Source: an uncultured Lachnospiraceae bacterium (lineage in GTDB: Bacteria; Bacillota; Clostridia; Lachnospirales; Lachnospiraceae). From it: a DNA stretch of 64,000 nucleotides. Of this stretch, positions 1-64,000 are shown one piece after another. Each line of letters begins with the position of its first letter. The first letter of the stretch is position 1. The translations under genes were made by a program, and so were the position numbers. The stretch spans positions 66,367 to 130,366 of the forward strand of contig CANOVJ010000002.1 in the NCBI GenBank assembly GCA_947570615.1. The letters are read 5' to 3'. The notes under the pieces were generated by a model, which saw only the letters and a list, made by a program, of their open reading frames with translations, did not search any database and was not told where the DNA came from.

Positions 1-2
1 AG

Positions 3-869
3 ACCCTGGATACGGTGCGGGGGCTTTACACCTTTCTGATCGGGGAAAAGTTTGACCGCAGGGATCTTCTCATCGCCCTGGGGGGCGGCGTGGTGGGGGA
101 TCTCACCGGTTTTGCGGCGGCCACCTATTTAAGAGGGATCGATTTCGTACAGATTCCCACTACGCTCCTGGCCCAGGCGGATTCCGCCATCGGCGGCAAG
201 ACAGGAGTCGATTTCGACGGATATAAAAATATGGTCGGCGCCTTTTATATGCCCCGTCTGGTGTATATGAATGTCAAAACCCTGAAAACACTGGATGACC
301 GGCAGTTTTTCAGCGGCTTTGCGGAGATTATGAAGCACGGGCTGATCAAAGACGCGCTTTTCTACGAATGGCTTCTGGATCATATGTATGAGATCTGCGA
401 CCGGGAGGAGGAGACGCTGCTGGAGATGGTGGAGCGGAGCTGTACCATCAAAAAGCTGGTGGTGGAAAAGGATCCCCTGGAAAAGGGCGATCGTGCGCTT
501 CTCAATTTCGGCCATACCATAGGACATGCCATCGAAAAGGCAGTAAACTTTACCCTCACCCACGGAGAATGCGTCACTCTCGGAGCCGTGGCGGCAGCTT
601 TTATCTCCTGGAAGCATGAATGGCTCTCCATGGAGGAATACTATGAGATAAGAGATATGTTTGTGCCCTTTAACCTGCCGATCTCCATCGAGAATATCGA
701 TCCGCAGGAAGTCTTAAGACTCACCAGATCCGATAAGAAGATGGAGGGAGACAGTATTAAGTTTGTCCTTCTCAAAAAGGTGGGAAAGGCGCTGATCGAC
801 AGAACTGTCACGGACGAGGATATTCTGAACGCCATCTCTGAAATCCATTATGTGGAGGATGATGAATAA
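3..869 (+). CDS. aroB: 3-dehydroquinate synthase (5' end outside window)
   Basis: Motifs ALGGGVVGDLTGFAAATYLRG, PTTLLAQ.DSAIGGKTG, LNFGHTIGHAIE; frame is open to the left edge. Confidence 0.93.
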   Translation, partial: TLDTVRGLYTFLIGEKFDRRDLLIALGGGVVGDLTGFAAATYLRGIDFVQIPTTLLAQADSAIGGKTGVDFDGYKNMVGAFYMPRLVYMNVKTLKTLDDRQFFSGFAEIMKHGLIKDALFYEWLLDHMYEICDREEETLLEMVERSCTIKKLVVEKDPLEKGDRALLNFGHTIGHAIEKAVNFTLTHGECVTLGAVAAAFISWKHEWLSMEEYYEIRDMFVPFNLPISIENIDPQEVLRLTRSDKKMEGDSIKFVLLKKVGKALIDRTVTDEDILNAISEIHYVEDDE

Positions 870-894
870 CGGGGAAAGGAGCCCGGCTGCAGCT

Positions 895-1428
895 ATGGAA
901 AGACGTAAAGCCAGATTACTGCTTTTTGATTTTTTAGTGACAACGGCGCTGGTGCTGTTCGACCAGCTCACCAAGTATATGGCCGTGGAAAGACTGAAGG
1001 ACCAGCCTGCCATTTCCCTGATCGACGGCGTTCTCTCGCTCCAGTATCTGGAGAATAAGGGAGCGGCCTTCGGCCTTCTGCAGAATCAGAAGTATTTCTT
1101 CGTGGCAGTGGCAGTATTGTTTCTCTGTGTGATTGCCTGCGTCCTGGTCAAAGCGCCTGCGGAGCGAAAATATGACCGGCTGAATATCCTTCTTGCGGTG
1201 ATTGCCGCGGGAGCGCTGGGGAATCTGATCGACCGGCTGCGCCTTGACTATGTGGTGGATTTTATTTATATTGTGTTGATCAATTTCCCCATCTTCAATG
1301 TGGCGGATATGTATGTGACCTTTTCCGCCGCGCTCCTGGTTATTCAGGTGTTGTTCGTATATCAGGATGAGGATTTTACCTTTTTAAGTTTTCGAAAAAA
1401 GAAGGTATTTGAGAATGGAAAAACTTGA
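895..1428 (+). CDS. lspA: Lipoprotein signal peptidase II
   Basis: DQLTK, NKGAAFG, GALGNLIDR, VVDFI, FNVAD motifs; start chosen at ATG 895 behind ggaaaggag. Confidence 0.92.
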   Translation: MERRKARLLLFDFLVTTALVLFDQLTKYMAVERLKDQPAISLIDGVLSLQYLENKGAAFGLLQNQKYFFVAVAVLFLCVIACVLVKAPAERKYDRLNILLAVIAAGALGNLIDRLRLDYVVDFIYIVLINFPIFNVADMYVTFSAALLVIQVLFVYQDEDFTFLSFRKKKVFENGKT

Positions 1429-2344
1429 TGATTTTTCTTTCACGGTAACAGAAGATCTGCTTCCCCCCGGCGGGGAGGATGAGAGAGTGGACAAGGTGGT
1501 AAGCAGTTTTGCAGACGCCCTGTCCCGTTCTTATATTCAGAAGCTTCTGGCGCAGGGAAGCATCACGGTAAACGGGAAAAGGGTGAAATCCAGCTTCCGC
1601 GTGGGGGCGGAGGATCAGATTTCGATCCGCCTCCCGCAGGCCGTCACACCGGACATCGAGCCGGAGGATATACCGCTCTGTGTCCTCTATGAGGATCAGG
1701 ATGTGATCGTAGTGGACAAGCCCAAGAATATGGTGGTACATCCGGCTCCCGGTCATTACAGCGGCACGCTGGTGAACGCGCTTTTGTATCACTGCCGGGG
1801 GAATCTGAGCGGGATCAACGGAATCCTGCGCCCCGGGATCGTGCATCGGATTGACCGCGATACCACGGGTTCCGTGATTGCGTGCAAAAATGACAGGGCC
1901 CATGAGAGTATCGCGAAGCAGCTTAAGGCGCACAGTATTGTGCGGCGGTATCACGCGATTGTACACGGGGTTCTAAAGGAGGACGGGACCGTTCATACCC
2001 TGATCGGCAGGCATCCCACGGATCGCAAAAAAATGGCGGTTCTCTCCGGCGGCGGGAAGGACGCCGTTACCCATTACAGGATACTGAAGCAGTATGACAG
2101 GTTCACCTATATTGAATGCGCTCTGGAGACCGGGCGCACCCATCAGATCAGAGTCCATATGGCACATATCGGTCATCCTCTGCTGGGAGATACGGTATAC
2201 GGGCCAAAGAGCTGTCCCTTTTCGCTGGAGGGGCAGACCCTTCACGCAAAAATACTCGGGTTTTTGCATCCGGCTACGGGAGAATATGTGGAGGTGGACG
2301 CGCCCCTTCCGGCATACTTTCAGGAATTGCTTCGCAAAATCTGA
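1415..2344 (+). CDS. rluD: RluA/RluD family pseudouridine synthase
   Basis: N-terminal S4-like segment, RPGIVHRIDRDTTG catalytic motif, LETGRTHQIRVH. Confidence 0.88.
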   Translation: MEKLDDFSFTVTEDLLPPGGEDERVDKVVSSFADALSRSYIQKLLAQGSITVNGKRVKSSFRVGAEDQISIRLPQAVTPDIEPEDIPLCVLYEDQDVIVVDKPKNMVVHPAPGHYSGTLVNALLYHCRGNLSGINGILRPGIVHRIDRDTTGSVIACKNDRAHESIAKQLKAHSIVRRYHAIVHGVLKEDGTVHTLIGRHPTDRKKMAVLSGGGKDAVTHYRILKQYDRFTYIECALETGRTHQIRVHMAHIGHPLLGDTVYGPKSCPFSLEGQTLHAKILGFLHPATGEYVEVDAPLPAYFQELLRKI

Positions 2345-2382
2345 TTGAAACGATTAATATTTGTGAATATGCTTAAGGATGA

Positions 2383-2411
2383 TTGAATTATTCCCCCTTT
2401 TTATGTATAAT
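2383..2411 (+). promoter_or_regulatory. Sigma-A type promoter of the cytidylate kinase-like gene
   Basis: TTGAAT-17 bp-TATAAT upstream of RBS caggagg. Confidence 0.65.
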
Positions 2412-2461
2412 AATAACATAAGATAAGTTTCTCTGAAATAAAAAAGACAGGAGGCGTTTAT

Positions 2462-3085
2462 ATGAATACAGTTGTGACGATTGGCCGTCAGTTTGGCTCG
2501 GGCGGGCGTGAAATCGGCGAAAAGGTTGCGGAGTATTTTGGGATTAAGTGCTATGACAAGGAGCTCCTGAGCAGAGCCGCGAAGGAAAGCGGATTCTGCG
2601 AGGAAATGCTGGAGAATCATGACGAGAGGCCTACCAGTTCCTTTCTCTATAATCTGGTAATGGATACGTATTCCTTCGGCTATAATGCGTCGCATTTTGT
2701 GGAGATGCCTATCAGCCATAAGGTTTTTCTGGCACAGTTTGATACCATCAAGAAAATCGCTCAGGAGGAGCCCTGTGTGATCGTCGGTCGCTGTGCGGAT
2801 TATGCGCTCAGCGAAATGAAAAACTGCGTACATTTGTTCATCTATGCGGATGAGGAAAGCAAAACCAGGCGGATCATGAAAAAATATGATCTGGATATAG
2901 CCAGGGCCAAGGACATGTGCATCAAAAAAGACAAACAGCGCCAAAGCTATTATAATTATTATTCCTCCAAAAAATGGGGACGCGCCGACAGCTACGACCT
3001 GTGTATCAACAGCGGAGTTCTCGGCGTGGAAGGCACGGCGAAGCTGATTATCCAGTATATAGAGGATTTTGAAAACCGAAAATGA
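2462..3085 (+). CDS. Cytidylate kinase-like family protein
   Basis: VTIGRQFGSGG P-loop, VIVGRCADY, YDLCINS motifs. Confidence 0.85.
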   Translation: MNTVVTIGRQFGSGGREIGEKVAEYFGIKCYDKELLSRAAKESGFCEEMLENHDERPTSSFLYNLVMDTYSFGYNASHFVEMPISHKVFLAQFDTIKKIAQEEPCVIVGRCADYALSEMKNCVHLFIYADEESKTRRIMKKYDLDIARAKDMCIKKDKQRQSYYNYYSSKKWGRADSYDLCINSGVLGVEGTAKLIIQYIEDFENRK

Positions 3086-3123
3086 GAGCCGGATGAGGCG
3101 ATGCGGGCAGCCAGGTATGGCAT

Positions 3124-3161
3124 CCAACTATTCGCAAAACACAAGTTTAACGAATAGTTGG
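3124..3161. repeat. Intergenic inverted repeat (terminator or REP-like)
   Basis: ccaactattcg-16 nt-cgaatagttgg, perfect 11-bp arms. Confidence 0.6.
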
Positions 3162-3265
3162 CACGATAAAGCAGTTTTGAGTTTATATTATTTCTTAATA
3201 ACGTTTGCTCTTGCCCGTTGAACCTGAGCTTATAATAACGGTTATGAAAGGAGCTATTTATTGTC

Positions 3266-4186
3266 ATGAAAAGATTATTTGCATTCGCCCTTGCCGCAGT
3301 AGTTTTTGCGTCGTCCCCGGTCAGCGCGCTCGCGGCTCCGGAGACAATGCCCGGCGGGGAAACCTTCGACGCGGAGTTCTACGCCCGCAACAATCCGGAT
3401 GTGGTAGCCGCCCTCGGCACGGATACGGCGGCTCTTTACGGACATTACGTCAACCATGGTAAGGGGGAAGGCAGAAAGCCTTTTGCAGATGCGCCTGCAA
3501 AGACTTCGCAGGCCGTACCCGCAGGGAATGAGAACTTTGACGCCGGATATTATGCCCGCAACAATCCGGATGTGGCAGCCGCCCTTGGCACGGATGAGAC
3601 TGCTCTTTATAATCATTATATCAATTATGGTCGCGCGGAAGGACGAAAGCCCTGTGGAACCGCCGCCAATACGCCTGCTCCTGCGCAGACCGCGCAGCAG
3701 ACTGTGGTTACGGATCAGTTCCTCAAGGATGCCGTAAGGGTTCATAATTACTACAAAAATATTCCCGCAGAAGGGATTGATACGGCGGACGCCGTGGCAA
3801 AGCAGATTGCCGATTCAATTATGGGAAACGCCGCATATACCACAGACCTGCAGCGTGTGAGCGCTGCGGCCGAGACAGTGGCCGGTTATTGTAACAGTTG
3901 TATTTATGGCTCTGACAGTCAGAAGTATTACCGCTCTCCCTTCGGCGTATTTGTGGCGGGGGTCTATACCTGTGCCGGATCCACAAGGGCTCTTGGAAGA
4001 GTTCTGGATTATATGGGATTTACCTGGCAGCACACGAATGAAAACCAGAATCGTCATCAGTGGTGTATTGTGACCATGGACGGACAGACCGGTTTCGCAG
4101 ATGGCATGGGCGGAATCGCGGGATATGGCGCCATGGAAAACGGAATGATATTGCCGGACGGCAGAATGATCTTTTTTGCTGAATAA
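3266..4186 (+). CDS. Secreted protein with two ~40-aa repeats and a transglutaminase-like C-terminal domain
   Basis: Signal peptide MKRLFAFALAAVVFASSPVSALA; repeat FDAxxYARNNPDVxAALGTD...HYxNxGxxEGRKP twice; YTCAG...HQW...DG Cys/His/Asp pattern. Confidence 0.65.
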   Translation: MKRLFAFALAAVVFASSPVSALAAPETMPGGETFDAEFYARNNPDVVAALGTDTAALYGHYVNHGKGEGRKPFADAPAKTSQAVPAGNENFDAGYYARNNPDVAAALGTDETALYNHYINYGRAEGRKPCGTAANTPAPAQTAQQTVVTDQFLKDAVRVHNYYKNIPAEGIDTADAVAKQIADSIMGNAAYTTDLQRVSAAAETVAGYCNSCIYGSDSQKYYRSPFGVFVAGVYTCAGSTRALGRVLDYMGFTWQHTNENQNRHQWCIVTMDGQTGFADGMGGIAGYGAMENGMILPDGRMIFFAE

Positions 4187-4216
4187 AGTCTGACAGTCCA
4201 AAGCCTGGCAGGCAAA

Positions 4217-4257
4217 CGGAGTAAGTTTACATAATAATATTATGTAAACTTACTCCG
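4217..4257. repeat. 41-bp palindrome containing two dif-type (TTATGTAAACT) arms
   Basis: cggagtaagtttacataat-aat-attatgtaaacttactccg; the 14 nt at 4237-4250 match the right end of B. subtilis dif as I recall it (ATATTATGTAAACT). Confidence 0.7.
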
Positions 4258-4270
4258 GATATACCGGCGG

Positions 4271-4549
4271 CTATCTGTCCTGCCCTCTCTTCCGCTTTCC
4301 CGGCGGATCGCTTCCCTCCTTCAAAAACTCGCTTTTCTCCACAAAATCAACGGAACTGTTGTATTTACTCTGGTATCTGGTATAACCCTGGGGCAGATCT
4401 GTTTTTTCCTGTAAGGATTTTTCCAGATATCTCTTTCGAAATTCCTTTACCGTATCGATCTGATTATTCTTTTTCCTTCTGTGCCTGATAAATGTATAGG
4501 CGTATACGACAATCAGAAAAGCGCCGACTCCGATCAGGGCATATTTCAT
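4271..4549 (-). CDS. Small hypothetical protein with N-terminal membrane anchor
   Basis: MKYALIGVGAFLIVVYAYTFI hydrophobic start, RBS ggagagg. Confidence 0.65.
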   Translation of the reverse strand: MKYALIGVGAFLIVVYAYTFIRHRRKKNNQIDTVKEFRKRYLEKSLQEKTDLPQGYTRYQSKYNSSVDFVEKSEFLKEGSDPPGKRKRGQDR

Positions 4550-4569
4550 ACAAATTCTCCTCTCCAATG

Positions 4570-5031
4570 CTATGGCATATTACCGGTCAGTTCATCCGAG
4601 TCCAGGGTCACTGTGAAAGGCCCGTCATTCACAAGAGAAACCTCCATGTGTGCTCCGAAAACGCCATGGGCCACGTGAGGGATTTCCTCCCTGCATTTTC
4701 TGAGGATATATTCGTACATTTCGTTGGCGAAATCCGGCCTGCCTGCCCTGATAAAGGATGGCCGGTTTCCCTTCCGGCAGTCCGCATATAAGGTAAACTG
4801 CGAAATAATCAGCAATTCGCCGTTTACAGCCCCGATGTCCAGGTTGGTTTTTCCGTTCTCATCTGAAAATATCCGCAGATGAAGCAGCTTGTGTATCATT
4901 CTGTCCGCAATTTCCTGTGTGTCGGTGTCGCAGATCCCGGCCAGAACCAGAAGCCCTGCGGAAATCTCTCCCACACTCTCTCCCTCCGCGGCCACTCTGG
5001 CCTGACTGACTCTCTGTATCACAAATCTCAT
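4570..5031 (-). CDS. dtd: D-aminoacyl-tRNA deacylase
   Basis: MRFVIQRV start, SQFTL and NDGPFT motifs. Confidence 0.93.
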   Translation of the reverse strand: MRFVIQRVSQARVAAEGESVGEISAGLLVLAGICDTDTQEIADRMIHKLLHLRIFSDENGKTNLDIGAVNGELLIISQFTLYADCRKGNRPSFIRAGRPDFANEMYEYILRKCREEIPHVAHGVFGAHMEVSLVNDGPFTVTLDSDELTGNMP

Positions 5032-5091
5032 ATTTATAACCATGCTCCTTTCCAAAGTGTGGGGACAAAAAGTCTTTCAAAACAGAGTCCT

Positions 5092-5748
5092 TCAGACTGA
5101 CCACCGGATCCATTTATGTCCTTCGGGGTACATAACTGTCAGGGCGTCATTCAGCCAGCTCCTCTGCCGGCTGCTCATGGCGGCAACGGCATTGTCATAG
5201 TCGCTCTGATACCCTTCCCTTTCGGTATCTGTGGACTTATAAAGCAGACACATCTCCGGCGACAGATACGGCAGACTGCCGTTATATAATACAGCGTCGG
5301 ATACTGCCTGTCGGATCGTATGATTGCGCGCATACAGCAGGTCCTTATCGTCTCTGTCGTTGAATAAGAATTCCATAAAATTCAGCTTTGTCAGTCCTGT
5401 GTGCCTGAAATCGAGGAAATACATATCTGCTTCATCCGCCGCATTTAAGCATACCAGCTCACAGTCCTGCGTACAGCAGAAAATGTTTCGTTTAAGTCTG
5501 ATCTGATTGCTGATATCGGTAATATGATGGACCTTTCCGCCTCCGAGCATTTCATATACCTGAAGCCCCAGCGATTGCATATACTGAATAATTGTGTCGC
5601 GTTCCGGCCAGTATGCAAGAATATCGATGTCACCATGTTTTCGCGTCTCTCTTCCCAAAAATAAATCAATGGCCCATCCGCCACAGAAGGCATACTCAAA
5701 ACCGTGATTCTGCAAAAGCTCATTTGCCTGGATTAGAAGATTGTTCAT
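5092..5748 (-). CDS. Nucleotidyltransferase, ANT(2'')/Lnu-like family
   Basis: CGGWAIDLFLGRETRKHGDIDI metal-binding motif; LSPEMCLLYK C-terminal motif. Confidence 0.7.
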   Translation of the reverse strand: MNNLLIQANELLQNHGFEYAFCGGWAIDLFLGRETRKHGDIDILAYWPERDTIIQYMQSLGLQVYEMLGGGKVHHITDISNQIRLKRNIFCCTQDCELVCLNAADEADMYFLDFRHTGLTKLNFMEFLFNDRDDKDLLYARNHTIRQAVSDAVLYNGSLPYLSPEMCLLYKSTDTEREGYQSDYDNAVAAMSSRQRSWLNDALTVMYPEGHKWIRWSV

Positions 5749-5771
5749 GCTGTCACCTCACTTTTTTCAGG

Positions 5772-7109
5772 TTATGATTTCCTCTGTTCAGAATTTCGTC
5801 CGGCGGAAATGTTCTTTTTCGGGCGACCGAAAATTTTCAGGCGTCTGAAAAGAGAACCGCCTCCGACCTTTTCTTCTATGGGGACGAAGACATCCTCATC
5901 AATGTAATCTACTTTCAGATAACGGTCGGTCTCCACCGGTAACCCTCTCCTCTCAAGCATATGATTTGTCATCCTGCGGATCATGGCATAAAGCACCGCA
6001 AAGAAAGGAACACCGATAATCATACCGGGAACCCCGAGGATTCCGCCAAAGATGGTGATGGAAAAAATCACCCAGAAGCCTGACAGGCCTGTGGACTGGC
6101 CAAGAATCTTGGGCCCGATCAGGTTTCCGTCCACCTGCTGAAGAACCAGGATAAAGATTACAAAGTAGATCGCCTGAACGGGATTTACCATCAGAATCAG
6201 GATCGTGCTCGGAACCGCCCCCAGGTAGGGGCCAAAAAACGGGATTACGTTCGTCACGCCGATAATCACGCTGATCAGCAGAGCATAGGGCATTTTAAGG
6301 ATGGTCGTTCCCGCAAAGCAGATGACGCCGATAATGATGGAATCAATGATCTTTCCGCTGATAAAGCCGATAAAGGTATCGCTGATGAAACGGATATCCT
6401 TAATAAACTGATTGGCTGTTTTCGTGTTAAAGAGCGCGAACACGATTTTTTTTGCCTGTCCGGCATGGAGCTCCTTGTTATAGAGTACATAAATGGAGAT
6501 AATCACCCCGATAATAATATTCCAGAGCGCTTTGAGCACGCCGATCATACTCATTGAGAGCTGCTTTACCAGCGTCTCCATCTGCGGAATGATACTGCCG
6601 TTCAGATACCGGGTAAACTCCTCCGAATATTCGTCCAGAATCCGGATCACCATTTTTTCAATATCCGGATTGTCCTCCAGAAAACGGGCGGACCAGTTGG
6701 TCAGATTCTCAACATAGTCAGGGAACTGACTGGCAATGCTTCGTATACTCGTGATAATATTGGGAATCAGAATGGAAAAAAATCCGTAAATCAGCCAGAT
6801 CACAATCAGTACCGTGATAAAAACAGAACATGCGCGCATATATTTTTTCTGTTTTGGAGGGACAGAGTCTTTATCCCTCTGCCAGAGGGGTAACAGAAGA
6901 CGCTTTTCGATTCCGTTGACCATTGGGGTCATGAGGTAGGCAAAGATAATTCCGGAAAGCACCGGGCTGATCACCCTGAAAAAAGAGTCAAGCTGGGCGG
7001 AAAACCGGTCTCCGTGGAATACAAGATAATAAAAACAGATAGACGCCGCTACAACTGTAAAGGCGGTGATACCGATACGAAAGTATCTTTTGTTAAATGG
7101 AAATTTCAT
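5772..7109 (-). CDS. AI-2E family transporter
   Basis: Multi-TM; NVIPFFGPYLG, QQVDGNLIGPKILG, GVPGMIIGVP motifs. Confidence 0.88.
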   Translation of the reverse strand: MKFPFNKRYFRIGITAFTVVAASICFYYLVFHGDRFSAQLDSFFRVISPVLSGIIFAYLMTPMVNGIEKRLLLPLWQRDKDSVPPKQKKYMRACSVFITVLIVIWLIYGFFSILIPNIITSIRSIASQFPDYVENLTNWSARFLEDNPDIEKMVIRILDEYSEEFTRYLNGSIIPQMETLVKQLSMSMIGVLKALWNIIIGVIISIYVLYNKELHAGQAKKIVFALFNTKTANQFIKDIRFISDTFIGFISGKIIDSIIIGVICFAGTTILKMPYALLISVIIGVTNVIPFFGPYLGAVPSTILILMVNPVQAIYFVIFILVLQQVDGNLIGPKILGQSTGLSGFWVIFSITIFGGILGVPGMIIGVPFFAVLYAMIRRMTNHMLERRGLPVETDRYLKVDYIDEDVFVPIEEKVGGGSLFRRLKIFGRPKKNISAGRNSEQRKS

Positions 7110-7266
7110 GGGAAAGCTCCTTTGTGCGTTTAAATCCTCTCCTTTTAAGTATAGCATTTTTTTCAAAAAGATACTATGTTATTTGGCGGGAAATGTGGTA
7201 AAATTAAGGGCGGTTCCACACAGAAGGAGCCTTATGTCAAAAGAAATACCTCCGGGAGGAAGAATA

Positions 7267-8112
7267 TTGAATCTGCAAAAGGTACTGAGCTTCGTCCGCC
7301 GCGCGGTGGATGATTATCATATGATAGAAAAGGGCGATCACATCGCGGTGGGAATTTCGGGGGGGAAGGACAGTCTGACGCTTCTTTATGCCCTGCACGG
7401 TCTGATGCGTTTTTACCCGGAGGATTTTACCATTCACGCTGTGACCGTGGATCTGGGGTTTGGCAATCAGGATCTGACGAAAATCGAAGCGCTTTGCGTC
7501 CGGCTCGCCGTTCCCTACACCATTGTAAGGACGGATATTGCGGACATTGTTTTTCAGGAGAGAAAAGAAAGCAATCCCTGTTCTCTGTGTGCGAAGATGC
7601 GCAAGGGCGCGTTAAACGAAGCGATCAAAAAGGCCGGCTGTAACAAAGTCGCCTATGCCCATCACAGGGATGATGTGGTGGAAACCATGATAATGTCGCT
7701 GATTTATGAGGGAAGATTCCACACCTTCCGCCCGGTCACCTATCTGGACCGAATGGATCTGACGGTGATCCGGCCGCTGATCTACATGAATGAGGCGGAT
7801 GTGATCGGTTTCGTCAATAAGATGCAGCTTCCTGTGGTAAAGAGCCCCTGCCCGGCGGACGGCAGCACCAAACGGGAATACGCCAAAGAGCTGGTGAGAA
7901 GGATCAATCAGGACAGCCCCGGCGCAAAAATGAGGATGTTCACAGCCATTCAGAGCAGCGGCATCGACGGGTGGGAAACAAACGCTGTCACGCTCCGCGA
8001 GCCAGCTTATTGTAATAAATGTCAGCGAGCCGGAGACTCCTCTGCCGCCCTCTCCCGCAGAGCGGGATCAAAGAAAGGCATAAAAGATGGAAAACAGCAA
8101 AAATTATCATGA
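7267..8112 (+). CDS. ttcA: TtcA-family tRNA thiolation PP-loop ATPase (atypical C-terminal extension)
   Basis: SGGKDS PP-loop, PCSLC, AHHRDD, SPCP motifs; TTG start behind gggagga. Confidence 0.82.
   Translation: MNLQKVLSFVRRAVDDYHMIEKGDHIAVGISGGKDSLTLLYALHGLMRFYPEDFTIHAVTVDLGFGNQDLTKIEALCVRLAVPYTIVRTDIADIVFQERKESNPCSLCAKMRKGALNEAIKKAGCNKVAYAHHRDDVVETMIMSLIYEGRFHTFRPVTYLDRMDLTVIRPLIYMNEADVIGFVNKMQLPVVKSPCPADGSTKREYAKELVRRINQDSPGAKMRMFTAIQSSGIDGWETNAVTLREPAYCNKCQRAGDSSAALSRRAGSKKGIKDGKQQKLS
7978..8013 (+). repeat. Dispersed REP-like element, copy 1
   Basis: acaaacgctgtcacgctccgcgagccagcttattgt; differs from copy 5 at one base. Confidence 0.75.
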
Positions 8113-9145
8113 CGAACAGAATAATCTCAATACATTGAAGATGAGGGAAGTGGTGGCTACTCTCCCATCCTTCTGTAAGCAGTTTTTCCGGGGAATACAG
8201 GAGTATACCTCCTCCCGCACCAGGCTTGCCTACGCCTATGATATCCGGGTTTTTTTTGAGTTTATACATACCGCCAACAGTGCCTGCAGGAGCATGAATA
8301 TCACAGATTTCCCGCTGTCGATTCTGGACATGATTACCCGCGAGGATATCGAGGAATATCTGGAATATATCACTTATTATGTGAAGGACAACAAAGAGTA
8401 CAGTAACAATGAGCGCGGAAAAAAGAGAAAGCTCTCTGCTCTTAAGAGTTTTTATAATTATTTTTTCTGTGAGGAGCTCATAAAGACCAATCCGGCTGCT
8501 CTGGTGCCTCTTCCCAAAGAGCACGAAAAGGAAATCGTCCGCCTGGATATCGACGAGGTCGCTATTTTGCTGGATCAGGTGGAGGAGGGAGATAAACTCA
8601 CCAAAAGCCAGCTCAAATATCATCAGAAAACCAGGCTGCGGGATGTGGCTCTTCTGACGTTACTTCTCGGGACCGGGATACGTGTCTCAGAGTGTGTAGG
8701 CCTTGACATAAACGATGTGGATTTCCGGAATAACGGCATTAAAATAAGAAGAAAGGGCGGCTATGAAACCGTCGTCTATTTCGGCGGGGAGGTGGAGGAA
8801 GCCCTCGGCGATTATCTGGAAAAAAGAAGCCATATGATTCCGCTGCAGGGACATGAGGACGCTCTGTTCCTTTCCCTGCAGAACCGGCGGATCAGCGTCC
8901 GGGCCGTGGAAAATCTGGTGAAAAAATATGCTTCCACTGTGACGAGCCTGAAAAAGATCACCCCGCATAAGCTCAGAAGCACCTATGGCACTGCGCTCTA
9001 TCGCGAGACCGGAGATATCTACCTGGTGGCCGATGTATTGGGCCATAAGGATGTTAATACGACCCGGAAGCACTATGCCGCGCTGGAGGATCAGAGGCGC
9101 AGAAGAGCGGCTAAAGCTGTCCAGCTCCGGGAGAAACAGGACTGA
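8087..9145 (+). CDS. Tyrosine recombinase, Xer family (XerS-like N-terminus)
   Basis: Catalytic set R (GIRVSE), K (RRKG), HxxR (PHKLR), H (LGH), Y (RKHY); 352 aa; no phage or ICE genes nearby. Confidence 0.85.
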   Translation: MENSKNYHDEQNNLNTLKMREVVATLPSFCKQFFRGIQEYTSSRTRLAYAYDIRVFFEFIHTANSACRSMNITDFPLSILDMITREDIEEYLEYITYYVKDNKEYSNNERGKKRKLSALKSFYNYFFCEELIKTNPAALVPLPKEHEKEIVRLDIDEVAILLDQVEEGDKLTKSQLKYHQKTRLRDVALLTLLLGTGIRVSECVGLDINDVDFRNNGIKIRRKGGYETVVYFGGEVEEALGDYLEKRSHMIPLQGHEDALFLSLQNRRISVRAVENLVKKYASTVTSLKKITPHKLRSTYGTALYRETGDIYLVADVLGHKDVNTTRKHYAALEDQRRRRAAKAVQLREKQD

Positions 9146-9527
9146 CAGCAACGTTTCCGGCCGCTGACAGAGGGCGATAATAAGGAAGAATCAGGTACTG
9201 CCCTGCGGCGATATTCTCATCCCGCAGGGAGTTGATCTCCATCACCTCCTCTATATACTCTCCATTGCTTTCGTAATATCGGCGGTCGCCGTATTGGCAG
9301 GCATAGCTCCACAGCGTATCCCCTGTCTGCACCTGGATACTGGTGTAATATTTGGACAATGCTTTGTTTTCGTTGCCCTGAGCCCTGATCCGAAGGCTGA
9401 AAAATGTGGACAGAAAAAGCGCTGTCATCAGCAGGATCAGCGCCCCTGCTCTCCTGCGGCGTTTCAACTCTCTTCTTCTGCGGATTCTGTTATTTTGTAT
9501 CCTCTGTTCACTCAGACTGGTATTCAT
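9111..9527 (-). CDS. yneA: LysM-domain membrane protein, YneA-like SOS cell-division inhibitor
   Basis: Basic N-terminus, one TM helix, LysM (VQTGDTLWSYA...IAAGQYLILP); divergent from lexA. Confidence 0.72.
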   Translation of the reverse strand: MNTSLSEQRIQNNRIRRRRELKRRRRAGALILLMTALFLSTFFSLRIRAQGNENKALSKYYTSIQVQTGDTLWSYACQYGDRRYYESNGEYIEEVMEINSLRDENIAAGQYLILPYYRPLSAAGNVAVSPVSPGAGQL

Positions 9528-9550
9528 CCTGTGTATCTCCCCATAAAACG

Positions 9551-9674
9551 AAATATTTGTTTTGGGAACATGTGTTGCGAACATTTGTTTTTATAACTGA
9601 ATTATACCGAACACACATTCCTGTGTCAATAGATTTTCAGTAAAATATCGAACAAATATTTGGAATATACGTTT
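9551..9674. promoter_or_regulatory. Cluster of LexA (GAAC-N4-GTTC type) operators
   Basis: gaacatgtgttg 9566, gaacatttgttt 9579, gaacacacattc 9609, gaacaaatattt 9650, gaatatacgttt 9663. Confidence 0.75.
9601..9629 (-). promoter_or_regulatory. Sigma-A promoter of the yneA-like gene
   Basis: Minus strand TTGACA-17 bp-TATAAT with an SOS box in the spacer. Confidence 0.8.
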
Positions 9675-9701
9675 GTCTTTTTGGAGGAAATGTGTTATAC
9701 T
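9673..9701 (+). promoter_or_regulatory. Sigma-A promoter of lexA
   Basis: TTGTCT-17 bp-TATACT with TG extended -10. Confidence 0.65.
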
Positions 9702-9739
9702 GAATAAAACCCAGATTACATACGCAAGGGAGGAATACC

Positions 9740-10357
9740 ATGGGATATGGAAAGATAAGCAGTAAACAGCAGGAGATCCTCGATTATATTAAGGAAGAAA
9801 TTTTAAAACGGGGATATCCGCCCTCAGTCCGGGAAATCTGTGAGGCGGTCCACCTTAAGTCAACCTCCTCCGTACACTCTCATCTGGAGACTCTCGAGAA
9901 GAACGGCTACATCCGCAGGGATCCCACCAAGCCCCGCGCCATCGAGATCTGCGACGACAATTTCCAGATGGTCCGTACCGAAATGGTCAGCCTTCCGATT
10001 ATTGGCCGGGTTGCCGCCGGCACGCCGATTCTCGCGGAAGAGAATGTGGAGAGCTATTTTCCGGTTCCGGCGGAAATGGTTCCTCACGGCGAATCCTTCA
10101 TCTTAAATGTGAAGGGCGATTCCATGATCAATGCAGGCATCCTCAGCGGGGACAGGATCTTTGTCAACGCCTGCTCTGCCGCGCACAATGGCGATATGGT
10201 GGTAGCGCTGATCGATGATTCGGCGACGGTTAAGACCTTTTACAGGGAGGATGGACATATTCGCCTGCAGCCGGAAAATGATACCATGGATCCGATTATT
10301 GTGGACGACTGCCAGATCCTTGGGAAGGTTTTCGGCGTATTCCGCCTGTTTCATTGA
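9740..10357 (+). CDS. lexA: SOS repressor LexA
   Basis: GYPPSVREI wHTH, VAAG autocleavage site, GDSM (Ser), ATVK (Lys). Confidence 0.96.
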
Positions 10358-10511
10358 AATTTTAAGCGAAACCTTTCAATAAAATTTTCAATGAAATAAT
10401 AACCTGAAATCCCATTTAGTGGACAACTCCGCCTCCGTATAATATCTTCAATATGGGCGAAAATAAAACTGATGGCTCACAGCCTTAAAAAGATTTATGG
10501 AGGTGCAGAAA

Positions 10512-10736
10512 ATGAACAATAAATGTCTCGACTGCATCGCACTTACAATCGCCATTATAGGTGCGGTCAACTGGGGGTTAATCGGATTCTTTTCCTTTGA
10601 CCTGGTGTCCTTTATCTTTGGTAATATGTCATGGATTGCAAGAATCGTCTATGCGCTTGTGGGAATCAGCGGCCTTTACCTGCTTACATTCTATATGTAC
10701 GCGGGAGGCACGGCCCGGACACGGGAAGAAAGCTAA
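10512..10736 (+). CDS. DUF378 family small membrane protein
   Basis: IIGAVNWGLIGFF.FDLV...RIVYALVGISGL signature. Confidence 0.85.
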   Translation: MNNKCLDCIALTIAIIGAVNWGLIGFFSFDLVSFIFGNMSWIARIVYALVGISGLYLLTFYMYAGGTARTREES

Positions 10737-10748
10737 AGGATTTGAAAT

Positions 10749-10832
10749 GGATCTGCAAATCCGGCAAAGAGAAATCCGGCAGAGATACCGTTCTTTGCCG
10801 GACGGATTCTCTGTCGGGTTTGTGGCAGATCC
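10749..10832. terminator. Long nested hairpin between convergent genes
   Basis: ggatctgc...gcagatcc outer arms; tccggcagaga/tctttgccgga inner stem. Confidence 0.55.
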
Positions 10833-10838
10833 GGATTG

Positions 10839-11249
10839 TTATTTTTTCAATTCTTCAATATCAATGGTTTTTCCATCGAACCAGAGTCTCTCCAGATCAT
10901 AAAAGAGACGGTTTTCCTTATCGAAAATATGGATGATGATATCCCCGAAATCCAGCAGCACCCAGTTGGCGTTGTGATAGCCTTCCTTCTGCTTCAGGGG
11001 ATAGCCTGCCCTTCCCAGGGTTTCCTCCACCTCGTCTGAGAGCGTCTGGATCTGATTTCTGTTGTTGCCGTTCGCAATGATGAAATAGTCTGCGATCACG
11101 GAAACCTGGCTGATATCAATGACGCGGATATCCTCCGCCTTCTTCTCCTCCAGCGCATGGATGGCCGTCCGGGCCATCTTCTTTACCTGTGTATGCAGTG
11201 AATCCGAAGGGTGCTCTATCGGTTGGTTTTTTTCGGATGATTCTGACAT
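10839..11249 (-). CDS. rsfS: Ribosome silencing factor
   Basis: KKAEDI, ADYFIIANG, WVLLDFGDIIIHIF, FYDLERLW; RBS aggaggt. Confidence 0.92.
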   Translation of the reverse strand: MSESSEKNQPIEHPSDSLHTQVKKMARTAIHALEEKKAEDIRVIDISQVSVIADYFIIANGNNRNQIQTLSDEVEETLGRAGYPLKQKEGYHNANWVLLDFGDIIIHIFDKENRLFYDLERLWFDGKTIDIEELKK

Positions 11250-11851
11250 TTTTTACCTCCTGCTTTCGCATCTTCAATCTGATCGGTTACATAATAGTCG
11301 TAGGTCGCCTGCGTCATGGGATCAAAAGGGAAATCCATACCCTGCAGGTAATCCAGCGTATCCTTAAGGATCTGTAAAAGCGCCCTGTCGATATCCTGAA
11401 AGGCGAGTCTGCGTATGGCGGACAGGCCCGGGGCCTGCTTTCTTCCGGGTTCGATATAATCGGAAATATAGATAATCTTCTCAAGGCGGGACATTCCCGG
11501 CCTTCCGGTCGTGTGATTTCTGATCGCATTCAGAATATCCTCGTCATGGATGTGATATTTTTTCCGGGCGATATAGCTTCCCACCTTTGCATGCAGAAGA
11601 AAGGGGTTCTGACGCTCCACCTCAGTTACGGGGATCCGGTGCTTTTCACAGATTTCCAGCTTCTTTTCATTACTCATACATTTGGCGCAGTCGTGCAGCA
11701 TTCCGGCCAGAAGGGCCCTCTCGGCATCCTCCTGATGACACATGGCAAGGGAGGATGCCGTGTAGGCCACCCCCAGGGTGTGTTCAAAACGTTTCGCATC
11801 CAGTTCCTTTTCCAGCCTGTGACGGATTTTTTTCAGATCGATCTCTTTCAT
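11216..11851 (-). CDS. yqeK: HD-domain Ap4A hydrolase YqeK
   Basis: RFEHTLGV, LLAGMLHDCAK, HTTG, YISDYIEPGR; follows nadD. Confidence 0.9.
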   Translation of the reverse strand: MKEIDLKKIRHRLEKELDAKRFEHTLGVAYTASSLAMCHQEDAERALLAGMLHDCAKCMSNEKKLEICEKHRIPVTEVERQNPFLLHAKVGSYIARKKYHIHDEDILNAIRNHTTGRPGMSRLEKIIYISDYIEPGRKQAPGLSAIRRLAFQDIDRALLQILKDTLDYLQGMDFPFDPMTQATYDYYVTDQIEDAKAGGKKCQNHPKKTNR

Positions 11852-11865
11852 AACGCCTCCCACCC

Positions 11866-12570
11866 TTATCGATAAAGTCCGTTTTTATTGATAAATTCCA
11901 GCACGTTTTCGGGGAGCATATAGCGGACAGACCTTCCCTCCCGAAGCCGGGTTCTGATTTCCGTGGAGGAAAGATCAATCCGCCTTCCCGGAAGAAGCCT
12001 GATATCGGCCTGATATTTCTGCCGAAGGTGCGCCGCCATGCCCTCCACCGTATTTGGCGCTTCCTTCTTACCGCCGCCCTCCACCCGCATGGCGGCCGCA
12101 ATCGCACAGTTTTGAAAAATAAATTCCGGATTCCTCCACTTTTCCAGGATAAAGAGATTGTCCGCCCCGAGGATCAGATAATATCGGATATCCGGATTTT
12201 CCGCCCGCAGTCCGGCAAGGGTATCGCATGTATAGGTGGGTCCCTCTCTCTCGAGCTCTCTGGCTGAAAAGGAAAAGCATGGATTCCCTTCTATGGCCAG
12301 TCTGGTCATATGGGCCCGTATCTGTCCGTCCAGAATGGCGGAGGCATCCTTCATATACGAGTTCCCGCTGGGCATAAAAATAATCCGGTCGAGCCCTAAC
12401 GCCTCCCGGGCCATCTCGGCAAGCAGCAGATGGCCGTTGTGGACGGGATTGAAGGTTCCTCCCATAATTCCCACGTTTCTGACGGCGGGGATATGCTGAA
12501 TATCGGTTTCAGGACAGACCTGCCAGGCAGGCTGTGTGTTATTGCGGATCGCCTTATTCTGGCAGTTCAA
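11866..12570 (-). CDS. nadD: Nicotinate-nucleotide adenylyltransferase
   Basis: GGTFNPVHNGH, TYTCDTL, GADNL, LSSTEIR. Confidence 0.92.
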   Translation of the reverse strand: MNCQNKAIRNNTQPAWQVCPETDIQHIPAVRNVGIMGGTFNPVHNGHLLLAEMAREALGLDRIIFMPSGNSYMKDASAILDGQIRAHMTRLAIEGNPCFSFSARELEREGPTYTCDTLAGLRAENPDIRYYLILGADNLFILEKWRNPEFIFQNCAIAAAMRVEGGGKKEAPNTVEGMAAHLRQKYQADIRLLPGRRIDLSSTEIRTRLREGRSVRYMLPENVLEFINKNGLYR

Positions 12571-12844
12571 TTTTTTTGTGCTCCCTGCTTTCTTTATATA
12601 ATACGATTTTACGGCCGATCACCTGCACCACCGCAGAGCCTGTCCGGTCGGCGATAAAGCCCGCAATCTGCCTGGGATCCTCCATACAGTTTTTAAGCAC
12701 GGAGAGCTTGACAAGCTCTCTGGTATTGAAGGTTTCCCGGACCGCCTCCGTCACCTCCGGCGTCAGCCCGGATTTGCCGATCGCAAAGACCGGCTCCAGG
12801 CCCGCGGCCAGTCCTTTTAAATATGCCCGCTGTTTTGTCGTCAT
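12554..12844 (-). CDS. yhbY: RNA-binding protein YhbY (CRM domain)
   Basis: KQRAYLKGLA, IGKSG, RELVK, VQVIGRKIVLY. Confidence 0.92.
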   Translation of the reverse strand: MTTKQRAYLKGLAAGLEPVFAIGKSGLTPEVTEAVRETFNTRELVKLSVLKNCMEDPRQIAGFIADRTGSAVVQVIGRKIVLYKESREHKKIELPE

Positions 12845-12853
12845 TGATCTCTC

Positions 12854-14198
<1,345 letters not shown>

Positions 14199-14210
14199 TA
14201 TTGTAAAAAG

Positions 14211-14242
14211 AGGCTTCAAACAAGAAATACTGTTTGAAGCCT
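14211..14242 (-). terminator. Intrinsic terminator after rpmA
   Basis: aggcttcaaaca-8 nt-tgtttgaagcct with a T-run following on the minus strand. Confidence 0.7.
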
Positions 14243-14293
14243 GCCCGTTGCTTAACCTGGAAATATCCGGAAAAGCCGGATCTCCATCGTCTG

Positions 14294-14578
14294 TTATTTT
14301 TCTACAGGATATACGGAAGCCTGTTTCTTGTCTCTTCCTTTTCTCTCGAATCTGAGAACTCCGTCAACCAACGCAAACAATGTATCGTCGCCGCCACGTC
14401 CTACGTTTGTGCCGGGATGGATCTTCGTTCCGCGCTGCCTGTACAAAATATTTCCTGCCTTTACGAACTGGCCGTCGGCTCTCTTGGCGCCAAGTCGCTT
14501 GGACTCGGAATCTCTGCCGTTCTTGGTGGAACCAACACCTTTTTTATGAGCAAAAAATTGAAGGTTCAGCTTTAACAT
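14294..14578 (-). CDS. rpmA: 50S ribosomal protein L27 (with N-terminal pro-peptide)
   Basis: [24 protein letters not shown]. Confidence 0.98.
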
Positions 14579-14581
14579 GAT

Positions 14582-14911
14582 TTACACCTCCTTAAATTTC
14601 AGTCTTAAAAACTTTTTGCCGTACTGCTCTGCGACGCTCTGCAATCCCAGAACCATGGAATCGAGAAGAAGTCTGCCGCCTGCGTCGGGGCCGCCTGTAA
14701 AACGGCACCGGATCAGTCCACGCTTCCGGTCGCTTACGGTCTCCATCTGCGTATCCGTCAGCTTCTCCAGAGAATTGACGGTATTGATCACCAGCACGGA
14801 GACGGCGCTGCACACAATGTCGCTCCCCGCCTGTGCAAATCCCGCATGGCCCTCACAGATCATCTCCCTGTATTCCCCGTCTGTGGATCTGATTATGGTA
14901 ATAACAGTCAT
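14582..14911 (-). CDS. prp: Ribosomal-processing cysteine protease Prp
   Basis: GHAG and DIVCSAVS motifs, located between rplU and rpmA. Confidence 0.92.
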   Translation of the reverse strand: MTVITIIRSTDGEYREMICEGHAGFAQAGSDIVCSAVSVLVINTVNSLEKLTDTQMETVSDRKRGLIRCRFTGGPDAGGRLLLDSMVLGLQSVAEQYGKKFLRLKFKEV

Positions 14912-14917
14912 ACTCTT

Positions 14918-15223
14918 TTAAGCGTTGATCTTTTCAATCTTAACCTGTGTGTATGCCTGCCTGTGACCGTTTTTCTTATGATAACCGGTTTTTCTCTTAT
15001 ACTTGTAGACAATAACCTTGCGGCCTCTGCCCTGCTCGATCACAGATGCAGTCACGCTGGAATTGGCTACGTCGCCGGCAACCTTAAGCTCATTGTCGCT
15101 GATTGCGACAACCTGATCAAATGTCACAGTATCTCCCGGCTGTGCGTCGAGCTTTTCAACCTTAAGCACATCGCCCTCACAAACCTTATACTGCTTTCCA
15201 CCTGTTGCAATGATTGCGTACAT
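14918..15223 (-). CDS. rplU: 50S ribosomal protein L21
   Basis: MYAIIATGGKQYKV...GHRQAYT. Confidence 0.98.
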   Translation of the reverse strand: MYAIIATGGKQYKVCEGDVLKVEKLDAQPGDTVTFDQVVAISDNELKVAGDVANSSVTASVIEQGRGRKVIVYKYKRKTGYHKKNGHRQAYTQVKIEKINA

Positions 15224-15231
15224 ATGGCACC

Positions 15232-15327
15232 TCCTATACTAACCAGCCAAAGCCGGTTTTACTCGCTGACTGCGGCGGTTTTCGAAAAACGCCAAAAACA
15301 CTTAAGCCCCGTCATGCGGCATACTCA
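15232..15327 (-). promoter_or_regulatory. Probable L21 leader (structured 5' UTR of rplU)
   Basis: ~95-nt UTR between promoter and RBS, with gccgc...gcgagt elements; L21 leaders are known at this position in Firmicutes. Confidence 0.5.
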
Positions 15328-15330
15328 TAG

Positions 15331-15360
15331 AATATAGCATATTACAGTATATTCTGTCAA
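15331..15360 (-). promoter_or_regulatory. Sigma-A promoter of the rplU operon
   Basis: TTGACA-18 bp-TATATT with TG extension. Confidence 0.7.
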
Positions 15361-15363
15361 GAA

Positions 15364-15410
15364 AATTCCCCGGAAAAAACCTCTTTTTGCCAAAAGTTTT
15401 CCGGGGAATT
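15364..15410 (-). terminator. Terminator after the LacI gene
   Basis: aattccccggaaaa...ttttccggggaatt perfect 14-bp arms. Confidence 0.7.
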
Positions 15411-15427
15411 GTCAGAACCCTTCCCAT

Positions 15428-16462
15428 TCATCTGTTGTTCTCAGGGCAGCTCTCCTGGTAGCTGAAGCAGGCCGGTATCACCTGCATGGAGGGCATCTGG
15501 GCGTCGTTCTGGCCGTTGATTTTATCCAGTACCATTTTCAGACAGGCGGCCATCATATCCTCCACATTGATGTGGAGCATGGTCTGGCTTGGATAGAGCT
15601 CTCTTCCCAGTCTTTCGTCCCCATATGTCACAAGCTCTATCTGCTCCGGAATCCTGATTCCCCTGCGCAGCAGAATGTTCAGAAAGCCCATCAGGATATT
15701 GGAGTCCGTTATGAATACAGCTCCCGGAAGACCTGCCTCCATCATCTGCACACAGGCGGCCTTTCCGCCTTCGATATCAAGCGGGTCCTCCCTGATATAC
15801 TCCTGTCTGACATTCAGGCCGCATCCCTCGCACCCGTCGAGAAAGCCTGCCGCCAGCAGCGTATCCGCCTTGCTTCTCTTCTGATTCTGCAAAAGGCCGA
15901 CCTCATGCCAACCATGCCTCGCAAACAGATATGCCACCTTTTTTCCCGCCTCATAGTTATCCACATACACGGAGCTGTACTTTTCGTTGGGCCTGTTAAA
16001 GAGCACCACCGGCACGTCAAACTCGCTCTCCAGCAGGAAAAGCATGTCCTTCTCGGATAAACCGTTCACGATCACGCCGCCGCAGTATTTCCTGGAAAAG
16101 AGCTCCCTCCTGCCCTCCAGATCGTTCAGCAGATAGTGCTGCATCACAATATCAATCTGCAGCCCCTCCTCCAGCAGAACGCGCTGTAACCCGTAGATCA
16201 CTCTTCCCATTACAACCTTTGTCCGCTCCTCAAAAGGGCTGAACACATATATTTTCAGCCGCTCAGTCTGTCTGCGGTTTACGATCTGTTCCCTTCTGAA
16301 GCCATACGAAACGGCCTCCCGCAGGATTCTCTCCTGCGTCGCCTGCGAAATACGTAAAACATCCCCTTTTCCATTCAATACCATAGATATCGTCCCTGAG
16401 GACAGATTCATCCGTTCGGCAAGCGCTTTCACACTGATGGTCATGCCATTTTTTTTGGACAT
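15428..16462 (-). CDS. LacI-family transcriptional regulator
   Basis: N-terminal HTH (SVKALAERMNLSSGTISMVLNG...ISQATQERI); periplasmic-binding-like core (PVVLFNR, SVYVDNYEAG). Confidence 0.85.
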   Translation of the reverse strand: MSKKNGMTISVKALAERMNLSSGTISMVLNGKGDVLRISQATQERILREAVSYGFRREQIVNRRQTERLKIYVFSPFEERTKVVMGRVIYGLQRVLLEEGLQIDIVMQHYLLNDLEGRRELFSRKYCGGVIVNGLSEKDMLFLLESEFDVPVVLFNRPNEKYSSVYVDNYEAGKKVAYLFARHGWHEVGLLQNQKRSKADTLLAAGFLDGCEGCGLNVRQEYIREDPLDIEGGKAACVQMMEAGLPGAVFITDSNILMGFLNILLRRGIRIPEQIELVTYGDERLGRELYPSQTMLHINVEDMMAACLKMVLDKINGQNDAQMPSMQVIPACFSYQESCPENNR

Positions 16463-16556
16463 TATTATACCTGCCTGTTCCTATATGCTATGAATCAGGA
16501 ACGTCTCATAATCAACAATCCCGTAGTCCTATTGTAAGACATACAGCAGATTTGTG

Positions 16557-17789
16557 TCAAGTTTCATCCTTCTTTCGCCCAAAATCTGCCGATTTCATAA
16601 AGTGAAGCAAATATATTACACAAATCAGAGCCATCGGGGCGATATAGCACAGATACATTCCTCCATAGCCACAGCGGGCGATGAGACGGCCGGCCGCCAC
16701 GGTGGACACGCCCTGCCCCAAATCCGTCCCGATATAATAGGTGCTCGAGGCCGATCCTCTTCGTCCGCTTTCCACAGACTTTAAGCAGTTCGCCTGAATC
16801 GCCGGCTGAAGAAGCCCTACGCCGGAGGCCTTCAAGACAGCCGCGGCGGCAAAGCACAATGCCGCAGGCAGTATAATCTCTCCGGCGTTTGCGAGAAATA
16901 TAAGCGCCAGAATAATCAGAAGCGATCCGGGATAAAGCGCCCAGGCAAAGCCATGCGCATCCGTCACCCTGCCGAAAAGAATCCGGGAGAAGAAAAGGAC
17001 GGCGGCGCTGAGCGTGAAATACCACCCGATGCCTGAAAGCGCAAGCTCCCCCGCGTAGCTGGCGATGTAGCTCGTCTCGATTCCGTTGACGGCGGACAGG
17101 GCCACCGTCATAAGCGCATAGGGCAGAGCCTCTCGTGCAATCAGCTGGCCGGGAGAAAATTTCTGGTTTCCCCGCGTTTTTGCCCCGCCCGCTCCCGGCA
17201 GCGCAGAGAGAACCAGAACCGCCGCCAGGAGCAGAAACAATGCCGCCCCATAAAAAGGAATCGCACTGGAATGTGCGCCGGAGAGGGCAAGCCCGATTCC
17301 TGGTCCAATGGCGGCCGCGAGGGACTGACCAACCCCAAAATAGCCAAGCCCTTCTCCGATCCGGTTCTGCGGGATAAACTCAGACACATAAGCCATTGTA
17401 ACCGTAGTTACAATGCCGAAGGAAATTCCCTGGAGGATCCGGAGAATATAAAACACAGGGATGGACGATGAAAAGCCGTATCCCAACATTACCGCCATGT
17501 AAAGCCCAAGGAAGCATAAAAGCAGTCTTTTTCTGGAGAAATAATCGCTCACAAAACCGCTGAAAGGACGGATACACATGGAAGCAATGGACATTGTCCC
17601 CAGGATATTTCCCACCGAAACCACAGCGATATTTTTCTGCGCCAGAAATCCGGCCATCAGCGTGTTCGTCATATATAAGGTCATGGAAACCAGCAGATTA
17701 ACCAGAAAAAGCGTAATATAGCAGGCATTCCACAGCCTGCCGGCGTCGGGATTGCCGCCCTGGTTGCTGTTTGTCGCTGTCAAATTCAC
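16557..17789 (-). CDS. MFS transporter
   Basis: ~12 TM segments, GFVSDYFSRKR motif A, LRILQG, GRVTDAHG. Confidence 0.87.
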   Translation of the reverse strand: MNLTATNSNQGGNPDAGRLWNACYITLFLVNLLVSMTLYMTNTLMAGFLAQKNIAVVSVGNILGTMSIASMCIRPFSGFVSDYFSRKRLLLCFLGLYMAVMLGYGFSSSIPVFYILRILQGISFGIVTTVTMAYVSEFIPQNRIGEGLGYFGVGQSLAAAIGPGIGLALSGAHSSAIPFYGAALFLLLAAVLVLSALPGAGGAKTRGNQKFSPGQLIAREALPYALMTVALSAVNGIETSYIASYAGELALSGIGWYFTLSAAVLFFSRILFGRVTDAHGFAWALYPGSLLIILALIFLANAGEIILPAALCFAAAAVLKASGVGLLQPAIQANCLKSVESGRRGSASSTYYIGTDLGQGVSTVAAGRLIARCGYGGMYLCYIAPMALICVIYLLHFMKSADFGRKKDET

Positions 17790-18559
17790 ACTCTGATCTC
17801 CTCCTTGTGCTCAAGGAACCATATCATAAATTTTTCCAGTTGCGGATCCCACAGGTCATAGCTGTGCCCTCCCGGAAGGGACTGCCACAGCACCCTCATG
17901 CCGAGCTCCTTACAATATTCCACCGTCTCGACCATGGCGTCGTAGGCGATCGCATCCTCCGTTCCGCACAGGGTATAGAACACCGGAAGATCCTGTCCGG
18001 ATGCGGCGGCCTGCCTGGCAAGGTGGAGCAGATCGTACTGCGTGCCGGCGAGCTTTGTCAGATTGGCCGTCCCAAACCTTCTTTTATGGGGCTCGTCAAA
18101 AGACGGTCCGAAATCCGCTTTTAAAATACTTCCCCCGGAGAAGGGGGCGACGGCGGCGTAAAGCTCCGGATGGGTAAAACCCAGCTTCCAGGAGCCGAAA
18201 CCGCCCATGGAGCCTCCCGCCGCGATACTGTTCTCCTTTTTAAAGACCAGTCCCAGCAGATCGCTCAGATACGCCGGCAGCTCCAGGGTAACATAATCCA
18301 GATACCGTCCCATCTGCATATTGGAGTAAAAGCTCCCTTCCACAGAGGGAAGCACCACGACAAAGCCGTGTCTGACGGCGTAGCTCTCCACATTGGTGCA
18401 GCGCAGCACCTTCTCGCTGTCTTCTCCTCCCGCATGGAGAAACCAGAGCACATTGCACTCCTTCTGTCCGCTCTCGAGGAGCCGGTCCGGTATGATTACA
18501 TGGAATTCGTTGGATTTTGCCAGCATTTTTGAATAATAATTAATTTCTAATAAAGCCAT
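17786..18559 (-). CDS. Alpha/beta-hydrolase esterase (putative esterase family) 2
   Basis: LWFLHAGG, GGSMGG nucleophile elbow, CGTED (Asp), GGHSYDLW (His). Confidence 0.82.
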   Translation of the reverse strand: MALLEINYYSKMLAKSNEFHVIIPDRLLESGQKECNVLWFLHAGGEDSEKVLRCTNVESYAVRHGFVVVLPSVEGSFYSNMQMGRYLDYVTLELPAYLSDLLGLVFKKENSIAAGGSMGGFGSWKLGFTHPELYAAVAPFSGGSILKADFGPSFDEPHKRRFGTANLTKLAGTQYDLLHLARQAAASGQDLPVFYTLCGTEDAIAYDAMVETVEYCKELGMRVLWQSLPGGHSYDLWDPQLEKFMIWFLEHKEEIRV

Positions 18560-18573
18560 ATCTCTCCCCTTTC

Positions 18574-19368
18574 TCAGATCATGGCAAGAAATCTGCCAAT
18601 CCATTTGTCGGCGAACTCCCAGCAGTGAGGCGCCACCTCAGAATAAAACTCAAAGCCATAGGGATTTCCCTCCAGACTCAGGAAGTGCTGCCGCAGGGCC
18701 AGACAGACCTCGAAGCCGTGATCCTGCGTGCCCACCGCCAGTCTGATTCTGGGAAGGGGCTTTCCCTCCCTGACATTCTGTTCGGACTGCCAGAGCACAT
18801 CATACCTTGTCCCCTTCATCTCGCCGCTGTCCGGCGTCCCGAAGGTGAGCTCCGTGGTATCCATACATCCCTCCGGGACCCAGATCTTTCCCACCGCCTG
18901 CCGCAGATGCTCCAGGGGGATCACGGAGCTGGTGGATATGATCAGGGCCTGGGAATATTTCTCAGGGTACATCATTGCATACGTCAGCGCCCCGGAACCG
19001 CCCATGGAAAAACCGGTGATCCAGGTTTTTTCCCGTTTCGTGGACAATTTGGGAAACAGCGTATGGAGAAATCCGGGAAGCTCCTCCACCACAAAATCCT
19101 CGATCAGCTCTCCTCTCTTCTCGTTATACCATCTGCTCATTCCGGCGGAGGGCATGACGGCCACCAGATTGTTTTTCCTGGCATGCTCTTCTATGCTGGA
19201 ATTTCTGAGCATATCCGTATAGTCCGCGCACCCGCCGTGCAGACAGTACAGCACCGGGATTTCCCCTTCCCCGGCCTGTGCCATATAGTCTCTCTCAGGC
19301 ATGGCCAGACAGACCTTTGTCTCCCGCCCCAGCGCCTTCGATGTCATACTTAACTTAATCAACGCCAT
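18574..19368 (-). CDS. Alpha/beta-hydrolase esterase (putative esterase family) 1
   Basis: VLYCLHGG, GFSMGG, VGTQD (Asp), APHCWEF (His). Confidence 0.82.
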   Translation of the reverse strand: MALIKLSMTSKALGRETKVCLAMPERDYMAQAGEGEIPVLYCLHGGCADYTDMLRNSSIEEHARKNNLVAVMPSAGMSRWYNEKRGELIEDFVVEELPGFLHTLFPKLSTKREKTWITGFSMGGSGALTYAMMYPEKYSQALIISTSSVIPLEHLRQAVGKIWVPEGCMDTTELTFGTPDSGEMKGTRYDVLWQSEQNVREGKPLPRIRLAVGTQDHGFEVCLALRQHFLSLEGNPYGFEFYSEVAPHCWEFADKWIGRFLAMI

Positions 19369-19383
19369 TTTTACTCCCTCCTG

Positions 19384-20271
19384 TCAGCCCTTGATGGAGC
19401 CTATCATGACTCCTTTGGCAAAATATTTCTGTATAAAAGGATAGATACATAAGATCGGCAGTGTGGATACCACAATGGTACAATACTGGATCAGAAGCGT
19501 ATAAATGGAAAACTGGGAGGAGACGTCGCTGGAGGCGTTGGTCAGACTCATGTTCCCCACGATGAGAATCTCCCTCAGAATCAGCTGCAGCGGGAACAAA
19601 TCCCGGTCGTTGAAGTAGAGCGAGGGCAAAAACCAGGAATTCCACTGTGCCACAGCGATAAACAACACCACCACGGAGATGGTCGCTTTGGACAGGGGCG
19701 CGATGATTCTGAAAAAGATGCAGAAATCCCCCGCCCCGTCCAGCCTGGCCGACTCCTCCAGCGAATCCGGTATTCCCATAAACGCAGTTCGCAGTACGAT
19801 CAGATTAAACACATTGATCGCCCCCGGAATGATCATGACCAGACGGCTGTCGATCAGCCCCAGTCTGGATATCAGGATATAATTGGGTATCAGCCCCCCG
19901 TTAAAGAGCATGGTAAAGGAAATCAGAAGCATACAGAAATTTTTGGGCGCAAAATATTTTCTGGAAAAAATGTAGGCGGCCACGGAAGTGGCAAAAATAC
20001 CGACGATGGTCCCCGCCGTCACATAAAAAATCGTGTTCCCGTAGCTTTTCCAGATACTTTTGTTTCCAAATACAAGCTCATATCCCGAAAGCGTTATCTC
20101 CCCCGCCGGCCAGAACAGCATGCTTCTGCTGTTGATCAGGGAAACCGGATCCGAAAAGGAAGCCATAACCGTATACAGGATCGGCGCAAGGCAGATAAAG
20201 GATATGGCGGTCAAAAACAGGACGTTGACAACACGGAATATTTTTCTCCCCGGAGTTTCTTTTACCTTCAT
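19384..20271 (-). CDS. Carbohydrate ABC transporter permease (LplC-like)
   Basis: EAA motif SLEESARLDGA; PFIQKYFAKGVMIGSIKG. Confidence 0.92.
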   Translation of the reverse strand: MKVKETPGRKIFRVVNVLFLTAISFICLAPILYTVMASFSDPVSLINSRSMLFWPAGEITLSGYELVFGNKSIWKSYGNTIFYVTAGTIVGIFATSVAAYIFSRKYFAPKNFCMLLISFTMLFNGGLIPNYILISRLGLIDSRLVMIIPGAINVFNLIVLRTAFMGIPDSLEESARLDGAGDFCIFFRIIAPLSKATISVVVLFIAVAQWNSWFLPSLYFNDRDLFPLQLILREILIVGNMSLTNASSDVSSQFSIYTLLIQYCTIVVSTLPILCIYPFIQKYFAKGVMIGSIKG

Positions 20272-20281
20272 TCCATCTCTC

Positions 20282-21184
20282 CTAAAACAAACTGGTTTCT
20301 GAAAACTTTTTACTTATCATGTTGGCGATCAGGATCAGGATAAAGCCGATGACAGAGTTGAACAATCCCACCGCCGTACTGTAAGAGTAATCTCCGCCCT
20401 GCAGGCCTGCCCTGTATATATAAGAAGAAATAACATCCGCCACGTCATAGGTGGAAGGGGCGTAGAGCAGGATAACCTTTTCATAGTTGACATTCATAAT
20501 CTGCCCCATCCGCAGGATCAGCATGATAATGACGGTGGAGGAGATTCCCGGCAGGGTGACGTAAAGCCACTGCTTCCAGTAACCCGCTCCGTCGATCTTC
20601 GCCGCCTCATAAAGCTCCTGATCCACCGACGAGAGCGCCGCCAGATAAATAATACTGTTAAAGCCGATCGTCTGGATGATGTTGGTGATAATGAAGATCG
20701 GGATAAAGGCCCCCGTATCCGTTATCATGCTTTCATAGCTGCCCCCCAGACTGTTGACGATCTGTGTCACAAAGCCGCGGGAATCCGTAAAGTTTCTGAT
20801 CAGCCCGCAAAATACCACTGTCGAGAGAAAATAGGGCATATAGGTGATCGTCTGTACGGTTTTCTTAAATTTCTGCCCCCGCAGCTCATTGAGAAGACAG
20901 GCCAGAATAATCGGGGCCGGAAAGGAAAACAAAAGATCCAGCAGACTGATGCGCAGGGTGTTGATCAGGGTTCTGAAAAAATAAGGCCCCTCAAAAAACC
21001 TTTTAAAGTTATCCAGACCCACAAACCTGCTTCCAAAGATTCCCTTTACGATCTTATACTTCTGGAAGGCCATAATCAGGCCTCCCATCGGCAGAAAACT
21101 GAAGATCAGAAAGTAAATCATAATTGCCAGGGCGGCAAAATACATCAGCTTATGCCGCCTGAAATTTTTCTTCAATCCTTTCAC
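20282..21184 (-). CDS. Carbohydrate ABC transporter permease (LplB-like)
   Basis: YMPYFLSTVV, ELYEAAKIDGA, DVISSYIY, GLFNSVIG. Confidence 0.92.
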   Translation of the reverse strand: MKGLKKNFRRHKLMYFAALAIMIYFLIFSFLPMGGLIMAFQKYKIVKGIFGSRFVGLDNFKRFFEGPYFFRTLINTLRISLLDLLFSFPAPIILACLLNELRGQKFKKTVQTITYMPYFLSTVVFCGLIRNFTDSRGFVTQIVNSLGGSYESMITDTGAFIPIFIITNIIQTIGFNSIIYLAALSSVDQELYEAAKIDGAGYWKQWLYVTLPGISSTVIIMLILRMGQIMNVNYEKVILLYAPSTYDVADVISSYIYRAGLQGGDYSYSTAVGLFNSVIGFILILIANMISKKFSETSLF

Positions 21185-21211
21185 GCAAAACCTCCCTGGG
21201 AACGCGCTCTT

Positions 21212-22900
21212 CTATCTCGCATTATATCGGTCCAATGCGGACTGAAACGCGCTTTTGCATTCTTCAACGTTCATATCCTTAACTGTCTGAATAAAATTGT
21301 CGAAGCCGTCGAAGGATTCCTGACCCGTGATGTATTTAACGGTCATTTCATCCAGGTACGTATTGATATCCGGCATATAACGGTTGTAAACGTCCAGCTC
21401 ATCCTCCAGCAGACTGATGTTGCCGCTGATACGCCATTGATTATCTCCCTGCTCTCTGTAGAGCCGGTCGGCCGCGATATTAAACTCATCCACCATGGTG
21501 GAGCCCACGTCAAAGCTTCCGGGATATCCGGTTCCCACCGTGGCGTAACGCATGTTGATAAAGTTTTCGTTGGGATTGTTGGTGATATTGTCCATCCAGG
21601 TTTTGGTCCCGTCTTCGGCCACCTCGTAGGTGGTTCCCTCCACGCCCCAGCAGGAGAGATCGCTGGCTTCCCGGGTATAATACTGATCCCAGTACCTTAA
21701 GGCGGATTCAAGATCCTCACAGTCCGCAGAAATAATCACCGCGTTTAACTGAATTTTACCGTTTTCGTAGTATTCATGCGTCACTGTCCCCTTTTCCAGA
21801 ACAGGCATGGGAGCAACAACATATTCAAAGTCTTCCTTAAACTCCGAACCGATGGAGGCAAGCATCCCGGCCATGGAATAAGCCGTCACGCAGGAGCCGC
21901 AGTCAGCCGAAGAATAGGTGGAAATCTGCGCGTTGATATCCGTCACGGACTGGAAATCCGGATCAATCAGGCCTTCCTTATACCACTGTTCCATCATCTC
22001 CAGATAGGCCCGGAAAGACTCCGTCGCATCCACGGGGGCATAGAGCACCTTTCCGTCGATCTGATAAAAGGGAAAATCACTGCCCCAGTAATCGCGGTAG
22101 CCAAAACCGTAGCCGATGGTCCACATATTATTCTGGGACATTCCGGTGGTTCCCGGAACAAAGCCTTTGGTAATTCCGCACTGCTCCTTAAAGGCGGTCA
22201 GTACATCGTGCCATTCATCATAGGTCTCGGGCACGTCCATCCCCACATCGTCAAGAAGATCCTTCCGGATCAGAACGCCTGCAAAGATCTCTGTCTCCTC
22301 GTCATCCTCAAAGAAAATCGGCAGTCCGGTAATCCTTCCGTCGTCCGTATAAACTTCTTTCTGCCGGAACTCGGAGGCTTCAAGCTGTTTCTTAAAATTC
22401 GGCATCAGATCCAGATACTCGGCTATATCCACGGATATCCCGTCATTTAACAGCCCCACTGCTCCCCCTTCATAGCCGCCCACGCCGCCGCTTATAAAAT
22501 CCGGAATACTGCCGGAGGAGATCAGAAGATTGAGCTGCGTGTTCTCCTCCCCCAGAATGGGAGTGGTAAAATCAATATGTACGCCCGTCTTCTCTTCCAT
22601 CTGCTGAGCCGTCAGCGTCTCATTCCAGTCGTCGATGAGAATTCCCATACAGGTATGAGATCCCTTAAACATATTCCAGGTGATCCCTTCCTCTGAGATC
22701 CTCTCAATTCCGGCGTCTGCCTGTACATCCGCATTTTCATCCGTACCCGTATCGGCGTCAGCACTGTCCCCGCCGTCTGTGGTCTTTGTTCCGGTATCCG
22801 CCTCCCCTGTACTGCCGTCCTGCGGCGTCGAGCCACAGCCGTTTACAAGAAACGCTGCCGTCAGCGCCAGGGCAAGCACTGATAAAACCCTCCTTTTCAT
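21212..22900 (-). CDS. Carbohydrate ABC substrate-binding lipoprotein (LplA-like)
   Basis: Lipobox LVNGC; IRKDLLDDVGMDVPETYDEW; WGVEG. Confidence 0.88.
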   Translation of the reverse strand: MKRRVLSVLALALTAAFLVNGCGSTPQDGSTGEADTGTKTTDGGDSADADTGTDENADVQADAGIERISEEGITWNMFKGSHTCMGILIDDWNETLTAQQMEEKTGVHIDFTTPILGEENTQLNLLISSGSIPDFISGGVGGYEGGAVGLLNDGISVDIAEYLDLMPNFKKQLEASEFRQKEVYTDDGRITGLPIFFEDDEETEIFAGVLIRKDLLDDVGMDVPETYDEWHDVLTAFKEQCGITKGFVPGTTGMSQNNMWTIGYGFGYRDYWGSDFPFYQIDGKVLYAPVDATESFRAYLEMMEQWYKEGLIDPDFQSVTDINAQISTYSSADCGSCVTAYSMAGMLASIGSEFKEDFEYVVAPMPVLEKGTVTHEYYENGKIQLNAVIISADCEDLESALRYWDQYYTREASDLSCWGVEGTTYEVAEDGTKTWMDNITNNPNENFINMRYATVGTGYPGSFDVGSTMVDEFNIAADRLYREQGDNQWRISGNISLLEDELDVYNRYMPDINTYLDEMTVKYITGQESFDGFDNFIQTVKDMNVEECKSAFQSALDRYNAR

Positions 22901-22963
22901 TTACGCTCCCTCCTTCATTTATTTAGCAATATTTTAGCTATAAAGCTATTATAATATGCTTAA

Positions 22964-22992
22964 ATTATATTATTATTTAGCTTTAGTGTCAA
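22964..22992 (-). promoter_or_regulatory. Sigma-A promoter of the sugar ABC-esterase operon
   Basis: Consensus TTGACA-17 bp-TATAAT on the minus strand. Confidence 0.8.
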
Positions 22993-23081
22993 TATATATT
23001 GCTAAATAATATCCGGTCCTTTACACATTTTTAACAGGAAAGCATGAAAGAAAAGGATAAATATATGCATAACGTCAAAAA

Positions 23082-23116
23082 ATCACCTCCGCCCGTTTCT
23101 GGCGGGCAGAGGTGAT
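23082..23116 (-). terminator. Terminator after cstA
   Basis: atcacctc.gcccg/cgggc.gaggtgat hairpin followed by a T-run on the minus strand. Confidence 0.75.
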
Positions 23117-23145
23117 CAGAATACCTTTGCTTGAAAATCAGATTT

Positions 23146-24861
23146 TTATGCTGTCTTTTTCTTCCCAAACAGCGTCTGAACGCCCTCAATCACAAGCAGG
23201 ACCGCAAGGATGATCAGAAGCACTGCCAGAATGGTCTGCGCGTAAGGGCCCCAGTCGGCGCCGCCCGCAGAGATCAGGCCAACCTGATTCTTAACGGTGA
23301 TGATCAGGGAGGCGATGGTAACAACCATCATGAAAGCCATGGGGAATAAGAACATCTTATTGTTCTTCCCGATATTGCCAAGCCATGTGGCGACAGCCAG
23401 AAGTCCAAGTCCGGCCAGCAGCTGGTTGGCGGAACCGAACAGACCCCAGATCTTGGCGTATCCGGTCATACCAAGGACGATACCGATCACAACCGTGATG
23501 GCAGTTGCGAAATAAGGATTTACCAGCAGCTTTTTGTAGCCTTCCTTCACATCGCCAACCGTCTGTCCCGGCTCAAGCCAGAACTCCTGGAACATGAAAC
23601 GCGCAAGACGCGTGGCCGTATCCAGAGAGGTCAGGCAGAATGCGGAGTAGGTGAGGATCAGCAGGGTATACAGGATATTCTCAAGCCCTGCAAGACCGGG
23701 AATCGCAGCCACCATTGCGGCGATTCCGCCTGCAAAAATGTCGGTGGCTCCCGCCGTATGACCGGTCTGTCTCGCGTAGGCGATGGCGCATACGGTGAGT
23801 ACCGCCAGCACACACTCAAGAAGCATTCCGCCGTAGGCGATGGGCTTTGCATCCGCCTCCTTATCGAGCTGTTTGGAGGTGGTTCCGGAGGAAACCAGCG
23901 AATGGAAACCGGAGATGGCGCCGCAGGCAACCGTCGTAAACAGGATCGGGAACAGGTACTGCATCCCGTTTCCGTTGTCCACCGCAAATCCGGTGAAGGC
24001 CGGGAAAAGCTCGGGATCGATATTGGGATGGGCTCCCACCACGCCGATGAAGGCCACGGCCAGCATGGCATAGAGCAGGAAGGAGCTTAAGTAATCGCGG
24101 GGCTGTAACAGGATCCACACGGGAGCCACCGACGCGATGGCGATATAGATTCCCACGATGATCATCCAGGTGTTGGTGGAGAGATAGAGCGGATGGAAAT
24201 TCATACCGATCGCCATGATGATCACGATCGCCACAATGCCCAGAACCGTGGAAATGCCCATGGACAGGTTGCGGCGGTATACGCAGAAGCCGAACACGAT
24301 GGCGATCACGATAAATAACAGGGATACCATCGCAACGGACGCGTTGGATGCGCTCGCCGCCATATCCAGAGCGCCCGCCTCGTCATACTTTGCGCCGAAG
24401 GTGGTGGCCACGATGGAGGCAAAGGCCGCTACCACCAGAAGCAGCGTCAGATAGGCGAAGATCAGGAAAAGCCTTTTGGCTCTCTTGCTCATGTTGGCGG
24501 AAATTACCTCGCCGATGGACTGTCCCTTATGGCGCAGGGATGCGAACAGCGCGCCGAAATCGTGGACGCCGCCGAAGAAGATACCGCCCACTAAAATCCA
24601 CAGGACAACGGGCAGCCATCCGAATAAAGCCGCATTGATGGGGCCGGTGATAGGGCCTGCCCCGGCGATGGATGAAAAATGATGGCCCATAAGAACGGGC
24701 GCTTTGGCCGGGACATAGTCAACACCATCCGACATGGTATGCGCAGGCGTCTTTTCTTTGCTCTCACCCACGCCCCACTGTTTGCAGAGCCATCTTCCGT
24801 AGAAGATATAACCGCACAGTAAAATGGCCACAGAGATGAGAACCAGTAATAATGTGTTCAT
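23146..24861 (-). CDS. cstA: Carbon starvation protein A family transporter
   Basis: DGVDYVP, GHHFSSIAGAGPI, GGVHDF, ACGAISGFHSLVSSGTT, TSLDTATR. Confidence 0.93.
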   Translation of the reverse strand: MNTLLLVLISVAILLCGYIFYGRWLCKQWGVGESKEKTPAHTMSDGVDYVPAKAPVLMGHHFSSIAGAGPITGPINAALFGWLPVVLWILVGGIFFGGVHDFGALFASLRHKGQSIGEVISANMSKRAKRLFLIFAYLTLLLVVAAFASIVATTFGAKYDEAGALDMAASASNASVAMVSLLFIVIAIVFGFCVYRRNLSMGISTVLGIVAIVIIMAIGMNFHPLYLSTNTWMIIVGIYIAIASVAPVWILLQPRDYLSSFLLYAMLAVAFIGVVGAHPNIDPELFPAFTGFAVDNGNGMQYLFPILFTTVACGAISGFHSLVSSGTTSKQLDKEADAKPIAYGGMLLECVLAVLTVCAIAYARQTGHTAGATDIFAGGIAAMVAAIPGLAGLENILYTLLILTYSAFCLTSLDTATRLARFMFQEFWLEPGQTVGDVKEGYKKLLVNPYFATAITVVIGIVLGMTGYAKIWGLFGSANQLLAGLGLLAVATWLGNIGKNNKMFLFPMAFMMVVTIASLIITVKNQVGLISAGGADWGPYAQTILAVLLIILAVLLVIEGVQTLFGKKKTA

Positions 24862-25391
24862 AAAAATCGTCTCCTTTTCTTGTTAGAGTTGAATAAAACA
24901 TTTTTCAGAACTTTCTCCACACATCTTCCGCTGCGGTTGGTGGTGATCCGGTTATCCGAAACCTCCAGAACCGCCGTGTGGAAGTCCATCCATCCGTGCA
25001 GAGAAAATCGAAAACTTTTGTAGATGCGGCATTTCCTCACAGCCGCCCTCGCCTCCCCCTGACAGGTATCGCAGATAAAGACAGGGGTGATATAGGTGTA
25101 CATATGCCCCGGCCCGATGTGGGCCCGCTTCATGCCGTCCTCATGGGCAAAATCCCTGCATTTCTCAAAAATATCTTCTGTGAGCTGTTCCACGTTGAAT
25201 AAATATACAAACTCTTCGCAGTTGGCCGTCCAGAGATTCGCCTGTCTGGAAAGGACATATTTTTCGGTGTGTTCAAAAAACTCACAGATTGCTGTGAGAT
25301 AAGGCTGTTCCCCGTCGGACATCGTTATATCGAAGTAAGCCCCGTATCCTCTGAGGAGCCGGTCAGTCGCCGTTTCTCTGTCGTATTGCAT
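24858..25391 (-). CDS. Hypothetical protein coupled to cstA
   Basis: 177-aa ORF; its stop overlaps the cstA start (ATGA-type); promoter TTGAAA-18 bp-TATAAT at 25432-25461. Confidence 0.7.
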   Translation of the reverse strand: MQYDRETATDRLLRGYGAYFDITMSDGEQPYLTAICEFFEHTEKYVLSRQANLWTANCEEFVYLFNVEQLTEDIFEKCRDFAHEDGMKRAHIGPGHMYTYITPVFICDTCQGEARAAVRKCRIYKSFRFSLHGWMDFHTAVLEVSDNRITTNRSGRCVEKVLKNVLFNSNKKRRRFL

Positions 25392-25522
25392 AAAAATACA
25401 GAATCCTTTCATAAATTGAACACATTAAACAATTATAGCACTGTTTTCGTGTCTTTTTCAATAATTTTTTATAATTTCTTATGAAATTCCTTATAAATCT
25501 AAAGATTTATTTATAAACAGGC

Positions 25523-25562
25523 AAAAAAGGCTTCCGGCGTGGCCGCCGCCGAAGCCTTTTGA
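25523..25562 (-). terminator. Terminator after rng
   Basis: aaaaaggcttc...gaagcctttt hairpin. Confidence 0.65.
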
Positions 25563-25568
25563 AAAAAT

Positions 25569-26774
25569 TCAGAGCGATTTCCGGATAAACTCCGAAAGGG
25601 GCCTGCTGATCTTTTTGCGGGTGATCTCCACGATTCCCAGCGCCGTCATGTCCACCAGCCGGGTTTCCACCTTATCCTCGCGCAGATACGCCGCCAGATG
25701 CTCCATCAGAAGCTGCTTATCCTGCTCGGAATCCATGTTGATGAAATCCACCATGATCATTCCGGAGTAATTGCGCAGGCGAAGCGCCCTGGCGATCTCC
25801 TTTGCCGCCTCCAGATTGATCTGAAGGTAGAGATTTTTTCTTACAATACGTCTGTCCCCGCTGGCTTTCCCGGTGTTGACGTCGATCACCACCATGGCCT
25901 CGGTGGGCTCGATCACCAGATAGCCGCCGCTGGGCAGCCAGACCCTTTTTTCAAGCGCCCGGCTTAAATGGGTCTTAAGGCTGTAGAGCGCGCTCAGGGA
26001 CACCAGGGGATCCTGATAATACCGGATGGGGACCGGTACAAAAGGAGAAAAAAGCTCTTTTATTTTTTCATCGTCCGTGATAATTTCGTCGTAATCCGAA
26101 AGGGGAATGCTCCTGATCACACCGGTCAGCTCCGGCTGCGAGCAGTACAGACAGGTGTGGCAGATGCGGGTTTTGTATATGCCCAGCAGCCTGTGGAAGG
26201 TCCTGATAAACTCCTCCATCTCCTCGAAGAGAGGCGCTGAGTCCGCAAGGGCTCCGGCATTGGTGCGGATGATAAAGCCGTAGTCCTCACAGCCGGCAAG
26301 CTCTGCGCTTTTTTCCCTGCGCAGTTCCCTGGCGGCCTGCCTGAGCTCCCTGGCCTTATCGGTGGGAAGCTTGCCGGAGCAGGTAATCTTCGGGCTGTCC
26401 AGGCGGCAGACACAGTAGGTTCCCGCCAGGGAGAGCCTGGCCGTGGCGGCAGGCAGCTTGGTTTTCAGGGCTTTTGTGGCGATCTGGACCGGAAGCATAT
26501 CTCCGTGCTTTAGCCGTCCGTCGTATTCCCGGTTGATCACAAGCGGCTTTGCACACTCGTTCAGGGGCAGAAAGACCTTCTTGCCGGGCGCGATGGAGAC
26601 AAAGGCCGCCCCGATGCCGGGGACAATCTCCTCCACACGTCCGATGTAGATGTTTCCCAGGTTCTCCTCCTCCCCCGGCCAGGGACTGACCCGGATCATC
26701 TGGGGATGCCCGGCGTCGTCCATCTGAAACAGCAGAAGGACCTGTTCCCACTGGGTAACGATTATTTTTCCCAT
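25569..26774 (-). CDS. rng: Ribonuclease E/G family
   Basis: S1 domain GNIYIGRV; SGGYLVIEPTEAMVVIDVNTG; LRNYSGMIMVDFI. Confidence 0.9.
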   Translation of the reverse strand: MGKIIVTQWEQVLLLFQMDDAGHPQMIRVSPWPGEEENLGNIYIGRVEEIVPGIGAAFVSIAPGKKVFLPLNECAKPLVINREYDGRLKHGDMLPVQIATKALKTKLPAATARLSLAGTYCVCRLDSPKITCSGKLPTDKARELRQAARELRREKSAELAGCEDYGFIIRTNAGALADSAPLFEEMEEFIRTFHRLLGIYKTRICHTCLYCSQPELTGVIRSIPLSDYDEIITDDEKIKELFSPFVPVPIRYYQDPLVSLSALYSLKTHLSRALEKRVWLPSGGYLVIEPTEAMVVIDVNTGKASGDRRIVRKNLYLQINLEAAKEIARALRLRNYSGMIMVDFINMDSEQDKQLLMEHLAAYLREDKVETRLVDMTALGIVEITRKKISRPLSEFIRKSL

Positions 26775-27451
26775 ATCAGCGGCACCAGCCTTTCTTCCTC
26801 GCGCCGGTACAGCTCCAGCCTGTGAACCATAAGCGCGTAAGGGGGAAGCTCCCACTTAAGGGTGGCGAAAAAGCGCTCGAGTACGAAGGAGGGCCTGATA
26901 TTCCCCCCGCTGCTGGCGTTTAAGAGCATACAGACCGCCGGGCAGGGATTCGTATCTATATGCAGGTCATAGATGCTCTCCTTCAGATTGATTTCCTTCT
27001 CGCCCTTTTTCGTCTTTTTCACCACAGGAATTTCTTCCTGCTCATAGAAAGCCGCCAGCTTTTCCTGCCAGTGATCGGGCAGGGAAATCCCGGGGCGGAA
27101 GGTGACCCGGTAGGAAGCCGCGGCCACGCTGGCCATGGCGTTGCCCGCCCCCGCAGGAAGAAGCCGAACCTTAAGGATCTCGATTCCCTCCGCCATCACC
27201 CCCTGCAGACGCTCCCGCATCTCGTCCTCCCCCAAAAAGGAGGTCACCTCGATGTCCATATATTCTCCCTGGCTTGTGTGTCCCACCGACAGGGGAGAGG
27301 CAAAGGACATGATCTGATGGGGGTTAAAGCCCTCCGAGTAGGCGATGGGAATGCTGCTGCGCCGGATGGCCTTCTGAAAATAACGCATCACATCCAGATG
27401 CCCGATGAATTTCAGCGGGCCGTTTTTTGAAAATTTGATTCTCACCTTCAT
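26762..27451 (-). CDS. Radical SAM-associated protein (TIGR03936/DUF2344-like)
   Basis: KFIGHLD, YSEGFNPH, LSVGHTS.GEY motifs; coupled to the radical SAM gene. Confidence 0.85.
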   Translation of the reverse strand: MKVRIKFSKNGPLKFIGHLDVMRYFQKAIRRSSIPIAYSEGFNPHQIMSFASPLSVGHTSQGEYMDIEVTSFLGEDEMRERLQGVMAEGIEILKVRLLPAGAGNAMASVAAASYRVTFRPGISLPDHWQEKLAAFYEQEEIPVVKKTKKGEKEINLKESIYDLHIDTNPCPAVCMLLNASSGGNIRPSFVLERFFATLKWELPPYALMVHRLELYRREEERLVPLIWEK

Positions 27452-29328
27452 AGTTGCGCCCCCTTTCCGCTCTCCGTACAGATCCCGCAGCCATACCGGG
27501 AGGCGCCGCAGCCATTGCACCGCTCCTTACAGTTGGGCGTGACCTCTCCCCTGCATGATCTGTGCCACTCTCTTAAAAGAAACGCCCTGCTCACGCCGCA
27601 GTCCAGGAAATCCCAGGGAAACACCTCGTCGTCCGCTCTCTCCCGGACCGTATAAAAATCAGGATCCACCCCGCATTCGGAGAAAGCCGATAACCACACG
27701 TCGTTCCGGTAATACTCGCTCCAGGCGTCGTAGAGACAGCCCTTTTCGTAGGCTCGCAGGATCACCTGGTTCAGACGCCTGTCCCCTCTGGCGAAGACTC
27801 CCTCCAGCACGCTGGCGTCCGCCTCATGCCAGTTGTATTTGATGCTTTTCTGATTGAGCTCTCCCGCAATAGATGTTCTGGTCAGGTAAGCCTTTTCCAG
27901 GAACTGTTCCTTCGTGTTCTGGGCGGCCCACTGGAAGGGGGTAAAGGGCTTGGGGATAAAAAAGGAGGTGCTGGCCACGATCTGCACCCGGCCGTTTCGT
28001 TTTTCTCTGGGAACCGTATCATAAAACAGGGCGGCAATCTTGTTGCACAGATGGGCGATCTCCCGGATGTCCTCCTGCGTCTCCATGGGAAGCCCCAGCA
28101 TGAAGTAGAGCTTGACCCTTGTCCAGCCGCCCTCGAAGGCCAGCCGCGCCCCCTCCAGAATGACTTCTTCGGTCAATCCCTTGTTGATGATATCCCGCAT
28201 GCGCTGGCTTCCCGCCTCCGGAGCAAAGGTAAGGCTGCTCTTTTTTACATCCTGCACCCTGTTCATCACATCCAGCGAAAAGGCGTCGATCCGCAGGGAG
28301 GGCAGGGAGATATTGATCTTCTCCTGTCCGCACTTTTCAATGAGATAATCCAGAAGCTCCGGCAGACGGGAATAATCGCTGGAGCTTAAGGAGCTTAAGG
28401 AAATCTCCTCATGCCCTGTATTTTTGAGCATCTCCACCGCATAGCGCTTTAAGGTATCCACATCCCGCTCCCGCACCGGACGGTAAATCTGTCCGGCCTG
28501 ACAGAACCGGCAGCCTCTGATACAGCCTCTCTGGATCTCCAGAACCACCCTGTCCTGGGTCACCTGGATAAAGGGGACTACGGGCTTTAAGGGATAATAT
28601 GTGTCCGTCATATCCTTAACCAGCTCTTTTTCGATGATCTGCGGGATTCCCTCCTCCAGAGGGATCCGCTCACGGATGGTCCCGTCCTCCCTGTAAATCA
28701 CCTCATACAGGGATGGCACATAGATACCGGGGATCAGGGCGGCCCTGCACAAAAACTTCCGGCGCGTCCATCCCCCGGCCTTATACTCTTTGTAAAGATC
28801 CAGAAGCTCCCGGTAGCGGGTCTCCGCCTCGCCCACATAGATCAGATCAAAAAAGTCGCAGAAGGGCTCCGGATTGTAGGTGCAGGGACCGCCCCCGATG
28901 ACAACGGGATCCTGCTCCCCTCTGTCCCTGGCAAGAAGCGGGATGCCGGATAAGTCCAGGATCTGCAGAATATTCGTGTAGCACATTTCATACTGGATGG
29001 TGATGCCCAGGAAATCAAAATCGCGGACCGGATCCTGGGATTCCAGCGCAAACAGAGGGATCTTCTCCTTTCTCATGATCTGATCCAGATCCACCCAGGG
29101 AGAATATACCCTCTCGCACCACACGTCCTCAAACTGGTTCATCATATCATAAATGATCTGAATCCCCAGATGGGACATGCCGATTTCATACACATCCGGG
29201 AAGCACATGGCGAACCGCACCGCCACCTGCTCCTTATCCTTCATCACCGCGTTTACCTCCCCGCCGATATAGCGGGCAGGCTTTTCCACCTGCAGCAGTA
29301 TATCATCTCTTAAAGCAAGTTTTCTCAT
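27448..29328 (-). CDS. B12-binding radical SAM protein (TIGR03960-like)
   Basis: KPARYIGGE, CxxxCxxC (GCIRGCRFC), FAPEAGSQRMR, KLYFMLGLP. Confidence 0.88.
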   Translation of the reverse strand: MRKLALRDDILLQVEKPARYIGGEVNAVMKDKEQVAVRFAMCFPDVYEIGMSHLGIQIIYDMMNQFEDVWCERVYSPWVDLDQIMRKEKIPLFALESQDPVRDFDFLGITIQYEMCYTNILQILDLSGIPLLARDRGEQDPVVIGGGPCTYNPEPFCDFFDLIYVGEAETRYRELLDLYKEYKAGGWTRRKFLCRAALIPGIYVPSLYEVIYREDGTIRERIPLEEGIPQIIEKELVKDMTDTYYPLKPVVPFIQVTQDRVVLEIQRGCIRGCRFCQAGQIYRPVRERDVDTLKRYAVEMLKNTGHEEISLSSLSSSDYSRLPELLDYLIEKCGQEKINISLPSLRIDAFSLDVMNRVQDVKKSSLTFAPEAGSQRMRDIINKGLTEEVILEGARLAFEGGWTRVKLYFMLGLPMETQEDIREIAHLCNKIAALFYDTVPREKRNGRVQIVASTSFFIPKPFTPFQWAAQNTKEQFLEKAYLTRTSIAGELNQKSIKYNWHEADASVLEGVFARGDRRLNQVILRAYEKGCLYDAWSEYYRNDVWLSAFSECGVDPDFYTVRERADDEVFPWDFLDCGVSRAFLLREWHRSCRGEVTPNCKERCNGCGASRYGCGICTESGKGAQL

Positions 29329-29334
29329 TTTCTT

Positions 29335-29700
29335 TTATGTCCTCTTAAAAAGCTCCGTCAGATCCGGGCTCTCCACGATTTGCCCGAAGATGGACTGTGT
29401 GGTCTGTCCCTGATAGCTCACCTGATTGATATCGCACAAAATAAAGAAAAGAAGCAGCGCCATGGCGATCACGAAGCGGATCCGAAAGCTCCCGGCGATG
29501 GAGCCCTTTCCATTCAGGGACTTTTCCATGGGATCCCCTGCTCTGTCCATGTTCTCCAGCCCGTAGAGCTCTCCCCGCCCATCCGCCATATCGGAGTATA
29601 AAAGCCCCTCCCTGGAGCGGAAGAGCTGTCTGTCGTAATGATTCTGCATCCGGATCGCCCGCACCAGCTCCAGCTTTTTGTTTGTGGTTACCTTACCCAT
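29335..29700 (-). CDS. Hypothetical membrane protein
   Basis: 121-aa ORF with one TM segment (FVIAMALLLFFILCDI), directly upstream of the radical SAM gene. Confidence 0.6.
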   Translation of the reverse strand: MGKVTTNKKLELVRAIRMQNHYDRQLFRSREGLLYSDMADGRGELYGLENMDRAGDPMEKSLNGKGSIAGSFRIRFVIAMALLLFFILCDINQVSYQGQTTQSIFGQIVESPDLTELFKRT

Positions 29701-29843
29701 AATATTCGTTCCCGGAAATCAGCCTTACTAAAGGCTATGCAGGAGCCCTGGAATATATGTCTGGCGCTGCACGCCCGTTCCTCCACTAAGCGGGATATTC
29801 CCGGAACATGTCCTACGGACATGTTGTCCTGCGGACATGTTTT

Positions 29844-31130
29844 TCATCGTCTGGCCAGCTCCTGTGTGATCTCCTCCCAGCTCACGCCCTTCTCCGCCAT
29901 CAGAACCATCATATGGTAGAGGAAATCCGCGATCTCATATTTGATCTCATTGGCATTGGGGTTTTTGGCGGCGATCACGATCTCCGTGGCCTCCTCCCCA
30001 AGCTTTTTCAAAATCTTGTCAATGCCCTTGTCAAAAAGATAATTGGTATAGGACCCTTCTCTGGGATGAACCTTCCGGTCACGGATCACATCAAAAACGG
30101 TCTCAAACACCGTAAGAGGGTCGGTCTGTGCGTACTCCTTTTTCAGGATCTCCTGGAAAAAGCAGCTGTGATTTCCGGTATGGCATGCCGCCCCCACCTG
30201 GGAAACCTTCGCAAGAAGGGTATCCCGGTCGCAGTCCGCGATCAGCTCCTTCACATACTGGAAGTGGCCGCTTGTCTCCCCCTTGACCCACTGCTCCCTG
30301 CGGCTTCTGCTGTAATAGGTCATGCGGCCGCTGTGGACGGTGTGGAGATAGGCCTCCTCATTCATGTAGGCCACCATCAGCACCTCCCGGGTCTGGCAGT
30401 CCTGCACCACCACCGGGATCAGGCCGTCGGAATTTAAGGTGAGCTCCTCCCAGGCGATGGCAGGGGTAAAGGTCTGTACATGAATGTTGTTTTCCCCGCA
30501 GAGGGATTTGATGGAGTTGATCTCCATGGCGTTGGCGTTGACGGCTGCTCCCGTGATCCCGGCAATGGAATCCAGGGAGAGCAGCGCCATGAGCCTGTCC
30601 AGAGACACCTCGGAAAGCGACGCAATCACCGGAAGCTCCGATGCGCAAACGGCCTGTCTGATCTCCTTTTCTCCCAGCAAAATCACCCCGCCGGCGTATT
30701 CCATAAGCAGATCCCGGTTGGCGGTGATCTCAGCCGTACTGCGCACACAGGCGAGAATTTTTTCCTTCCCGAATTTCAGGGAGACCTCCTGCGTCAGGGC
30801 GATATTTTCCTCTTTGGAATAGTTCAGCGCCACCTTCTGGCACCCGGCATAGAGAAGCTTTTTCACATCCTCCATGCGGCGTACGTTTCCGGCCCCGATG
30901 ACGGGGATCTGTGCCTCGCTGCAGATCAGCCTGATGGCATCCAGCGCCGTTTCATGGGCGGTATCATCCGTGGAAAGATCATAGACGATCAGCTCATCTG
31001 CTCCGTTCTCCCCGTAAAACCGGGCAAGACCCGCCGGATCGTCGCTGACCGGGGCGGGATCCTTAAAGCCCGCCGTCGCCTTTTCCTTTAACAGATAAAT
31101 ACATGGTATGAATTTTTTAAAATTGTTCAT
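29844..31130 (-). CDS. hisIE: HisF-like barrel fused to bifunctional HisIE (minus strand; ORF track says +)
   Basis: Reverse complement gives ATG at 31130 and TGA at 29844; HisI motifs YYSRSR, DCD.D, GAACHTG; HisE motifs [21 protein letters not shown]. Confidence 0.88.
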
Positions 31131-31203
31131 GATTTCATTATGTCCTTTTTGAGGGAATCCCCACATATTTTACATTTGTACTTCCAGACTTATCCCCCGC
31201 ATA

Positions 31204-31797
31204 TCACAGGCTTCCCTTGGTGCTGAGCACGCCGCCGATCCGGGGATCCAGCCCTGTGGCCGTATCGAGCGCCCTGCCAAAGGCCTTGAAGATGGCCTCG
31301 ATCATGTGATGGCTGTTCAGCCCGGAGAGCATTTTAATATGAAGGTTCATCCCCGCGCTGTAAGAGAGGGCGTAAAAGAATTCCCGCACCAGCTCCGTGT
31401 CCAGTTCTCCCACCCTCTGCGTGGGAAATTCACAGTCAAAGGCAAAATACGGTCTCCCGCACAGATCAATGGCGCACAGCACCAGGGCGTCGTCCATGGG
31501 AAGAACGCAGGAGCCGTAACGCCGGATCCCCTTCTTGTCGCCGAGCGCCTCCCGCAGCGCCGTTCCCAGCACAATCCCCCCATCCTCAACACAGTGATGT
31601 CCGTCCACCTCCAGATCCCCCCTGATTTCCATGGAGAGATCAAAGAATCCATGCCTGGAAAACCCTTCCAGCATATGATCCAGAAATCCGATCCCGGTGC
31701 GGGCCTCACACTTTCCGCTCCCGTCCAGATCAAGCTCCGCCACGATATCCGTCTCCTTTGTCCTGCGCGTAACATGCGCCGTTCTGCTCTCTGTCAT
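31204..31797 (-). CDS. hisB: Imidazoleglycerol-phosphate dehydratase
   Basis: RRTKETDI, FLDHML, DGHHCVED, PMDDAL, NSHHMIEAIFKA. Confidence 0.95.
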   Translation of the reverse strand: MTESRTAHVTRRTKETDIVAELDLDGSGKCEARTGIGFLDHMLEGFSRHGFFDLSMEIRGDLEVDGHHCVEDGGIVLGTALREALGDKKGIRRYGSCVLPMDDALVLCAIDLCGRPYFAFDCEFPTQRVGELDTELVREFFYALSYSAGMNLHIKMLSGLNSHHMIEAIFKAFGRALDTATGLDPRIGGVLSTKGSL

Positions 31798-31809
31798 CTC
31801 ATATCCTCC

Positions 31810-33102
31810 TCATGGTGTAAAACGCACCCGCACAGAATTCGCGTGGGCCGTCAGCCCTTCCCTGTCCGCAAACATTTCAACCTGTTCATGAACCTTCTCA
31901 AGGGCATTCCTGGAATAAGAAATAATACTGGTTTTCTTCATAAAATCATCCACATTTAAGGGGGAGAAAAACCGCGCCGTGCCATTGGTGGGCAGGATGT
32001 GGTTGGGGCCGGCAAAATAGTCTCCCAGGGGCTCGGAGGAATACGCTCCCAGGAAAACAGCCCCCGCATTTTTAATCCGGGTCATCACCTCGAAGGGATT
32101 TCGGGTGAGGATCTCCAGATGCTCCGAGGCGATCTCGTTGGCCGCCTCTATGGCCGCCTCGATATCCTGCGCCACCAGAATATACCCATAATTTTCCAGC
32201 GATTTTTCGATAATCTCCTTTCGGGAGAGGGTTTCGCAAAAGGCCTCCGCCTCCCTGGAAACCGCCTCCGCAAGCTCTCTGCTGGTAGTGATCAGGATGG
32301 CGCTGGCCATCTCGTCGTGCTCAGCCTGGGAGAGAAGATCCGCCGCCACATACCGGGGATTGGCGCTCTCGTCCGCCAGCACCAGAATCTCGCTGGGCCC
32401 GGCGATGGAGTCGATGCTCACATAACCGAAGCATGCCTTCTTGGCCAGGGCCACAAAGATATTTCCAGGGCCCGTGATCTTATCCACCCTGGGGATACTC
32501 TCCGTTCCAAAGGCCATGGCGGCGATGGCCTGCGCGCCTCCCGCCTTATAGATCTCGTGAACCCCCGCAATGTCCGCGGCCGCCAGAATACCGGGATCGA
32601 TCTTCCCGTCCGGGCCGGGAGGGGTGGTCATAATGATCCTGGAAACCCCCGCCACTCTTGCAGGCAGCACATTCATAAGGACGCTGGAGGGATAGGGTGC
32701 CTTTCCACCGGGCACATAGACGCCGGACACGGCGATGGGGGTGAGCTTCTGCCCCAGGATCGAACCGTCCTCCTGCGGCTCAAACCAGCTGTTGCGCCGC
32801 TGTTTTTCATGAAAACGGATGATATTGGCGGCGGCGTTCTCCATCACCTGTAAAAACGCAGGGCTCACCTCATCCCTTGCCCTTTGGATCTCCTCCCCGC
32901 TCACCCGCACGCTCTGAGCGTCCAGGGAGCATTTGTCGAACCTCCTGGTGTATTCAAACAGAGCCTCGTCCCCGCGCTCTCTCACATTCCGGATGATCTC
33001 GCTCACCGTCCGCTCGTATTCCCCGTAGCTGACCGGACTTCTTTTCAGAAGATTTTCCAGAAGATTTTTTGTGTTCTGTTGGTTTAACTCTACAATTCTC
33101 AT
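31810..33102 (-). CDS. hisD: Histidinol dehydrogenase
   Basis: YVPGG, GGAQAIAA, IAGPSE, DLLSQAEHD, SEHLE, GPNHILPT; start set at MRIVEL overlapping the hisG stop. Confidence 0.95.
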   Translation of the reverse strand: MRIVELNQQNTKNLLENLLKRSPVSYGEYERTVSEIIRNVRERGDEALFEYTRRFDKCSLDAQSVRVSGEEIQRARDEVSPAFLQVMENAAANIIRFHEKQRRNSWFEPQEDGSILGQKLTPIAVSGVYVPGGKAPYPSSVLMNVLPARVAGVSRIIMTTPPGPDGKIDPGILAAADIAGVHEIYKAGGAQAIAAMAFGTESIPRVDKITGPGNIFVALAKKACFGYVSIDSIAGPSEILVLADESANPRYVAADLLSQAEHDEMASAILITTSRELAEAVSREAEAFCETLSRKEIIEKSLENYGYILVAQDIEAAIEAANEIASEHLEILTRNPFEVMTRIKNAGAVFLGAYSSEPLGDYFAGPNHILPTNGTARFFSPLNVDDFMKKTSIISYSRNALEKVHEQVEMFADREGLTAHANSVRVRFTP

Positions 33103-33761
33103 CTGATACCCGTACCTTTCTGCTGCTCTCTGATCTGCGCGATCAGACTCCTGATCCGCTCCGTCTGCATCTGCATACTGACCTGATTGACGATCATTCT
33201 GGCGGATAAGGGACAGATCTCCTCCAGCACCATAAGCCCGTTCTCCCTTAAGGTGGAGCCGGTCTCCACAATATCCACAATCACATCGGAAAGCCCCACG
33301 ATGGGGCCAAGCTCCACGGAGCCGTTCAGCCTGATGATATCCACGGTCTGATGCTTCTGATTGTAAAAATAGTCTCTTGCGATCACCGGATATTTGCTTG
33401 CCACGCGGATTCTCTCGTGATGGAGCAGAAGCTCTCCCGCGCTCTGCGGGCCGCACACGCACATGCGGCATTTCCCGAAGCCCAGATCCAGCACCTCATA
33501 GACCCGTCTGTTTTCCTCCAGTATGGTATCCCGGCCGGCCACGCCGATATCCGCCGCGCCGTATTCCACATAGGTGGGCACGTCCGAACCCTTGGAGAGG
33601 AAAAACTTCATCTTCCTTTCCTCGTTCACGAAAATCAGCCTGCGGGAGCGTTTATCCTTCATCTCCTCGCAGGTGATACCGATTTTTTCAAGAAGGGAGA
33701 GGGTCTGCTCCGCAAGCCTTCCCTTTCCCAGGGCAAATGTCAGATATCTCTCCTCACTCAC
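33099..33761 (-). CDS. hisG: ATP phosphoribosyltransferase, short form
   Basis: ALGKGRL, DVPTYVEYGAADIG, DIVETGSTLRENGL; short form consistent with adjacent hisZ. Confidence 0.94.
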   Translation of the reverse strand: MSEERYLTFALGKGRLAEQTLSLLEKIGITCEEMKDKRSRRLIFVNEERKMKFFLSKGSDVPTYVEYGAADIGVAGRDTILEENRRVYEVLDLGFGKCRMCVCGPQSAGELLLHHERIRVASKYPVIARDYFYNQKHQTVDIIRLNGSVELGPIVGLSDVIVDIVETGSTLRENGLMVLEEICPLSARMIVNQVSMQMQTERIRSLIAQIREQQKGTGIR

Positions 33762-34896
33762 AGTCTGCCCCCTTTCTCCCCGCCTGCCTTTCGGGGATCA
33801 GAACAGTTTCCTGCCCCTTTCTTCGCAGCTCCCTGGCCTGTGAGAGCTTTTCCTCATAGTCGTCGGGGCTGTAGATAAGCCGGACTGCCTTCCTGCGCGC
33901 GGGAAGAGCGGCCTTCTGACGCTTTAAGGCCGCCAGAAGATCGTCGATCACCACCGCAAAGCCGATGGCCGGGGCGTTCTTCCCGAAATGCCCCAGCAGA
34001 CGGTCATAGCGTCCGCCCTTGACCACAGGCTCCCCCACCCCGTAGGTGTAGACCTTGAAAATCACGCCGGTGTAATAATTGTATTTGCTCAGCATCCCCA
34101 GGTCGAAGGAGACATACCGCTCCACCCCGTACTGGCAGAGCACATGATACAGCTTCTCAAGGCGCTCCACCGCCGCCAGGGAGCGCTCATTCCCGGCCAG
34201 GGCCCTGGCGTCCCCGAGAATCAGGGCCGTGCCGAAGTGCTCCGTCACCTTCAACAGGGTTTCGGAGAAGGCCTGCGGGATCCTGCGCTCCTCCAGAAGG
34301 GCCCTGGCCCCAAAGAGATTCTTGGCGGAGATAAACTCCCGCAGCTCGTTTTCCGTCTCCTCCTCAAGACCTGCCTGGGCGCAGATCCCCTTGAAATATT
34401 CCACCTGGCCCACGCTCACCTGAAAATCCTTAAGCCCCGCCCCAAGCAGGGACTCCGCCACCAGGGCGATCATCTCGCCGTCCGCCTCGGGACTGTCGTC
34501 GTTCATCAGCTCGGCCCCCATCTGGGTCACCTCCCGCAGCCGCCCCTGGAGACTGCCCGTGTTGGCAAAGGTATTTCCCATATAGCACAGGCGGATGGGC
34601 ACATCCTCATCCAGATAATACTTTGCCACACATCTGGCGATGGAGGGCGTAAAGTCCGGACGCAGCACCAGGGTATTGCCCTCCTTGTCAAAAAACTTAT
34701 ACAGCTCTCTGGAGGGGGTGGTTCCGATCTCCCTGGAAAAGACGTCGAAAAATTCAAAGGTAGGCGTCTGGATATCCTGATAACCGTAGAGGTTTAACTG
34801 TCTGTGGATGGCCTCCTCCACGGACAGCTTTCCGGCATACTCGTCGCCGTAGATATCCCGCACGCCCTCCGGCGTGTGCAATAACTGTCGATTCAT
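33754..34896 (-). CDS. hisZ: ATP phosphoribosyltransferase regulatory subunit
   Basis: HisRS-like fold: PEGVRD, LRPDFTPSIAR, YYTG, GGRYD. Confidence 0.92.
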   Translation of the reverse strand: MNRQLLHTPEGVRDIYGDEYAGKLSVEEAIHRQLNLYGYQDIQTPTFEFFDVFSREIGTTPSRELYKFFDKEGNTLVLRPDFTPSIARCVAKYYLDEDVPIRLCYMGNTFANTGSLQGRLREVTQMGAELMNDDSPEADGEMIALVAESLLGAGLKDFQVSVGQVEYFKGICAQAGLEEETENELREFISAKNLFGARALLEERRIPQAFSETLLKVTEHFGTALILGDARALAGNERSLAAVERLEKLYHVLCQYGVERYVSFDLGMLSKYNYYTGVIFKVYTYGVGEPVVKGGRYDRLLGHFGKNAPAIGFAVVIDDLLAALKRQKAALPARRKAVRLIYSPDDYEEKLSQARELRRKGQETVLIPERQAGRKGADCE

Positions 34897-34913
34897 GTAC
34901 TGTGATGCTCCTT

Positions 34914-34933
34914 TGCTTTAATACTTTAAAGTG
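34914..34933. promoter_or_regulatory. Probable HisR (TrpR/YerC-family) operator
   Basis: TGCTTTA-atactt-TAAAGTG, close to the palindrome CACTTTA-N6-TAAAGTG recalled for HisR; adjoins the hisZ RBS. Confidence 0.55.
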
Positions 34934-34963
34934 ATAATTCGCTACCATGTGAAACTACCTGAT

Positions 34964-34992
34964 AGTATATAAAAAGAACGGCTTCTTGTCAA
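34964..34992 (-). promoter_or_regulatory. Sigma-A promoter of the his operon
   Basis: TTGACA-17 bp-TATACT on the minus strand. Confidence 0.75.
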
Positions 34993-35062
34993 ATGTTTTT
35001 GTTGACATAAGGATGTCTGGCGCAGCCCTGCATCCGTTGCTCTGGTATCCTGCGGAAAACGC

Positions 35063-35608
35063 TCAGCCCTCAAAGTATCCTCTCTCCTCCAGATCCTTAC
35101 TGAGCATGTCCAGATAGGGGACGAACACTCCGTGCTTTCTGGGAAGGATATATTCCGGGTTGAGCTCCTCATAAAGAAAGCTTTTGCGCCCCCCGTTCAG
35201 GGCCCGTTCCCAGAAAAAATGAAAGATCTCAAAGGGCAGATAATAAAATTCATCCCGGTGGGAAAAGTAGATGAGGAAAAAGGCCACTCCCTTCTGCTTT
35301 TCAAACTGATCCATGAACGCCACCTGGTGGGCGTGGATATTCTGAAGGGCGAAACGGTCCACCGCGCATTCCTTGGCGTCAAAGCACACCGGAATCCCCT
35401 GAACCACGCCGATATAGTCCACCGTGCTCTTCTGCTCGAAGTATGCCAGCGTGATATGCCGGGATTCCTTGTCGATATTGATGGGGGTGATGGGGGTGGG
35501 AATTTTCTGGATCAGAGCCAGCCCGCTCTCCAGATATTTTTCGTTGGTTCTGTTGACCAGATCCTCCAGTGTGGAGCCGCGAAGCCCCCTGGAACTCCAT
35601 GTAGCCAT
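35063..35608 (-). CDS. recU: Holliday junction resolvase RecU
   Basis: RGSTLE, KIPTP, STVDYIG, FDAKE, HQ motifs. Confidence 0.92.
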   Translation of the reverse strand: MATWSSRGLRGSTLEDLVNRTNEKYLESGLALIQKIPTPITPINIDKESRHITLAYFEQKSTVDYIGVVQGIPVCFDAKECAVDRFALQNIHAHQVAFMDQFEKQKGVAFFLIYFSHRDEFYYLPFEIFHFFWERALNGGRKSFLYEELNPEYILPRKHGVFVPYLDMLSKDLEERGYFEG

Positions 35609-35653
35609 TTTTTACCTGCTTTCTTTTTAAATAAGGACAGTCATACCGGGAGT

Positions 35654-36637
35654 TTACGGCGCCTCCTCCAGCCGTTTGAAATGATCAGGGGCAGGAACCG
35701 AGAGCGCTCTCCCGCTGAGTCCCTCAAAGGGAGCCTCCATCTGCGGAAACTCCAGCCGGCACGCATAGAGAAGCTGACTGCCGATCTGATACCGCTTTTT
35801 GTATTTTTCATTGAAATTTCTGTCGCCGTATTTGTAATCCCCGATCAGGGGATGCCCCGCCGCGGCCAGATGGATACGGATCTGATGGGTTTTTCCCGTG
35901 ATAAGCTCCGCCTCCACCAGCGTTCTGTCCGAAAACTGCCGGAGGGGATAATATCTGGTCTTTATAAAGACGGCCTGCTCCGACTCGCCCTTCTTTACCA
36001 GACGCACGGTATTGCTCTCCTCATCCTTCACCAGATACCCCTCCAGCAGAACCTCCTGCCTGACCTGTCCCTTTACGAACATGCGGTAAAACTTGCGGAT
36101 GCTGCGGCTTTTCAGGAGGGAACCGATCTTCTGGCTCCCCGCCAGGGTCCGCGCCCCCATCACCAGACCGGCGGTGTTGCGGTCAAGACGGTTGCACACG
36201 GAAGGGCGGTATGTATCCAGGCAGGCCTGCGCGCCGGGATCTGTAGCCAGCAGATAGCCGATCATCCACTCGTTCAGGGACTGATCCCCGCCGGCGGCTT
36301 TCTGGGAGAGAACCCCTGCGGGCTTGTTCATCACAATCACATGGGCGTCCTCATAGACCACCTGCACCCCCTTCAGGGAGCGGTAGGCCTCCTCATATTC
36401 TGAGGCCTGCTTCTGATTTCCCGAAAATTTCCCGATGGTCTCCTCCGAGAGATAAAGGCTGACCTCATCCCCCGCCTTAAGCTTTTCTCCGCCCTCGGCC
36501 TTTTTGCCGTTGAGGGTGATATTCTTTTTTCGAAGCATCTTATAAAAGAAAGAGGAGGGCGCGGCGGGCAGGAGCCTGTGAAGGAATTTATCCAGCCTCT
36601 GTCCGGCCTGCCTCTCCCCGATGGATATCTGTCGCAT
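35654..36637 (-). CDS. RluA/RluC family pseudouridine synthase
   Basis: S4 domain QRLDKFL, CNRLDRNTAG, TGKTHQIRIH. Confidence 0.88.
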   Translation of the reverse strand: MRQISIGERQAGQRLDKFLHRLLPAAPSSFFYKMLRKKNITLNGKKAEGGEKLKAGDEVSLYLSEETIGKFSGNQKQASEYEEAYRSLKGVQVVYEDAHVIVMNKPAGVLSQKAAGGDQSLNEWMIGYLLATDPGAQACLDTYRPSVCNRLDRNTAGLVMGARTLAGSQKIGSLLKSRSIRKFYRMFVKGQVRQEVLLEGYLVKDEESNTVRLVKKGESEQAVFIKTRYYPLRQFSDRTLVEAELITGKTHQIRIHLAAAGHPLIGDYKYGDRNFNEKYKKRYQIGSQLLYACRLEFPQMEAPFEGLSGRALSVPAPDHFKRLEEAP

Positions 36638-36715
36638 TTCTTTTTCCTTTCCCGCGAGTCTTCAATGAGCGCGGCCCCCGTCCGTTCACGGCGCTTTTAC
36701 ACGGCCCTCAGAAAG

Positions 36716-37294
36716 CTACAGGGTAATATCGTAGAGCGCCACCCGGACCTCGTCGTCCCTGGCGGGATCGCTCTGCGCCTTTGACCGGTTTAAGCTTTCA
36801 AGCTGTTCAGCATATTTCGAAAGGGAGTCGGTTACCGCGATGGTCATGTGGTTAAAGCCTGCCTGCTTCAGCATGGAGCTCAAATGGTCCCTGCAGGCGT
36901 TTTTGTCGCAGGTTTTGCTCTCCGTGAAGGCCAGGATCACATTCCCCTCCACGATCATGTGACTGATGGCAAAATTCTTCTGATAGGAGGTAAAATACAT
37001 GTCGTACATCCCGATCAGCCTTCCCTCCAGCGGCTGAATCGTTTTTTGGGCCTGCCTGCTGCACCCTGTGGCGCGAAAGAGCATGATTGCGCCGACCAGG
37101 CTCTTGCAGGCCGGGAGACACCCTAAAACCGCGATCACTGTCAGAAGATTTTCCTTTTTTCCGGTGGTTATGTATCCGGCCGCGAACAGCGCCAGAGAGA
37201 TCCCGAAAAAGAGGATCGTCCGAAGCGACACGTTAAGCCTTTTCGTCTTCAGATATCCAAAGTTACCCTTCACTGCCTTCATGTTACAGAGCAT
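36716..37294 (-). CDS. Hypothetical membrane protein
   Basis: Two N-terminal TM segments (KENLLTVIAVLGCLPA); in line with the downstream operon. Confidence 0.65.
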   Translation of the reverse strand: MLCNMKAVKGNFGYLKTKRLNVSLRTILFFGISLALFAAGYITTGKKENLLTVIAVLGCLPACKSLVGAIMLFRATGCSRQAQKTIQPLEGRLIGMYDMYFTSYQKNFAISHMIVEGNVILAFTESKTCDKNACRDHLSSMLKQAGFNHMTIAVTDSLSKYAEQLESLNRSKAQSDPARDDEVRVALYDITL

Positions 37295-37350
37295 ATTTTT
37301 CCTCCCTTTTTTCATAAACATTATCATAACACAAAACGGAAAAAGAGCCT

Positions 37351-38409
37351 ATGTCAAAACTGAATAATCCTTTCAAATTCTCTCACAAAGTATACCTGTA
37401 TTCCCTGGCAGCCCTGATCCTTACCGCAGTCATCCTCCTGTTTCCCGCGCAGTGCATGGGGCTGGCCTTAAACGGCCTGCGTCTGTGGTATGAAAAAATG
37501 ATCCCCGCCCTCTTTCCCTTTATGGTGCTCTCCGGGGTGATCATCCGCATGGATCTGACGGAAACCTTTGTAAAGGTCCTGGATCCTGTTCTGGGACGGC
37601 TGTTTCAGGTCCGCAACGCCTGCATCTACGGGATGACAGTGGGGTTTCTGTGCGGCTTTCCCATGGGGGCCCACACAGCCGCACAGCTCTGCGGGCAGAA
37701 AAAAATCTCCTGGCAGGAGGCCTCCTTCCTGCTCTTCTTCTGCAACAACATAGGCCCGGTTTATTTTCTGAGCTTTGTAATGCCCACGCTCTCCCTGAAA
37801 GGCGCGGCCCCTTTTCTGGCTGGAATGTACGGCCTGCCCTTTCTCTACGGCCTGTTTCTGCGCTATACCCTTTTTCGGAATACGCTATGCCGAAACGGGC
37901 AGGCTCCCGGGCGGGCGGTGCTTCGGGCGGCGGAGCTCAAAGCCACTTCCGAACCGGTCTCAAAGGTCAGGATGGGGAAAACGACGGATCAATCCGCTCC
38001 CCCGTCAGCCTCTTCCCTGCTGGCCGCGCTGGATGAGTCTGTCTTTGCATCCCTCGCAGGCATTGCCCGGCTGGGCGGATATATGGTCTTTTTTAATCTG
38101 CTCTTTATCCTGCCCACCCTTCTGGCCGGCGCGCTCCCGCTCTCAGCCGAAGAAAGCTCTCTCTTTATCGGAGGAATCGGGTGTCTGCTGGAAATTACAG
38201 GGGGGATCGGCATAATCGGAAACCGTGCGCCCCTTCTGGTGCTCTGTGTCCTGCCCTTTGGAGGGCTCTCCTGCATCGCCCAGACCTACAGCATGATCCG
38301 GCGCAGCGCTCTGTCCATCCGGGAATATGTGATGCACAAAATGATCCTCACTGCCGTCACTGTTTTTTATTACCTTTTGCTCTCAAAAGCTTTGTGCTCA
38401 GGGGTTTAA
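37351..38409 (+). CDS. ylbJ: YlbJ-like sporulation integral membrane protein
   Basis: GLRLW...PALFPF, GFLCGFPMGA, FCNNIGP, LLEITGG motifs; next to coaD as in Firmicutes. Confidence 0.65.
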   Translation: MSKLNNPFKFSHKVYLYSLAALILTAVILLFPAQCMGLALNGLRLWYEKMIPALFPFMVLSGVIIRMDLTETFVKVLDPVLGRLFQVRNACIYGMTVGFLCGFPMGAHTAAQLCGQKKISWQEASFLLFFCNNIGPVYFLSFVMPTLSLKGAAPFLAGMYGLPFLYGLFLRYTLFRNTLCRNGQAPGRAVLRAAELKATSEPVSKVRMGKTTDQSAPPSASSLLAALDESVFASLAGIARLGGYMVFFNLLFILPTLLAGALPLSAEESSLFIGGIGCLLEITGGIGIIGNRAPLLVLCVLPFGGLSCIAQTYSMIRRSALSIREYVMHKMILTAVTVFYYLLLSKALCSGV

Positions 38410-39730
38410 TAAGCAAAAATATCATTCTGGCCATGACGAAGGACAAAACCAGAATGAGCAGCAGGATCAGACCGATGGCGGCTCCGAGCTGCCCTGTGTT
38501 TAAGCCGGACAGGCTCAGAAAATCATCCTCCGCCTTCTGCAGTTCATCCCCGTAATGGATTTCACGGTATCCCTTCTGCGCCTCCTGGAGGGCCTTCTCC
38601 CGGTCAGACTGCTCCTGCCTGCGTATCCTCTCCGGATCCGGAATGGAGGGAATGGACAGCGTCTCGCTGCGCGTATCCAGATCGAAACCGTTGAAGACCT
38701 TTACGCAAAGCTGCAGCTCCCGGTCAAAGGGGGCCGTGATGGTAAAGGTATGCTCCTTCGCAGACTGGTTCCACGCCTGCGGCCGGGGCCATTCTTCCAG
38801 GGGAGAATATGTCTCGCCCCCGTCAAGGCTGTATCCATAATAGAGAATATAGCTCTCCGCATCCTGCGCCTCCACGCAGACGGTGATCTCCCCTGTCTCC
38901 TCACTGACCTGCGCGCTTTTTATCCGGCACAGCTGTGGCGGCGTCCTGTCCGGCTTCACACTCTGCGCGGGGACATCCGTCTGCGGGGCGCCATAGCCGC
39001 CGAAATCCATTTCAGGAAAATCTGAGGACAGGCCGAAATATCTGGCCGCTGCCCTGGCGTCCAGCCGTCCGAACTCCCGAAGCTGCTCCTGGCTCTGCTG
39101 ATAAAACGGTTTGTCCTTCTCATGGTCCAGGTGGCAGTGCTCGATCAGGGCGGAGGGGACGCCCTCCCGGGAGCAGTATCTGAGGATCCCGTAATAATCG
39201 TTCCCCAGCTTATCCAGCCGGGTCTTAATCCCTCTGGAATATAAACCAAGCCCTGTCAGCTCCTGCATCTCCAGCTGGGCAAAGGAATACCCCCGGGCGT
39301 AATATTCCCCTTTCGAGGGAACCCACACCTCCGCCCCGTAATAATTGCGGTTTTCGGAGGTATTGAAGTGAAGGCAGAAGAGAAAATCCGCATTCTTCTG
39401 CGCGGCAAAGGCAGCCCGGTCTATGATCTTCATATCCACGTCGCTCTCCCGGGTGAGCCACACCTCCACGCCCTCGCACTTTTCCAGCTCCTCCTTCATG
39501 GCCCTGGCCACAATGAGGGTCATCTCCTTTTCCGTATAGCCGTCGTAGATGGCTCCCTCGTTCTCTCCGCCATGTCCGGGATCGATCACAATCACCAGAT
39601 TTTTGGCGTGGACGCTCAGGCGCAGAGCAGGTGAAAGAAGTACCGCGGCCAGCGTGAAAACCAGCGCCCGCAGTACCGCCCCGGCTGTTTCTGAGAGGAT
39701 TCTTTTTTTCAGACAAATGTGCTGCTTCAA
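38357..39730 (-). CDS. N-acetylmuramoyl-L-alanine amidase (Amidase_3) with C-terminal membrane anchor
   Basis: VIDPGHGG, YTEK, WLTR, LHFN, ALIEH; C-terminal hydrophobic helix; TTG start inferred behind aaggag. Confidence 0.8.
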   Translation of the reverse strand: MKQHICLKKRILSETAGAVLRALVFTLAAVLLSPALRLSVHAKNLVIVIDPGHGGENEGAIYDGYTEKEMTLIVARAMKEELEKCEGVEVWLTRESDVDMKIIDRAAFAAQKNADFLFCLHFNTSENRNYYGAEVWVPSKGEYYARGYSFAQLEMQELTGLGLYSRGIKTRLDKLGNDYYGILRYCSREGVPSALIEHCHLDHEKDKPFYQQSQEQLREFGRLDARAAARYFGLSSDFPEMDFGGYGAPQTDVPAQSVKPDRTPPQLCRIKSAQVSEETGEITVCVEAQDAESYILYYGYSLDGGETYSPLEEWPRPQAWNQSAKEHTFTITAPFDRELQLCVKVFNGFDLDTRSETLSIPSIPDPERIRRQEQSDREKALQEAQKGYREIHYGDELQKAEDDFLSLSGLNTGQLGAAIGLILLLILVLSFVMARMIFLLIKPLSTKLLRAKGNKKQ

Positions 39731-39871
39731 ATCGGGAACTCCTTTTACTGAAAAGTTCGTATAAAGACCCGGCTTACGATTCAGACAGGTAAGCCGGGTC
39801 AAACTCTTGTTCACACAAAGACAGTCCGCCAGGCGCGCCTGTCCCTGTGTATTATTCCGATTGTCCGTTTT

Positions 39872-40498
39872 TCAGTTGATGAGATCCAGGTTGATGCCGT
39901 CCGCGCCGGAGCCCTCCTGTGTGGACGGCGGCAGATCGTCCGCATATTCCCCGTCCGCCTCGGGCGGATTTAACTCGATACGGTTGGCGTTGACCACATC
40001 GCTGTAATGGTTTAACGCTCCATAGAAGCTCTCATAATGCTCGGTGGTGGTCCGCATGGTCTGGGAGATCAGATTCTCGATGCTGGCCAGGATATCGTCC
40101 GTGTACTGCATGGCCGCCATACGCATGTTGTTGGCCTCCGTGGTAGCGTTATCCAGGATTTCCTGGGCCTGGAGGGTGGCCATCTTCACCACCTCGTTGG
40201 CCTGGGCATAGGCCTGCTGCATGATCTCATGCTCGTTGATCAGCTCGTTGGTGTGCATGGTGGCGTCGTTAATGAGAGCCTCCGCTTTGGCCCGTGCATC
40301 GCTTAAGATCGCCTCCTTGTTGCTGATGATCTTCTGATACCGCTTGATCTCATCCGGGGTCTTCATACGCAGCTCCCGCAGAAGCTCGTCAATCTCTTCT
40401 TTATTTACCACGATTTTGGTATTGGAAAGGGGCTGGTATTTACAGCCGTCTATGTATTCCTCTATCTCGTCAATTAACGACTCTATTCTGCTGCTCAT
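39872..40498 (-). CDS. Coiled-coil protein, DivIVA/SepIVA-like
   Basis: IDEIEEYI...PLSNTKIVVNKEEI...LR...PDEI N-terminus followed by heptad-rich helix; directly after coaD. Confidence 0.6.
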   Translation of the reverse strand: MSSRIESLIDEIEEYIDGCKYQPLSNTKIVVNKEEIDELLRELRMKTPDEIKRYQKIISNKEAILSDARAKAEALINDATMHTNELINEHEIMQQAYAQANEVVKMATLQAQEILDNATTEANNMRMAAMQYTDDILASIENLISQTMRTTTEHYESFYGALNHYSDVVNANRIELNPPEADGEYADDLPPSTQEGSGADGINLDLIN

Positions 40499-40512
40499 GC
40501 GCTTTCCCCCGT

Positions 40513-41004
40513 TTATTTCTTTTCTACCCCATACTTCTGATACACCAGCTCAGCCACAAACCCGGGTACGCACAAGGAAATATCTCCGTGAAAGCTGGCG
40601 ATCTCCTTCACGCTGGAAGAACTTAAATAGGCGTATTCCAGACTGGTGGTGAGAAAGATGGTATCCAGCCCGCCGTCGGAGAGCTTGGCGTTGGTCTGTG
40701 CGTTCTGAAGCTCATATTCAAAATCCGTGATGGCCCGCAGTCCTCTGATCACCACGTGGACTCCTCTGCTCCTGGCATAATCCACCAGAAGGCCGCTGAA
40801 GGATTCCACCTTTACATTGGGAATATCTCTGACCGCTTCCTCTAGTATCTTAACACGTTCTTCCACAGAAAACAATGGAGTCTTGAGTTTATTATTCAAA
40901 ACGCTCACCGTTAATCCGTCGAAGATTTTCGCGGCCCGCCGGATCACATCCAGATGTCCGAAGGTCACAGGGTCAAAGCTTCCCGGATAAATTGCTGATT
41001 TCAT
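40513..41004 (-). CDS. coaD: Phosphopantetheine adenylyltransferase
   Basis: [34 protein letters not shown]. Confidence 0.96.
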
Positions 41005-41555
41005 AGACACACCCTCCTTATAAAGACATGCTTGTTTGTCTTATATTTCTTTTCTCTGACCACCTCAAAACCGGATCCTTCCAGGAAATCCGTACTTCTG
41101 TGTACCTCAGCCTCCAGGATCAGGAGCGTATTTTCGCTCACCCAGCTCATCCGGGACAGCGCCCCGAAAAGCTCCTGCTCAACCCCGGCCTGGTAGGGGG
41201 GATCTATAAAGACAATGTCCGCCTCCTTTTCACGGATCATGGAAAGAGCGCTGAAAACATCCCCCTTAAGCAGGGTTGCATTTTCGGCCAGCCTGGTAAA
41301 GGTGAGGTTTGTCTGGATGCAGGAGATGGCTTCCCGGCTGTTCTCCACAAACCAGGCGTATTTCGCCCCTCTGCTTAAGGCCTCGATCCCCACGCCGCCG
41401 CTTCCCGCGAACAGATCCACGAACACACATCCGGGGATATCCCCCTGGAGGATATTAAACAGGGTCTCTTTGATCCGGTCTGCGGTGGGCCTGGTGCCCT
41501 CCCCCTGCGGAACCTTCAATTTCAGGCTTCTTGCTTTCCCGGCAATTACGCGCAT
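41001..41555 (-). CDS. rsmD: 16S rRNA m2G966 methyltransferase
   Basis: [32 protein letters not shown]. Confidence 0.94.
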
Positions 41556-41573
41556 ATTTCCGTTCCTTTCTTC

Positions 41574-43811
41574 TCACAGCTTAAGCTTCGAGCCGCGGCC
41601 ATCCCGTCTGGCCGTCTTTATCTTATCGAGACCGACTGTATGACCGTTGTAGTCAATCGTGGTTTCGGTTCCACTTACCGTATAGTGGACGCTCTCCACG
41701 TGATCGTTCATTCCCAGCTTCATTCCCCGCACGCCCACGGCATTCTTTTTCTTTTCGGGGATCTCCCCGAGATCGAATTTGAGCACATACCCTTCCCTGC
41801 TCACCAGAACAATCTGCTGCTGGCCATCCAGAGGGACGACGCTTACCACCTCGTCGCCTTCCGACAGCTTCGTGGCGGCCACGGTCCGTTTGGCCACGTC
41901 GAACTCCCCTCCGTCCACGATCTTCATCATGGCCTGGCGGGTGATGAAGACCATCCGGTAGAGGTTTAAGCTGGTCTGGCTAAGAACGGCGATCACCGTC
42001 TCCTTTCCGCCGTCAAAATTGCTGATATTGTCGATGGGAACGCCCTTGTCCCGGAATTTTCCGTAGGGAATGTCCATGACCCTGACGGTGTGAAGCGCTC
42101 CCGTGTTGGTAAAGATACAGATCCTGCCCGTGTTCTTACAGGTGAGCACATATTTGTTTTCCGCCAGGACCGCCTCCCTGTTCCGCTCATACGCCGCCAT
42201 GTCGATGGTCTTTGTATAGCCAAAGCGGTCCATGAGAAAGACCACATCCAGCTCCTGCGCCTTCTTCTCCACATAGACGGCCTCAGCGGCATTTTCCACT
42301 CTGGTTTTGCGGGGAGCCGAGTAGGCCTTCCGGATACGGTCCAGCTCGTTCATGAGGACCTGGGCCATGGAGCTTCGGCGATCCAGGATATCCTCGTAGC
42401 GGTAGATATTGGCCATGGTCTCCTCATGCTCGGCGATGAGGGCCTCCAGCTCCAGTCCGATCAGCTTGTACAGACGCATTTCCAGGATGGCATTGGCCTG
42501 CTTCTCGGTAAATTTGAGCTGGGCGGCCATCACTTTGGATTCTCTGGAGCGGAATTTGATGCCGGTCACCTTTCCCTCCACCAGACAGGCTCTGGCCATG
42601 GCCCGGTCTTTGGAGCCGCGCAGGATCTCGATTACCAGATCAATCACGTTGCAGGCCCTGATCAGTCCCTCCTGGATCTCCTTTCTCTCCCGCTCTCTGG
42701 CAAGAAGGGTGGTATATTTCCTGGTGGCCACCTGGAACTGGAAGTCCACATTGTGTTTGATGATCTGGCGAAGACTCATGACCTCGGGACGACCGTCCGC
42801 GATGGCCAGCATATTCACCCCGAAGGTGTCCTCCAACCGGGTCTTTTTGTAGAGCATGTTGACGAAATTGTCCGCATCCGCATCCTTTTTCAGTTCGATC
42901 ACGATACGGATGCCCTCCTTGGAGGACTGGTTGGAGATATCCACAATATCCTGGGTCTTCTTGCTCTCCGCCAGGGCGGCCACATCCGAAAGGAACCTGG
43001 CGATGTTGGCCCCGATCATGGTATAGGGGATCTCGCTGATAACCACGTTGGTCTTTCCGCCCTTACCCTTCTCGATATCCACCCTGCCCCGGATGCGGAT
43101 CCTGCCCGTGCCCGTCTCGTAGATTCTGAGAAGCTCGTCCTTGTTGATGACCACGCCTCCGGTGGGAAAATCCGGGCCCTTGATGTATTTCATCAGTTCC
43201 TGGGTGGTGATGCTCTCATCCATCATATAGGCTTTAACCGCCGCGATCACCTCCCCCAGATTGTGGGGCGGAATGCTGGTGGTCATACCTACGGCGATTC
43301 CCTCTGACCCGTTCACCAGCAGATTGGGAATCTTCACCGGAAGGACCGAGGGCTCCTTCTCCGTCTCGTCAAAGTTGGGAACAAAATCCACCACATCCTT
43401 ATCCAGATCAGAGAGAAAGGCCTCCTGGGTGACCCGTTCAAGGCGCGCCTCCGTATAACGCATGGCCGCCGCCCCATCCCCCTCGATATTTCCAAAGTTG
43501 CCGTGGCCGTCAATCAGGGGAAGCCCCTTTTTAAAGTCCTGGGAGAGAACCACCAGCGCGTCGTAGATGGAGCTGTCCCCGTGAGGGTGATACTTACCCA
43601 TGGTATCCCCCACGATACGGGCGCTTTTGCGGTAAGGACGGTCATAACGGATCCCCAGCTCGTGCATGTCATAGAGAACCCTTCTCTGCACCGGCTTGAG
43701 CCCGTCCCTTGCGTCCGGCAGGGCTCTGGCGATAATCACGCTCATGGCATAGTCGATGAAGGACTTCTGCATCACGTCGGAATATTCGGTTTTGATGATC
43801 TTTTCTTCCAT
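41574..43811 (-). CDS. parC: Type II topoisomerase subunit A, most likely Topo IV ParC
   Basis: DGLKPVQRR, YHPHGD, AAMRYTE (catalytic Tyr); short CTD without a GyrA-box. Confidence 0.8.
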   Translation of the reverse strand: MEEKIIKTEYSDVMQKSFIDYAMSVIIARALPDARDGLKPVQRRVLYDMHELGIRYDRPYRKSARIVGDTMGKYHPHGDSSIYDALVVLSQDFKKGLPLIDGHGNFGNIEGDGAAAMRYTEARLERVTQEAFLSDLDKDVVDFVPNFDETEKEPSVLPVKIPNLLVNGSEGIAVGMTTSIPPHNLGEVIAAVKAYMMDESITTQELMKYIKGPDFPTGGVVINKDELLRIYETGTGRIRIRGRVDIEKGKGGKTNVVISEIPYTMIGANIARFLSDVAALAESKKTQDIVDISNQSSKEGIRIVIELKKDADADNFVNMLYKKTRLEDTFGVNMLAIADGRPEVMSLRQIIKHNVDFQFQVATRKYTTLLARERERKEIQEGLIRACNVIDLVIEILRGSKDRAMARACLVEGKVTGIKFRSRESKVMAAQLKFTEKQANAILEMRLYKLIGLELEALIAEHEETMANIYRYEDILDRRSSMAQVLMNELDRIRKAYSAPRKTRVENAAEAVYVEKKAQELDVVFLMDRFGYTKTIDMAAYERNREAVLAENKYVLTCKNTGRICIFTNTGALHTVRVMDIPYGKFRDKGVPIDNISNFDGGKETVIAVLSQTSLNLYRMVFITRQAMMKIVDGGEFDVAKRTVAATKLSEGDEVVSVVPLDGQQQIVLVSREGYVLKFDLGEIPEKKKNAVGVRGMKLGMNDHVESVHYTVSGTETTIDYNGHTVGLDKIKTARRDGRGSKLKL

Positions 43812-43830
43812 AAAAAAATAATACCTTTCC

Positions 43831-45753
43831 TCAGATATCCAGCTCCGCGTCGGTGGCGTGCTCATAGATGAAGGCCTTGCGGGGCGGCACATCCGTCCCC
43901 ATGAGAAGCTCCGTCACCTCCGAGGCCATCCGGGCGTCCTCAATCTGCACCAGCTTAAGGATCCTGGTCTGCGGGTTTAAGGTCGTCTCCCAGAGCTGGG
44001 AGGCGTCCATCTCACCCAGGCCCTTGTAGCGCTGAAGCGTGAAAGGCCCCTTATGCCGCTTCCGGTATTGCTCGAGAGCCTTGTCGTCGTAGAGATATTC
44101 CTCCTCCCCCCGGCCGGGCATGGCCTTGTAAAGGGGCGGCATGGCGATATACACATGTCCTTCATAGATCAGCTCCGGCATGAACCGGTAAAACAGGGTC
44201 AGCAGCAGGGTGGAAATATGCGCCCCGTCCACGTCCGCATCGGCCATGATGATGATCTTGTCATAGCGCAGCTTCGAGATATCAAAATCATTTCCATATC
44301 CTTCCGAAAAGCCGCAACCGAAGGCGTTGATCATGGTCTTGATCTCCGCGTTGGCAAGAACCTTGTCGATGCTGGCCTTCTCCACATTGAGAATCTTACC
44401 ACGGATGGGCAGAATCGCCTGGTAGGCCCGGTCTCTGGCCGTCTTGGCGCTGCCCCCGGCGGAATCTCCCTCCACGATGAAAATCTCGCACTTTTTGGCG
44501 TCCCTGGACTCACAGTTGGCCAGCTTTCCGTTGGAGTCAAAGGAAAATTTCTGTTTGGAGAGCATGTTGGTGCGGGCCTTCTCCTCCGTCTTTCGGATTT
44601 TGGCCGCCTTCTCCGCACAGCCGATGATCTTTTTCAGAGTCTCCAGATTCCGGTCAAAAAACCGCACCACCTCGTCGCCGGTCACCTTGGATACCACCTT
44701 GGCGGCGTCCTGGTTGTCCAGCTTGGTCTTGGTCTGTCCCTCAAAGCGCGGATCGGGATGCTTGATGGAAATCACCGCCGTCATGCCATTGCGCACGTCC
44801 GCCCCGGTAAAATTGGCGTCCTTTTCCTTCAGGATATTCAGCTCTCTGGCATAGTTATTGATAATATTGGTAAAGGCGCTCTTAAAGCCGGTTAAATGGG
44901 TGCCTCCCTCGGAATTGTAGATATTGTTGCAAAAGCCCAGCACATTCTCATGAAATTCACTGGTGTACTGGAAAGCGCCCTCCACGGAGATCCCTTCATT
45001 TTCTCCCTTAAAATAAATCACATCACAGACGCTCTCAGTGGACTTGTTCATATCCCTGATAAAGCCAATGATGCCATCGGGTTCGTGATATTCCACATGC
45101 TCCGGCTCCGCCTTCCTCCTGTCCTCGAAGATGATGGTCAGCTCCGGGTTAAGGTAGGCCGTCTCATGCATCCTGCTTTTGATCTCGTCCTCTTTGAACC
45201 GGGTTTTGTCAAAAATCGTATCGTCCGGCAGGAAGTTCACCTTCGTTCCGCTTCCACGGCCCCGGCCCACCACAGGCAGAAGGCCGTCGATCAGGTCGAC
45301 CTTCGGCGTTCCGCGCTCATACCGGTCCTCATAGATGTATCCGCCGCTTTTGACCCGAACAGTCAACTGGGTGGAAAGGGCGTTTACCACGGAGGACCCC
45401 ACCCCGTGAAGTCCGCCGCTGGTCTTGTAGGCGGAATCGTCAAATTTTCCTCCCGCATGGAGAGTAGTGAAAACCAGACGCTCCGCGCTGACTCCCTTCT
45501 CATGCATTCCCACCGGAATCCCGCGCCCGTTGTCCTCCACGGTGGCGGAACCGTCCGCCTCCAGGATCACGGTGATCCTGTCGCAGAACCCCGCCAGATG
45601 CTCATCCACCGCATTGTCCACGATCTCATAGATCAGATGGTTCAGCCCTCTGGTGGAAACGCTTCCGATATACATTCCCGGTCTTTTTCTTACTGCCTCC
45701 AGACCCTCCAGCACGGTAATACTGGAAGCGTCATAAACCGCCGCATTCGACAT
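43831..45753 (-). CDS. parE: Type II topoisomerase subunit B, most likely Topo IV ParE
   Basis: LEAVRKRPGMYIG, EIVDNAVDE, GGLHGVG, EGDSAGG, DADVDG, RYKGLGEM. Confidence 0.8.
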   Translation of the reverse strand: MSNAAVYDASSITVLEGLEAVRKRPGMYIGSVSTRGLNHLIYEIVDNAVDEHLAGFCDRITVILEADGSATVEDNGRGIPVGMHEKGVSAERLVFTTLHAGGKFDDSAYKTSGGLHGVGSSVVNALSTQLTVRVKSGGYIYEDRYERGTPKVDLIDGLLPVVGRGRGSGTKVNFLPDDTIFDKTRFKEDEIKSRMHETAYLNPELTIIFEDRRKAEPEHVEYHEPDGIIGFIRDMNKSTESVCDVIYFKGENEGISVEGAFQYTSEFHENVLGFCNNIYNSEGGTHLTGFKSAFTNIINNYARELNILKEKDANFTGADVRNGMTAVISIKHPDPRFEGQTKTKLDNQDAAKVVSKVTGDEVVRFFDRNLETLKKIIGCAEKAAKIRKTEEKARTNMLSKQKFSFDSNGKLANCESRDAKKCEIFIVEGDSAGGSAKTARDRAYQAILPIRGKILNVEKASIDKVLANAEIKTMINAFGCGFSEGYGNDFDISKLRYDKIIIMADADVDGAHISTLLLTLFYRFMPELIYEGHVYIAMPPLYKAMPGRGEEEYLYDDKALEQYRKRHKGPFTLQRYKGLGEMDASQLWETTLNPQTRILKLVQIEDARMASEVTELLMGTDVPPRKAFIYEHATDAELDI

Positions 45754-45768
45754 CAGTTTTAAACCTTT

Positions 45769-46644
45769 CTAGTGAATTTTCTTACAGCAGGCCACCGCAA
45801 GAGAGCCCGGCCCGATATGGCAGGCTACGCTTAAGGAGAGAGGATTGATCACCAGATCAAATCCCGGAAATTCCTTTAAAAGCTCCTGAGCGAACTGCTG
45901 CGCCGCGTCCAGATCTTTGGTGTAGGCCACCTCCAGCCAGATATTGTCCGCGCTGACTCCCCCGAAGCGGTTTTCCATATCGTTTCGGATGGCACCTGTC
46001 ATGATGGTCTTGCCCTGACTGGAGGTGCGGGCCTTCGCAAAGGCGTCCAGCTTATCCCCCTGGATCTGCAAAACCGGCTTAAGGCGCAGGATCGTACCGA
46101 TGGCCGCGGCCGCCGGGGTGATCCTCCCGCCCTTTTTCAGGTAATATAAGGTGTCCAGCATGATATAAATGCTGGAATTGAATCTGTCTTTTTCCAGAAA
46201 ATCCTTAATCTCTGCGGCGCACATCCCTCTGCCCGCAAGGGTAAGGGCGTCCAGGGCGGACTGCCGCTGGGTCACGGAGATGCGCTGGTTGTTCACTACC
46301 TGCACTCTCCCGTCGAATTCCTCCGCCAGCATCATGGCGCTCTGACAGGAGCCGGACAATCCGCTGCTCATGGGGATATGGACGATCTCATCGTATTGTG
46401 TGAGAACCTCCCGCCAGAGCTCCATCACCGATTCAGGGGACGGCTGGCTGGTGACCACATCCGCTCCGCTCTCCAGTTTATCGTAAAATTCCTCCTGGCT
46501 TAAGGTGATATCCTCGAAAAAGGTCTCCTCATTAATCATAAAAGGCATGGGAAGCACGCGGATCCCCAGTTCTTTCCCCTCCGCCTGCGTGATCCCACTG
46601 TTAGAGTCTGTAATAATCGCTACCTTTTTATCCAAAATTTTCAC
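45769..46644 (-). CDS. DegV family fatty-acid-binding protein (FakB-like)
   Basis: IITDSNSG, TSQPS, SSGLSGS, LKKGGRI, HIGPG. Confidence 0.9.
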   Translation of the reverse strand: MKILDKKVAIITDSNSGITQAEGKELGIRVLPMPFMINEETFFEDITLSQEEFYDKLESGADVVTSQPSPESVMELWREVLTQYDEIVHIPMSSGLSGSCQSAMMLAEEFDGRVQVVNNQRISVTQRQSALDALTLAGRGMCAAEIKDFLEKDRFNSSIYIMLDTLYYLKKGGRITPAAAAIGTILRLKPVLQIQGDKLDAFAKARTSSQGKTIMTGAIRNDMENRFGGVSADNIWLEVAYTKDLDAAQQFAQELLKEFPGFDLVINPLSLSVACHIGPGSLAVACCKKIH

Positions 46645-46689
46645 TCAATCCTTTCCGGACACAGCAAAGCATGCATTTACATCTTACTT

Positions 46690-48816
46690 TCAGATTGTCC
46701 TAAAGTCAATAAAATTTCCAGCATTTTCATTTAAGTAACGCCTCAGAGGCGCGCAGCTTTCCCTCTCAAGGCCCCCTTCGCACAGCAGCCTGTCCACGGA
46801 AACGCTGATTTTTTTAAGGAGCTCTGCATCCTGATAGATGTCCGCCAGCTTAAAATCCAGATCGCCGCTCTGGCGGATACCGAACAGATCTCCCGGTCCC
46901 CGGAGCTTTAAATCCTCCTCCGCGATTTTGAAGCCGTCATTGGAGTGATTCAGAATCTGCAGCCGCTCCATGGCCTGTTCCTTATCCGAGCTGTTCATGA
47001 AAATACAGTAGGACTGCTCCCCGCCCCGGCCGATCCGCCCGCGGAGCTGATGAAGCTGGGCCAGCCCGAAGCGCTCCGCATTTTCGATCATCATCACCGT
47101 GGCGTTGGGGACGTTGATCCCCACCTCGATCACGGTGGTGGACACCAGCACATGGATATCACCCGCGGCAAAAGCGTCCATCGCCCGCTTTTTCTCCAAA
47201 GGCTTCATCTTTCCGTGAAGGATTTCCACATGGATATCCGGGGGCAGCGTATTCTTCAGCCGTTCCCCATAATCCGTCACGTTCTCCAGGCCGTCTGTGT
47301 CCTCGTCCCCGGCCTCCACCATGGGACAGATCACATAGGCCTGCCGTCCCTTTCTCACCTCCCGGGTGATAAACTCAAAGGCCTTCGGCCGCCAGGAGGT
47401 TCCCACCACGCAGTTTTTGACGGGAAGCCTCTCCGCCGGAAGCTCATCCACCACGGACAGATGCATATCCCCGTAGAGAATGATCGCCAGGGTTCTGGGA
47501 ATGGGGGTTGCGCTCATCACAAGCACATGGGCGGCTCCGCCCTTTTCCCCGAGCATTTCCCGCTGACGCACGCCGAAGCGGTGCTGTTCATCGGTGATCA
47601 CCAGAGCCAGGCTGCGGTAGCTCACCTTCTCCTGGATCAGCGCGTGGGTTCCGATCACCACGTTGGCCTCCCCCTCACGTATCTCCTGATAAAGCTTCTT
47701 TCTGGCGGAGGCGTTCACCGAACCGGTCAGAAGCACGGGGCGCAGCGGAAGGTCATACTGCCGGGTGAGCTGGCAGAGCTGTTCAAAATGCTGGGTGGCC
47801 AGAATCTCCGTGGGGGCCATCATGGCTCCCTGATACCCGTTGCTCACTGCAAGCAGAAGTGCCAGAAAGGCCAGAATCGTCTTGCCCGAGCCCACATCCC
47901 CCTGTACCAGCCGGTTCATGCACCGGCCGCCGGTGAGATCGTCCCTGATCTCCTCCCACACCTGCCGCTGGGCGGCGGTAAGGGCGTAGGGGAGCTTCTC
48001 TGTAAGCCTGGCAGGCCAGGCGGTTTCCAGCATGGGATATTCCGTGACCAGGGCCTCGTTGGTCTCCTTCATCTGCCGTACCGCCACAAGGAACAGGAAA
48101 AACTCCTCAAACACAAGTCTGTTGCGGGCATTCACCAGCCCCTGCTGTGTTTCCGGGAAATGGATCTGCCAGAGCGCCTGGCCTTTGGAAACAAGGCCAT
48201 ACTCCCGGATCAGATCTTCGGGGATATATTCCTCCAGCTGCGGGCTCTCCTTCTGCGAAGCGCCGAAAGACTCCTGGCCGGCCTCTGCATCCCGGGGCTG
48301 CGCTCCCACCAGCCCCTCAAGAGCCTGCCGCACTGCCTTCATAACCGCGTTGTTCCCCAGGCCCGCGGTGAGACCATAACAGGGCCAGAGCCTTCCCACA
48401 AGGGCGTCGTACTCCGCAAATGTGTAGATCCCGGGCTGGTCCATGGCGTACTTTCCGTTTTCGATTTTCAGCTTCCCGCGAAACAGAAAGCAGGCTCCTT
48501 TCGTCATCCGCTTTTTCATGTAGGGGGCGTTAAACCAGGTGATGGATATCCGATCCTGCCCGTCGCTGCAAAGCCCCGTTCCCACCGAGAGATTGCGCAC
48601 CTTTTTCCATTTAAAATCTGCCAGGACAAAGAGCTTTAAGGTAACGATCTCCTGTTCCTTCGCCTCACAGAGCTTTACCGGAGGCAGATAGCTCTGGTAT
48701 CCCCGGGGGAAATAATACAGAAGATCCCTGACCGTACAGATTCCCAGCCTGTTAAAGAGCTTCTGCGTCTTATCCCCGATCCCCTTAAGGGTTCTGATAT
48801 CGTCTGAATCCTTCAT
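46690..48816 (-). CDS. recG: ATP-dependent DNA helicase RecG
   Basis: RLVQGDVGSGKT, DEQHRFG, SATPIPRTL, QLHQLRGRIGRG. Confidence 0.95.
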   Translation of the reverse strand: MKDSDDIRTLKGIGDKTQKLFNRLGICTVRDLLYYFPRGYQSYLPPVKLCEAKEQEIVTLKLFVLADFKWKKVRNLSVGTGLCSDGQDRISITWFNAPYMKKRMTKGACFLFRGKLKIENGKYAMDQPGIYTFAEYDALVGRLWPCYGLTAGLGNNAVMKAVRQALEGLVGAQPRDAEAGQESFGASQKESPQLEEYIPEDLIREYGLVSKGQALWQIHFPETQQGLVNARNRLVFEEFFLFLVAVRQMKETNEALVTEYPMLETAWPARLTEKLPYALTAAQRQVWEEIRDDLTGGRCMNRLVQGDVGSGKTILAFLALLLAVSNGYQGAMMAPTEILATQHFEQLCQLTRQYDLPLRPVLLTGSVNASARKKLYQEIREGEANVVIGTHALIQEKVSYRSLALVITDEQHRFGVRQREMLGEKGGAAHVLVMSATPIPRTLAIILYGDMHLSVVDELPAERLPVKNCVVGTSWRPKAFEFITREVRKGRQAYVICPMVEAGDEDTDGLENVTDYGERLKNTLPPDIHVEILHGKMKPLEKKRAMDAFAAGDIHVLVSTTVIEVGINVPNATVMMIENAERFGLAQLHQLRGRIGRGGEQSYCIFMNSSDKEQAMERLQILNHSNDGFKIAEEDLKLRGPGDLFGIRQSGDLDFKLADIYQDAELLKKISVSVDRLLCEGGLERESCAPLRRYLNENAGNFIDFRTI

Positions 48817-48866
48817 CTCCCATTCCTCTGTACCATGGCATATGGTTTCAATTACTAAATTTTCCA

Positions 48867-48904
48867 AGATGCAAAAAGGACGGCTCTCCGTCCTTTTTGC
48901 ATCT
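48867..48904. terminator. Terminator between fakA and recG
   Basis: agatgcaaaaaggacgg-ctct-ccgtcctttttgcatct, perfect 17-bp stem. Confidence 0.8.
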
Positions 48905-48928
48905 GTTCAGGTTCTGTTGTGTGACAGA

Positions 48929-50605
48929 TTATTCTGCCGAAATGATATAACTGTAAATGGGCTGTCCGCCGTACTGTAATTCGATATCGCAGGAAGGGTA
49001 AGCCTTCTCCACCTGCTCCCTGAGAGCCTGCGCGTCCTCCTCGGTGACATCCGCCCCGTAATAGATGCTGATCAGCTCCTGATCCCCGTCCATCATTTCC
49101 TGTACCATCCGGAACGCAACCCCTGAAATATCTCCCCCTACAGAAAGGATTCCGTGATCCCCAAGTCCCATATAGTCGCCCTGGCGGATTTCCTTATCCT
49201 CAATCACCGTATCTCTCACCGCATAGGTCACCTGGCCTGTCTTCACGTTGCCCATCTCACGCTCCATCAGCTCCTGATTCTCCTCCGCCGAAAGATCAGG
49301 GACATAGTTGATGATGGCGGTGATTCCCTGCGGTACCGTCCTGGTGGGGATGACCATGATCTTCTTGTTCTCCACCATCATTCTGGCCTGGTTGGCCGCC
49401 AGGATGATATTCTTGTTATTCGGAAGAATAAACACCGTATCCGCGTTCACCTTCTCGATGGCGTTTAACATGTCCTCCGTGCTGGGATTCATGGTCTGTC
49501 CACCCTCGATGATATGGTCTACTCCCAGGCCGGAAAAGATTTCATTGATCCCCGCTCCCACGGAAACAGCGATGAAGCCCACCTCCTTGTGAGGCATGGG
49601 TTCTTCCTTCTGCACGCTTTCCTGCTCTGTGCCGGGGGCCGCCTTCTCGTCCTTAAAGAGCCGTTCCTGATGCTCCAGACGCATGTTGTCAATCTTCATG
49701 TTGGAGAGGGCGCCGTACTTGAGGGCTTTCTGAATGGCAAGTCCGGGATCGTTGGTGTGTACGTGAACCTTCACCACCTCGTCGTCCGTCACCACCACAA
49801 TGGAATCGCCGATGGACTCCAGATACGCCTTGAAATCCATCTCCGTCCTGATATTAAAGTTTCTGTTTAACAGAATGATAAATTCCGTGCAGTAGCCATA
49901 TTTGATATCCGCTTCCGCTTTGACTCTTGCAGCTTTGTCCTCGCCCGAAGGAGCCGGGGCGGCCGCTTCCACACTGCAATCAACCTCCTTGCCCAGGAAA
50001 GCGTCATAGGCTCCTTTGAGAACCTGCATCAGGCCCTGACCACCGGAGTCAACGACTCCCGCCTGCTTAAGGACAGGCAGCATCTCCGGGGTTTTCTCCA
50101 GGACCTCGTCCCCGCACCTGATAATCTCATCAAAAAATACGGCCAGATCGCCGCACCCTTCATCCGCCATCTCTCTGGCCTTTTCGGACATCCCTCTGGC
50201 GACCGTTAAAATGGTTCCCTCCTTGGGCTTCATTACCGCCTTGTAGGCAGTCTCCACCGCCTTCTCGAAAGCGTCCGCGAACATGGGGATGGTAAGGGTT
50301 TCCTTTTCTCTGACAGACTTGGTGAAGCCCCGGAAAAGCTGGGACAGGATTACGCCGGAATTGCCCCTTGCCCCCCGCAGGGACCCGGAAGAGATCGCCT
50401 TACACAGGGAGAACATGTCGATCTTCTGCATGGCCGCCACATCCCTGGCCGCCGACATGATCGTAAGGGTCATGTTTGTCCCTGTATCGCCGTCCGGCAC
50501 GGGAAACACGTTTAAGTCGTTGATCCATTCCTTTTGGGATTCCAGATTTCTGGCGCCGGCTAAGAACATCTTTGCAAGAATCTTAGCGTCGATTGTATTA
50601 GTCAC
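48929..50605 (-). CDS. fakA: DAK2-domain fatty acid kinase subunit A
   Basis: LNVFPVPDGDTGTNM, GARGNSGVILSQ, YGYCTEF, GGQTMNPS. Confidence 0.9.
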   Translation of the reverse strand: MTNTIDAKILAKMFLAGARNLESQKEWINDLNVFPVPDGDTGTNMTLTIMSAARDVAAMQKIDMFSLCKAISSGSLRGARGNSGVILSQLFRGFTKSVREKETLTIPMFADAFEKAVETAYKAVMKPKEGTILTVARGMSEKAREMADEGCGDLAVFFDEIIRCGDEVLEKTPEMLPVLKQAGVVDSGGQGLMQVLKGAYDAFLGKEVDCSVEAAAPAPSGEDKAARVKAEADIKYGYCTEFIILLNRNFNIRTEMDFKAYLESIGDSIVVVTDDEVVKVHVHTNDPGLAIQKALKYGALSNMKIDNMRLEHQERLFKDEKAAPGTEQESVQKEEPMPHKEVGFIAVSVGAGINEIFSGLGVDHIIEGGQTMNPSTEDMLNAIEKVNADTVFILPNNKNIILAANQARMMVENKKIMVIPTRTVPQGITAIINYVPDLSAEENQELMEREMGNVKTGQVTYAVRDTVIEDKEIRQGDYMGLGDHGILSVGGDISGVAFRMVQEMMDGDQELISIYYGADVTEEDAQALREQVEKAYPSCDIELQYGGQPIYSYIISAE

Positions 50606-50617
50606 AGCAAGTCCTCC

Positions 50618-50992
50618 TTAATCAATCACTCTAACACCTTCTACAAAGATGTTTATTTTTGAAACTTCTATTCCTGTGAATTCCTCTAACTTGTACTTCA
50701 CGTTGCTGATCAGATTGTCTGTGACCGCAAGAATGCTCACGCCATATGCCACAATCACATGAAAGTTGATCGTGAGCTTATTATTTCTGATTGAAACATT
50801 TATGCCCCTTGTCATGCTTTCCTTTTTGAGCAGTTTCACAAGGCCATCTCTCACATTAATGCCTGCCATTCCGACAATTCCAAAACACTCCATGGCGATA
50901 CTGCCCGCATACTGCGCGATCACGTCGTTTCCGATCGACACATTCCCCATATGCGTATTCATGGAAGTTTCCTTCATGGAAGAATTTTTCAT
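50618..50992 (-). CDS. Asp23/Gls24 family protein
   Basis: ECFGIVGM, HVIVAYG, VEGVRV; precedes fakA. Confidence 0.9.
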   Translation of the reverse strand: MKNSSMKETSMNTHMGNVSIGNDVIAQYAGSIAMECFGIVGMAGINVRDGLVKLLKKESMTRGINVSIRNNKLTINFHVIVAYGVSILAVTDNLISNVKYKLEEFTGIEVSKINIFVEGVRVID

Positions 50993-51017
50993 AGGCTGCC
51001 TCCTTATTTAAGAACAT

Positions 51018-51051
51018 CAAACGCTCTCACGCTCCGCGGGCCAGCTCATTG
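51018..51051 (+). repeat. Dispersed REP-like element, copy 3
   Basis: caaacgctctcacgctccgcgggccagctcattg. Confidence 0.68.
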
Positions 51052-51240
51052 AATCAGAAGCTGTCGCGCTTTTTGGACCGGCTATTGCGTATATAATGTA
51101 TTATAACCGTAAAATGCCAAAAAAGAAACAATAATTTTTTCACAAAAATATTGAATTTTCCGCTTGTCATATGATTTGATTTCTGATATTATATGTCTGT
51201 TGTTATGTATTTATAATCTGAATTGTCAGGAGGTGTAAAG

Positions 51241-51426
51241 ATGGCTAAATGCGATATTTGTGGAAAGGGCGTTCATTTCGGAAATAATGTAAGCCATTCT
51301 AATAGAAAGTCTAACAGAATTTGGCATTCGAACATCAAGAGAGTTAAATGTATGGTCAACGGAGCTTCCAGGAGAATGCATGTATGCACCAACTGCCTGA
51401 AGTCCGGCAGAGTCGAGAGAGCGTAA
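51241..51426 (+). CDS. rpmB: 50S ribosomal protein L28 (Zn-ribbon form)
   Basis: MAKCDICGK...GNNVSHS...VCTNCLKS; RBS aggaggt; promoter TTGTCA-17 bp-TATTAT at 51164-51192. Confidence 0.97.
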   Translation: MAKCDICGKGVHFGNNVSHSNRKSNRIWHSNIKRVKCMVNGASRRMHVCTNCLKSGRVERA

Positions 51427-51518
51427 GTTTTTTGGGAAGATGAAGCAAGTAAGGCCCGCCTGGTTACAGAGCGGGCTGTTTTGCGTTGATTTTTTTATAC
51501 TGGTACCTTAAAACATAC

Positions 51519-51659
51519 TCAGCACATAAAACAGTTATATCCGATCAGCAAAAGCAACGCAATAATGATCAGGGCGGTCAGGTAATGATGGGCGAGAAAA
51601 AGCATAAGCAGCATCCCCACCGCGATCCAGAATGCGATAAATCCGATCAGTTTCTTCAT
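51519..51659 (-). CDS. 46-aa two-helix membrane protein (missed by the ORF track)
   Basis: My translation: MKKLIGFIAFWIAVGMLLMLFLAHHYLTALIIIALLLLIGYNCFMC, TGA at 51519-51521. Confidence 0.6.
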   Translation of the reverse strand: MKKLIGFIAFWIAVGMLLMLFLAHHYLTALIIIALLLLIGYNCFMC

Positions 51660-51767
51660 AGCGTGGAATCCTCTGCTCATGCTTCTTACTTTATCTTATG
51701 CAGTTACCTTCAAATTATTGCTTCAAAACGATGCCGCAATCTGTACGCCACAGATTATTGTCGCGAT

Positions 51768-52172
51768 CTATTGCGTGTTCCCATCCTCCTGCGGAAAAGC
51801 AATATCTACCGCCGCATCGTCCTCTATGAGCTCCTCCTCTTTGGGAGCGGTGAATTTGTCGATGATATCCGGGATCAGGTCAAGCACCTTGGTGACCGTA
51901 TCCTGATTTTTCACATTTACAAGCCGGATACTGCCGTCTTTGATCACCAGAACAGCGCTGGGAGTCAGCTTTCCGGAAAATCCCCCCGCACCGCCGTTCT
52001 TTTTATCCCCAACGCTTGCTCCGGCTGCCACACCAAAGGTAACGTCCACCAGCGGAAGGATAATGGTATCGCCGATGCTGGTAGCCTCCCCCACCACTGT
52101 TTTGGTGGACAGAACCGTGCTCATCCCCTTCATCAAAGAATCGATCACTCCTGCAAAATTATTCTCTGCCAT
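51768..52172 (-). CDS. GerW/YtfJ family sporulation protein
   Basis: KTVVGE, IILPLVDVTFG, GGAGG...PSAVLVI, LDLIPDII. Confidence 0.85.
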   Translation of the reverse strand: MAENNFAGVIDSLMKGMSTVLSTKTVVGEATSIGDTIILPLVDVTFGVAAGASVGDKKNGGAGGFSGKLTPSAVLVIKDGSIRLVNVKNQDTVTKVLDLIPDIIDKFTAPKEEELIEDDAAVDIAFPQEDGNTQ

Positions 52173-53150
52173 TTATGCTGCCTCCCTTTTTAATAGTTTG
52201 ATCAAACGGCGCAGATCCCTGTTAAAATAGATCCTCCACGCGGTTTTCACTGCCTTGAATACCGTTATCTTTCCCTTTACCAGAAGCTCTCCCTCCAGGA
52301 TCCGGCGATCAAAGTCCGGCGTGACATCAATGTGGCTGCCCGCCAGAGGATACAGGATACCATAGAGCGCAAAAACCTGTCCTGTGCCGGCGGGATCCCC
52401 CGTCCCAATGGTAAGACGTCCGGACACCTTCCCTGGCAGAATACTCCGAAGCAGAGAAAGAGCCTCCCCCGAGCACACGCTCCACGCCCGGCGGAAGGTG
52501 TCGCTTTTCAGGATTTTGAGGTAATACTGGATATTATTTACAATATCCTTTATCTTATCACAGATTCGGGCAATTGTGTACCGTATATTTTGAAACAGGG
52601 ACAGGAGTTTGTGTAAGAACTCCCAAAGCCGGCTCCAAAGACCCTTTTCCGGCTCCGCCTGCTCCTCCATCCGAAAGCCTTCCTTTGCCCCGTCCCGGAC
52701 ATCCTCCCTGGAAGCTTCAGGCTTGCCGGAGGGCCTGACCTCGTCAGAGGCTTTTGTCTCGCCGGAGGATTTGGCCTCGCCAGAGGATTTGGCCTCATTG
52801 GGGGCTGCTTTGGCCTTGCCGGAGGTTTTATCCCGGACTGCCGCATCCTTTTTTCGGGGACGGTCCGAACGGAAAACACCAATCCCCAGAAGCCTCACTC
52901 TGAGGAATGCGTTCTCCGGCCAGGAAAAGGAGACGCTCACCAGATGCAGAAGCCAGGTCACCTTCAACGCCGCTTCCAGAAGCGCCGGCCGTTCCGGTAT
53001 ATCCCCGCCCGGCTTTTCCTCCCGGCATACCCTGACCCGGTATCTGACCGGTACAAATAAAACCAGGCAGACCAGCAATAGCGCCGTTCCCAGAATACAC
53101 AGCAGAACAAGGCCCAGTATCTTTAAAATTGTCAGAAAAACCGAAACCAT
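52173..53150 (-). CDS. DUF2953-like membrane-anchored protein (YtfI-like)
   Basis: N-terminal TM and FVP.RY motif; GTGDPAGTG...PDF C-terminal domain; abuts ytfJ. Confidence 0.7.
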   Translation of the reverse strand: MVSVFLTILKILGLVLLCILGTALLLVCLVLFVPVRYRVRVCREEKPGGDIPERPALLEAALKVTWLLHLVSVSFSWPENAFLRVRLLGIGVFRSDRPRKKDAAVRDKTSGKAKAAPNEAKSSGEAKSSGETKASDEVRPSGKPEASREDVRDGAKEGFRMEEQAEPEKGLWSRLWEFLHKLLSLFQNIRYTIARICDKIKDIVNNIQYYLKILKSDTFRRAWSVCSGEALSLLRSILPGKVSGRLTIGTGDPAGTGQVFALYGILYPLAGSHIDVTPDFDRRILEGELLVKGKITVFKAVKTAWRIYFNRDLRRLIKLLKREAA

Positions 53151-53212
53151 ATATAAGCTCCTCCACCCGAAGCGGCCCGGACAGTGATCAGCACACTGCC
53201 GCCGGATCCTGT

Positions 53213-53524
53213 TTACGCTTTAACTCTCTGTTTCAGATATTCTCTGAGATTACAGTTCCCGGTTGTGTCCAGACATTCCTGTGTTATCTGCACAACGATC
53301 TCCACCGCCTCCTGCCGGCTGGAGGCGATCCCTACAATAATGGGAGGATGCGCCCGGTAGTATCTCTGCTTCAGATAACCCGTATGATAAATCTCAAGCT
53401 GATCCGGCCCTTTCGCCATGGCGATCACATACGCGTTGACTCCGGCATGAAGCTTTAGTCTGCGCCTGATTCTGGCCGGATCAGTAACCGTATCGCCAAC
53501 ATAAAGGTATTTATAAAACTTCAT
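53213..53524 (-). CDS. Hypothetical protein
   Basis: MKFYKYLYVG...IVGIA ORF in line with the pbp operon. Confidence 0.6.
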   Translation of the reverse strand: MKFYKYLYVGDTVTDPARIRRRLKLHAGVNAYVIAMAKGPDQLEIYHTGYLKQRYYRAHPPIIVGIASSRQEAVEIVVQITQECLDTTGNCNLREYLKQRVKA

Positions 53525-53560
53525 CCATGCCGCCTCCCTCTGTCTGTTATCATAACACAA

Positions 53561-55087
53561 TTACTCAAACCAGGCATCAAAAATCCGCTTCGCGATGGGA
53601 ACCGCATAATCTCCCCCCGCTCCCGCTCCTTCTATTATAATGGTCACACAGATCTGCGGGTTTTCCGCCGGAGCAAAGCCGGTAAACCATGCGTGGGAGT
53701 CTCCCTTGACGGTTCCGTACTCCGCCGAGCCGGTTTTGCCTGCGGCAGTGTAGGAAAGACCCTTCAGCCTGGAGGCGGTTCCCTTCTCCACCACGGCCGT
53801 CATCAGATCCTTCAGAATCTGCGCCTCTGCGGGCTCCATCAGCTTCCCGTAAGCCACAGGGGGAAAGGTTTTGACGGTGTTCCCCGCGCTGTTTAACACA
53901 CGATCCACCACACAGGGCTCTATCAGCACCCCGTCGTTGGCGATGGCGCAGGTGATCATGTTCAGCAGAAGGGGCGTGATGGAGGTGGTCCCCTGGCCGA
54001 TGGAGATCTGCATCATGTCCGGGTCGGCAGTTTCCGCCGACATATCCACCCTGCTGACATTGTGCCCAAGGTCCGTGGGAAGCTCCCTGTTGAACAAAAG
54101 CTCATCCAGCGTATCCCCGAATGCGGCGCGGTCCAGGGTAAAGCCCATGTTCGCAAAGGAGGTGTTGCAGGATTTGGCAAAGGAGACGTCGAAGCCTACG
54201 CTCCCGTGTACCGAACCGTGATAGCACTGGATCCGGTCCTGCCCACGGGTGATGGACCCGGTGCAGTTGTAGCTGTAATTGTTGTACGTATCCGGGTTTT
54301 CCCTGATGTACTCCAGCGCCGTCATGATTTTGAAGGTTGAGCCCGGCGGGTACAGCCCCTGGGTTACCCGGTTTAAGAGAATACTGCTGTCCCTGTCCGC
54401 AACCAGCTCATCCCACATCTCTTCAATCTGCTGCGGGTCAAAGTCCGGCTTCGACACCATGGCAAGAACCTTCCCTGTGGAGGGCTCCGTCACCAGGATG
54501 GCTCCCTGGTAGACTCCCAGGGCTGTGGACGCAACCTGCTGAAGATCCACATTCAGCGTGGTATACACGTCGTCTCCCGGATATTTATCCCCGGAGAGCT
54601 CCAGCGTGGCCTTCTGGGAGATGGGCGCATTGGAGTTGATCAGATAATAATTGGCCTGGGCCTCCACCCCCATCCGGCCGTTGGTGGCGTAACCCACCAC
54701 GTGGGAAAACAGATTCTGGTAAGGGTATTCTCTTTTATCCTTTCCATCCTCCCCCACCGTGGTCTGTGCGAGAATCTCCCCATTCGCTGAGAGGATCTTC
54801 CCTCTGCGGTTCTGGGCGATCAGCATCTGCTGTCTTCCGTTATAGCTGTTATTAATCAGCTCCTGCCTGTGGGTGGCGCTGTACCAGGTAATATATCCCG
54901 AAAGGCCCGCAAACAGCAACACAAAGACAACGCTCACCAAGGTGATCTCCCGACTGGCGTTCTTTTTCCGCTTCGGGTTTCTTTTTTCAGTCTGCCCTGC
55001 CTGTCCCTGGGCGATGGCTTCGTCCTGTATTCCTGTTGTTTTCGCTGTTGTTTTCGCTGTTGTTTTCGTTGTCGATTTCGTACTCAA
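53561..55087 (-). CDS. Class B penicillin-binding protein (transpeptidase)
   Basis: SxxK (GSTFK), SxN (SCN), KTG (GKTGSAE); one N-terminal TM; paired with a SEDS gene. Confidence 0.9.
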   Translation of the reverse strand: MSTKSTTKTTAKTTAKTTGIQDEAIAQGQAGQTEKRNPKRKKNASREITLVSVVFVLLFAGLSGYITWYSATHRQELINNSYNGRQQMLIAQNRRGKILSANGEILAQTTVGEDGKDKREYPYQNLFSHVVGYATNGRMGVEAQANYYLINSNAPISQKATLELSGDKYPGDDVYTTLNVDLQQVASTALGVYQGAILVTEPSTGKVLAMVSKPDFDPQQIEEMWDELVADRDSSILLNRVTQGLYPPGSTFKIMTALEYIRENPDTYNNYSYNCTGSITRGQDRIQCYHGSVHGSVGFDVSFAKSCNTSFANMGFTLDRAAFGDTLDELLFNRELPTDLGHNVSRVDMSAETADPDMMQISIGQGTTSITPLLLNMITCAIANDGVLIEPCVVDRVLNSAGNTVKTFPPVAYGKLMEPAEAQILKDLMTAVVEKGTASRLKGLSYTAAGKTGSAEYGTVKGDSHAWFTGFAPAENPQICVTIIIEGAGAGGDYAVPIAKRIFDAWFE

Positions 55088-56501
55088 TTTCTTCTCCTGC
55101 CTGATTTCTTACCGAACGCGCCTGCCTGCGCGAATCCGGATAAAGCGGCCGCCTTTTTCTGCGCATACGCTTTTTCAGAAGCGCCCTCTGCAGCGCCTCC
55201 TCCTCGTCCAGCCAGATAATGTGAAGCCCCTGCACGATGGCAAACATCACGATGGTGGTCAGCACAGAGCTGCCGCCATAGCTGATCAGGGGCAGCGTAA
55301 CCCCGGTTAAGGGGATAAATTTGGTTCCGCCGCCTATGGTCAGAAACACCTGAAAAAGATAGGTGACTCCCAGACCGAAGGCTGTAAGCTGATAAAACCT
55401 GTCCCGCATCCCGCAGGCGATCCGCATAATCATCAGAAAGGTGCTGACGCAGATCAGGATCAGGCAGATGGCCGCCACGATTCCCATCTCCTCCGCAATG
55501 GCGGAAAAGATAAAGTCCGTCTCCACAAAGGGAATGGACCGGGGCGTTCCCTTATACAGCCCCAGCCCCAGCCAGCCGCCGCTGGAGATGGCGAACAGAG
55601 ACTGGGTGATCTGATACCCCTCCGCATCAATCACGCTCCAGGGATCCTGAAAAGCCTGCACCCGCACCTGCACGTGGCGAAATACCTTAAACGCCACCCA
55701 TGCCGCGCCGCAGCCCCCCGCGGCTCCCAGAAGAAGGTAGAGATAATTTCTGCTTGCCACGAACACCATCAGCACATATACCATAAAAAAGATCAGCGCG
55801 CTTCCCAGGTCTTTGGAGATCACCAGTGAAATCACATGGGCCGCGGCCACCACCGCAGTGGTAAAAACCTCGAAGAATCCCGCCGCCTCACACAGAGCGC
55901 TGGCCATAAAGAATACGAACAGAATCTTTACAAACTCAGAGGGCTGGAAGGCGATTCCTGCAATGGACCAGGAGAGTTTGCTCCCATAGGTGGTCTGCCC
56001 CAGGATCATCACGATTCCCAGCGCCCCGATCCCGACCATGGCATAGAGCCATTTCAGGTTTTTCAGCAGACGGAACTTGTGGACGAAAAAGGGGATCACA
56101 AGAGCTGCCGCCAGAGAGCATGTCACAATGATAAACTGCCTGATGGCCTTGCCCATGTCCAGCCTTGTAAGGATGATAAAGCCGATGGCCAGAAGCATAC
56201 ACATGTTGTTGACCACAAGACGGTTCGTCCTGGGGTAAAGCATCCGGCAGAGCACGGAGAAGGCATACAGTATGATCTGCTGGAACGCATAAAAAAACAG
56301 ATAAACCATATCTCCCGTCTCGAAGCAGATTACCAGAAAGCAGCTGAAATGGAAGGCAAACATCAAAAGGCTCTGCCTCAGATACATTCCCTTTCTCCCG
56401 CTTTCCTCCTTTCGTCGAAACACCGCAAAGCTCTCATACGTATACAAAACCATCAGCAATATGATCACATATCTGGCATATTCGCTGACATAAAGTTCCA
56501 T
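54987..56501 (-). CDS. FtsW/RodA/SpoVE (SEDS) family protein
   Basis: FQPSEFVK, KDLG, YQITQSLFAI, TDFIFSAIAEE, TGVTLPLISYGGSS. Confidence 0.9.
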   Translation of the reverse strand: MELYVSEYARYVIILLMVLYTYESFAVFRRKEESGRKGMYLRQSLLMFAFHFSCFLVICFETGDMVYLFFYAFQQIILYAFSVLCRMLYPRTNRLVVNNMCMLLAIGFIILTRLDMGKAIRQFIIVTCSLAAALVIPFFVHKFRLLKNLKWLYAMVGIGALGIVMILGQTTYGSKLSWSIAGIAFQPSEFVKILFVFFMASALCEAAGFFEVFTTAVVAAAHVISLVISKDLGSALIFFMVYVLMVFVASRNYLYLLLGAAGGCGAAWVAFKVFRHVQVRVQAFQDPWSVIDAEGYQITQSLFAISSGGWLGLGLYKGTPRSIPFVETDFIFSAIAEEMGIVAAICLILICVSTFLMIMRIACGMRDRFYQLTAFGLGVTYLFQVFLTIGGGTKFIPLTGVTLPLISYGGSSVLTTIVMFAIVQGLHIIWLDEEEALQRALLKKRMRRKRRPLYPDSRRQARSVRNQAGEEIEYEIDNENNSENNSENNRNTGRSHRPGTGRAD

Positions 56502-56504
56502 CGG

Positions 56505-58889
56505 CTATTCCACTCCTCTTTTATAATGTCCTGTCGTATAGTCTGTGTAAAAGGGATCCCCGTATCCTTCCCCCAGGCCTGCAAAATAACGGATCAGCCT
56601 CCGGCTCGTCTCCTCATCCTCCAGGGTAAGATCCATCCGGTAACCGCCATCCAGCGCCAGCTTCCCCATCTGCCGGTGAAAGGACAGGGGGACGCTGTTG
56701 AAGATCACATTATAACAGCACAGGCAGTCCGTATAAACAGGAAACCGCTTCCCGCAGCGATCCTTAAGCCAGGTAAGCCCCGGCTTCTTCTCACATCCCC
56801 GGAAGGTCTTTTTCAGGCAGTTGGCGCTGATCATCACCGGCAAATAGCCGTACACCACCGCGCCTGCCCTAAGGCGTCTGTCAGGACAGGCGGACAAAAG
56901 CTCCCGCCATTCCCGCCCGTTGCACTCTGCGGGAAGGAAAAACTCTCCCGCCCGGCCTTCCCAGAATTTCAGGGCCTGTCTGTTCCAGAGATAAAGCCCG
57001 CAGTCCAGCACAAGCCTCTCAGCGGGAAGCTTTCCCTGAAAACGATCCCTGAAAAAAGAAAAGCTCTCCAGATTCCTTATAAGGATACCCTTAAGCAGGC
57101 CGCATTCAACAAGCTTCCATATTTTTTCCAGCCAGACAATATCCTTTTTCCGCACAATATAAGGAGTCGCACCGTAAATCTGCGTGGTCTGCGGGCAAAA
57201 CGATGACGTTTTAAGAAGCTCCGGCAGCGCGCCGGAAAGGCCGTAGTCGGCATAGATCCGTCCGACTCCCTCCGCCAGAGCGGCACTCAGCTGCTGCGGC
57301 GTCCGGACTGACACCTGGAGCCGGTTTCGGCAAAAGCCCCCGGCGCGCTGTTCCTTTTCCGGGGAACGGCAAAACCCGGAAAGACCTCCCCCGCCCGGCG
57401 CCTCCGCCTCAGAAAGCAGGCTAAAGCGAGTCTCTCCCTCATCCGCTCCGGTATCCACAGCCGCAGAGGAGGAAAAGCGCCGTCTTTCAGGATCCGGCCC
57501 CTGTCTGCGGGCCAGCTCCTCCTCCAGAGCCAGAACCGCCTTTCTTCTGAGCTCATTGAGCGAGCCCACCGGCAGAAATACAGCCCCATCGCTCTCCACG
57601 CTCACCTGCTCGATCCGTATAAGGCTGTTTCCGCTTTTGCGGATCTGCTCCCTGATCTTTTCCGGCGTCAGAGGCTGCCTTTCGGCGCGCTGCACCAGAT
57701 CCCCCTGCACGCGGACACTGACCGTCTCCCTCCCTGAATCCGAAGCATTCCCACAGGCGCTCTCCCGGAAGAAAATGGCCGGGCGGGCGCGCTCCTCTTT
57801 ATCAGGAAGCAGGGTAAGAGACAAAGCGGCCCTCTCTCCGGCCCGGAGAACGACGCCTGCCCGGGCGCCGCGGCAGGGCGGCGTACGGATATATTTCTGC
57901 TCAATGGAGGCGAGAAGCTCCGGGCTGGTCCGGGTGTAGGCCGGGGAGGAAAGGCTGATCATATCCCGCCCGTTTCTTCGATGATAATACCCGTCCCCTG
58001 TCTGGCTTCGGATATAAAGAGATTGTAACAGCTCAAGGTCCTCCGCGGCAACCTGATAATAATTCTGATTCGCAGAATAATTCTGATCCTCATAATAATT
58101 CTGATTCTCATAATACAGATCGATATATTTTCGGTAGATGGCGGTGACGCCCGCGGCGTAAGCAGGCTTTTTCATTCTTCCTTCTATTTTAAAGGAATCG
58201 ATCCCCGCCCTGATCAGCTCAGGCAGATATTCAACGGTACACATGTCCCGCATGCTTAAGGGATAACAGTCCTTTTTCCCTGCCGTCTCATAGGGCAGGC
58301 GGCAGGGCTGGGCGCATCTTCCCCGGTTTCCGCTGCGGCCTCCTAAAAGGCTGCTGAGCAGACACTGTCCGGAGTAGCAGTAGCACATGGCCCCGTGGAT
58401 AAAGCACTCGATCTCAAGTCCGCTCTCCCGTTTCAGGGCGGCAATCTCCTCCAGGGAAAGTTCTCTGGCCGGCACAATCCTGGCAATCCCCTCCTGCCTC
58501 ATAAGATGCGCGCCGCCGCTCCCGGTAATCGTCATCTGGGTACTGGCATGGAGCGAAAGCTCCGGAAAATGCGTCCGCAAAAAGCGCAGGACGCCCAGAT
58601 CCTGCACAATCGCTCCGTCCAGACCACTCTCATAGAAGGGAAGCATAAAATCATAAAGCACATCGAGCTCTTTTTCCTTCACGAGCGTGTTGACGGTGAG
58701 ATAGATTTTCCTGCCAAAAATATGGGCAAAGCGGATTCCCTGACAGATTTCCTCCCGGGAAAAATTATCCGCAAAGGCCCTCGCGCCATAGCGGTCCGCA
58801 CCCAGATAAACCGCGTCCGCTCCGGCCGCCACCGCTCCCTTAAGGGCGTCAAAATTCCCCGCAGGGGCGAGAAGTTCCACTTTTTTCAT
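56505..58889 (-). CDS. U32-family protein with C-terminal extension (RlhA-like RNA hydroxylase candidate)
   Basis: ELLAPAG, GADAVY, HASTQ, ARELS, Fe-S motif CYCYSGQC...RGRCAQPCR, KIEGRMK. Confidence 0.82.
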   Translation of the reverse strand: MKKVELLAPAGNFDALKGAVAAGADAVYLGADRYGARAFADNFSREEICQGIRFAHIFGRKIYLTVNTLVKEKELDVLYDFMLPFYESGLDGAIVQDLGVLRFLRTHFPELSLHASTQMTITGSGGAHLMRQEGIARIVPARELSLEEIAALKRESGLEIECFIHGAMCYCYSGQCLLSSLLGGRSGNRGRCAQPCRLPYETAGKKDCYPLSMRDMCTVEYLPELIRAGIDSFKIEGRMKKPAYAAGVTAIYRKYIDLYYENQNYYEDQNYSANQNYYQVAAEDLELLQSLYIRSQTGDGYYHRRNGRDMISLSSPAYTRTSPELLASIEQKYIRTPPCRGARAGVVLRAGERAALSLTLLPDKEERARPAIFFRESACGNASDSGRETVSVRVQGDLVQRAERQPLTPEKIREQIRKSGNSLIRIEQVSVESDGAVFLPVGSLNELRRKAVLALEEELARRQGPDPERRRFSSSAAVDTGADEGETRFSLLSEAEAPGGGGLSGFCRSPEKEQRAGGFCRNRLQVSVRTPQQLSAALAEGVGRIYADYGLSGALPELLKTSSFCPQTTQIYGATPYIVRKKDIVWLEKIWKLVECGLLKGILIRNLESFSFFRDRFQGKLPAERLVLDCGLYLWNRQALKFWEGRAGEFFLPAECNGREWRELLSACPDRRLRAGAVVYGYLPVMISANCLKKTFRGCEKKPGLTWLKDRCGKRFPVYTDCLCCYNVIFNSVPLSFHRQMGKLALDGGYRMDLTLEDEETSRRLIRYFAGLGEGYGDPFYTDYTTGHYKRGVE

Positions 58890-58963
58890 GTATTTGTTCC
58901 TTATTATAATAGATCCGGGAAGTCCGCCATAACAGAAAAGCTGTCTCTGTAAAGACAGCTTTT

Positions 58964-58988
58964 ACAATATGCAGACTCGCGAAGCGTG
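58964..58988 (-). repeat. Dispersed REP-like element, partial inverted copy 6
   Basis: Minus strand cacgcttcgcgagtctgcatattgt, 21/25 identical to the consensus 3' part; next to the zapA terminator hairpin (~58936-58963). Confidence 0.5.
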
Positions 58989-59393
58989 CTATCCGTTCTT
59001 TTCCAATTCTGTTTCCAGCCTTACGATCTTTTTGGCGTTTTCGCCCGCTTCCCTCTGGAGAGTTTTTACATTCTTCTCGGTATTTTCCAGCTTGATCTGG
59101 GAAGCGATAAGCTCATGCTTGAGATCGTAAAGCTCCTTTTCCTTATTCTGAATCTCTTCCTCAAGAAGATCAATCTGCTTTTTGGCCTTAAAGTAATCGT
59201 CCGCGATATTGAGCTGGAGTAAAACGCTCTGGGTATCCAGGGGCTGCCTCTTAAAGGACTCCACCTTTGCGTACTCGGCCGTCTTATTATTGATGTAGGA
59301 GGCAACCTTCTGCAGATATTCTTCGCTTTCGTAACCGCTCAGTGTAAATACTTTGCCGCCAATAATTACTTCCGTATCCGTTTTAACTGACAT
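58989..59393 (-). CDS. zapA: Cell division protein ZapA
   Basis: EVIIGGKVFTL...EEYLQKVASYIN...LNIADDYFK plus coiled coil; promoter TTGAAA-17 bp-TATAAT at 59480-59508. Confidence 0.85.
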   Translation of the reverse strand: MSVKTDTEVIIGGKVFTLSGYESEEYLQKVASYINNKTAEYAKVESFKRQPLDTQSVLLQLNIADDYFKAKKQIDLLEEEIQNKEKELYDLKHELIASQIKLENTEKNVKTLQREAGENAKKIVRLETELEKNG

Positions 59394-59491
59394 CCGGTCA
59401 TCCTCCGTTGCTCCACCCGCCGCCAACCACCATATCCAGGCGCGGGTCTCTCGTAAAAGCAGATAATTGTACAATATCTATTATAATAAGA

Positions 59492-60490
59492 TTAAACCGG
59501 AATTTCAAGTCCCAAATGATGATAAGCCAAATCTGTTACCATTCTGCCCCGGGGGGTTCGATTGATAAAGCCGTTCTTGAGAAGATAGGGTTCATAGACG
59601 TCCTCAATGGTGCCGGAATCCTCCCCGATGGCCGCCGCCAGCGTATCAAGCCCCACGGGGCCGCCGCCGAATTTCTGTATCATGGTGAGAAGAATGTTCC
59701 TGTCGATATGGTCAAGCCCGAGCCTGTCCACATCCATCAGGTCAAGGGCGGTCATGGCCACCTCCTGGGTGATCACGCCGTCGTGCCTGACCTGGGCATA
59801 ATCCCTGACCCGCTTCAGAATCCGGTTGGCCAGTCTCGGCGTCCCCCGGCTTCTCCTGGCCATCTCCATGGCCCCATCCGGCTCCAGGGGGGCCTCCAGA
59901 ATCCGGGCCGAGTGCATGATAATCATCTGCAGCTCCTCCACAGAATAAAACTCAAGCCTGTGAATAATTCCGAACCGATCCCGCAGAGGGGCAGTCAGAA
60001 GTCCTGCTCTGGTAGTGGCGCCCACAAGCGTAAAGTGCGGGAGATCCAGGCGGATGGATCTGGCTGTGGGGCCCTTGCCGATCATGATATCGATGGCAAA
60101 ATCCTCCATGGCCGGGTAGAGCACCTCCTCCACCTGACGGTTCAGCCGGTGGATCTCATCCACAAAGAGCAGATCGCCCTCCTGGAGATTGTTCAGAATG
60201 GCTGCCATCTCCCCGGGCTTTTCGATGGCGGGCCCGCTGGTTATCTTCATATTAACGCCCATCTCGTTGGCGATGATCCCCGCCAGGGTCGTCTTCCCCA
60301 GGCCGGGCGGCCCGTAAAAAAGCACATGATCCAGAGAATCATCCCTCTGCCTGGCGGCTTCAATATAAATCTTCAGACTCTCCTTTATCCTGGATTGACC
60401 GATATAGTCGGTAAGCTTCTGAGGCCGAAGAGACCCCTCAATCCTCACATCCTCCTCCTGGAGACTGGTTTCTATCATTCTTTTTGCCAT
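59492..60490 (-). CDS. ruvB: Holliday junction branch migration helicase RuvB
   Basis: [40 protein letters not shown]. Confidence 0.97.
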
Positions 60491-60537
60491 AATAACATGT
60501 ATGCCCTTTCAAACCTGATATAAGATTAAGGTTAAGG

Positions 60538-61152
60538 TTAAAGCATTTTCTTAAGGGCGGACTTCAGAATCATCTCAACATCCATCCCGTCCGCATCGGA
60601 AACGCTTTTGACTGCCCGCAGGGCGTCCGTGGCAGAGTATCCCAGGGCGATGAGCGCTTCCACCGCCTCATTGCGGGCTTTGTCGTTGCCCGGGGAGGCT
60701 TCCGGTGCGGCCTGCGTCTGCTGCATCTGCCTGTGAACCAGAGTGTCCTCAGGGGAAATCTTATCCTTCAGATCAAGGATGACTCTCTCAGCCGTCTTTT
60801 TGCCGATACCGGGAGCGCGGGCGATGGCGGCGCTGTCCCCGGAGAGAACGGCAAAACGAAGATCGTCCGCGCTCATCACCGAGAGAATGGCCAGACCTGC
60901 CTTCGGCCCGATACCGTTTACAGCGATCAGCCTCTTAAAGATCTCCAGATCATCCCGGGAGAGGAAACCATACAGACTAAAGGCATCCTCCCTGACCTGG
61001 GTAAAGGTGTAAAGCCGCACCTTCCCCCCAACGCCGGGCAGACGCGCCGCCGTTCCCGTGGAAATCCGGACGTTGACTCCCACATTCCCCACATCCACAA
61101 CCACATTTTCATCCGTAATGTCATCTATTATCCCATTTACGAAAGCAATCAT
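60538..61152 (-). CDS. ruvA: Holliday junction branch migration protein RuvA
   Basis: VREDAFSLYGF, VNGIGPK, PGIGKKTAER, ALIALGY. Confidence 0.96.
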   Translation of the reverse strand: MIAFVNGIIDDITDENVVVDVGNVGVNVRISTGTAARLPGVGGKVRLYTFTQVREDAFSLYGFLSRDDLEIFKRLIAVNGIGPKAGLAILSVMSADDLRFAVLSGDSAAIARAPGIGKKTAERVILDLKDKISPEDTLVHRQMQQTQAAPEASPGNDKARNEAVEALIALGYSATDALRAVKSVSDADGMDVEMILKSALKKML

Positions 61153-61190
61153 ATTCTCTCTCCTTTTGCGCGTCAGCTCACATCTTTAAA

Positions 61191-61733
61191 TTATAACGCC
61201 TTTTCATAAATATTTCTGATATATGGCAGCACCAGGGACGATATGACGCCGATCAGAATCCCCGTGGCCAGTCCGGCAGCGATCAGCACCGGCGCATAAT
61301 AGAGGACGCCATAAGTATCCACCGCGAACACCGCCACCAGGAGCTGGCCCAGGTTGTGGGAAACGCCCCCCGCGGCGCTGATTACAGGAAGATGGAAGGC
61401 CTGCGTCCGCTTTAAAAAAATCATCACAAGCGCGCTCACCAGGGCTCCCGTCAGGGAATAGAGAATCATGAAAAGGCTCCCGAACAGAAATCCGCTGAGA
61501 ACCGCCCTGGTGACGGTCAGAAGCAGTACCTCCCGCCACCCCAGCAGGAAGAGACACAAAACCACCGCCAGATTGGCCAGTCCCAGCTTAATTCCGGGAA
61601 TTCCCGGCTGAAAGGGGATCAGAACCTCAATATAGGACAGAATCAGGGCCAGGGCCAGCAAAAGCCCCATACAGGTGACCCTGGCAGAGCCTGTCGTGTG
61701 TTGTTTTTCAGTAGGTGATGGCATCCAGATCAC
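61191..61733 (-). CDS. Gx transporter / heptaprenyl diphosphate synthase component I-like membrane protein
   Basis: PGIKLGLAN, SAAGGVSHNLGQL motifs; start uncertain (61733 or 61724). Confidence 0.78.
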   Translation of the reverse strand: MIWMPSPTEKQHTTGSARVTCMGLLLALALILSYIEVLIPFQPGIPGIKLGLANLAVVLCLFLLGWREVLLLTVTRAVLSGFLFGSLFMILYSLTGALVSALVMIFLKRTQAFHLPVISAAGGVSHNLGQLLVAVFAVDTYGVLYYAPVLIAAGLATGILIGVISSLVLPYIRNIYEKAL

Positions 61734-62145
61734 TTTCCTCCCCGGCCTGAATCCGGATCACCAGTCTGTGGGGAAGACAGATAATGCTCTCCCCGTTTCG
61801 GCTGATGCTCCTTTGTCTTACGCAGAGCTGGTCGGGACAGTCCGCGTCGGTGACGCTGGCCTGCCCGTTTTCGATCAGAAGCAGATTGTAGCCGCCCTCC
61901 TCTTCGGAGAGGATTTCCTCCAGGGAAGGGTTCTCCTGTGTGGAAAAGGCGTCCCCCCAGGGAATATTCACGGTCTGATCCTCCCCAAGGGGATAAGAGG
62001 CAATCTCCCGCCCGTCCTGACTGATCAGGACATATGCGGGCGTATCGCGATTTAAATTATTTATGAAGAAAGGAATCAGCCACAGCAGACATGCTCCGGC
62101 CAGAATTCCACATAACAGGATCGCATCCTTTTTTATTTTTTCCAT
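61708..62145 (-). CDS. NusG domain II (DUF1312-like) membrane-anchored protein
   Basis: N-terminal TM; ADCPDQLCVRQ...IICLPHRLVI motif. Confidence 0.8.
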   Translation of the reverse strand: MEKIKKDAILLCGILAGACLLWLIPFFINNLNRDTPAYVLISQDGREIASYPLGEDQTVNIPWGDAFSTQENPSLEEILSEEEGGYNLLLIENGQASVTDADCPDQLCVRQRSISRNGESIICLPHRLVIRIQAGEESDLDAITY

Positions 62146-62151
62146 AGAAAT

Positions 62152-62180
62152 ATTTTAGCACACCCGAACATATGTATCAA
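62152..62180 (-). promoter_or_regulatory. Sigma-A promoter overlapped by a LexA box
   Basis: TTGATA-17 bp-TG.TAAAAT on the minus strand; cgaacatatgtatc at 62165-62178 covers the -35 and spacer. Confidence 0.65.
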
Positions 62181-62264
62181 GCAAAATGACATTGAAATCT
62201 TTTGCAATTCATTATAAAATTAACAGACGACGGATGTAAGGCTGCGCCGGGCATCCTCATGTAA

Positions 62265-62300
62265 ACAAACGCTGCCGCGCTTCGCGTGCCAGCTTACTGT
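62265..62300 (+). repeat. Dispersed REP-like element, copy 4
   Basis: acaaacgctgccgcgcttcgcgtgccagcttactgt. Confidence 0.68.
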
Positions 62301-62321
62301 ACGGAAAAGGAGTGTAAGAAT

Positions 62322-63107
62322 ATGAGAATTGTATTTGTCCGTCATGGCGAACCAGATTATGTCCATGACTCGTTAACGGAAAAGGGCTGGCGGGAGGCAG
62401 AGCTTCTCTCAGAGCGGCTGAGCAGATGGCGGGTGAGCGATTTCTACTGCTCTCCTCTCGGACGGGCCCGGGATACTGCTTCCTTTACCCTGCAAAAAAT
62501 GAACCGGACGGCAGTGACCCTGGACTGGATGAAGGAATTTGCCTATGACATTGAGGATCCGGTGCTTGGGAAAAAGGGAATCCCCTGGGATTTTGTCCCC
62601 TCCTACTGGAGTCAGGATCCCTTCCTGCCGGATGCGCAGAACTGGACGCAGGCGCAGGTCATAAAACAGAATCCGGAGATCGAAAAAGCCTACCGCGAGG
62701 TATGTGAAAACTTTGACCATCTTCTGGCCTCCTACGGCTATGAGCGGGATGGAATGATCTACCGCATGCCGAAGGCGCAGGAGCGCTTCATCGCCCACAC
62801 CGTATCCCCCGGCAATCCCGGCTGCCTGGACGATCAGCCGGACGATCCCACGGAACCCGTGATCGTGATCTTCTGTCATCTGGGAATTACCTGCCTGGTG
62901 CTCTCCCACCTTCTGAATATCTCCTTCCCGGCGCTGACCCAGGGATTCTTTCTGCCCACCACCTCCCTCACCATCCTTTCCAGTGAGGAGCGCTGGAGCA
63001 ACGAGGCTTATTTCCGGGTTCAGGCCATCGGCGACGTGGGACATCTCCTTCAGAATCATGAGCCGGTTTCCTCCGCAGGCTCCTTCACAAAGGCGTTTCA
63101 GGGATAA
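62322..63107 (+). CDS. Histidine phosphatase family protein
   Basis: RHG motif (FVRHGEP), CSPLGRARDTA, IFCHLG; ATG behind aaggag. Confidence 0.85.
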   Translation: MRIVFVRHGEPDYVHDSLTEKGWREAELLSERLSRWRVSDFYCSPLGRARDTASFTLQKMNRTAVTLDWMKEFAYDIEDPVLGKKGIPWDFVPSYWSQDPFLPDAQNWTQAQVIKQNPEIEKAYREVCENFDHLLASYGYERDGMIYRMPKAQERFIAHTVSPGNPGCLDDQPDDPTEPVIVIFCHLGITCLVLSHLLNISFPALTQGFFLPTTSLTILSSEERWSNEAYFRVQAIGDVGHLLQNHEPVSSAGSFTKAFQG

Positions 63108-63142
63108 CAAACGCTGTCACGCTCCGCGAGCCGGCTTATTGT
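63107..63142 (+). repeat. Dispersed REP-like element, copy 5
   Basis: acaaacgctgtcacgctccgcgagccggcttattgt. Confidence 0.75.
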
Positions 63143-63147
63143 AACAA

Positions 63148-63176
63148 CAGGCGGAAAGCATTGTGCTTTCCGCCTG
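63148..63176. terminator. Hairpin between convergent genes
   Basis: caggcggaaagca-ttg-tgctttccgcctg, perfect 13-bp stem. Confidence 0.7.
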
Positions 63177-63229
63177 ATCTTCTGCGTCCGGATCCGCCTT
63201 TATCAGAAGACGATTTACACCTTTCCGGT

Positions 63230-64000
63230 TTACTGATCCGTTGTGGCTTCCTCCTGCGCCTCACCTGCATCAGCGCCGTCTTCGGTTCCGTCCTCCTCCG
63301 CGTCCTCCTGGGGCTCAATCGTCAGAAAAGTCAGCTCCCCCTTCACATCATCGATCACATAATTTTCCATCAGGGCCGCTACCTGTTCGCCGGCTTTCTC
63401 ACCTGCAAGGGTATTCGAGATGGTTTCCCTGTCGGCCTCATCGAAATATCTATTTATAAATTCCACCACATAATACCGGTGGGAGTCCTCATCCTTCAAA
63501 ACAGTGATATCGCCCTCCTTACGCTCATCCTCAAAGAGCCAGTCGGAAAAAACAGAGGAAGAGCCGGTGTGATGACGTCCCTCGGCGAGGCTGTAATCCT
63601 TTTCCTTATCCCCGGACTCCTCATAATTGGCCTTGTCCTCCTCAGAAGCGTAGGCAAGGCAGAGCTTTTCAAAATCCTCACCCTCTTTGCGCTGATCCGC
63701 CATGGCGTTGGCCTTTTTCTCAAGCTCCTCCATTGCGGCGCTGATCTCCTCCTCGGAAGCGTCCTCCTCCAGATCGGCCTTAAAGAAAAAGCTCCTGTAG
63801 TCCACCCGGTCATATTCCATCCGGTTTTCCTCGTAATATGCGGTGATCTCCTCCTCTGTGGGCGCGTTATCCTCTGTCATTTTGTTATAGTAAGCGCCTG
63901 AGAGCAGGTTGTCCCTGATGATGGGCTCCATGTTCTTCTCAGTTGCATAGTCGCCGAAATTCTGCTTATAGTATTCCTTCACCGTCATTCCCGCCTCGGA
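63230..64000 (-). CDS. Parvulin-type peptidylprolyl isomerase / PrsA-like foldase (5' end outside window)
   Basis: EGEDFEKLCLAYAS.D, FSDWLFEDERKEGD, YYVVEF; frame is open to the right edge. Confidence 0.65.
   Translation of the reverse strand, partial: SEAGMTVKEYYKQNFGDYATEKNMEPIIRDNLLSGAYYNKMTEDNAPTEEEITAYYEENRMEYDRVDYRSFFFKADLEEDASEEEISAAMEELEKKANAMADQRKEGEDFEKLCLAYASEEDKANYEESGDKEKDYSLAEGRHHTGSSSVFSDWLFEDERKEGDITVLKDEDSHRYYVVEFINRYFDEADRETISNTLAGEKAGEQVAALMENYVIDDVKGELTFLTIEPQEDAEEDGTEDGADAGEAQEEATTDQ

Follow-up and report, generated by a model that had tools for sequence, protein, structure and literature searches.

A palindrome of XerD-type half-sites and a separate candidate dif near the terminus of a Lachnospiraceae chromosome

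Introduction

The stretch of DNA analysed here (the window) is 64,000 nucleotides long, comes from an uncultured Lachnospiraceae bacterium, and contains a perfect 41-bp palindrome at a point where gene orientation flips. The first-pass annotation proposed this palindrome as a candidate dif site for the single Xer recombinase encoded nearby, that is, the site at which chromosome dimers would be resolved. The question raised by the locus is whether this is so, or whether the palindrome is a different kind of terminus element and dimers are resolved elsewhere.

In the literature searched, no Xer/dif system of Lachnospiraceae is described. In the survey of Kono et al. (2011; PMC3025954), dif was predicted in 97 of 100 single-chromosome Firmicutes genomes. 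Within the parts of that work covered here, the supplementary tables list no Eubacterium, Roseburia or Butyrivibrio, the predictions for Clostridium botulinum lie 137–176 degrees off the skew switch, and the canonical 28-bp dif is predicted in every Bacillus genome. Two further papers (PMC11840125, PMC10945525), citing Karaboja et al. (2021), describe the XerD-specific sites (XDS) of Bacillus subtilis, which lie in the terminus region, resemble dif and use its XerD half-site, but are not dif itself.

Results

The palindrome and its setting

The features closest to the palindrome are as follows.

4217–4257, no strand: perfect palindrome (20+1+20) with two inverted XerD-type half-sites, AGTTTACATAA and TTATGTAAACT
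3266–4186, plus strand: gene for a 306-residue protein, function unassigned, between the candidate dif described below and the palindrome
4271–4549, minus strand: gene for a 92-residue protein, function unassigned, converging on the palindrome and also called in same-species contigs
4570–5031, minus strand: dtd (Pfam Tyr_Deacylase), which comes after the 92-residue gene

The palindrome can be written CGGAGTAAGTTTACATAATA-A-TATTATGTAAACTTACTCCG, the 20-nt arms being 100% complementary with one nucleotide between them. As had been noted at first pass, its core consists of AGTTTACATAA (4224–4234), a TAATA spacer and TTATGTAAACT (4240–4250), and the last of these does match the conserved right arm of the predicted Firmicutes dif, as given in the part covered of the supplement of Kono et al. 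(2011; PMC3025954). The half-sites are thus 5 bp apart, and are extended outwards by six further complementary pairs (CGGAGT/ACTCCG). Within the window TTATGTAAACT is found only in the two arms, even with one mismatch tolerated, and the 25-mer GTTTACATAA-N5-TTATGTAAAC, searched with up to three mismatches, has one match, compared with none in 100 shuffles. The 41-mer is identical in six independent assemblies of the window's species, and metagenome contigs that span it show zero differences. The 5-bp spacer, which the first-pass annotation had flagged for checking, is therefore real and not a sequencing error. Uniqueness, shuffles, same-species assemblies and metagenome contigs together rule out chance or assembly error as the origin of the palindrome.

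The palindrome lies 31 nt past the stop codon of the plus-strand gene 3266–4186 and 14 nt from that of the minus-strand gene 4271–4549. Because it is long, perfect and placed between two converging genes, it is expected to form a strong hairpin; as RNA the stem has a folding energy of −35.3 kcal/mol (z = −6.0). A terminator scan did not call it, and the window copy has no T-tract (U-tract in RNA), the sequences downstream being GATATACC and TTTGCCTG. It does not therefore have the form of an intrinsic terminator, a G+C-rich stem followed by a U-tract. Rfam gave no match at gathering score over positions 1–15,000. Runs labelled RNA-Seq, available as contigs only, have flat depth over genes and spacers alike, and look like DNA.

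When a further 9 kb of left flank was added, all called genes in the 13 kb to the left of the palindrome proved to be on the plus strand, with a GC skew of +0.07 to +0.15. To the right the skew is negative for about 50 kb, apart from a local positive stretch at 6–10.5 kb. The palindrome, a single copy in the 64 kb, sits at the flip of both gene orientation and GC skew, and the convergence reported at first pass holds.

Two other roles were considered for the palindrome and set aside. It is not placed as an operator of the 306-residue gene, since it lies downstream, relatives keep the site without the gene, and the TetR_N match of the protein is below threshold (no family was found for this protein at curated cut-off in Pfam or NCBIfam). 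A polar replication fork trap (a Tus/RTP-type Ter site) was set aside on the grounds that the palindrome is perfectly symmetric.

A non-canonical, probably single Xer recombinase

The Xer gene and its neighbours are arranged as follows.

7267–8112, plus strand: ttcA-like tRNA thiolase gene, immediately upstream of xer, a neighbour kept in relatives
8087–9145, plus strand: non-canonical Xer-family tyrosine recombinase of 352 residues (Pfam Phage_integrase with a SAM-like N-terminal domain)
9111–9527, minus strand: yneA-like LysM gene, a terminus-side neighbour of xer conserved in Lachnospiraceae
9740–10357, plus strand: lexA, likewise a terminus-side neighbour conserved in Lachnospiraceae, and also in Tissierellia

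The window encodes no other tyrosine recombinase. The NCBIfam scores of this protein are 192 bits for XerS, 177 for XerA, 174 for XerC and 158 for XerD, all below cut-off; for the best model, XerS, the cut-off is 267 bits, and identity to true XerS is 28%. Among solved structures, those of XerA and XerD come closest. The catalytic residues R199, K223, H294, R297, H320 and Y330 are invariant across 11 orthologues. Judged by these residues the protein is catalytically intact, and it resembles a single-recombinase system. No xerD-type gene was seen either in the window or across related loci totalling about 1.7 Mb, nor was a second, XerC/D-like Xer gene seen in any Lachnospiraceae locus examined. 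The protein is the probable single dimer resolvase.

A separate candidate dif

A position-weight matrix was built from 15 predicted Firmicutes dif sites and used to look for a canonical 28-bp dif. None was found: real sites score 32–47 bits, whereas the best score was 6.9 bits in the window and 19.5 bits in loci selected by Xer orthologue, with a shuffle maximum of 10.5 bits. A de novo search for a palindrome shared among the Xer-selected loci brought out a different site, containing a CTATTCG motif.

3128–3157, plus strand: candidate dif, CTATTCGCAAAA-CACAAG-TTTAACGAATAG, 30 bases, 1.1 kb to the left of the palindrome

The extended form, AACTATTCGCAAAACACAAGTTTAACGAATAGTT, spans 3126–3159. 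The site has arms of 12–14 bp, mismatched at two positions, around a conserved and asymmetric 6-bp centre. It is unique in the window and absent from 100 shuffles. The consensus from 55 unique instances is AACTATTCGCAAAA-SACAAG-TTTAACGAATAGTT, and the spacing is 6 bp in essentially all intact instances, the few 7–8-bp matches being degenerate or hybrid.

The candidate dif was recognised in 43 of 80 loci chosen solely by their Xer orthologue, and in 24 of the 32 with at least 6 kb of upstream sequence. It is upstream of the orthologue at 42 of 44 sites, at distances from 16 bp to 8 kb (seven within 160 bp; 4.9 kb in the window). Left-minus-right skew is positive in 31 of 32 loci, with a mean of 0.129, which places it at the skew switch. 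Loci without an integrated element have a single copy; in Lacrimispora sinapis it lies at 50.11% of the record. In gut metagenomes the depth at the candidate dif is 5–15 times that of its flanks.

The palindrome is found on the TTTAACGAATAG side of this site in 16 of 17 loci, at distances that range from 9 bp up to 5.5 kb. Only 8 of 14 arm positions are the same in the two sites, which makes it unlikely that one protein reads both. The shortest distance is seen in two relatives (L149 and L151), where the 306-residue gene is missing. Because it is absent where the two sites stand 9 bp apart, this gene may be fixed cargo.

Mobile elements integrate at the candidate dif

Three polymorphisms between empty and occupied loci were identified. 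Each begins at or inside the candidate dif, and none is at the palindrome. One, in the window's own species, is a 2.75-kb plasmid-like element with Mob_Pre and RepL-like genes (L128 compared with L129). Another is a 6.45-kb filamentous-phage-like element with a G2P rolling-circle Rep (L205 compared with L209), and a second filamentous-phage-like pair is given by L201 and L202. In the two elements that were checked, those of L128 and L205, no recombinase gene or domain was found. Integration leaves one intact and one hybrid site. In L134 and L137, phage-like genes end at the candidate dif, 535 bp from the palindrome; the second end of this prophage was not found, the contigs stopping inside the phage.

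At the palindrome, same-species and metagenome contigs show no insertion or inversion polymorphism. A search of four gut metagenomes for insertion junctions there returned contigs from other organisms with the same 31-bp core, and nothing else.

The palindrome in other genomes

The palindrome is conserved across Lachnospiraceae: the 10+5+10 core occurs at 76 or more sites, mostly in that family, and also in Bacillaceae (loci L011, L050, L051, L072 and L111). The spacer at these sites is 5 bp long and 93% A/T, with variable sequence, while related palindromes have spacers of 5, 6 or 7 bp, a variation that appears unusual for a rigid dimer site. At least about 35 Lachnospiraceae loci have the palindrome in an aroB–cmk, dtd–xer–lexA or rsfS–obg neighbourhood, usually at gene convergence. 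The complete chromosome of L. sinapis has one copy among the matches listed, at 50.25% of the record, and left-minus-right skew is positive in 82% of 55 palindrome sites, again among the matches listed. Contexts with no local skew switch include mutS|mutL and the gap after hisFIE. From species to species the palindrome is found in different intergenic gaps, with several unrelated gene contexts, and several copies are between co-directional genes, for example mutS|mutL and nadD|obg. All are intergenic and near 3' ends, with 0 of 65 between divergent genes (by crude ORF calls). Among the matches listed it is single-copy in Mb-scale contigs and one complete genome, as it is in the window. Two MAGs have more: that of L061 and L091 has two copies, and CAZUCI01 has three, set in a repeat that is at least 270 bp long and contains other hairpins.

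The flanks add on average 3.7 bp to the palindrome, compared with 0.36 bp in controls, and the sequence of the extension differs between species. A T-tract follows the stem in 34% of palindromes and 11% of controls. Arm variants in L149/L151, L212 and L213 are non-compensatory, which suggests that the arms are read as sequence and not as a stem.

Only about 7 of the 80 Xer-selected loci have a recognisable palindrome in the retrieved flanks. The candidate dif does not therefore require a palindrome beside it, and a strict palindrome–Xer module is ruled out. The Xer orthologue is nevertheless 0.04–4 kb from a palindrome in at least 10 species. In Tissierellia, a Ruminococcus MAG, Anaerobacillus and Gemella, further Xer-family genes are found 1 to about 1,000 bp from palindromes of this class. 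The palindrome of L064 and L118 begins 1 bp past the stop codon of the Xer gene; in L017, L019, L028 and L067 the distance is 0.4–1.2 kb, with lexA adjoining the Xer gene in L017, L028 and L067, and in L028 two palindromes flank xer–lexA. No other dif-like site was found at the loci of these four groups, and in these lineages the palindrome may itself be the true dif, in which case palindromes of this class may be capable of recombination. Versions with 5–7-bp spacers also occur in some phage-like contigs. In Streptococcus varani, a palindrome with a 6-bp spacer is about 0.6 kb from a difSL (one mismatch) that adjoins a bona fide xerS (550 bits). The occurrence of the class in Bacillaceae, which have a canonical dif, and close to difSL/xerS in S. 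varani marks it as separate from the dimer-resolution site.

Discussion

Comparison with known systems

The canonical Firmicutes dif, ACTTCCTATAA-TATATA-TTATGTAAACT, is acted on by XerC/CodV and XerD/RipX. The palindrome has the identical right arm, an A/T-rich centre and a terminus location. It differs in that both of its arms are XerD-type (in the canonical site, the XerC arm and the inverted XerD arm agree at only 7 of 11 positions), in its spacer of 5 rather than 6 bp, and in running 6–9 bp past the arms; on the matrix described above it scores 6.9 bits. More generally, dif sites have two inverted arms of about 11 bp, which the palindrome shares, and a centre of 6–8 bp (11 bp in difSL), which it does not, having 5 bp. 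They also serve integrase-less elements (IMEX) as attachment sites, and no such use was found for the palindrome. With XDS of B. subtilis the likeness is in the XerD half-site, the terminus region and the separation from dif. The two are compared by description only, and an inverted pair with a 5-bp spacer may not match XDS; moreover, the XDS host uses XerCD, whereas dimer resolution here is apparently by a single non-canonical Xer.

For the candidate dif, the closest parallel is difSL/XerS of streptococci and lactococci, which also has a single recombinase of about 350 residues, for which XerS is the best model here, linkage of site and xer gene, and arms of the ...CGnAAAA / TTTTnnG... type. 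The centre, however, is 11 bp in difSL and 6 bp here, the sequences differ, and the present Xer is below cut-off for XerS. The single-recombinase systems difH/XerH of Helicobacter and Campylobacter and dif/XerA of archaea likewise have arms that are nearly palindromic around a centre of about 6 bp, and in Helicobacter/Campylobacter and haloarchaea dif and the xer gene are linked, as they are here; XerA is also the closest structure to the window's Xer. These systems have other arm sequences, and perfect 20-nt arms or a 5-bp spacer are described for none of them. The dif of XerL in Legionellales was found through the integrating element LME-1 (PMC9765430), and is again a terminus site exposed by an integrase-less element, whose integration leaves an intact site at one end and a modified one at the other. 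The candidate dif differs from it in phylum, recombinase clade and site sequence. Intrinsic terminators resemble the palindrome in being stable hairpins just past stop codons, in convergent or co-directional gaps, but the window copy has no U-tract and its 25 apical nucleotides, unlike those of terminators, are conserved across families.

Possible functions of the two sites

The 3128–3157 site is most likely where the neighbouring Xer unlinks chromosome dimers. It is preferred as the target of this protein because of its 6-bp centre, its linkage to xer, its position at the skew switch and the integration of integrase-less elements, which together with its inverted arms are the features expected of a single-recombinase dif. 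In this scheme the Xer of 8087–9145 would act on CTATTCGCAAAA-CACAAG-TTTAACGAATAG, a 30-base site that is apparently undescribed.

The first-pass proposal had the Xer bind both identical arms of the palindrome as a homodimer, and we now consider this highly improbable. The arms are XerD-type, unique in the window and at the flip of orientation and skew; the Xer orthologue is close by in ten or more species; and the single copy listed for L. sinapis is almost at the midpoint of the record. The same orthologue is, however, far more tightly linked to the 6-bp-centre site at the skew switch, where all three polymorphisms occur. The rarity of the palindrome in Xer-selected loci, its 5-bp spacing, its 8 of 14 shared arm positions, and the coexistence of its class with difSL/XerS and canonical dif all count against it. 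What survives of the proposal is a Xer that resembles a single recombinase, XerD-type arms and a terminus location; the assignment of the palindrome to that Xer is not supported. The palindrome is probably a separate, second terminus landmark.

It could instead be the site of a second, separately encoded XerC/D-like Xer of about 328 residues (of the Tissierellia/Ruminococcus type), giving two Xer/dif systems near the terminus. The palindromes abutting or close to Xer genes in L064, L118, L017, L019, L028 and L067, the pair around xer–lexA and the phage-like versions would fit such a system, which we nonetheless regard as unlikely: none of the Lachnospiraceae loci showed a second recombinase gene, same-species and metagenome contigs are invariant at the palindrome in insertion and inversion, and a 5-bp overlap is outside the 6–8 bp known for tyrosine recombinases (PMC5357621).

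A role as a bidirectional terminator or insulator hairpin of converging operons, with the apical sequence inherited or kept for a reason unconnected with Xer, is rather unlikely as the whole explanation; the first-pass annotation had allowed that the site might double as a bidirectional terminator. The very stable fold, the intergenic position near 3' ends and never between divergent genes, the species-specific stem extension and the three-fold enrichment of T-tracts agree with it. The copy in the window, like two thirds of the others, has no T-tract, several copies are between co-directional genes, the arm variants are non-compensatory, and termination gives no reason for 20 apical bases to stay identical from one family or order to another. 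Template-switch mutation at quasi-palindromes can lengthen palindromes outwards without selection, and the stem extension could also have arisen in this way. That the palindrome is a small mobile or relic element (a MITE-like repeat or leftover attachment site) with no present function in the host is very unlikely. The repeat with three copies in CAZUCI01, the MAG with two and the varied intergenic gaps point in this direction, but the single copy in the window and, among the matches listed, in Mb-scale contigs and one complete genome, the strong bias to terminus neighbourhoods and the conservation of the arms across orders point away from it.

Our own reading, which we hold tentatively and at a little less than even confidence, is that the palindrome is a XerD-type docking site resembling XDS of B. 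subtilis, and also a hairpin at the point where transcription converges. As in XDS, it has a XerD half-site, is at the terminus and is not dif. We infer both the protein that would bind it and the effect of binding: a dimer of a XerD-type protein would dock on the two inverted half-sites without productive recombination, on the model of XDS, where XerD unloads SMC complexes. The strong hairpin would stop or pause transcription arriving from either side. Several observations count against this reading: no xerD-type gene was seen in the window or the 1.7 Mb of related loci, spacers of related sites vary from 5 to 7 bp, palindromes of the class may be true dif sites in Tissierellia, the Ruminococcus MAG, Anaerobacillus and Gemella, few Xer-selected loci have a palindrome, and the window copy is not followed by a T-tract. 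DNA that integrated at dif and was later fixed would push dif and palindrome apart.

Taken as a whole, the picture would be of dimer resolution in Lachnospiraceae by an undescribed single XerS-like Xer of 352 residues acting on AACTATTCGCAAAA-SACAAG-TTTAACGAATAGTT (3126–3159 in the window), a site hijacked by filamentous phages that lack an integrase and by a small mobilisable plasmid. The palindrome would be a separate, polar companion, almost always on the same arm side, marking convergence and docking a XerD-type protein, in a two-site layout also seen in Streptococcus varani. We consider this complete picture about as likely to be right as wrong.

Significance

The locus illustrates that strong likeness to the XerD arm of dif is insufficient for calling a site dif. 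If the picture is true, the dimer-resolution site and recombinase of a major gut family become directly testable, and filamentous phages and small plasmids have a defined hot spot of integration in these bacteria, which would help in calling prophage boundaries and might be useful as a genetic tool. XerD-box palindromes would then mark the terminus throughout Firmicutes, whichever dimer-resolution system is in use, with a bearing on SMC unloading and the organisation of the terminus outside Bacillus.

Gene neighbourhood and recombinase

The genes and sites around the palindrome are arranged as follows.

Left of the palindrome, + strand: aroB, lspA, rluD, a cytidylate-kinase-like gene, a gene for an unknown 306-aa protein
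3126–3159: candidate dif site, between the cytidylate-kinase-like gene and the 306-aa gene
4217–4257: 41-bp palindrome with XerD-box arms
Right of the palindrome, − strand: a gene for an unknown 92-aa protein, dtd, a nucleotidyltransferase gene, an AI-2E transporter gene
Right of the transporter gene, + strand: a ttcA-like gene, then (8087–9145) the tyrosine recombinase gene, xer
After xer, − strand: a yneA-like gene
After the yneA-like gene, + strand: lexA, a DUF378 gene
After the DUF378 gene: rsfS, yqeK, nadD, obg

Beyond these last four the genes lie on the − strand with almost no exceptions, and an extra 9 kb of left flank contains solely + genes (PBP, minCDE, rodA, sepF and others). GC skew is +0.07 to +0.15 in the left flank up to the palindrome, mixed from 4 to 11 kb, and negative from about 11 to 64 kb. 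The first-pass annotation took this for a terminus region on the basis of gene orientation, and the skew agrees. Thirty base pairs at the dtd start (5028–5057) recur in three of four metagenomes (X1, X2 and X20), in another contig whose flanks differ.

The recombinase, here called the Xer, has 352 residues, comprising a SAM-like N-terminal domain and an integrase catalytic domain. It is the sole tyrosine recombinase found in the window, and its public annotation is just 'tyrosine-type recombinase/integrase'. The NCBIfam scores are 192 bits for XerS, 177 for XerA, 174 for XerC and 158 for XerD, every one far under the curated cut-off, and the closest solved relatives are XerA and XerD. Residues R199, K223, H294, R297, H320 and Y330, the catalytic residues of tyrosine recombinases, are invariant across 11 orthologues (59–87% identical). 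In Lachnospiraceae, lexA and the yneA-like gene are consistent neighbours of xer (9111–10357 in the window), as lexA is in Tissierellia, so that the SOS regulator would be encoded next to the dimer resolvase in the terminus region.

The 41-bp palindrome

The palindrome reads CGGAGTAAGTTTACATAATA-A-TATTATGTAAACTTACTCCG, with perfect 20-nt arms, and its core is AGTTTACATAA-TAATA-TTATGTAAACT. The 11-mer TTATGTAAACT has no further occurrence in the 64 kb with one mismatch allowed, and the 25-mer core (≤3 mismatches) matches once in the window and not at all in 100 shuffles. The palindrome reported in the first-pass annotation is confirmed. The 5-bp spacer, which had been flagged for checking, is real, because the identical 41-mer recurs in six independent conspecific assemblies and the metagenome contigs spanning it show zero differences.

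An exact scan for GTTTACATAA-N3-8-TTATGTAAAC, using one genome per species, gave at least 123 sites in at least 119 stretches. The spacer is 5 bp in at least 76 sites, most of them from Lachnospiraceae, with others from Tissierellia and Bacillaceae, and 6 bp in at least 41 (Paenibacillus, Streptococcus, Gemella and others); among the matches listed it is 93% A/T and variable in sequence. About 35 Lachnospiraceae loci among these matches have the palindrome within a window-like neighbourhood, most often at gene convergence, with the gap differing (lexA/rsfS, xer/dtd, nadD/obg, dtd/AI-2E or lexA/cmk). The complete Lacrimispora sinapis chromosome (3,753,647 bp) has one palindrome among the matches listed, at about 1,886,343, which is 50.25% of the record on the assumption that numbering begins close to oriC. 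Of 55 sites, again among the matches listed, 82% have a positive skew difference (left minus right). In a handful of MAGs the palindrome occurs two or three times, and palindromes in the mutS/mutL gap or 3' of a hisF-hisIE fusion gene have no local skew switch.

Lachnospiraceae loci L044, L053, L095, L104, L013, L020, L063 and L081 have a 5-bp palindrome in the mutS/mutL gap, after mutL or just 3' of the hisF-hisIE fusion gene, all conserved non-xer contexts. In the Lachnospiraceae MAG CAZUCI01 a repeat of at least 270 bp occurs three times (L022 5331–5595, L024 3958–4222, L102 7086–7350) and includes the palindrome, three TTTCGATATA/TATATCGAAA-stem hairpins, a further XerD half-site and tandem repeats of 15 bp that are degenerate; this repeat may be an element with a mobile or a regulatory nature. 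In a Tissierella MAG (L028, 1428 and 4253), 5-bp palindromes lie on both sides of xer-lexA with spacers GATAA and TTATA, near reverse complements; so placed, they might allow the segment to invert. In Paenibacillus (L049 at 3412 and 5696, L031, L110) 6-bp palindromes of the same class enclose or adjoin the gene of a distinct tyrosine recombinase (about 320 aa), and may form with it an invertible or excisable cassette. In a Eubacterium sp. MAG (L062, 2124 and 4279), two 6-bp palindromes with nearly identical flanks lie immediately 5' of the RBSs of two − genes, a position that looks operator-like.

A likely dif for the Xer

Eighty metagenome loci were picked by their Xer orthologue alone (62–86% identity), with no use of the motif. 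Only about seven contain the palindrome (≤4 mismatches). None contains a canonical 28-bp dif, the matrix maximum being 19.5 bits (6.9 in the window), as against 32–47 for real sites. A separate site, at 3128–3157 in the window and unique there (0 matches in 100 shuffles), is present at the same tolerance in 43 of the 80, and in 24 of the 32 having at least 6 kb upstream. Its extended form (3126–3159) is a conserved 34-bp dyad, AACTATTCGCAAAA-CACAAG-TTTAACGAATAGTT, which has a depth in gut metagenomes 5–15 times that of its surroundings, and is common to many otherwise unrelated contigs.

Across 55 unique instances the arms are conserved as CTATTCGCAAAA and CTATTCGTTAAA, which differ at two positions, and the centre is conserved and asymmetric (C/G-ACAAG). 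It is 6 bp in essentially all intact instances, the few 7–8-bp matches being degenerate or hybrid. Almost all of the sites (42 of 44) are upstream of xer, by 16 bp to 8 kb, seven of them no more than 160 bp away. The skew difference, left minus right, is above zero at the site in 31 of 32 loci (mean 0.129), and in 14 of the 23 long Xer-selected loci the skew changes from + to − at the xer gene. The L. sinapis site is at 50.11% of the record.

On these sequence comparisons, the 3126–3159 dyad is likely to be the true dif of the Xer. The first-pass annotation had proposed the palindrome for that role. This proposal has partial support: placement at the terminus and a single Xer, which is non-canonical, both stand, but the palindrome is probably the wrong site.

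Where both sites are present, the palindrome is on the TTTAACGAATAG side of the dif candidate in 16 of 17 loci, at distances from 9 bp (L149/L151) to 5.5 kb. In the window they are 1,068 bp apart, with the 306-aa gene between them; this gene is missing where the two sites adjoin. We infer that they were ancestrally adjacent. DNA integrating at dif would leave an intact site on one side, and because of this fixed cargo would build up between dif and the palindrome. The intervening genes are directed towards the palindrome, and it is for this reason that the palindrome, not the dif candidate, marks the convergence of transcription.

Mobile elements at the dif candidate

In the window's own species, one MAG carries a 2.75-kb insertion (L003 ~690–3400; L128 12333–15070) that is absent from L129 and the other assemblies. 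At the left junction an intact site precedes the foreign DNA. The right junction, …GTTTTCGCGAAA-CACGACAAG-TTTAACGAATAGTTGG…, is hybrid and takes its right arm and flank from the chromosome. Among the products of the element are a Mob_Pre relaxase and a protein faintly resembling RepL; a recombinase was not found. Pre/Mob proteins have historically been termed plasmid recombination enzymes, which is a caveat here. In a second species the site is empty in L209 and occupied in L205 (42–6500) by an element of 6.45 kb that has a G2P-type rolling-circle Rep; homology restarts within the central region, and the far end is a hybrid site. In a third pair, L201/L202, the two sequences part precisely at the site, and the L201 side has a Rep homologue. 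In IMG/VR contigs L134/L137, inovirus-like genes (G2P Rep, Zot-like) stop at the site, 535 bp before the palindrome, which is followed by an Xer orthologue (65% identical).

The shared-arm hybrid junctions point to exchange inside the dif-candidate site, and the pattern is the signature expected of elements that would integrate via the host Xer. Legionella dif/XerL was discovered by the same integrating-element logic (PMC9765430). The exact CTATTCGCAAAA-N6-TTTAACGAATAG is found in 41 IMG/VR viral contigs (L225–L265) of 4.7–80 kb, at least six of them with inovirus-type genes. Viral contigs with the exact site include large ones of 47–64 kb. In several Lachnospiraceae, with L188 and L166 as further cases, filamentous-phage-like elements (G2P rolling-circle Rep, Zot-like ATPase) are inserted at the site or adjoin it, near the Xer neighbourhood.

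Possible functions of the palindrome

The palindrome class is separable from dimer-resolution sites in three backgrounds: Bacillaceae, Streptococcus varani and Lachnospiraceae. Bacillaceae have the same 10+5+10 palindromes among the matches listed, and a canonical 28-bp dif is predicted in every Bacillus genome consulted in the table of Kono et al. (PMC3025954). S. varani (L039 3927–5703) has, within 1.8 kb, a 6-bp XerD-box palindrome (3927–3952), difSL with one mismatch (4549–4579) and a bona fide xerS (4618–5703; 550 bits). The difSL is directly upstream of xerS and the palindrome about 0.6 kb off, which parallels the two-site arrangement of the window. Lachnospiraceae have the 3128–3157-type dif candidate as their separate site.

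Karaboja et al. reportedly found that unloading of SMC by XerD at the XerD-specific sites (XDS) of B. subtilis requires no XerC, no dif and no catalysis. These dif-like sites in the terminus are bound by XerD, which there unloads SMC complexes (PMC11840125 and PMC10945525). The separability from dif and the analogy to XDS lead us to favour, with something under even confidence, a XerD-type docking site that would also act as a hairpin between converging genes. The docking reading is weakened by the absence of any xerD gene seen in the window or the related loci searched, by spacers of 5–7 bp among related palindromes, and by palindromes near a Xer-family gene in Tissierellia, a Ruminococcus MAG, Anaerobacillus and Gemella. 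No other dif-like site was found in those loci, and there the class may serve a single Xer as its true dif, the role envisaged in the first-pass annotation, though with a spacer that is mostly 6 bp. In Anaerobacillus (L042 5691–6856, 398 bits) and Gemella (L018, L120), non-streptococcal XerS-family genes lie 43–300 bp from a 6-bp XerD-box palindrome with no difSL-like sequence nearby; the palindrome may be the genuine symmetric dif of a single Xer in those taxa.

As regards the hairpin, the window palindrome as RNA is predicted at −35.3 kcal/mol (z = −6); it has no T-tract after it on either strand, and a terminator scan of the window did not call it. Across the class, hairpin potential and a 3'-end position are favoured, because the flanks add a mean of 3.7 perfect pairs (0.36 at random positions), none of 65 five-bp sites is divergent (46 co-directional, 19 convergent, from crude ORF calls), and a T-tract follows the stem at 34% of sites as against 11% of controls. 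The stem-extending sequences vary even between close relatives, and template-switch mutation at quasi-palindromes could extend a stem without selection. The few natural core variants (GTTTACGTAA/TTATGTTAAC in L149/L151; L212 and L213 likewise) alter the arms with no compensation, an argument for a protein that recognises the sequence of the arms.

The palindrome is apparently an undescribed variant of the XerD-box terminus site, and alone is of moderate interest. The result worth more is the neighbouring candidate Xer/dif module, which filamentous phages and a small plasmid would hijack; it is directly testable throughout.

Follow-up and report, generated by a model that had tools for sequence, protein, structure and literature searches.

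Why would an operon for sugar uptake carry two esterases and a putative efflux transporter, with no glycosidase among its genes, and which compound would it bring into the cell? The operon lies in a 64,000-nt stretch of DNA from an uncultured Lachnospiraceae bacterium (hereafter the window), where a sequence-only reading had proposed a dedicated module for the import and de-esterification of acylated oligosaccharides. We found this idea partly supported. Comparative evidence supports the block as a coherent unit that would import a carbohydrate ester and de-esterify it in the cytoplasm, alongside an efflux-type MFS; a system that does without glycoside cleavage was not supported. We propose, with a probability of about 0.5, that this operon, presumably controlled by its LacI-type regulator, serves to take up an esterified sugar, most likely acylated sucrose of natural or dietary origin, and to deacylate it in the cytoplasm, and that the window copy is a reduced form limited to the transport, esterase and efflux functions.

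The run of genes described earlier was confirmed: seven ORFs, all on the minus strand between 15428 and 22900, encode, from 5' to 3', a solute-binding protein (SBP), permeases A and B, esterases 1 and 2, an MFS transporter and a LacI-type regulator. Listed in the direction of transcription, the features are:

23075..23117, minus strand: intrinsic terminator of the upstream gene cstA, whose G+C-rich stem of 15 bp precedes a U run; the unit is bounded here on its upstream side
22920..23008, both strands: three GCTAAATA motifs around the operon promoter, at 23001-23008 (plus), 22974-22981 (minus) and 22920-22927 (minus); candidate operator
22964..22992, minus strand: operon promoter TTGACA-17-TATAAT, 12/12 consensus matches
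21212..22900, minus strand: SBP, an extracellular solute-binding lipoprotein of 562 aa, large LplA/AlgQ-like type (PF01547)
20282..21184, minus strand: ABC permease A, MalF/UgpA-like (PF00528, 57.3 bits), 77% identical to its counterpart in L055, the orthologous locus described below
19384..20271, minus strand: ABC permease B, MalG/UgpE-like (PF00528, 24.0 bits, below the 26.4 cut-off), 77% identical to its L055 counterpart
18574..19368, minus strand: esterase 1, 264 aa, predicted cytoplasmic PF00756 serine esterase (67.4 bits)
17786..18559, minus strand: esterase 2, 257 aa from Met16 (PF00756, 37.1 bits); the frame is open to 18604
16557..17789, minus strand: MFS_1 transporter, 410 aa, efflux-like (PF07690, 141.5 bits)
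16531..16560, minus strand: internal promoter TTGACA-18-TACAAT of the regulator gene, 11/12 consensus matches
15428..16462, minus strand: LacI/GalR-family regulator, 344 aa, with a divergent HTH (Peripla_BP_3, 68.2 bits; Peripla_BP_1, 38 bits)
15359..15410, minus strand: intrinsic terminator 3' of the regulator gene, a 14-bp stem then UUCUU; downstream boundary

Spacing within the unit is tight. With esterase 2 started at Met16, successive gaps measure 27, 10, 15 and 14 nt, followed by a 4-nt overlap and a 94-nt interval before the regulator gene. The operon promoter is located 64 nt upstream of the SBP start, while the promoter previously noted for the regulator is indeed present, its -35 box overlapping the MFS stop codon. 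Both boundaries fold stably: the cstA terminator (-29.2 kcal/mol, z -5.8) was matched by none of 200 shuffled sequences and was also recovered by a pattern scan, and the terminator behind the regulator gene (-28.5 kcal/mol, z -4.4; likewise 0/200 shuffles), which abuts the rplU promoter, is absent from that scan, its loop probably being longer than the scan permits. Folding against shuffles gave no strong terminator in the MFS-regulator interval, and no convincing one was seen inside the unit, where the "terminator-like" pattern hits are short stems in coding sequence. GCTAAAWA occurs three times in the 64-kb window, each time at the operon promoter, and the motif recurs around the L055 promoter; the cluster is a candidate operator to which the LacI-type regulator may bind.

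The two esterases both exceed the PF00756 cut-off of 22 bits and are assigned to the EstA/FrmB/FphF kind, which is esterase D-like and CE1-related. Their closest solved relatives are short-chain "tributyrin" esterases rather than CE1 feruloyl esterases. The top matches are 4RGY, 7L0A and 6VH9 (5e-27, 6e-21 and 1e-20 for esterase 1; 1e-36, 1e-31 and 3e-30 for esterase 2), with weaker matches to the XynZ FAE 1JJF (5e-7), 5VOL (6e-7), the CE1 protein 7B5V (0.004) and the ferulic acid esterase 7XRT (4.5e-9). Consistent with the earlier description, Ser (GxSxG), Asp and His are in register in both proteins, the motifs GFSMG, GTQD and APH of esterase 1 and GGSMG, GTED and GGH of esterase 2 aligning with the residues of 4RGY and 7L0A; cytoplasmic homologues align from residue 1 or 16, and inspection by eye found no hydrophobic signal at either N-terminus. 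Met16 (18559) is the most likely start of esterase 2 because its four relatives, of 256-257 aa, start there. At 30% mutual identity, with esterase 2 in a separate clade, the two are old paralogues by sequence comparison; a quick tree gives them long branches and separates them from the esterases that form a housekeeping-context clade. The genome has no PF00756 gene besides these two. For FphF the triad positions have been described, EstA is reported to act on tributyrin and acetylated substrates, and FphF and FrmB are characterized as promiscuous esterases (bioRxiv 10.1101/2020.04.21.054437).

The transporter genes encode a family-1 SBP with a signal and two permeases which, with a separately encoded MalK-type ATPase, would make up a CUT1-type sugar ABC importer. 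The SBP scores 32.2 bits against PF01547 (cut-off 26), and its N-terminus, MKRRVLSVLALALTAAFLVNGC, reads by eye as a lipoprotein-like signal ending LVNGC. Among solved proteins it comes nearest to AlgQ1/AlgQ2 (E 2e-24), at low similarity only; these bind uronate-containing oligosaccharides. The L055 SBP is 63% identical, a level at which SBP specificity can change. Permease A aligns with the UgpA/MalF and permease B with the GlcU, UgpE and MalG models of NCBIfam, all below cut-offs; indeed, none of the seven proteins reaches the cut-off of any NCBIfam model. In Pfam, none of the seven proteins matched a glycoside hydrolase, a kinase or an ABC ATPase, as had been noted, and no GH domain came up when the flanking genes (11866-26855) were included. 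The missing ATPase is ordinary, because an orphan MsmX/MalK-type ATPase (ABC_tran+OB_MalK+TOBE_2; G000:C14:10076-11185) is encoded elsewhere in the genome, with neither a permease nor an SBP in the 9 surrounding ORFs scanned. This ATPase would power the importer.

The MFS protein is probably an efflux-type, DHA1/NorA-like transporter. NorA is its best solved relative (2e-10 over residues 24-389, the full length), its top NCBIfam matches are efflux-type models, all below cut-off, and it shares 60% identity with the MFS of L055 and 34% with that of L054, another esterase-rich locus. In the regulator, the PF00356 HTH is weak (15.5 bits against a cut-off of 27; E 0.016), and whole-length LacI-family models of NCBIfam (RbsR, fructose/sucrose repressor, Cra) align from residue 9-14, all below cut-off. 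The L055 regulator is 56% identical and its gene sits upstream.

As an accessory element inserted into the rng-rplU cluster, the operon is rare. A search of one genome from the same genus did not recover it, and a scan of a species-representative genome collection gave no close relative. One true ortholog was identified, the metagenome locus L055, in which all seven genes are present at 56-77% amino-acid identity (esterase 1, 75%; esterase 2, 73%); because this synteny is conserved, the gene block goes beyond chance. Behind the MFS gene the L055 string continues with NIF3-like, CE2, P-loop kinase-like and GH13_18 phosphorylase genes, spaced by -4, 0, 18 and 11 nt. The CE2 acetylesterase (2WAO, 7e-24) resembles CtCE2 and the acetyl-xylan esterase Est2A; as a bona fide carbohydrate esterase within the string, it supports the reading of the block as a unit for carbohydrate esters. 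CE2 enzymes are best known from acetylated plant glycans. A GH3 gene lies 1.3 kb beyond the string, and Pfam revealed no GH10, 43, 26, 113 or 130-type domain among 14 ORFs of the locus. The phosphorylase matches 6S9U, the strict I. coccineus enzyme, with E 4.7e-160, and its loop A, KNMYYQ, fits KxxYYQ, which is described as the signature of the strict sucrose-6F-phosphate phosphorylases of R. gnavus and I. coccineus (PMC7178133, PMC6720575). The kinase is 41-48% identical to kinases of raffinose-type sucrose loci, one of which is fused to a phosphorylase.

Related loci in the same family extend this picture. Twelve loci with a long-form phosphorylase were examined: L055, and 11 that came from sampling 300 genera of the family. 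A kinase homologue adjoins the phosphorylase in every one of them, and esterase genes were seen in the string in eight. No esterase was seen in the other four. In the 11 family loci, where 58 selected ORFs were scanned with Pfam and the others typed by BLAST only, the scanned parts contained no GH10, 43, 26, 113 or 130-type domain. The long-form enzymes share an insertion of ~60 residues without counterpart in characterised enzymes. Four of the nine short-form loci were fetched and examined: the kinase is adjacent in 4/4, and homologues of the L055 esterases occur in none. One of these, G250, is of the raffinose type (AraC, ABC, GH36, then a 789-aa kinase-phosphorylase fusion), its alpha-galactosidase occupying the place held by the esterases in the window operon; the Rgaga1 locus (PMC6521584), taken up below, is comparable. 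More broadly, esterase-rich sugar-ABC loci recur in the family; L054 and L062 have a different GH13_18 enzyme and no kinase homologue, the L054 loop, KAQRYQ, fitting none of the loop-A motifs compared. Efflux-type genes recur as well, as MFS_1 in the window, L055 and L054 and as MatE in L059, L062 and L035, and L035, L047 and L050 pair an esterase with MatE or MFS without a sugar transporter. A full-text literature search returned no description of esterase-rich kinase/phosphorylase loci.

These comparisons bear on the claim that the system lacks a glycosidase and a kinase, which holds for the window copy only, since the ortholog has a kinase, a GH13_18 phosphorylase and the nearby GH3 gene. 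A glycoside hydrolase, whose regular presence in homologous loci would speak against such a module, gives a mixed picture: it occurs in L055 and is missing from most of the distant esterase loci examined. As the L055 string runs on into the kinase and phosphorylase, the window copy would therefore be a reduced form rather than a system built to work without cleaving glycosides. The host genome, 94.8% complete, has no homologue of the kinase, the phosphorylase or CE2 at E<=1e-3, so the link to sucrose is drawn through one ortholog with an SBP of 63% identity.

We envisage that the ester is captured outside the cell by the SBP lipoprotein and imported by the two permeases with energy from the orphan ATPase. 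In the cytoplasm, acyl groups would be removed by the two anciently diverged EstA/FrmB/FphF-type serine esterases, which presumably differ in the acyl position or acyl kind they attack, and the NorA-like MFS may expel the freed acid or surplus amphiphile. In L055, the freed sucrose would pass to the P-loop sucrose-kinase-like enzyme and the strict-type sucrose-6F-phosphate phosphorylase, yielding glucose-1-P and fructose-6-P. The production by the AgaSK kinase of the 6F-phosphate that the phosphorylase needs is left open in the account of PMC6521584. In the window's host, with no kinase/phosphorylase module, the sugar core would be handled by GH32 enzymes, three genes for which are present and possibly able to deal with sucrose, or would leave the cell.

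Acetylated xylo- and manno-oligosaccharides, feruloyl esters and O-acetyl sialic acid had been suggested as substrates; the comparative evidence points instead to a sucrose core. An unlikely alternative is that the operon imports oligosaccharides of the plant cell wall, such as acetylated xylo-, manno- or pectic ones, and removes their acetyl or feruloyl groups, the glycosidases being encoded elsewhere. PF00756 does include feruloyl and acetyl-xylan esterases, to which the weaker structural matches above belong, and L055 has its CtCE2/Est2A-like CE2 and a GH3 downstream. Roseburia provides a precedent, since its ABC loci for acetylated mannan include esterases that act inside the cell. The tributyrin-type nature of the nearest solved esterases argues the other way, as do the absence of GH10/43/26/113/130-type domains from the scanned ORFs of L055 and the family loci and the fact that the glycoside-cleaving enzyme of the L055 string is of the sucrose-6F-phosphate-phosphorylase type and accompanied by a kinase. 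Less probable than this is an acylated alpha-glucoside other than sucrose, such as acylated glucosylglycerol or glucosylglycerate or a product of glycolipid deacylation, or some other small glycoside in esterified form. GH13_18 also holds glucosylglycerol and glucosylglycerate phosphorylases (PMC7178133), and both the kinase-less GH13_18 enzymes of L054 and L062 and the long-form insertion would fit such a substrate; the KxxYYQ loop of the L055 enzyme, its closeness to the I. coccineus phosphorylase and the homology of its kinase partner to kinases of raffinose-type sucrose loci favour sucrose.

We give still less credence to detoxification of xenobiotic or antimicrobial esters, with general esterases and an efflux pump merely placed beside a sugar transporter. 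The promiscuity of FphF/FrmB relatives, the NorA-like MFS, the lack of further PF00756 genes in the genome and the transporter-free esterase-efflux pairs of L035, L047 and L050 are compatible with it, but the compact unit with its single strong promoter and flanking terminators, its conservation as an entire seven-gene set in L055 and the position of both esterases outside the housekeeping-context clade are not what it would lead one to expect. That the genes are neighbours only, on separate transcripts and with unrelated roles, is very improbable: the regulator gene does have its own promoter, but gaps of 27, 10, 15, 14 and -4 nt, uninterrupted by a convincing terminator, and synteny retained at 56-77% protein identity argue for one functional unit. 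Uptake and deacylation of a sucrose ester remains our preferred reading.

Among known systems, EstA, FrmB and FphF of Streptococcus pneumoniae and Staphylococcus aureus (2UZ0, 7L0A, 6VH9) share with the window esterases the Pfam family, length, lack of a signal peptide and Ser-Asp-His triad. They are only remote relatives (E 1e-20 to 1e-31) and are described as single proteins, whereas the window has tandem old paralogues inside a sugar ABC operon. In the mannan locus of Roseburia intestinalis, the intracellular esterases RiCE2 and RiCE17 act on acetylated glycans; there too an acylated oligosaccharide is imported by an ABC transporter and then meets two complementary cytoplasmic esterases, and CE2 is also found in L055. 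Loci of the Roseburia type contain glycoside hydrolases, GH130-type backbone phosphorylases and SGNH-type esterases, all of which the window lacks. The cah/act operon for castalagin hydrolysis in Lachnospiraceae, described as sparse and strain-specific, likewise combines an ABC transporter with hydrolases that work inside the cell on a polyester built around a sugar (bioRxiv 10.64898/2026.10.05.756759). Its enzymes as described there differ (DAPG-hydrolase family, SDR and another alpha/beta hydrolase; no such domains occur in the window), and its substrate was identified experimentally, while that of the window operon is proposed from comparison.

A close parallel to L055 is the Rgaga1 locus of Ruminococcus gnavus E1, described as comprising an AraC regulator, an ABC transporter, the AgaSK alpha-galactosidase/sucrose kinase and a sucrose-6F-phosphate phosphorylase (PMC6521584), a paper in which the word esterase does not occur. 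Trimming there relies on a GH36 alpha-galactosidase, whereas in the window and L055 it would rely on two PF00756 esterases, joined in L055 by CE2; the regulator is of the AraC type in Rgaga1 and of the LacI type in the other two. Unlike Rgaga1, the window has an SBP of the large 560-aa type and an efflux-type MFS in the string, and it is without the kinase and the phosphorylase. Lacking a KxxYYQ phosphorylase, it is therefore filed only as a transport/esterase core and not in an Rgaga1-like pathway. L055 itself would share with Rgaga1 the ABC import of a substituted sucrose and its trimming to sucrose, followed by a kinase and a GH13_18 phosphorylase; the L055 phosphorylase bears the same KxxYYQ signature, and its kinase is a homologue of the one that neighbours the phosphorylase gene of a raffinose-type locus from the same family. 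In L055 the operon is paired with this sucrose-splitting module, which suggests that its likely substrates are sucrose esters.

We propose, with a probability of roughly one half, that the seven-gene operon on the minus strand may serve the uptake and cytoplasmic deacylation of acylated sucrose, with acid efflux. The observed basis for this proposal is the anatomy of the operon, its signals, the conserved catalytic residues of its esterases, its orthology with the metagenome locus L055 and a gene association that recurs across the family. ORF calling in the window showed that seven collinear ORFs fill the operon, and each part is a member of a well-known family. None of the seven proteins reached any curated NCBIfam cut-off, so none is an equivalog of a named protein.

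Features of the operon and its insertion site in the window.
15224-25568: rng / rplU-prp-rpmA-obg-nadD cluster, interrupted by 10.2 kb between rng and rplU
24858-25412: 184-aa gene of unknown kind, in the insert
23146-24861: cstA, in the insert
22920-23008: all GCTAAAWA matches of the window
22992-22964, minus strand: operon promoter, TTGACA-17-TATAAT, perfect
22900-15428, minus strand: the operon, which completes the insert
18604-17786, minus strand: longest open frame of esterase 2, overlapping esterase 1 by 31 nt
16560-16531, minus strand: regulator promoter, TTGACA-18-TACAAT, 11/12 consensus
15331-15360: promoter TTGACA-18-TATATT with a TG extension, right after the operon terminator and before rplU

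The operon proteins, their Pfam assignments and their identity to the L055 counterparts.
SBP, 562 aa: family-1 solute-binding protein; 63%
Permease A: BPD_transp_1; 77%
Permease B: BPD_transp_1, 24.0 bits, under the 26.4 cut-off; 77%
Esterase 1: PF00756 'putative esterase', 67.4 bits (cut-off 22); 75%
Esterase 2: PF00756 'putative esterase', 37.1 bits (cut-off 22); 73%
MFS transporter: MFS_1, 141.5 bits; 60%
Regulator: LacI-family effector domain; 56%

The SBP starts with a lipoprotein-like signal (...LVNGC). As the sequence-only reading had claimed, the esterases carry no signal peptide: neither N-terminus (MALIKLS... in esterase 1; MALLEINYY..., from Met16, in esterase 2) shows a hydrophobic leader. 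Because four esterase 2 relatives from a large protein database, 256-257 aa long, start at Met16, we placed the esterase 2 start at 18559, 15 codons further in. With this start, the genes of the string are spaced by 27, 10, 15 and 14 nt, the next pair overlaps by 4 nt, and the regulator gene follows after 94 nt.

Upstream, the operon is bounded by a 15-bp hairpin and U run at the end of cstA (-29.2 kcal/mol, z -5.8), and downstream by a 14-bp hairpin and UUCUU after the regulator gene (-28.5 kcal/mol, z -4.4), abutting the rplU promoter. The regulator promoter described from sequence alone was recovered, its -35 box overlapping the stop codon of the MFS gene, and the 94-nt MFS-regulator spacer contained no comparable terminator (z -2.1, U run absent). 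Together, the promoters and terminators delimit a unit from ~22992 to 15359, and either promoter can drive the regulator. The motif GCTAAATA, searched as GCTAAAWA, has three copies in the 64-kb window, every one of them around the operon promoter, and it occurs around the L055 promoter as well (L055 3370-3545). From this cluster we infer a candidate operator. LacI-family operators are usually palindromic, and the unlikeness of the candidate to such a palindrome fits the divergent HTH of the regulator.

The lack of an ATPase gene, also pointed out from sequence alone, holds for the operon but not as a peculiarity, as a MalK-type ATPase is encoded elsewhere in the genome (4.05 Mb, 112 contigs, 94.8% complete). 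This orphan ATPase, 369 aa long and encoded on another contig, combines ABC_tran, OB_MalK and TOBE_2 domains; a scan of nine ORFs around it revealed neither a permease nor a binding protein, and a second MalK-like ORF lies 8 kb away. One MsmX-type ATPase of Firmicutes serves many CUT1 transporters, and since such sharing is established, an operon without an ATPase gene is ordinary.

Both esterases kept the Ser/Asp/His residues reported earlier, with the GxSxG serine, the aspartate of G-T-x-D and the histidine aligned. They are the only PF00756 proteins encoded in the window's genome and share 30% identity. In a tree of 37 family members, made by a quick method with SH-aLRT only and unsure in its deep branching, they occupied separate clades with long branches, and esterases from housekeeping contexts grouped in a clade of their own. 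The best solved relatives of both are small cytoplasmic 'tributyrin esterases'.

Matches of the two esterases to solved structures (E-values).
4RGY: esterase 1, 5e-27; esterase 2, 1e-36
7L0A: esterase 1, 6e-21; esterase 2, 1e-31
6VH9 (FphF): esterase 1, 1e-20; esterase 2, 3e-30
2UZ0 (EstA): esterase 1, 9e-19; esterase 2, 1e-20
4ROT: esterase 1, 2e-19; esterase 2, 1e-16

According to the available part of one study (bioRxiv 10.1101/2020.04.21.054437), FphF has the triad Ser121/His234/Asp205 and is a dimer in solution, and EstA is active on tributyrin and acetylated substrates. A siderophore-esterase role, prompted by an enterochelin esterase model at 23.5 bits against a cut-off of 222, was considered and rejected: the transporter is of the sugar-type CUT1, not the FecCD type.

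The operon is a rare accessory insertion. We searched one genome of the same genus (G247): there rplU-prp-rpmA-obg-nadD comes 123 nt after rng, and no relative of esterase 2 or the SBP was found. Among 300 other genera of the family, sampled by one genome each, 51 contained esterase 2 homologues at E<=1e-20 and 26 contained SBP homologues at E<=1e-40, none above 37% and 36% identity, respectively. A scan of the species-representative genome collection with esterase 2 gave no relatives; an SBP-alignment scan of these genomes gave eight loci at <=32% identity, where tblastn with our query set detected no esterase, MFS, kinase or phosphorylase homologue. A search of 5.8 billion proteins with esterase 2 returned five clusters, at 99, 92, 73, 72 and 72% identity.

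Scanning metagenomes with an alignment of esterase 2 relatives identified one locus, L055, which has counterparts of all seven proteins in the same gene order, save for the regulator gene placed upstream. After the MFS gene, its string continues with four more genes, separated by gaps of -4, 0, 18 and 11 nt.

Additional genes of L055, in order.
9876-10733: NIF3/DUF34-like
Second gene: CE2 esterase, CE2_N + GDSL (2WAO, 7e-24; Est2A, 4e-15)
Third gene: P-loop protein, 316 aa, with weak AAA_18, Zeta-toxin and APS-kinase matches
Fourth gene: GH13_18 phosphorylase, 569 aa (6S9U, E 4.7e-160)

Past a 312-nt gap follow a 2-hydroxyacid dehydrogenase and a GH3 gene. In the 94.8%-complete assembly of the window's genome, we found no homologue of the four additional genes at E<=1e-3; three GH32 genes are present. 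An attempt to tie the P-loop kinase to the AgaSK kinase domain via solved structures was abandoned, as the matches at E<=1 included no AgaSK chain; what supports the link is position and a gene fusion in the genome G250. The phosphorylase carries KNMYYQ, fitting the loop-A motif KxxYYQ, by which PMC7178133 (see also PMC6720575) distinguishes the sucrose-6F-phosphate phosphorylases of R. gnavus and I. coccineus, both of strict specificity.

A search started from the L055 phosphorylase gave GH13_18 matches at E<=1e-30 in 36 of the 300 genera. The long form is full-length in ten genera (59-67% identity) and cut by a contig end in an eleventh (G222); the short form, missing ~60 residues, occurs in nine. 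To type all 11 long-form loci and one other GH13_18 locus, we compared them with the window and L055 proteins by BLAST and ran Pfam on 58 selected ORFs; ORFs of fetched loci followed a longest-ORF rule, and some genes were recovered only by tblastn. Counting L055, a kinase-like gene adjoins the phosphorylase gene in 12 of 12 long-form loci, and esterase genes lie within the same gene string in eight; an SBP and two permeases head most of these strings.

Esterases in the long-form loci other than L055.
L059: COesterase, beta-lactamase-fold, alpha/beta hydrolase, PF00756, GDSL+BD-FAE
L060: PF00756
L061: GDSL, PF00756
L063: three PF00756
L066: CE2, COesterase, GDSL, beta-lactamase-fold
L067: S15+BD-FAE
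L068: PF00756

No esterase was seen in the long-form loci L064, L065, L069 and L070. A divergent NIF3/DUF34-like gene recurs in L055, L061 (4616-5440), L066 (5023-5841, 10968-11834), L067 (11445-12338) and L068 (5589-7361), with two copies each in L066 and L068. All four short-form loci fetched (out of nine) have an adjacent kinase homologue (41-48% identity), and none encodes a homologue of the esterases, CE2, NIF3-like protein or MFS of L055.

In G250 (L075), an AraC gene precedes the string SBP-permease-permease-GH36 alpha-galactosidase-kinase/phosphorylase fusion. The fusion is a single 789-aa ORF (L075 5216-7585; G250:C29) that unites the P-loop kinase with a sucrose-6F-phosphate-phosphorylase-type enzyme, and G165 and G252, with open frames of 818-834 aa, suggest the same arrangement. 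Judging from the loci compared, a trimming enzyme appears to come before the kinase/phosphorylase pair, which would be a module for processing sucrose; this enzyme is apparently an alpha-galactosidase in raffinose loci and a set of esterases in long-form loci. The GH13_18 reviews consulted describe the source of sucrose-6F-phosphate as unknown and point only to an association with a kinase. The fusion is an argument for a kinase that supplies the phosphorylase and, taken with the esterase-rich loci, suggests that it would do so after a trimming step.

To survey more distant esterases, we took 20 regions from 77 matches, comprising all seven tandem pairs and the best-scoring singles, and scanned ~230 of their 342 ORFs with Pfam. 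The choice was non-random, and the fractions describe the regions inspected, not frequencies: esterases are tied to sugar transport or metabolism genes in 11 of 20 (L036, L037, L038, L039, L040, L041, L043, L046, L049, L053 and L054), a classical GH lies within ~7 kb in three (GH2 in L046, GH31 in L049 and L053), and eight have housekeeping or unrelated neighbours. L054 (G105:C72) and L062 (G017:C1), the latter fetched together with the long-form loci, encode a different GH13_18 enzyme of 486-487 aa, each with two PF00756 esterases, permeases, a large SBP and an efflux transporter, and without a kinase homologue. The L054 enzyme has the loop KAQRYQ, which matches no motif quoted in the available text of the review PMC7178133, and the efflux transporter of this locus is, L055 aside, the sole relative of the window's MFS that we found (34% identity). 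L054 also contains a CE4 deacetylase, a PHB-depolymerase-type esterase and a 495-aa protein with a GMSMG motif. Elsewhere, tandem PF00756 pairs adjoin mannose-6-phosphate isomerase and ROK kinase genes (L037 9205-12717 in G060; L040 7309-10886 in G300) or, in L036, follow a CUT2 ABC system and a glyoxalase-PfkB fusion. Lone PF00756 esterases have a GH31 enzyme as neighbour in L049 (7124-10457, G186) and L053 (5488-10397, G057), the latter also with a GPH-type MFS_2 transporter, an AraC regulator and a BD-FAE esterase.

In the mechanism we envisage, the SBP would bind acylated sucrose outside the cell, the permeases, powered by the orphan ATPase, would import it, and the two esterases would strip the acyl groups in the cytoplasm. 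The NorA-like MFS (2e-10) would expel acids or excess amphiphile, a role consistent with the repeated presence of MFS or MatE genes across these loci, and the LacI-type repressor would free the promoter once an intermediate binds. Sucrose would then be phosphorylated and phosphorolysed in L055, and go to GH32 enzymes or be released in the window's organism. The weakest link is the transfer of the substrate from L055 to the window, given an SBP identity of 63%, followed by the biochemistry.

Other readings were weighed against the same evidence. Acetylated or feruloylated plant-wall oligosaccharides are an unlikely substrate. Feruloyl-esterase/CE1 structures match the esterases weakly (7XRT, 4.5e-9; 1JJF, 5e-7; 5VOL, 6e-7; 7B5V, 0.004). 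Another acylated alpha-glucoside appears quite unlikely, with the divergent loop of the L054 enzyme to be set beside the sucrose-6F-phosphate mark in L055. We give little credence to a xenobiotic-ester detoxification unit, for which the NorA-like MFS would speak and against which the conservation of the whole gene set in L055 stands. That the genes form no functional unit seems highly improbable, all seven having counterparts together in L055.

Extending the acylated-sucrose reading, the window and its relatives might represent an undescribed bacterial sucrose-ester pathway, with the window's organism as a 'strip-only' variant, a view we hold tentatively and with some doubt. The order would be ABC uptake, stepwise deacylation by regiospecific cytoplasmic esterase sets, acid efflux, and sucrose kinase with sucrose-6F-phosphate phosphorylase; the 'strip-only' variant would keep uptake, deacylation and efflux and lack the dedicated sucrose-cleaving module. 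Common food emulsifiers are among the sucrose esters, as are abundant defence and phenolic compounds of plants; candidates for this pathway would be plant acylsugars, phenylpropanoid sucrose esters and emulsifiers (sucrose fatty-acid and acetate-isobutyrate esters). If this is true, some bacteria of the window's family carry dedicated sucrose-ester machinery, which would provide a genetic basis for microbial sucrose-ester breakdown, none being known in the literature searched, and would answer the long-standing question of which physiological process supplies these phosphorylases with sucrose-6F-phosphate. The window is a reduced form, of interest mainly for what its relatives reveal, and a compact seven-gene test case for simple assays.

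Gram-positive gut bacteria are known to couple ABC import with later deacylation in the cytoplasm. At the level of titles, our literature search found no published locus joining esterase sets to a sucrose kinase/sucrose-6F-phosphate phosphorylase pair, and no bacterial locus for sucrose esters, including acylsucroses and sucrose fatty acid esters. The castalagin cah/act operon, which likewise combines hydrolases with an ABC transporter and is sparsely distributed in Lachnospiraceae, was rejected as the same system because the enzyme families differ, judging from the available part of bioRxiv 10.64898/2026.10.05.756759. The R. gnavus raffinose/sucrose locus Rgaga1, as presented in the available text of PMC6521584, where the word esterase is absent, shares its organisation with G250, but its kinase is fused to the alpha-galactosidase, whereas that of G250 is fused to the phosphorylase.
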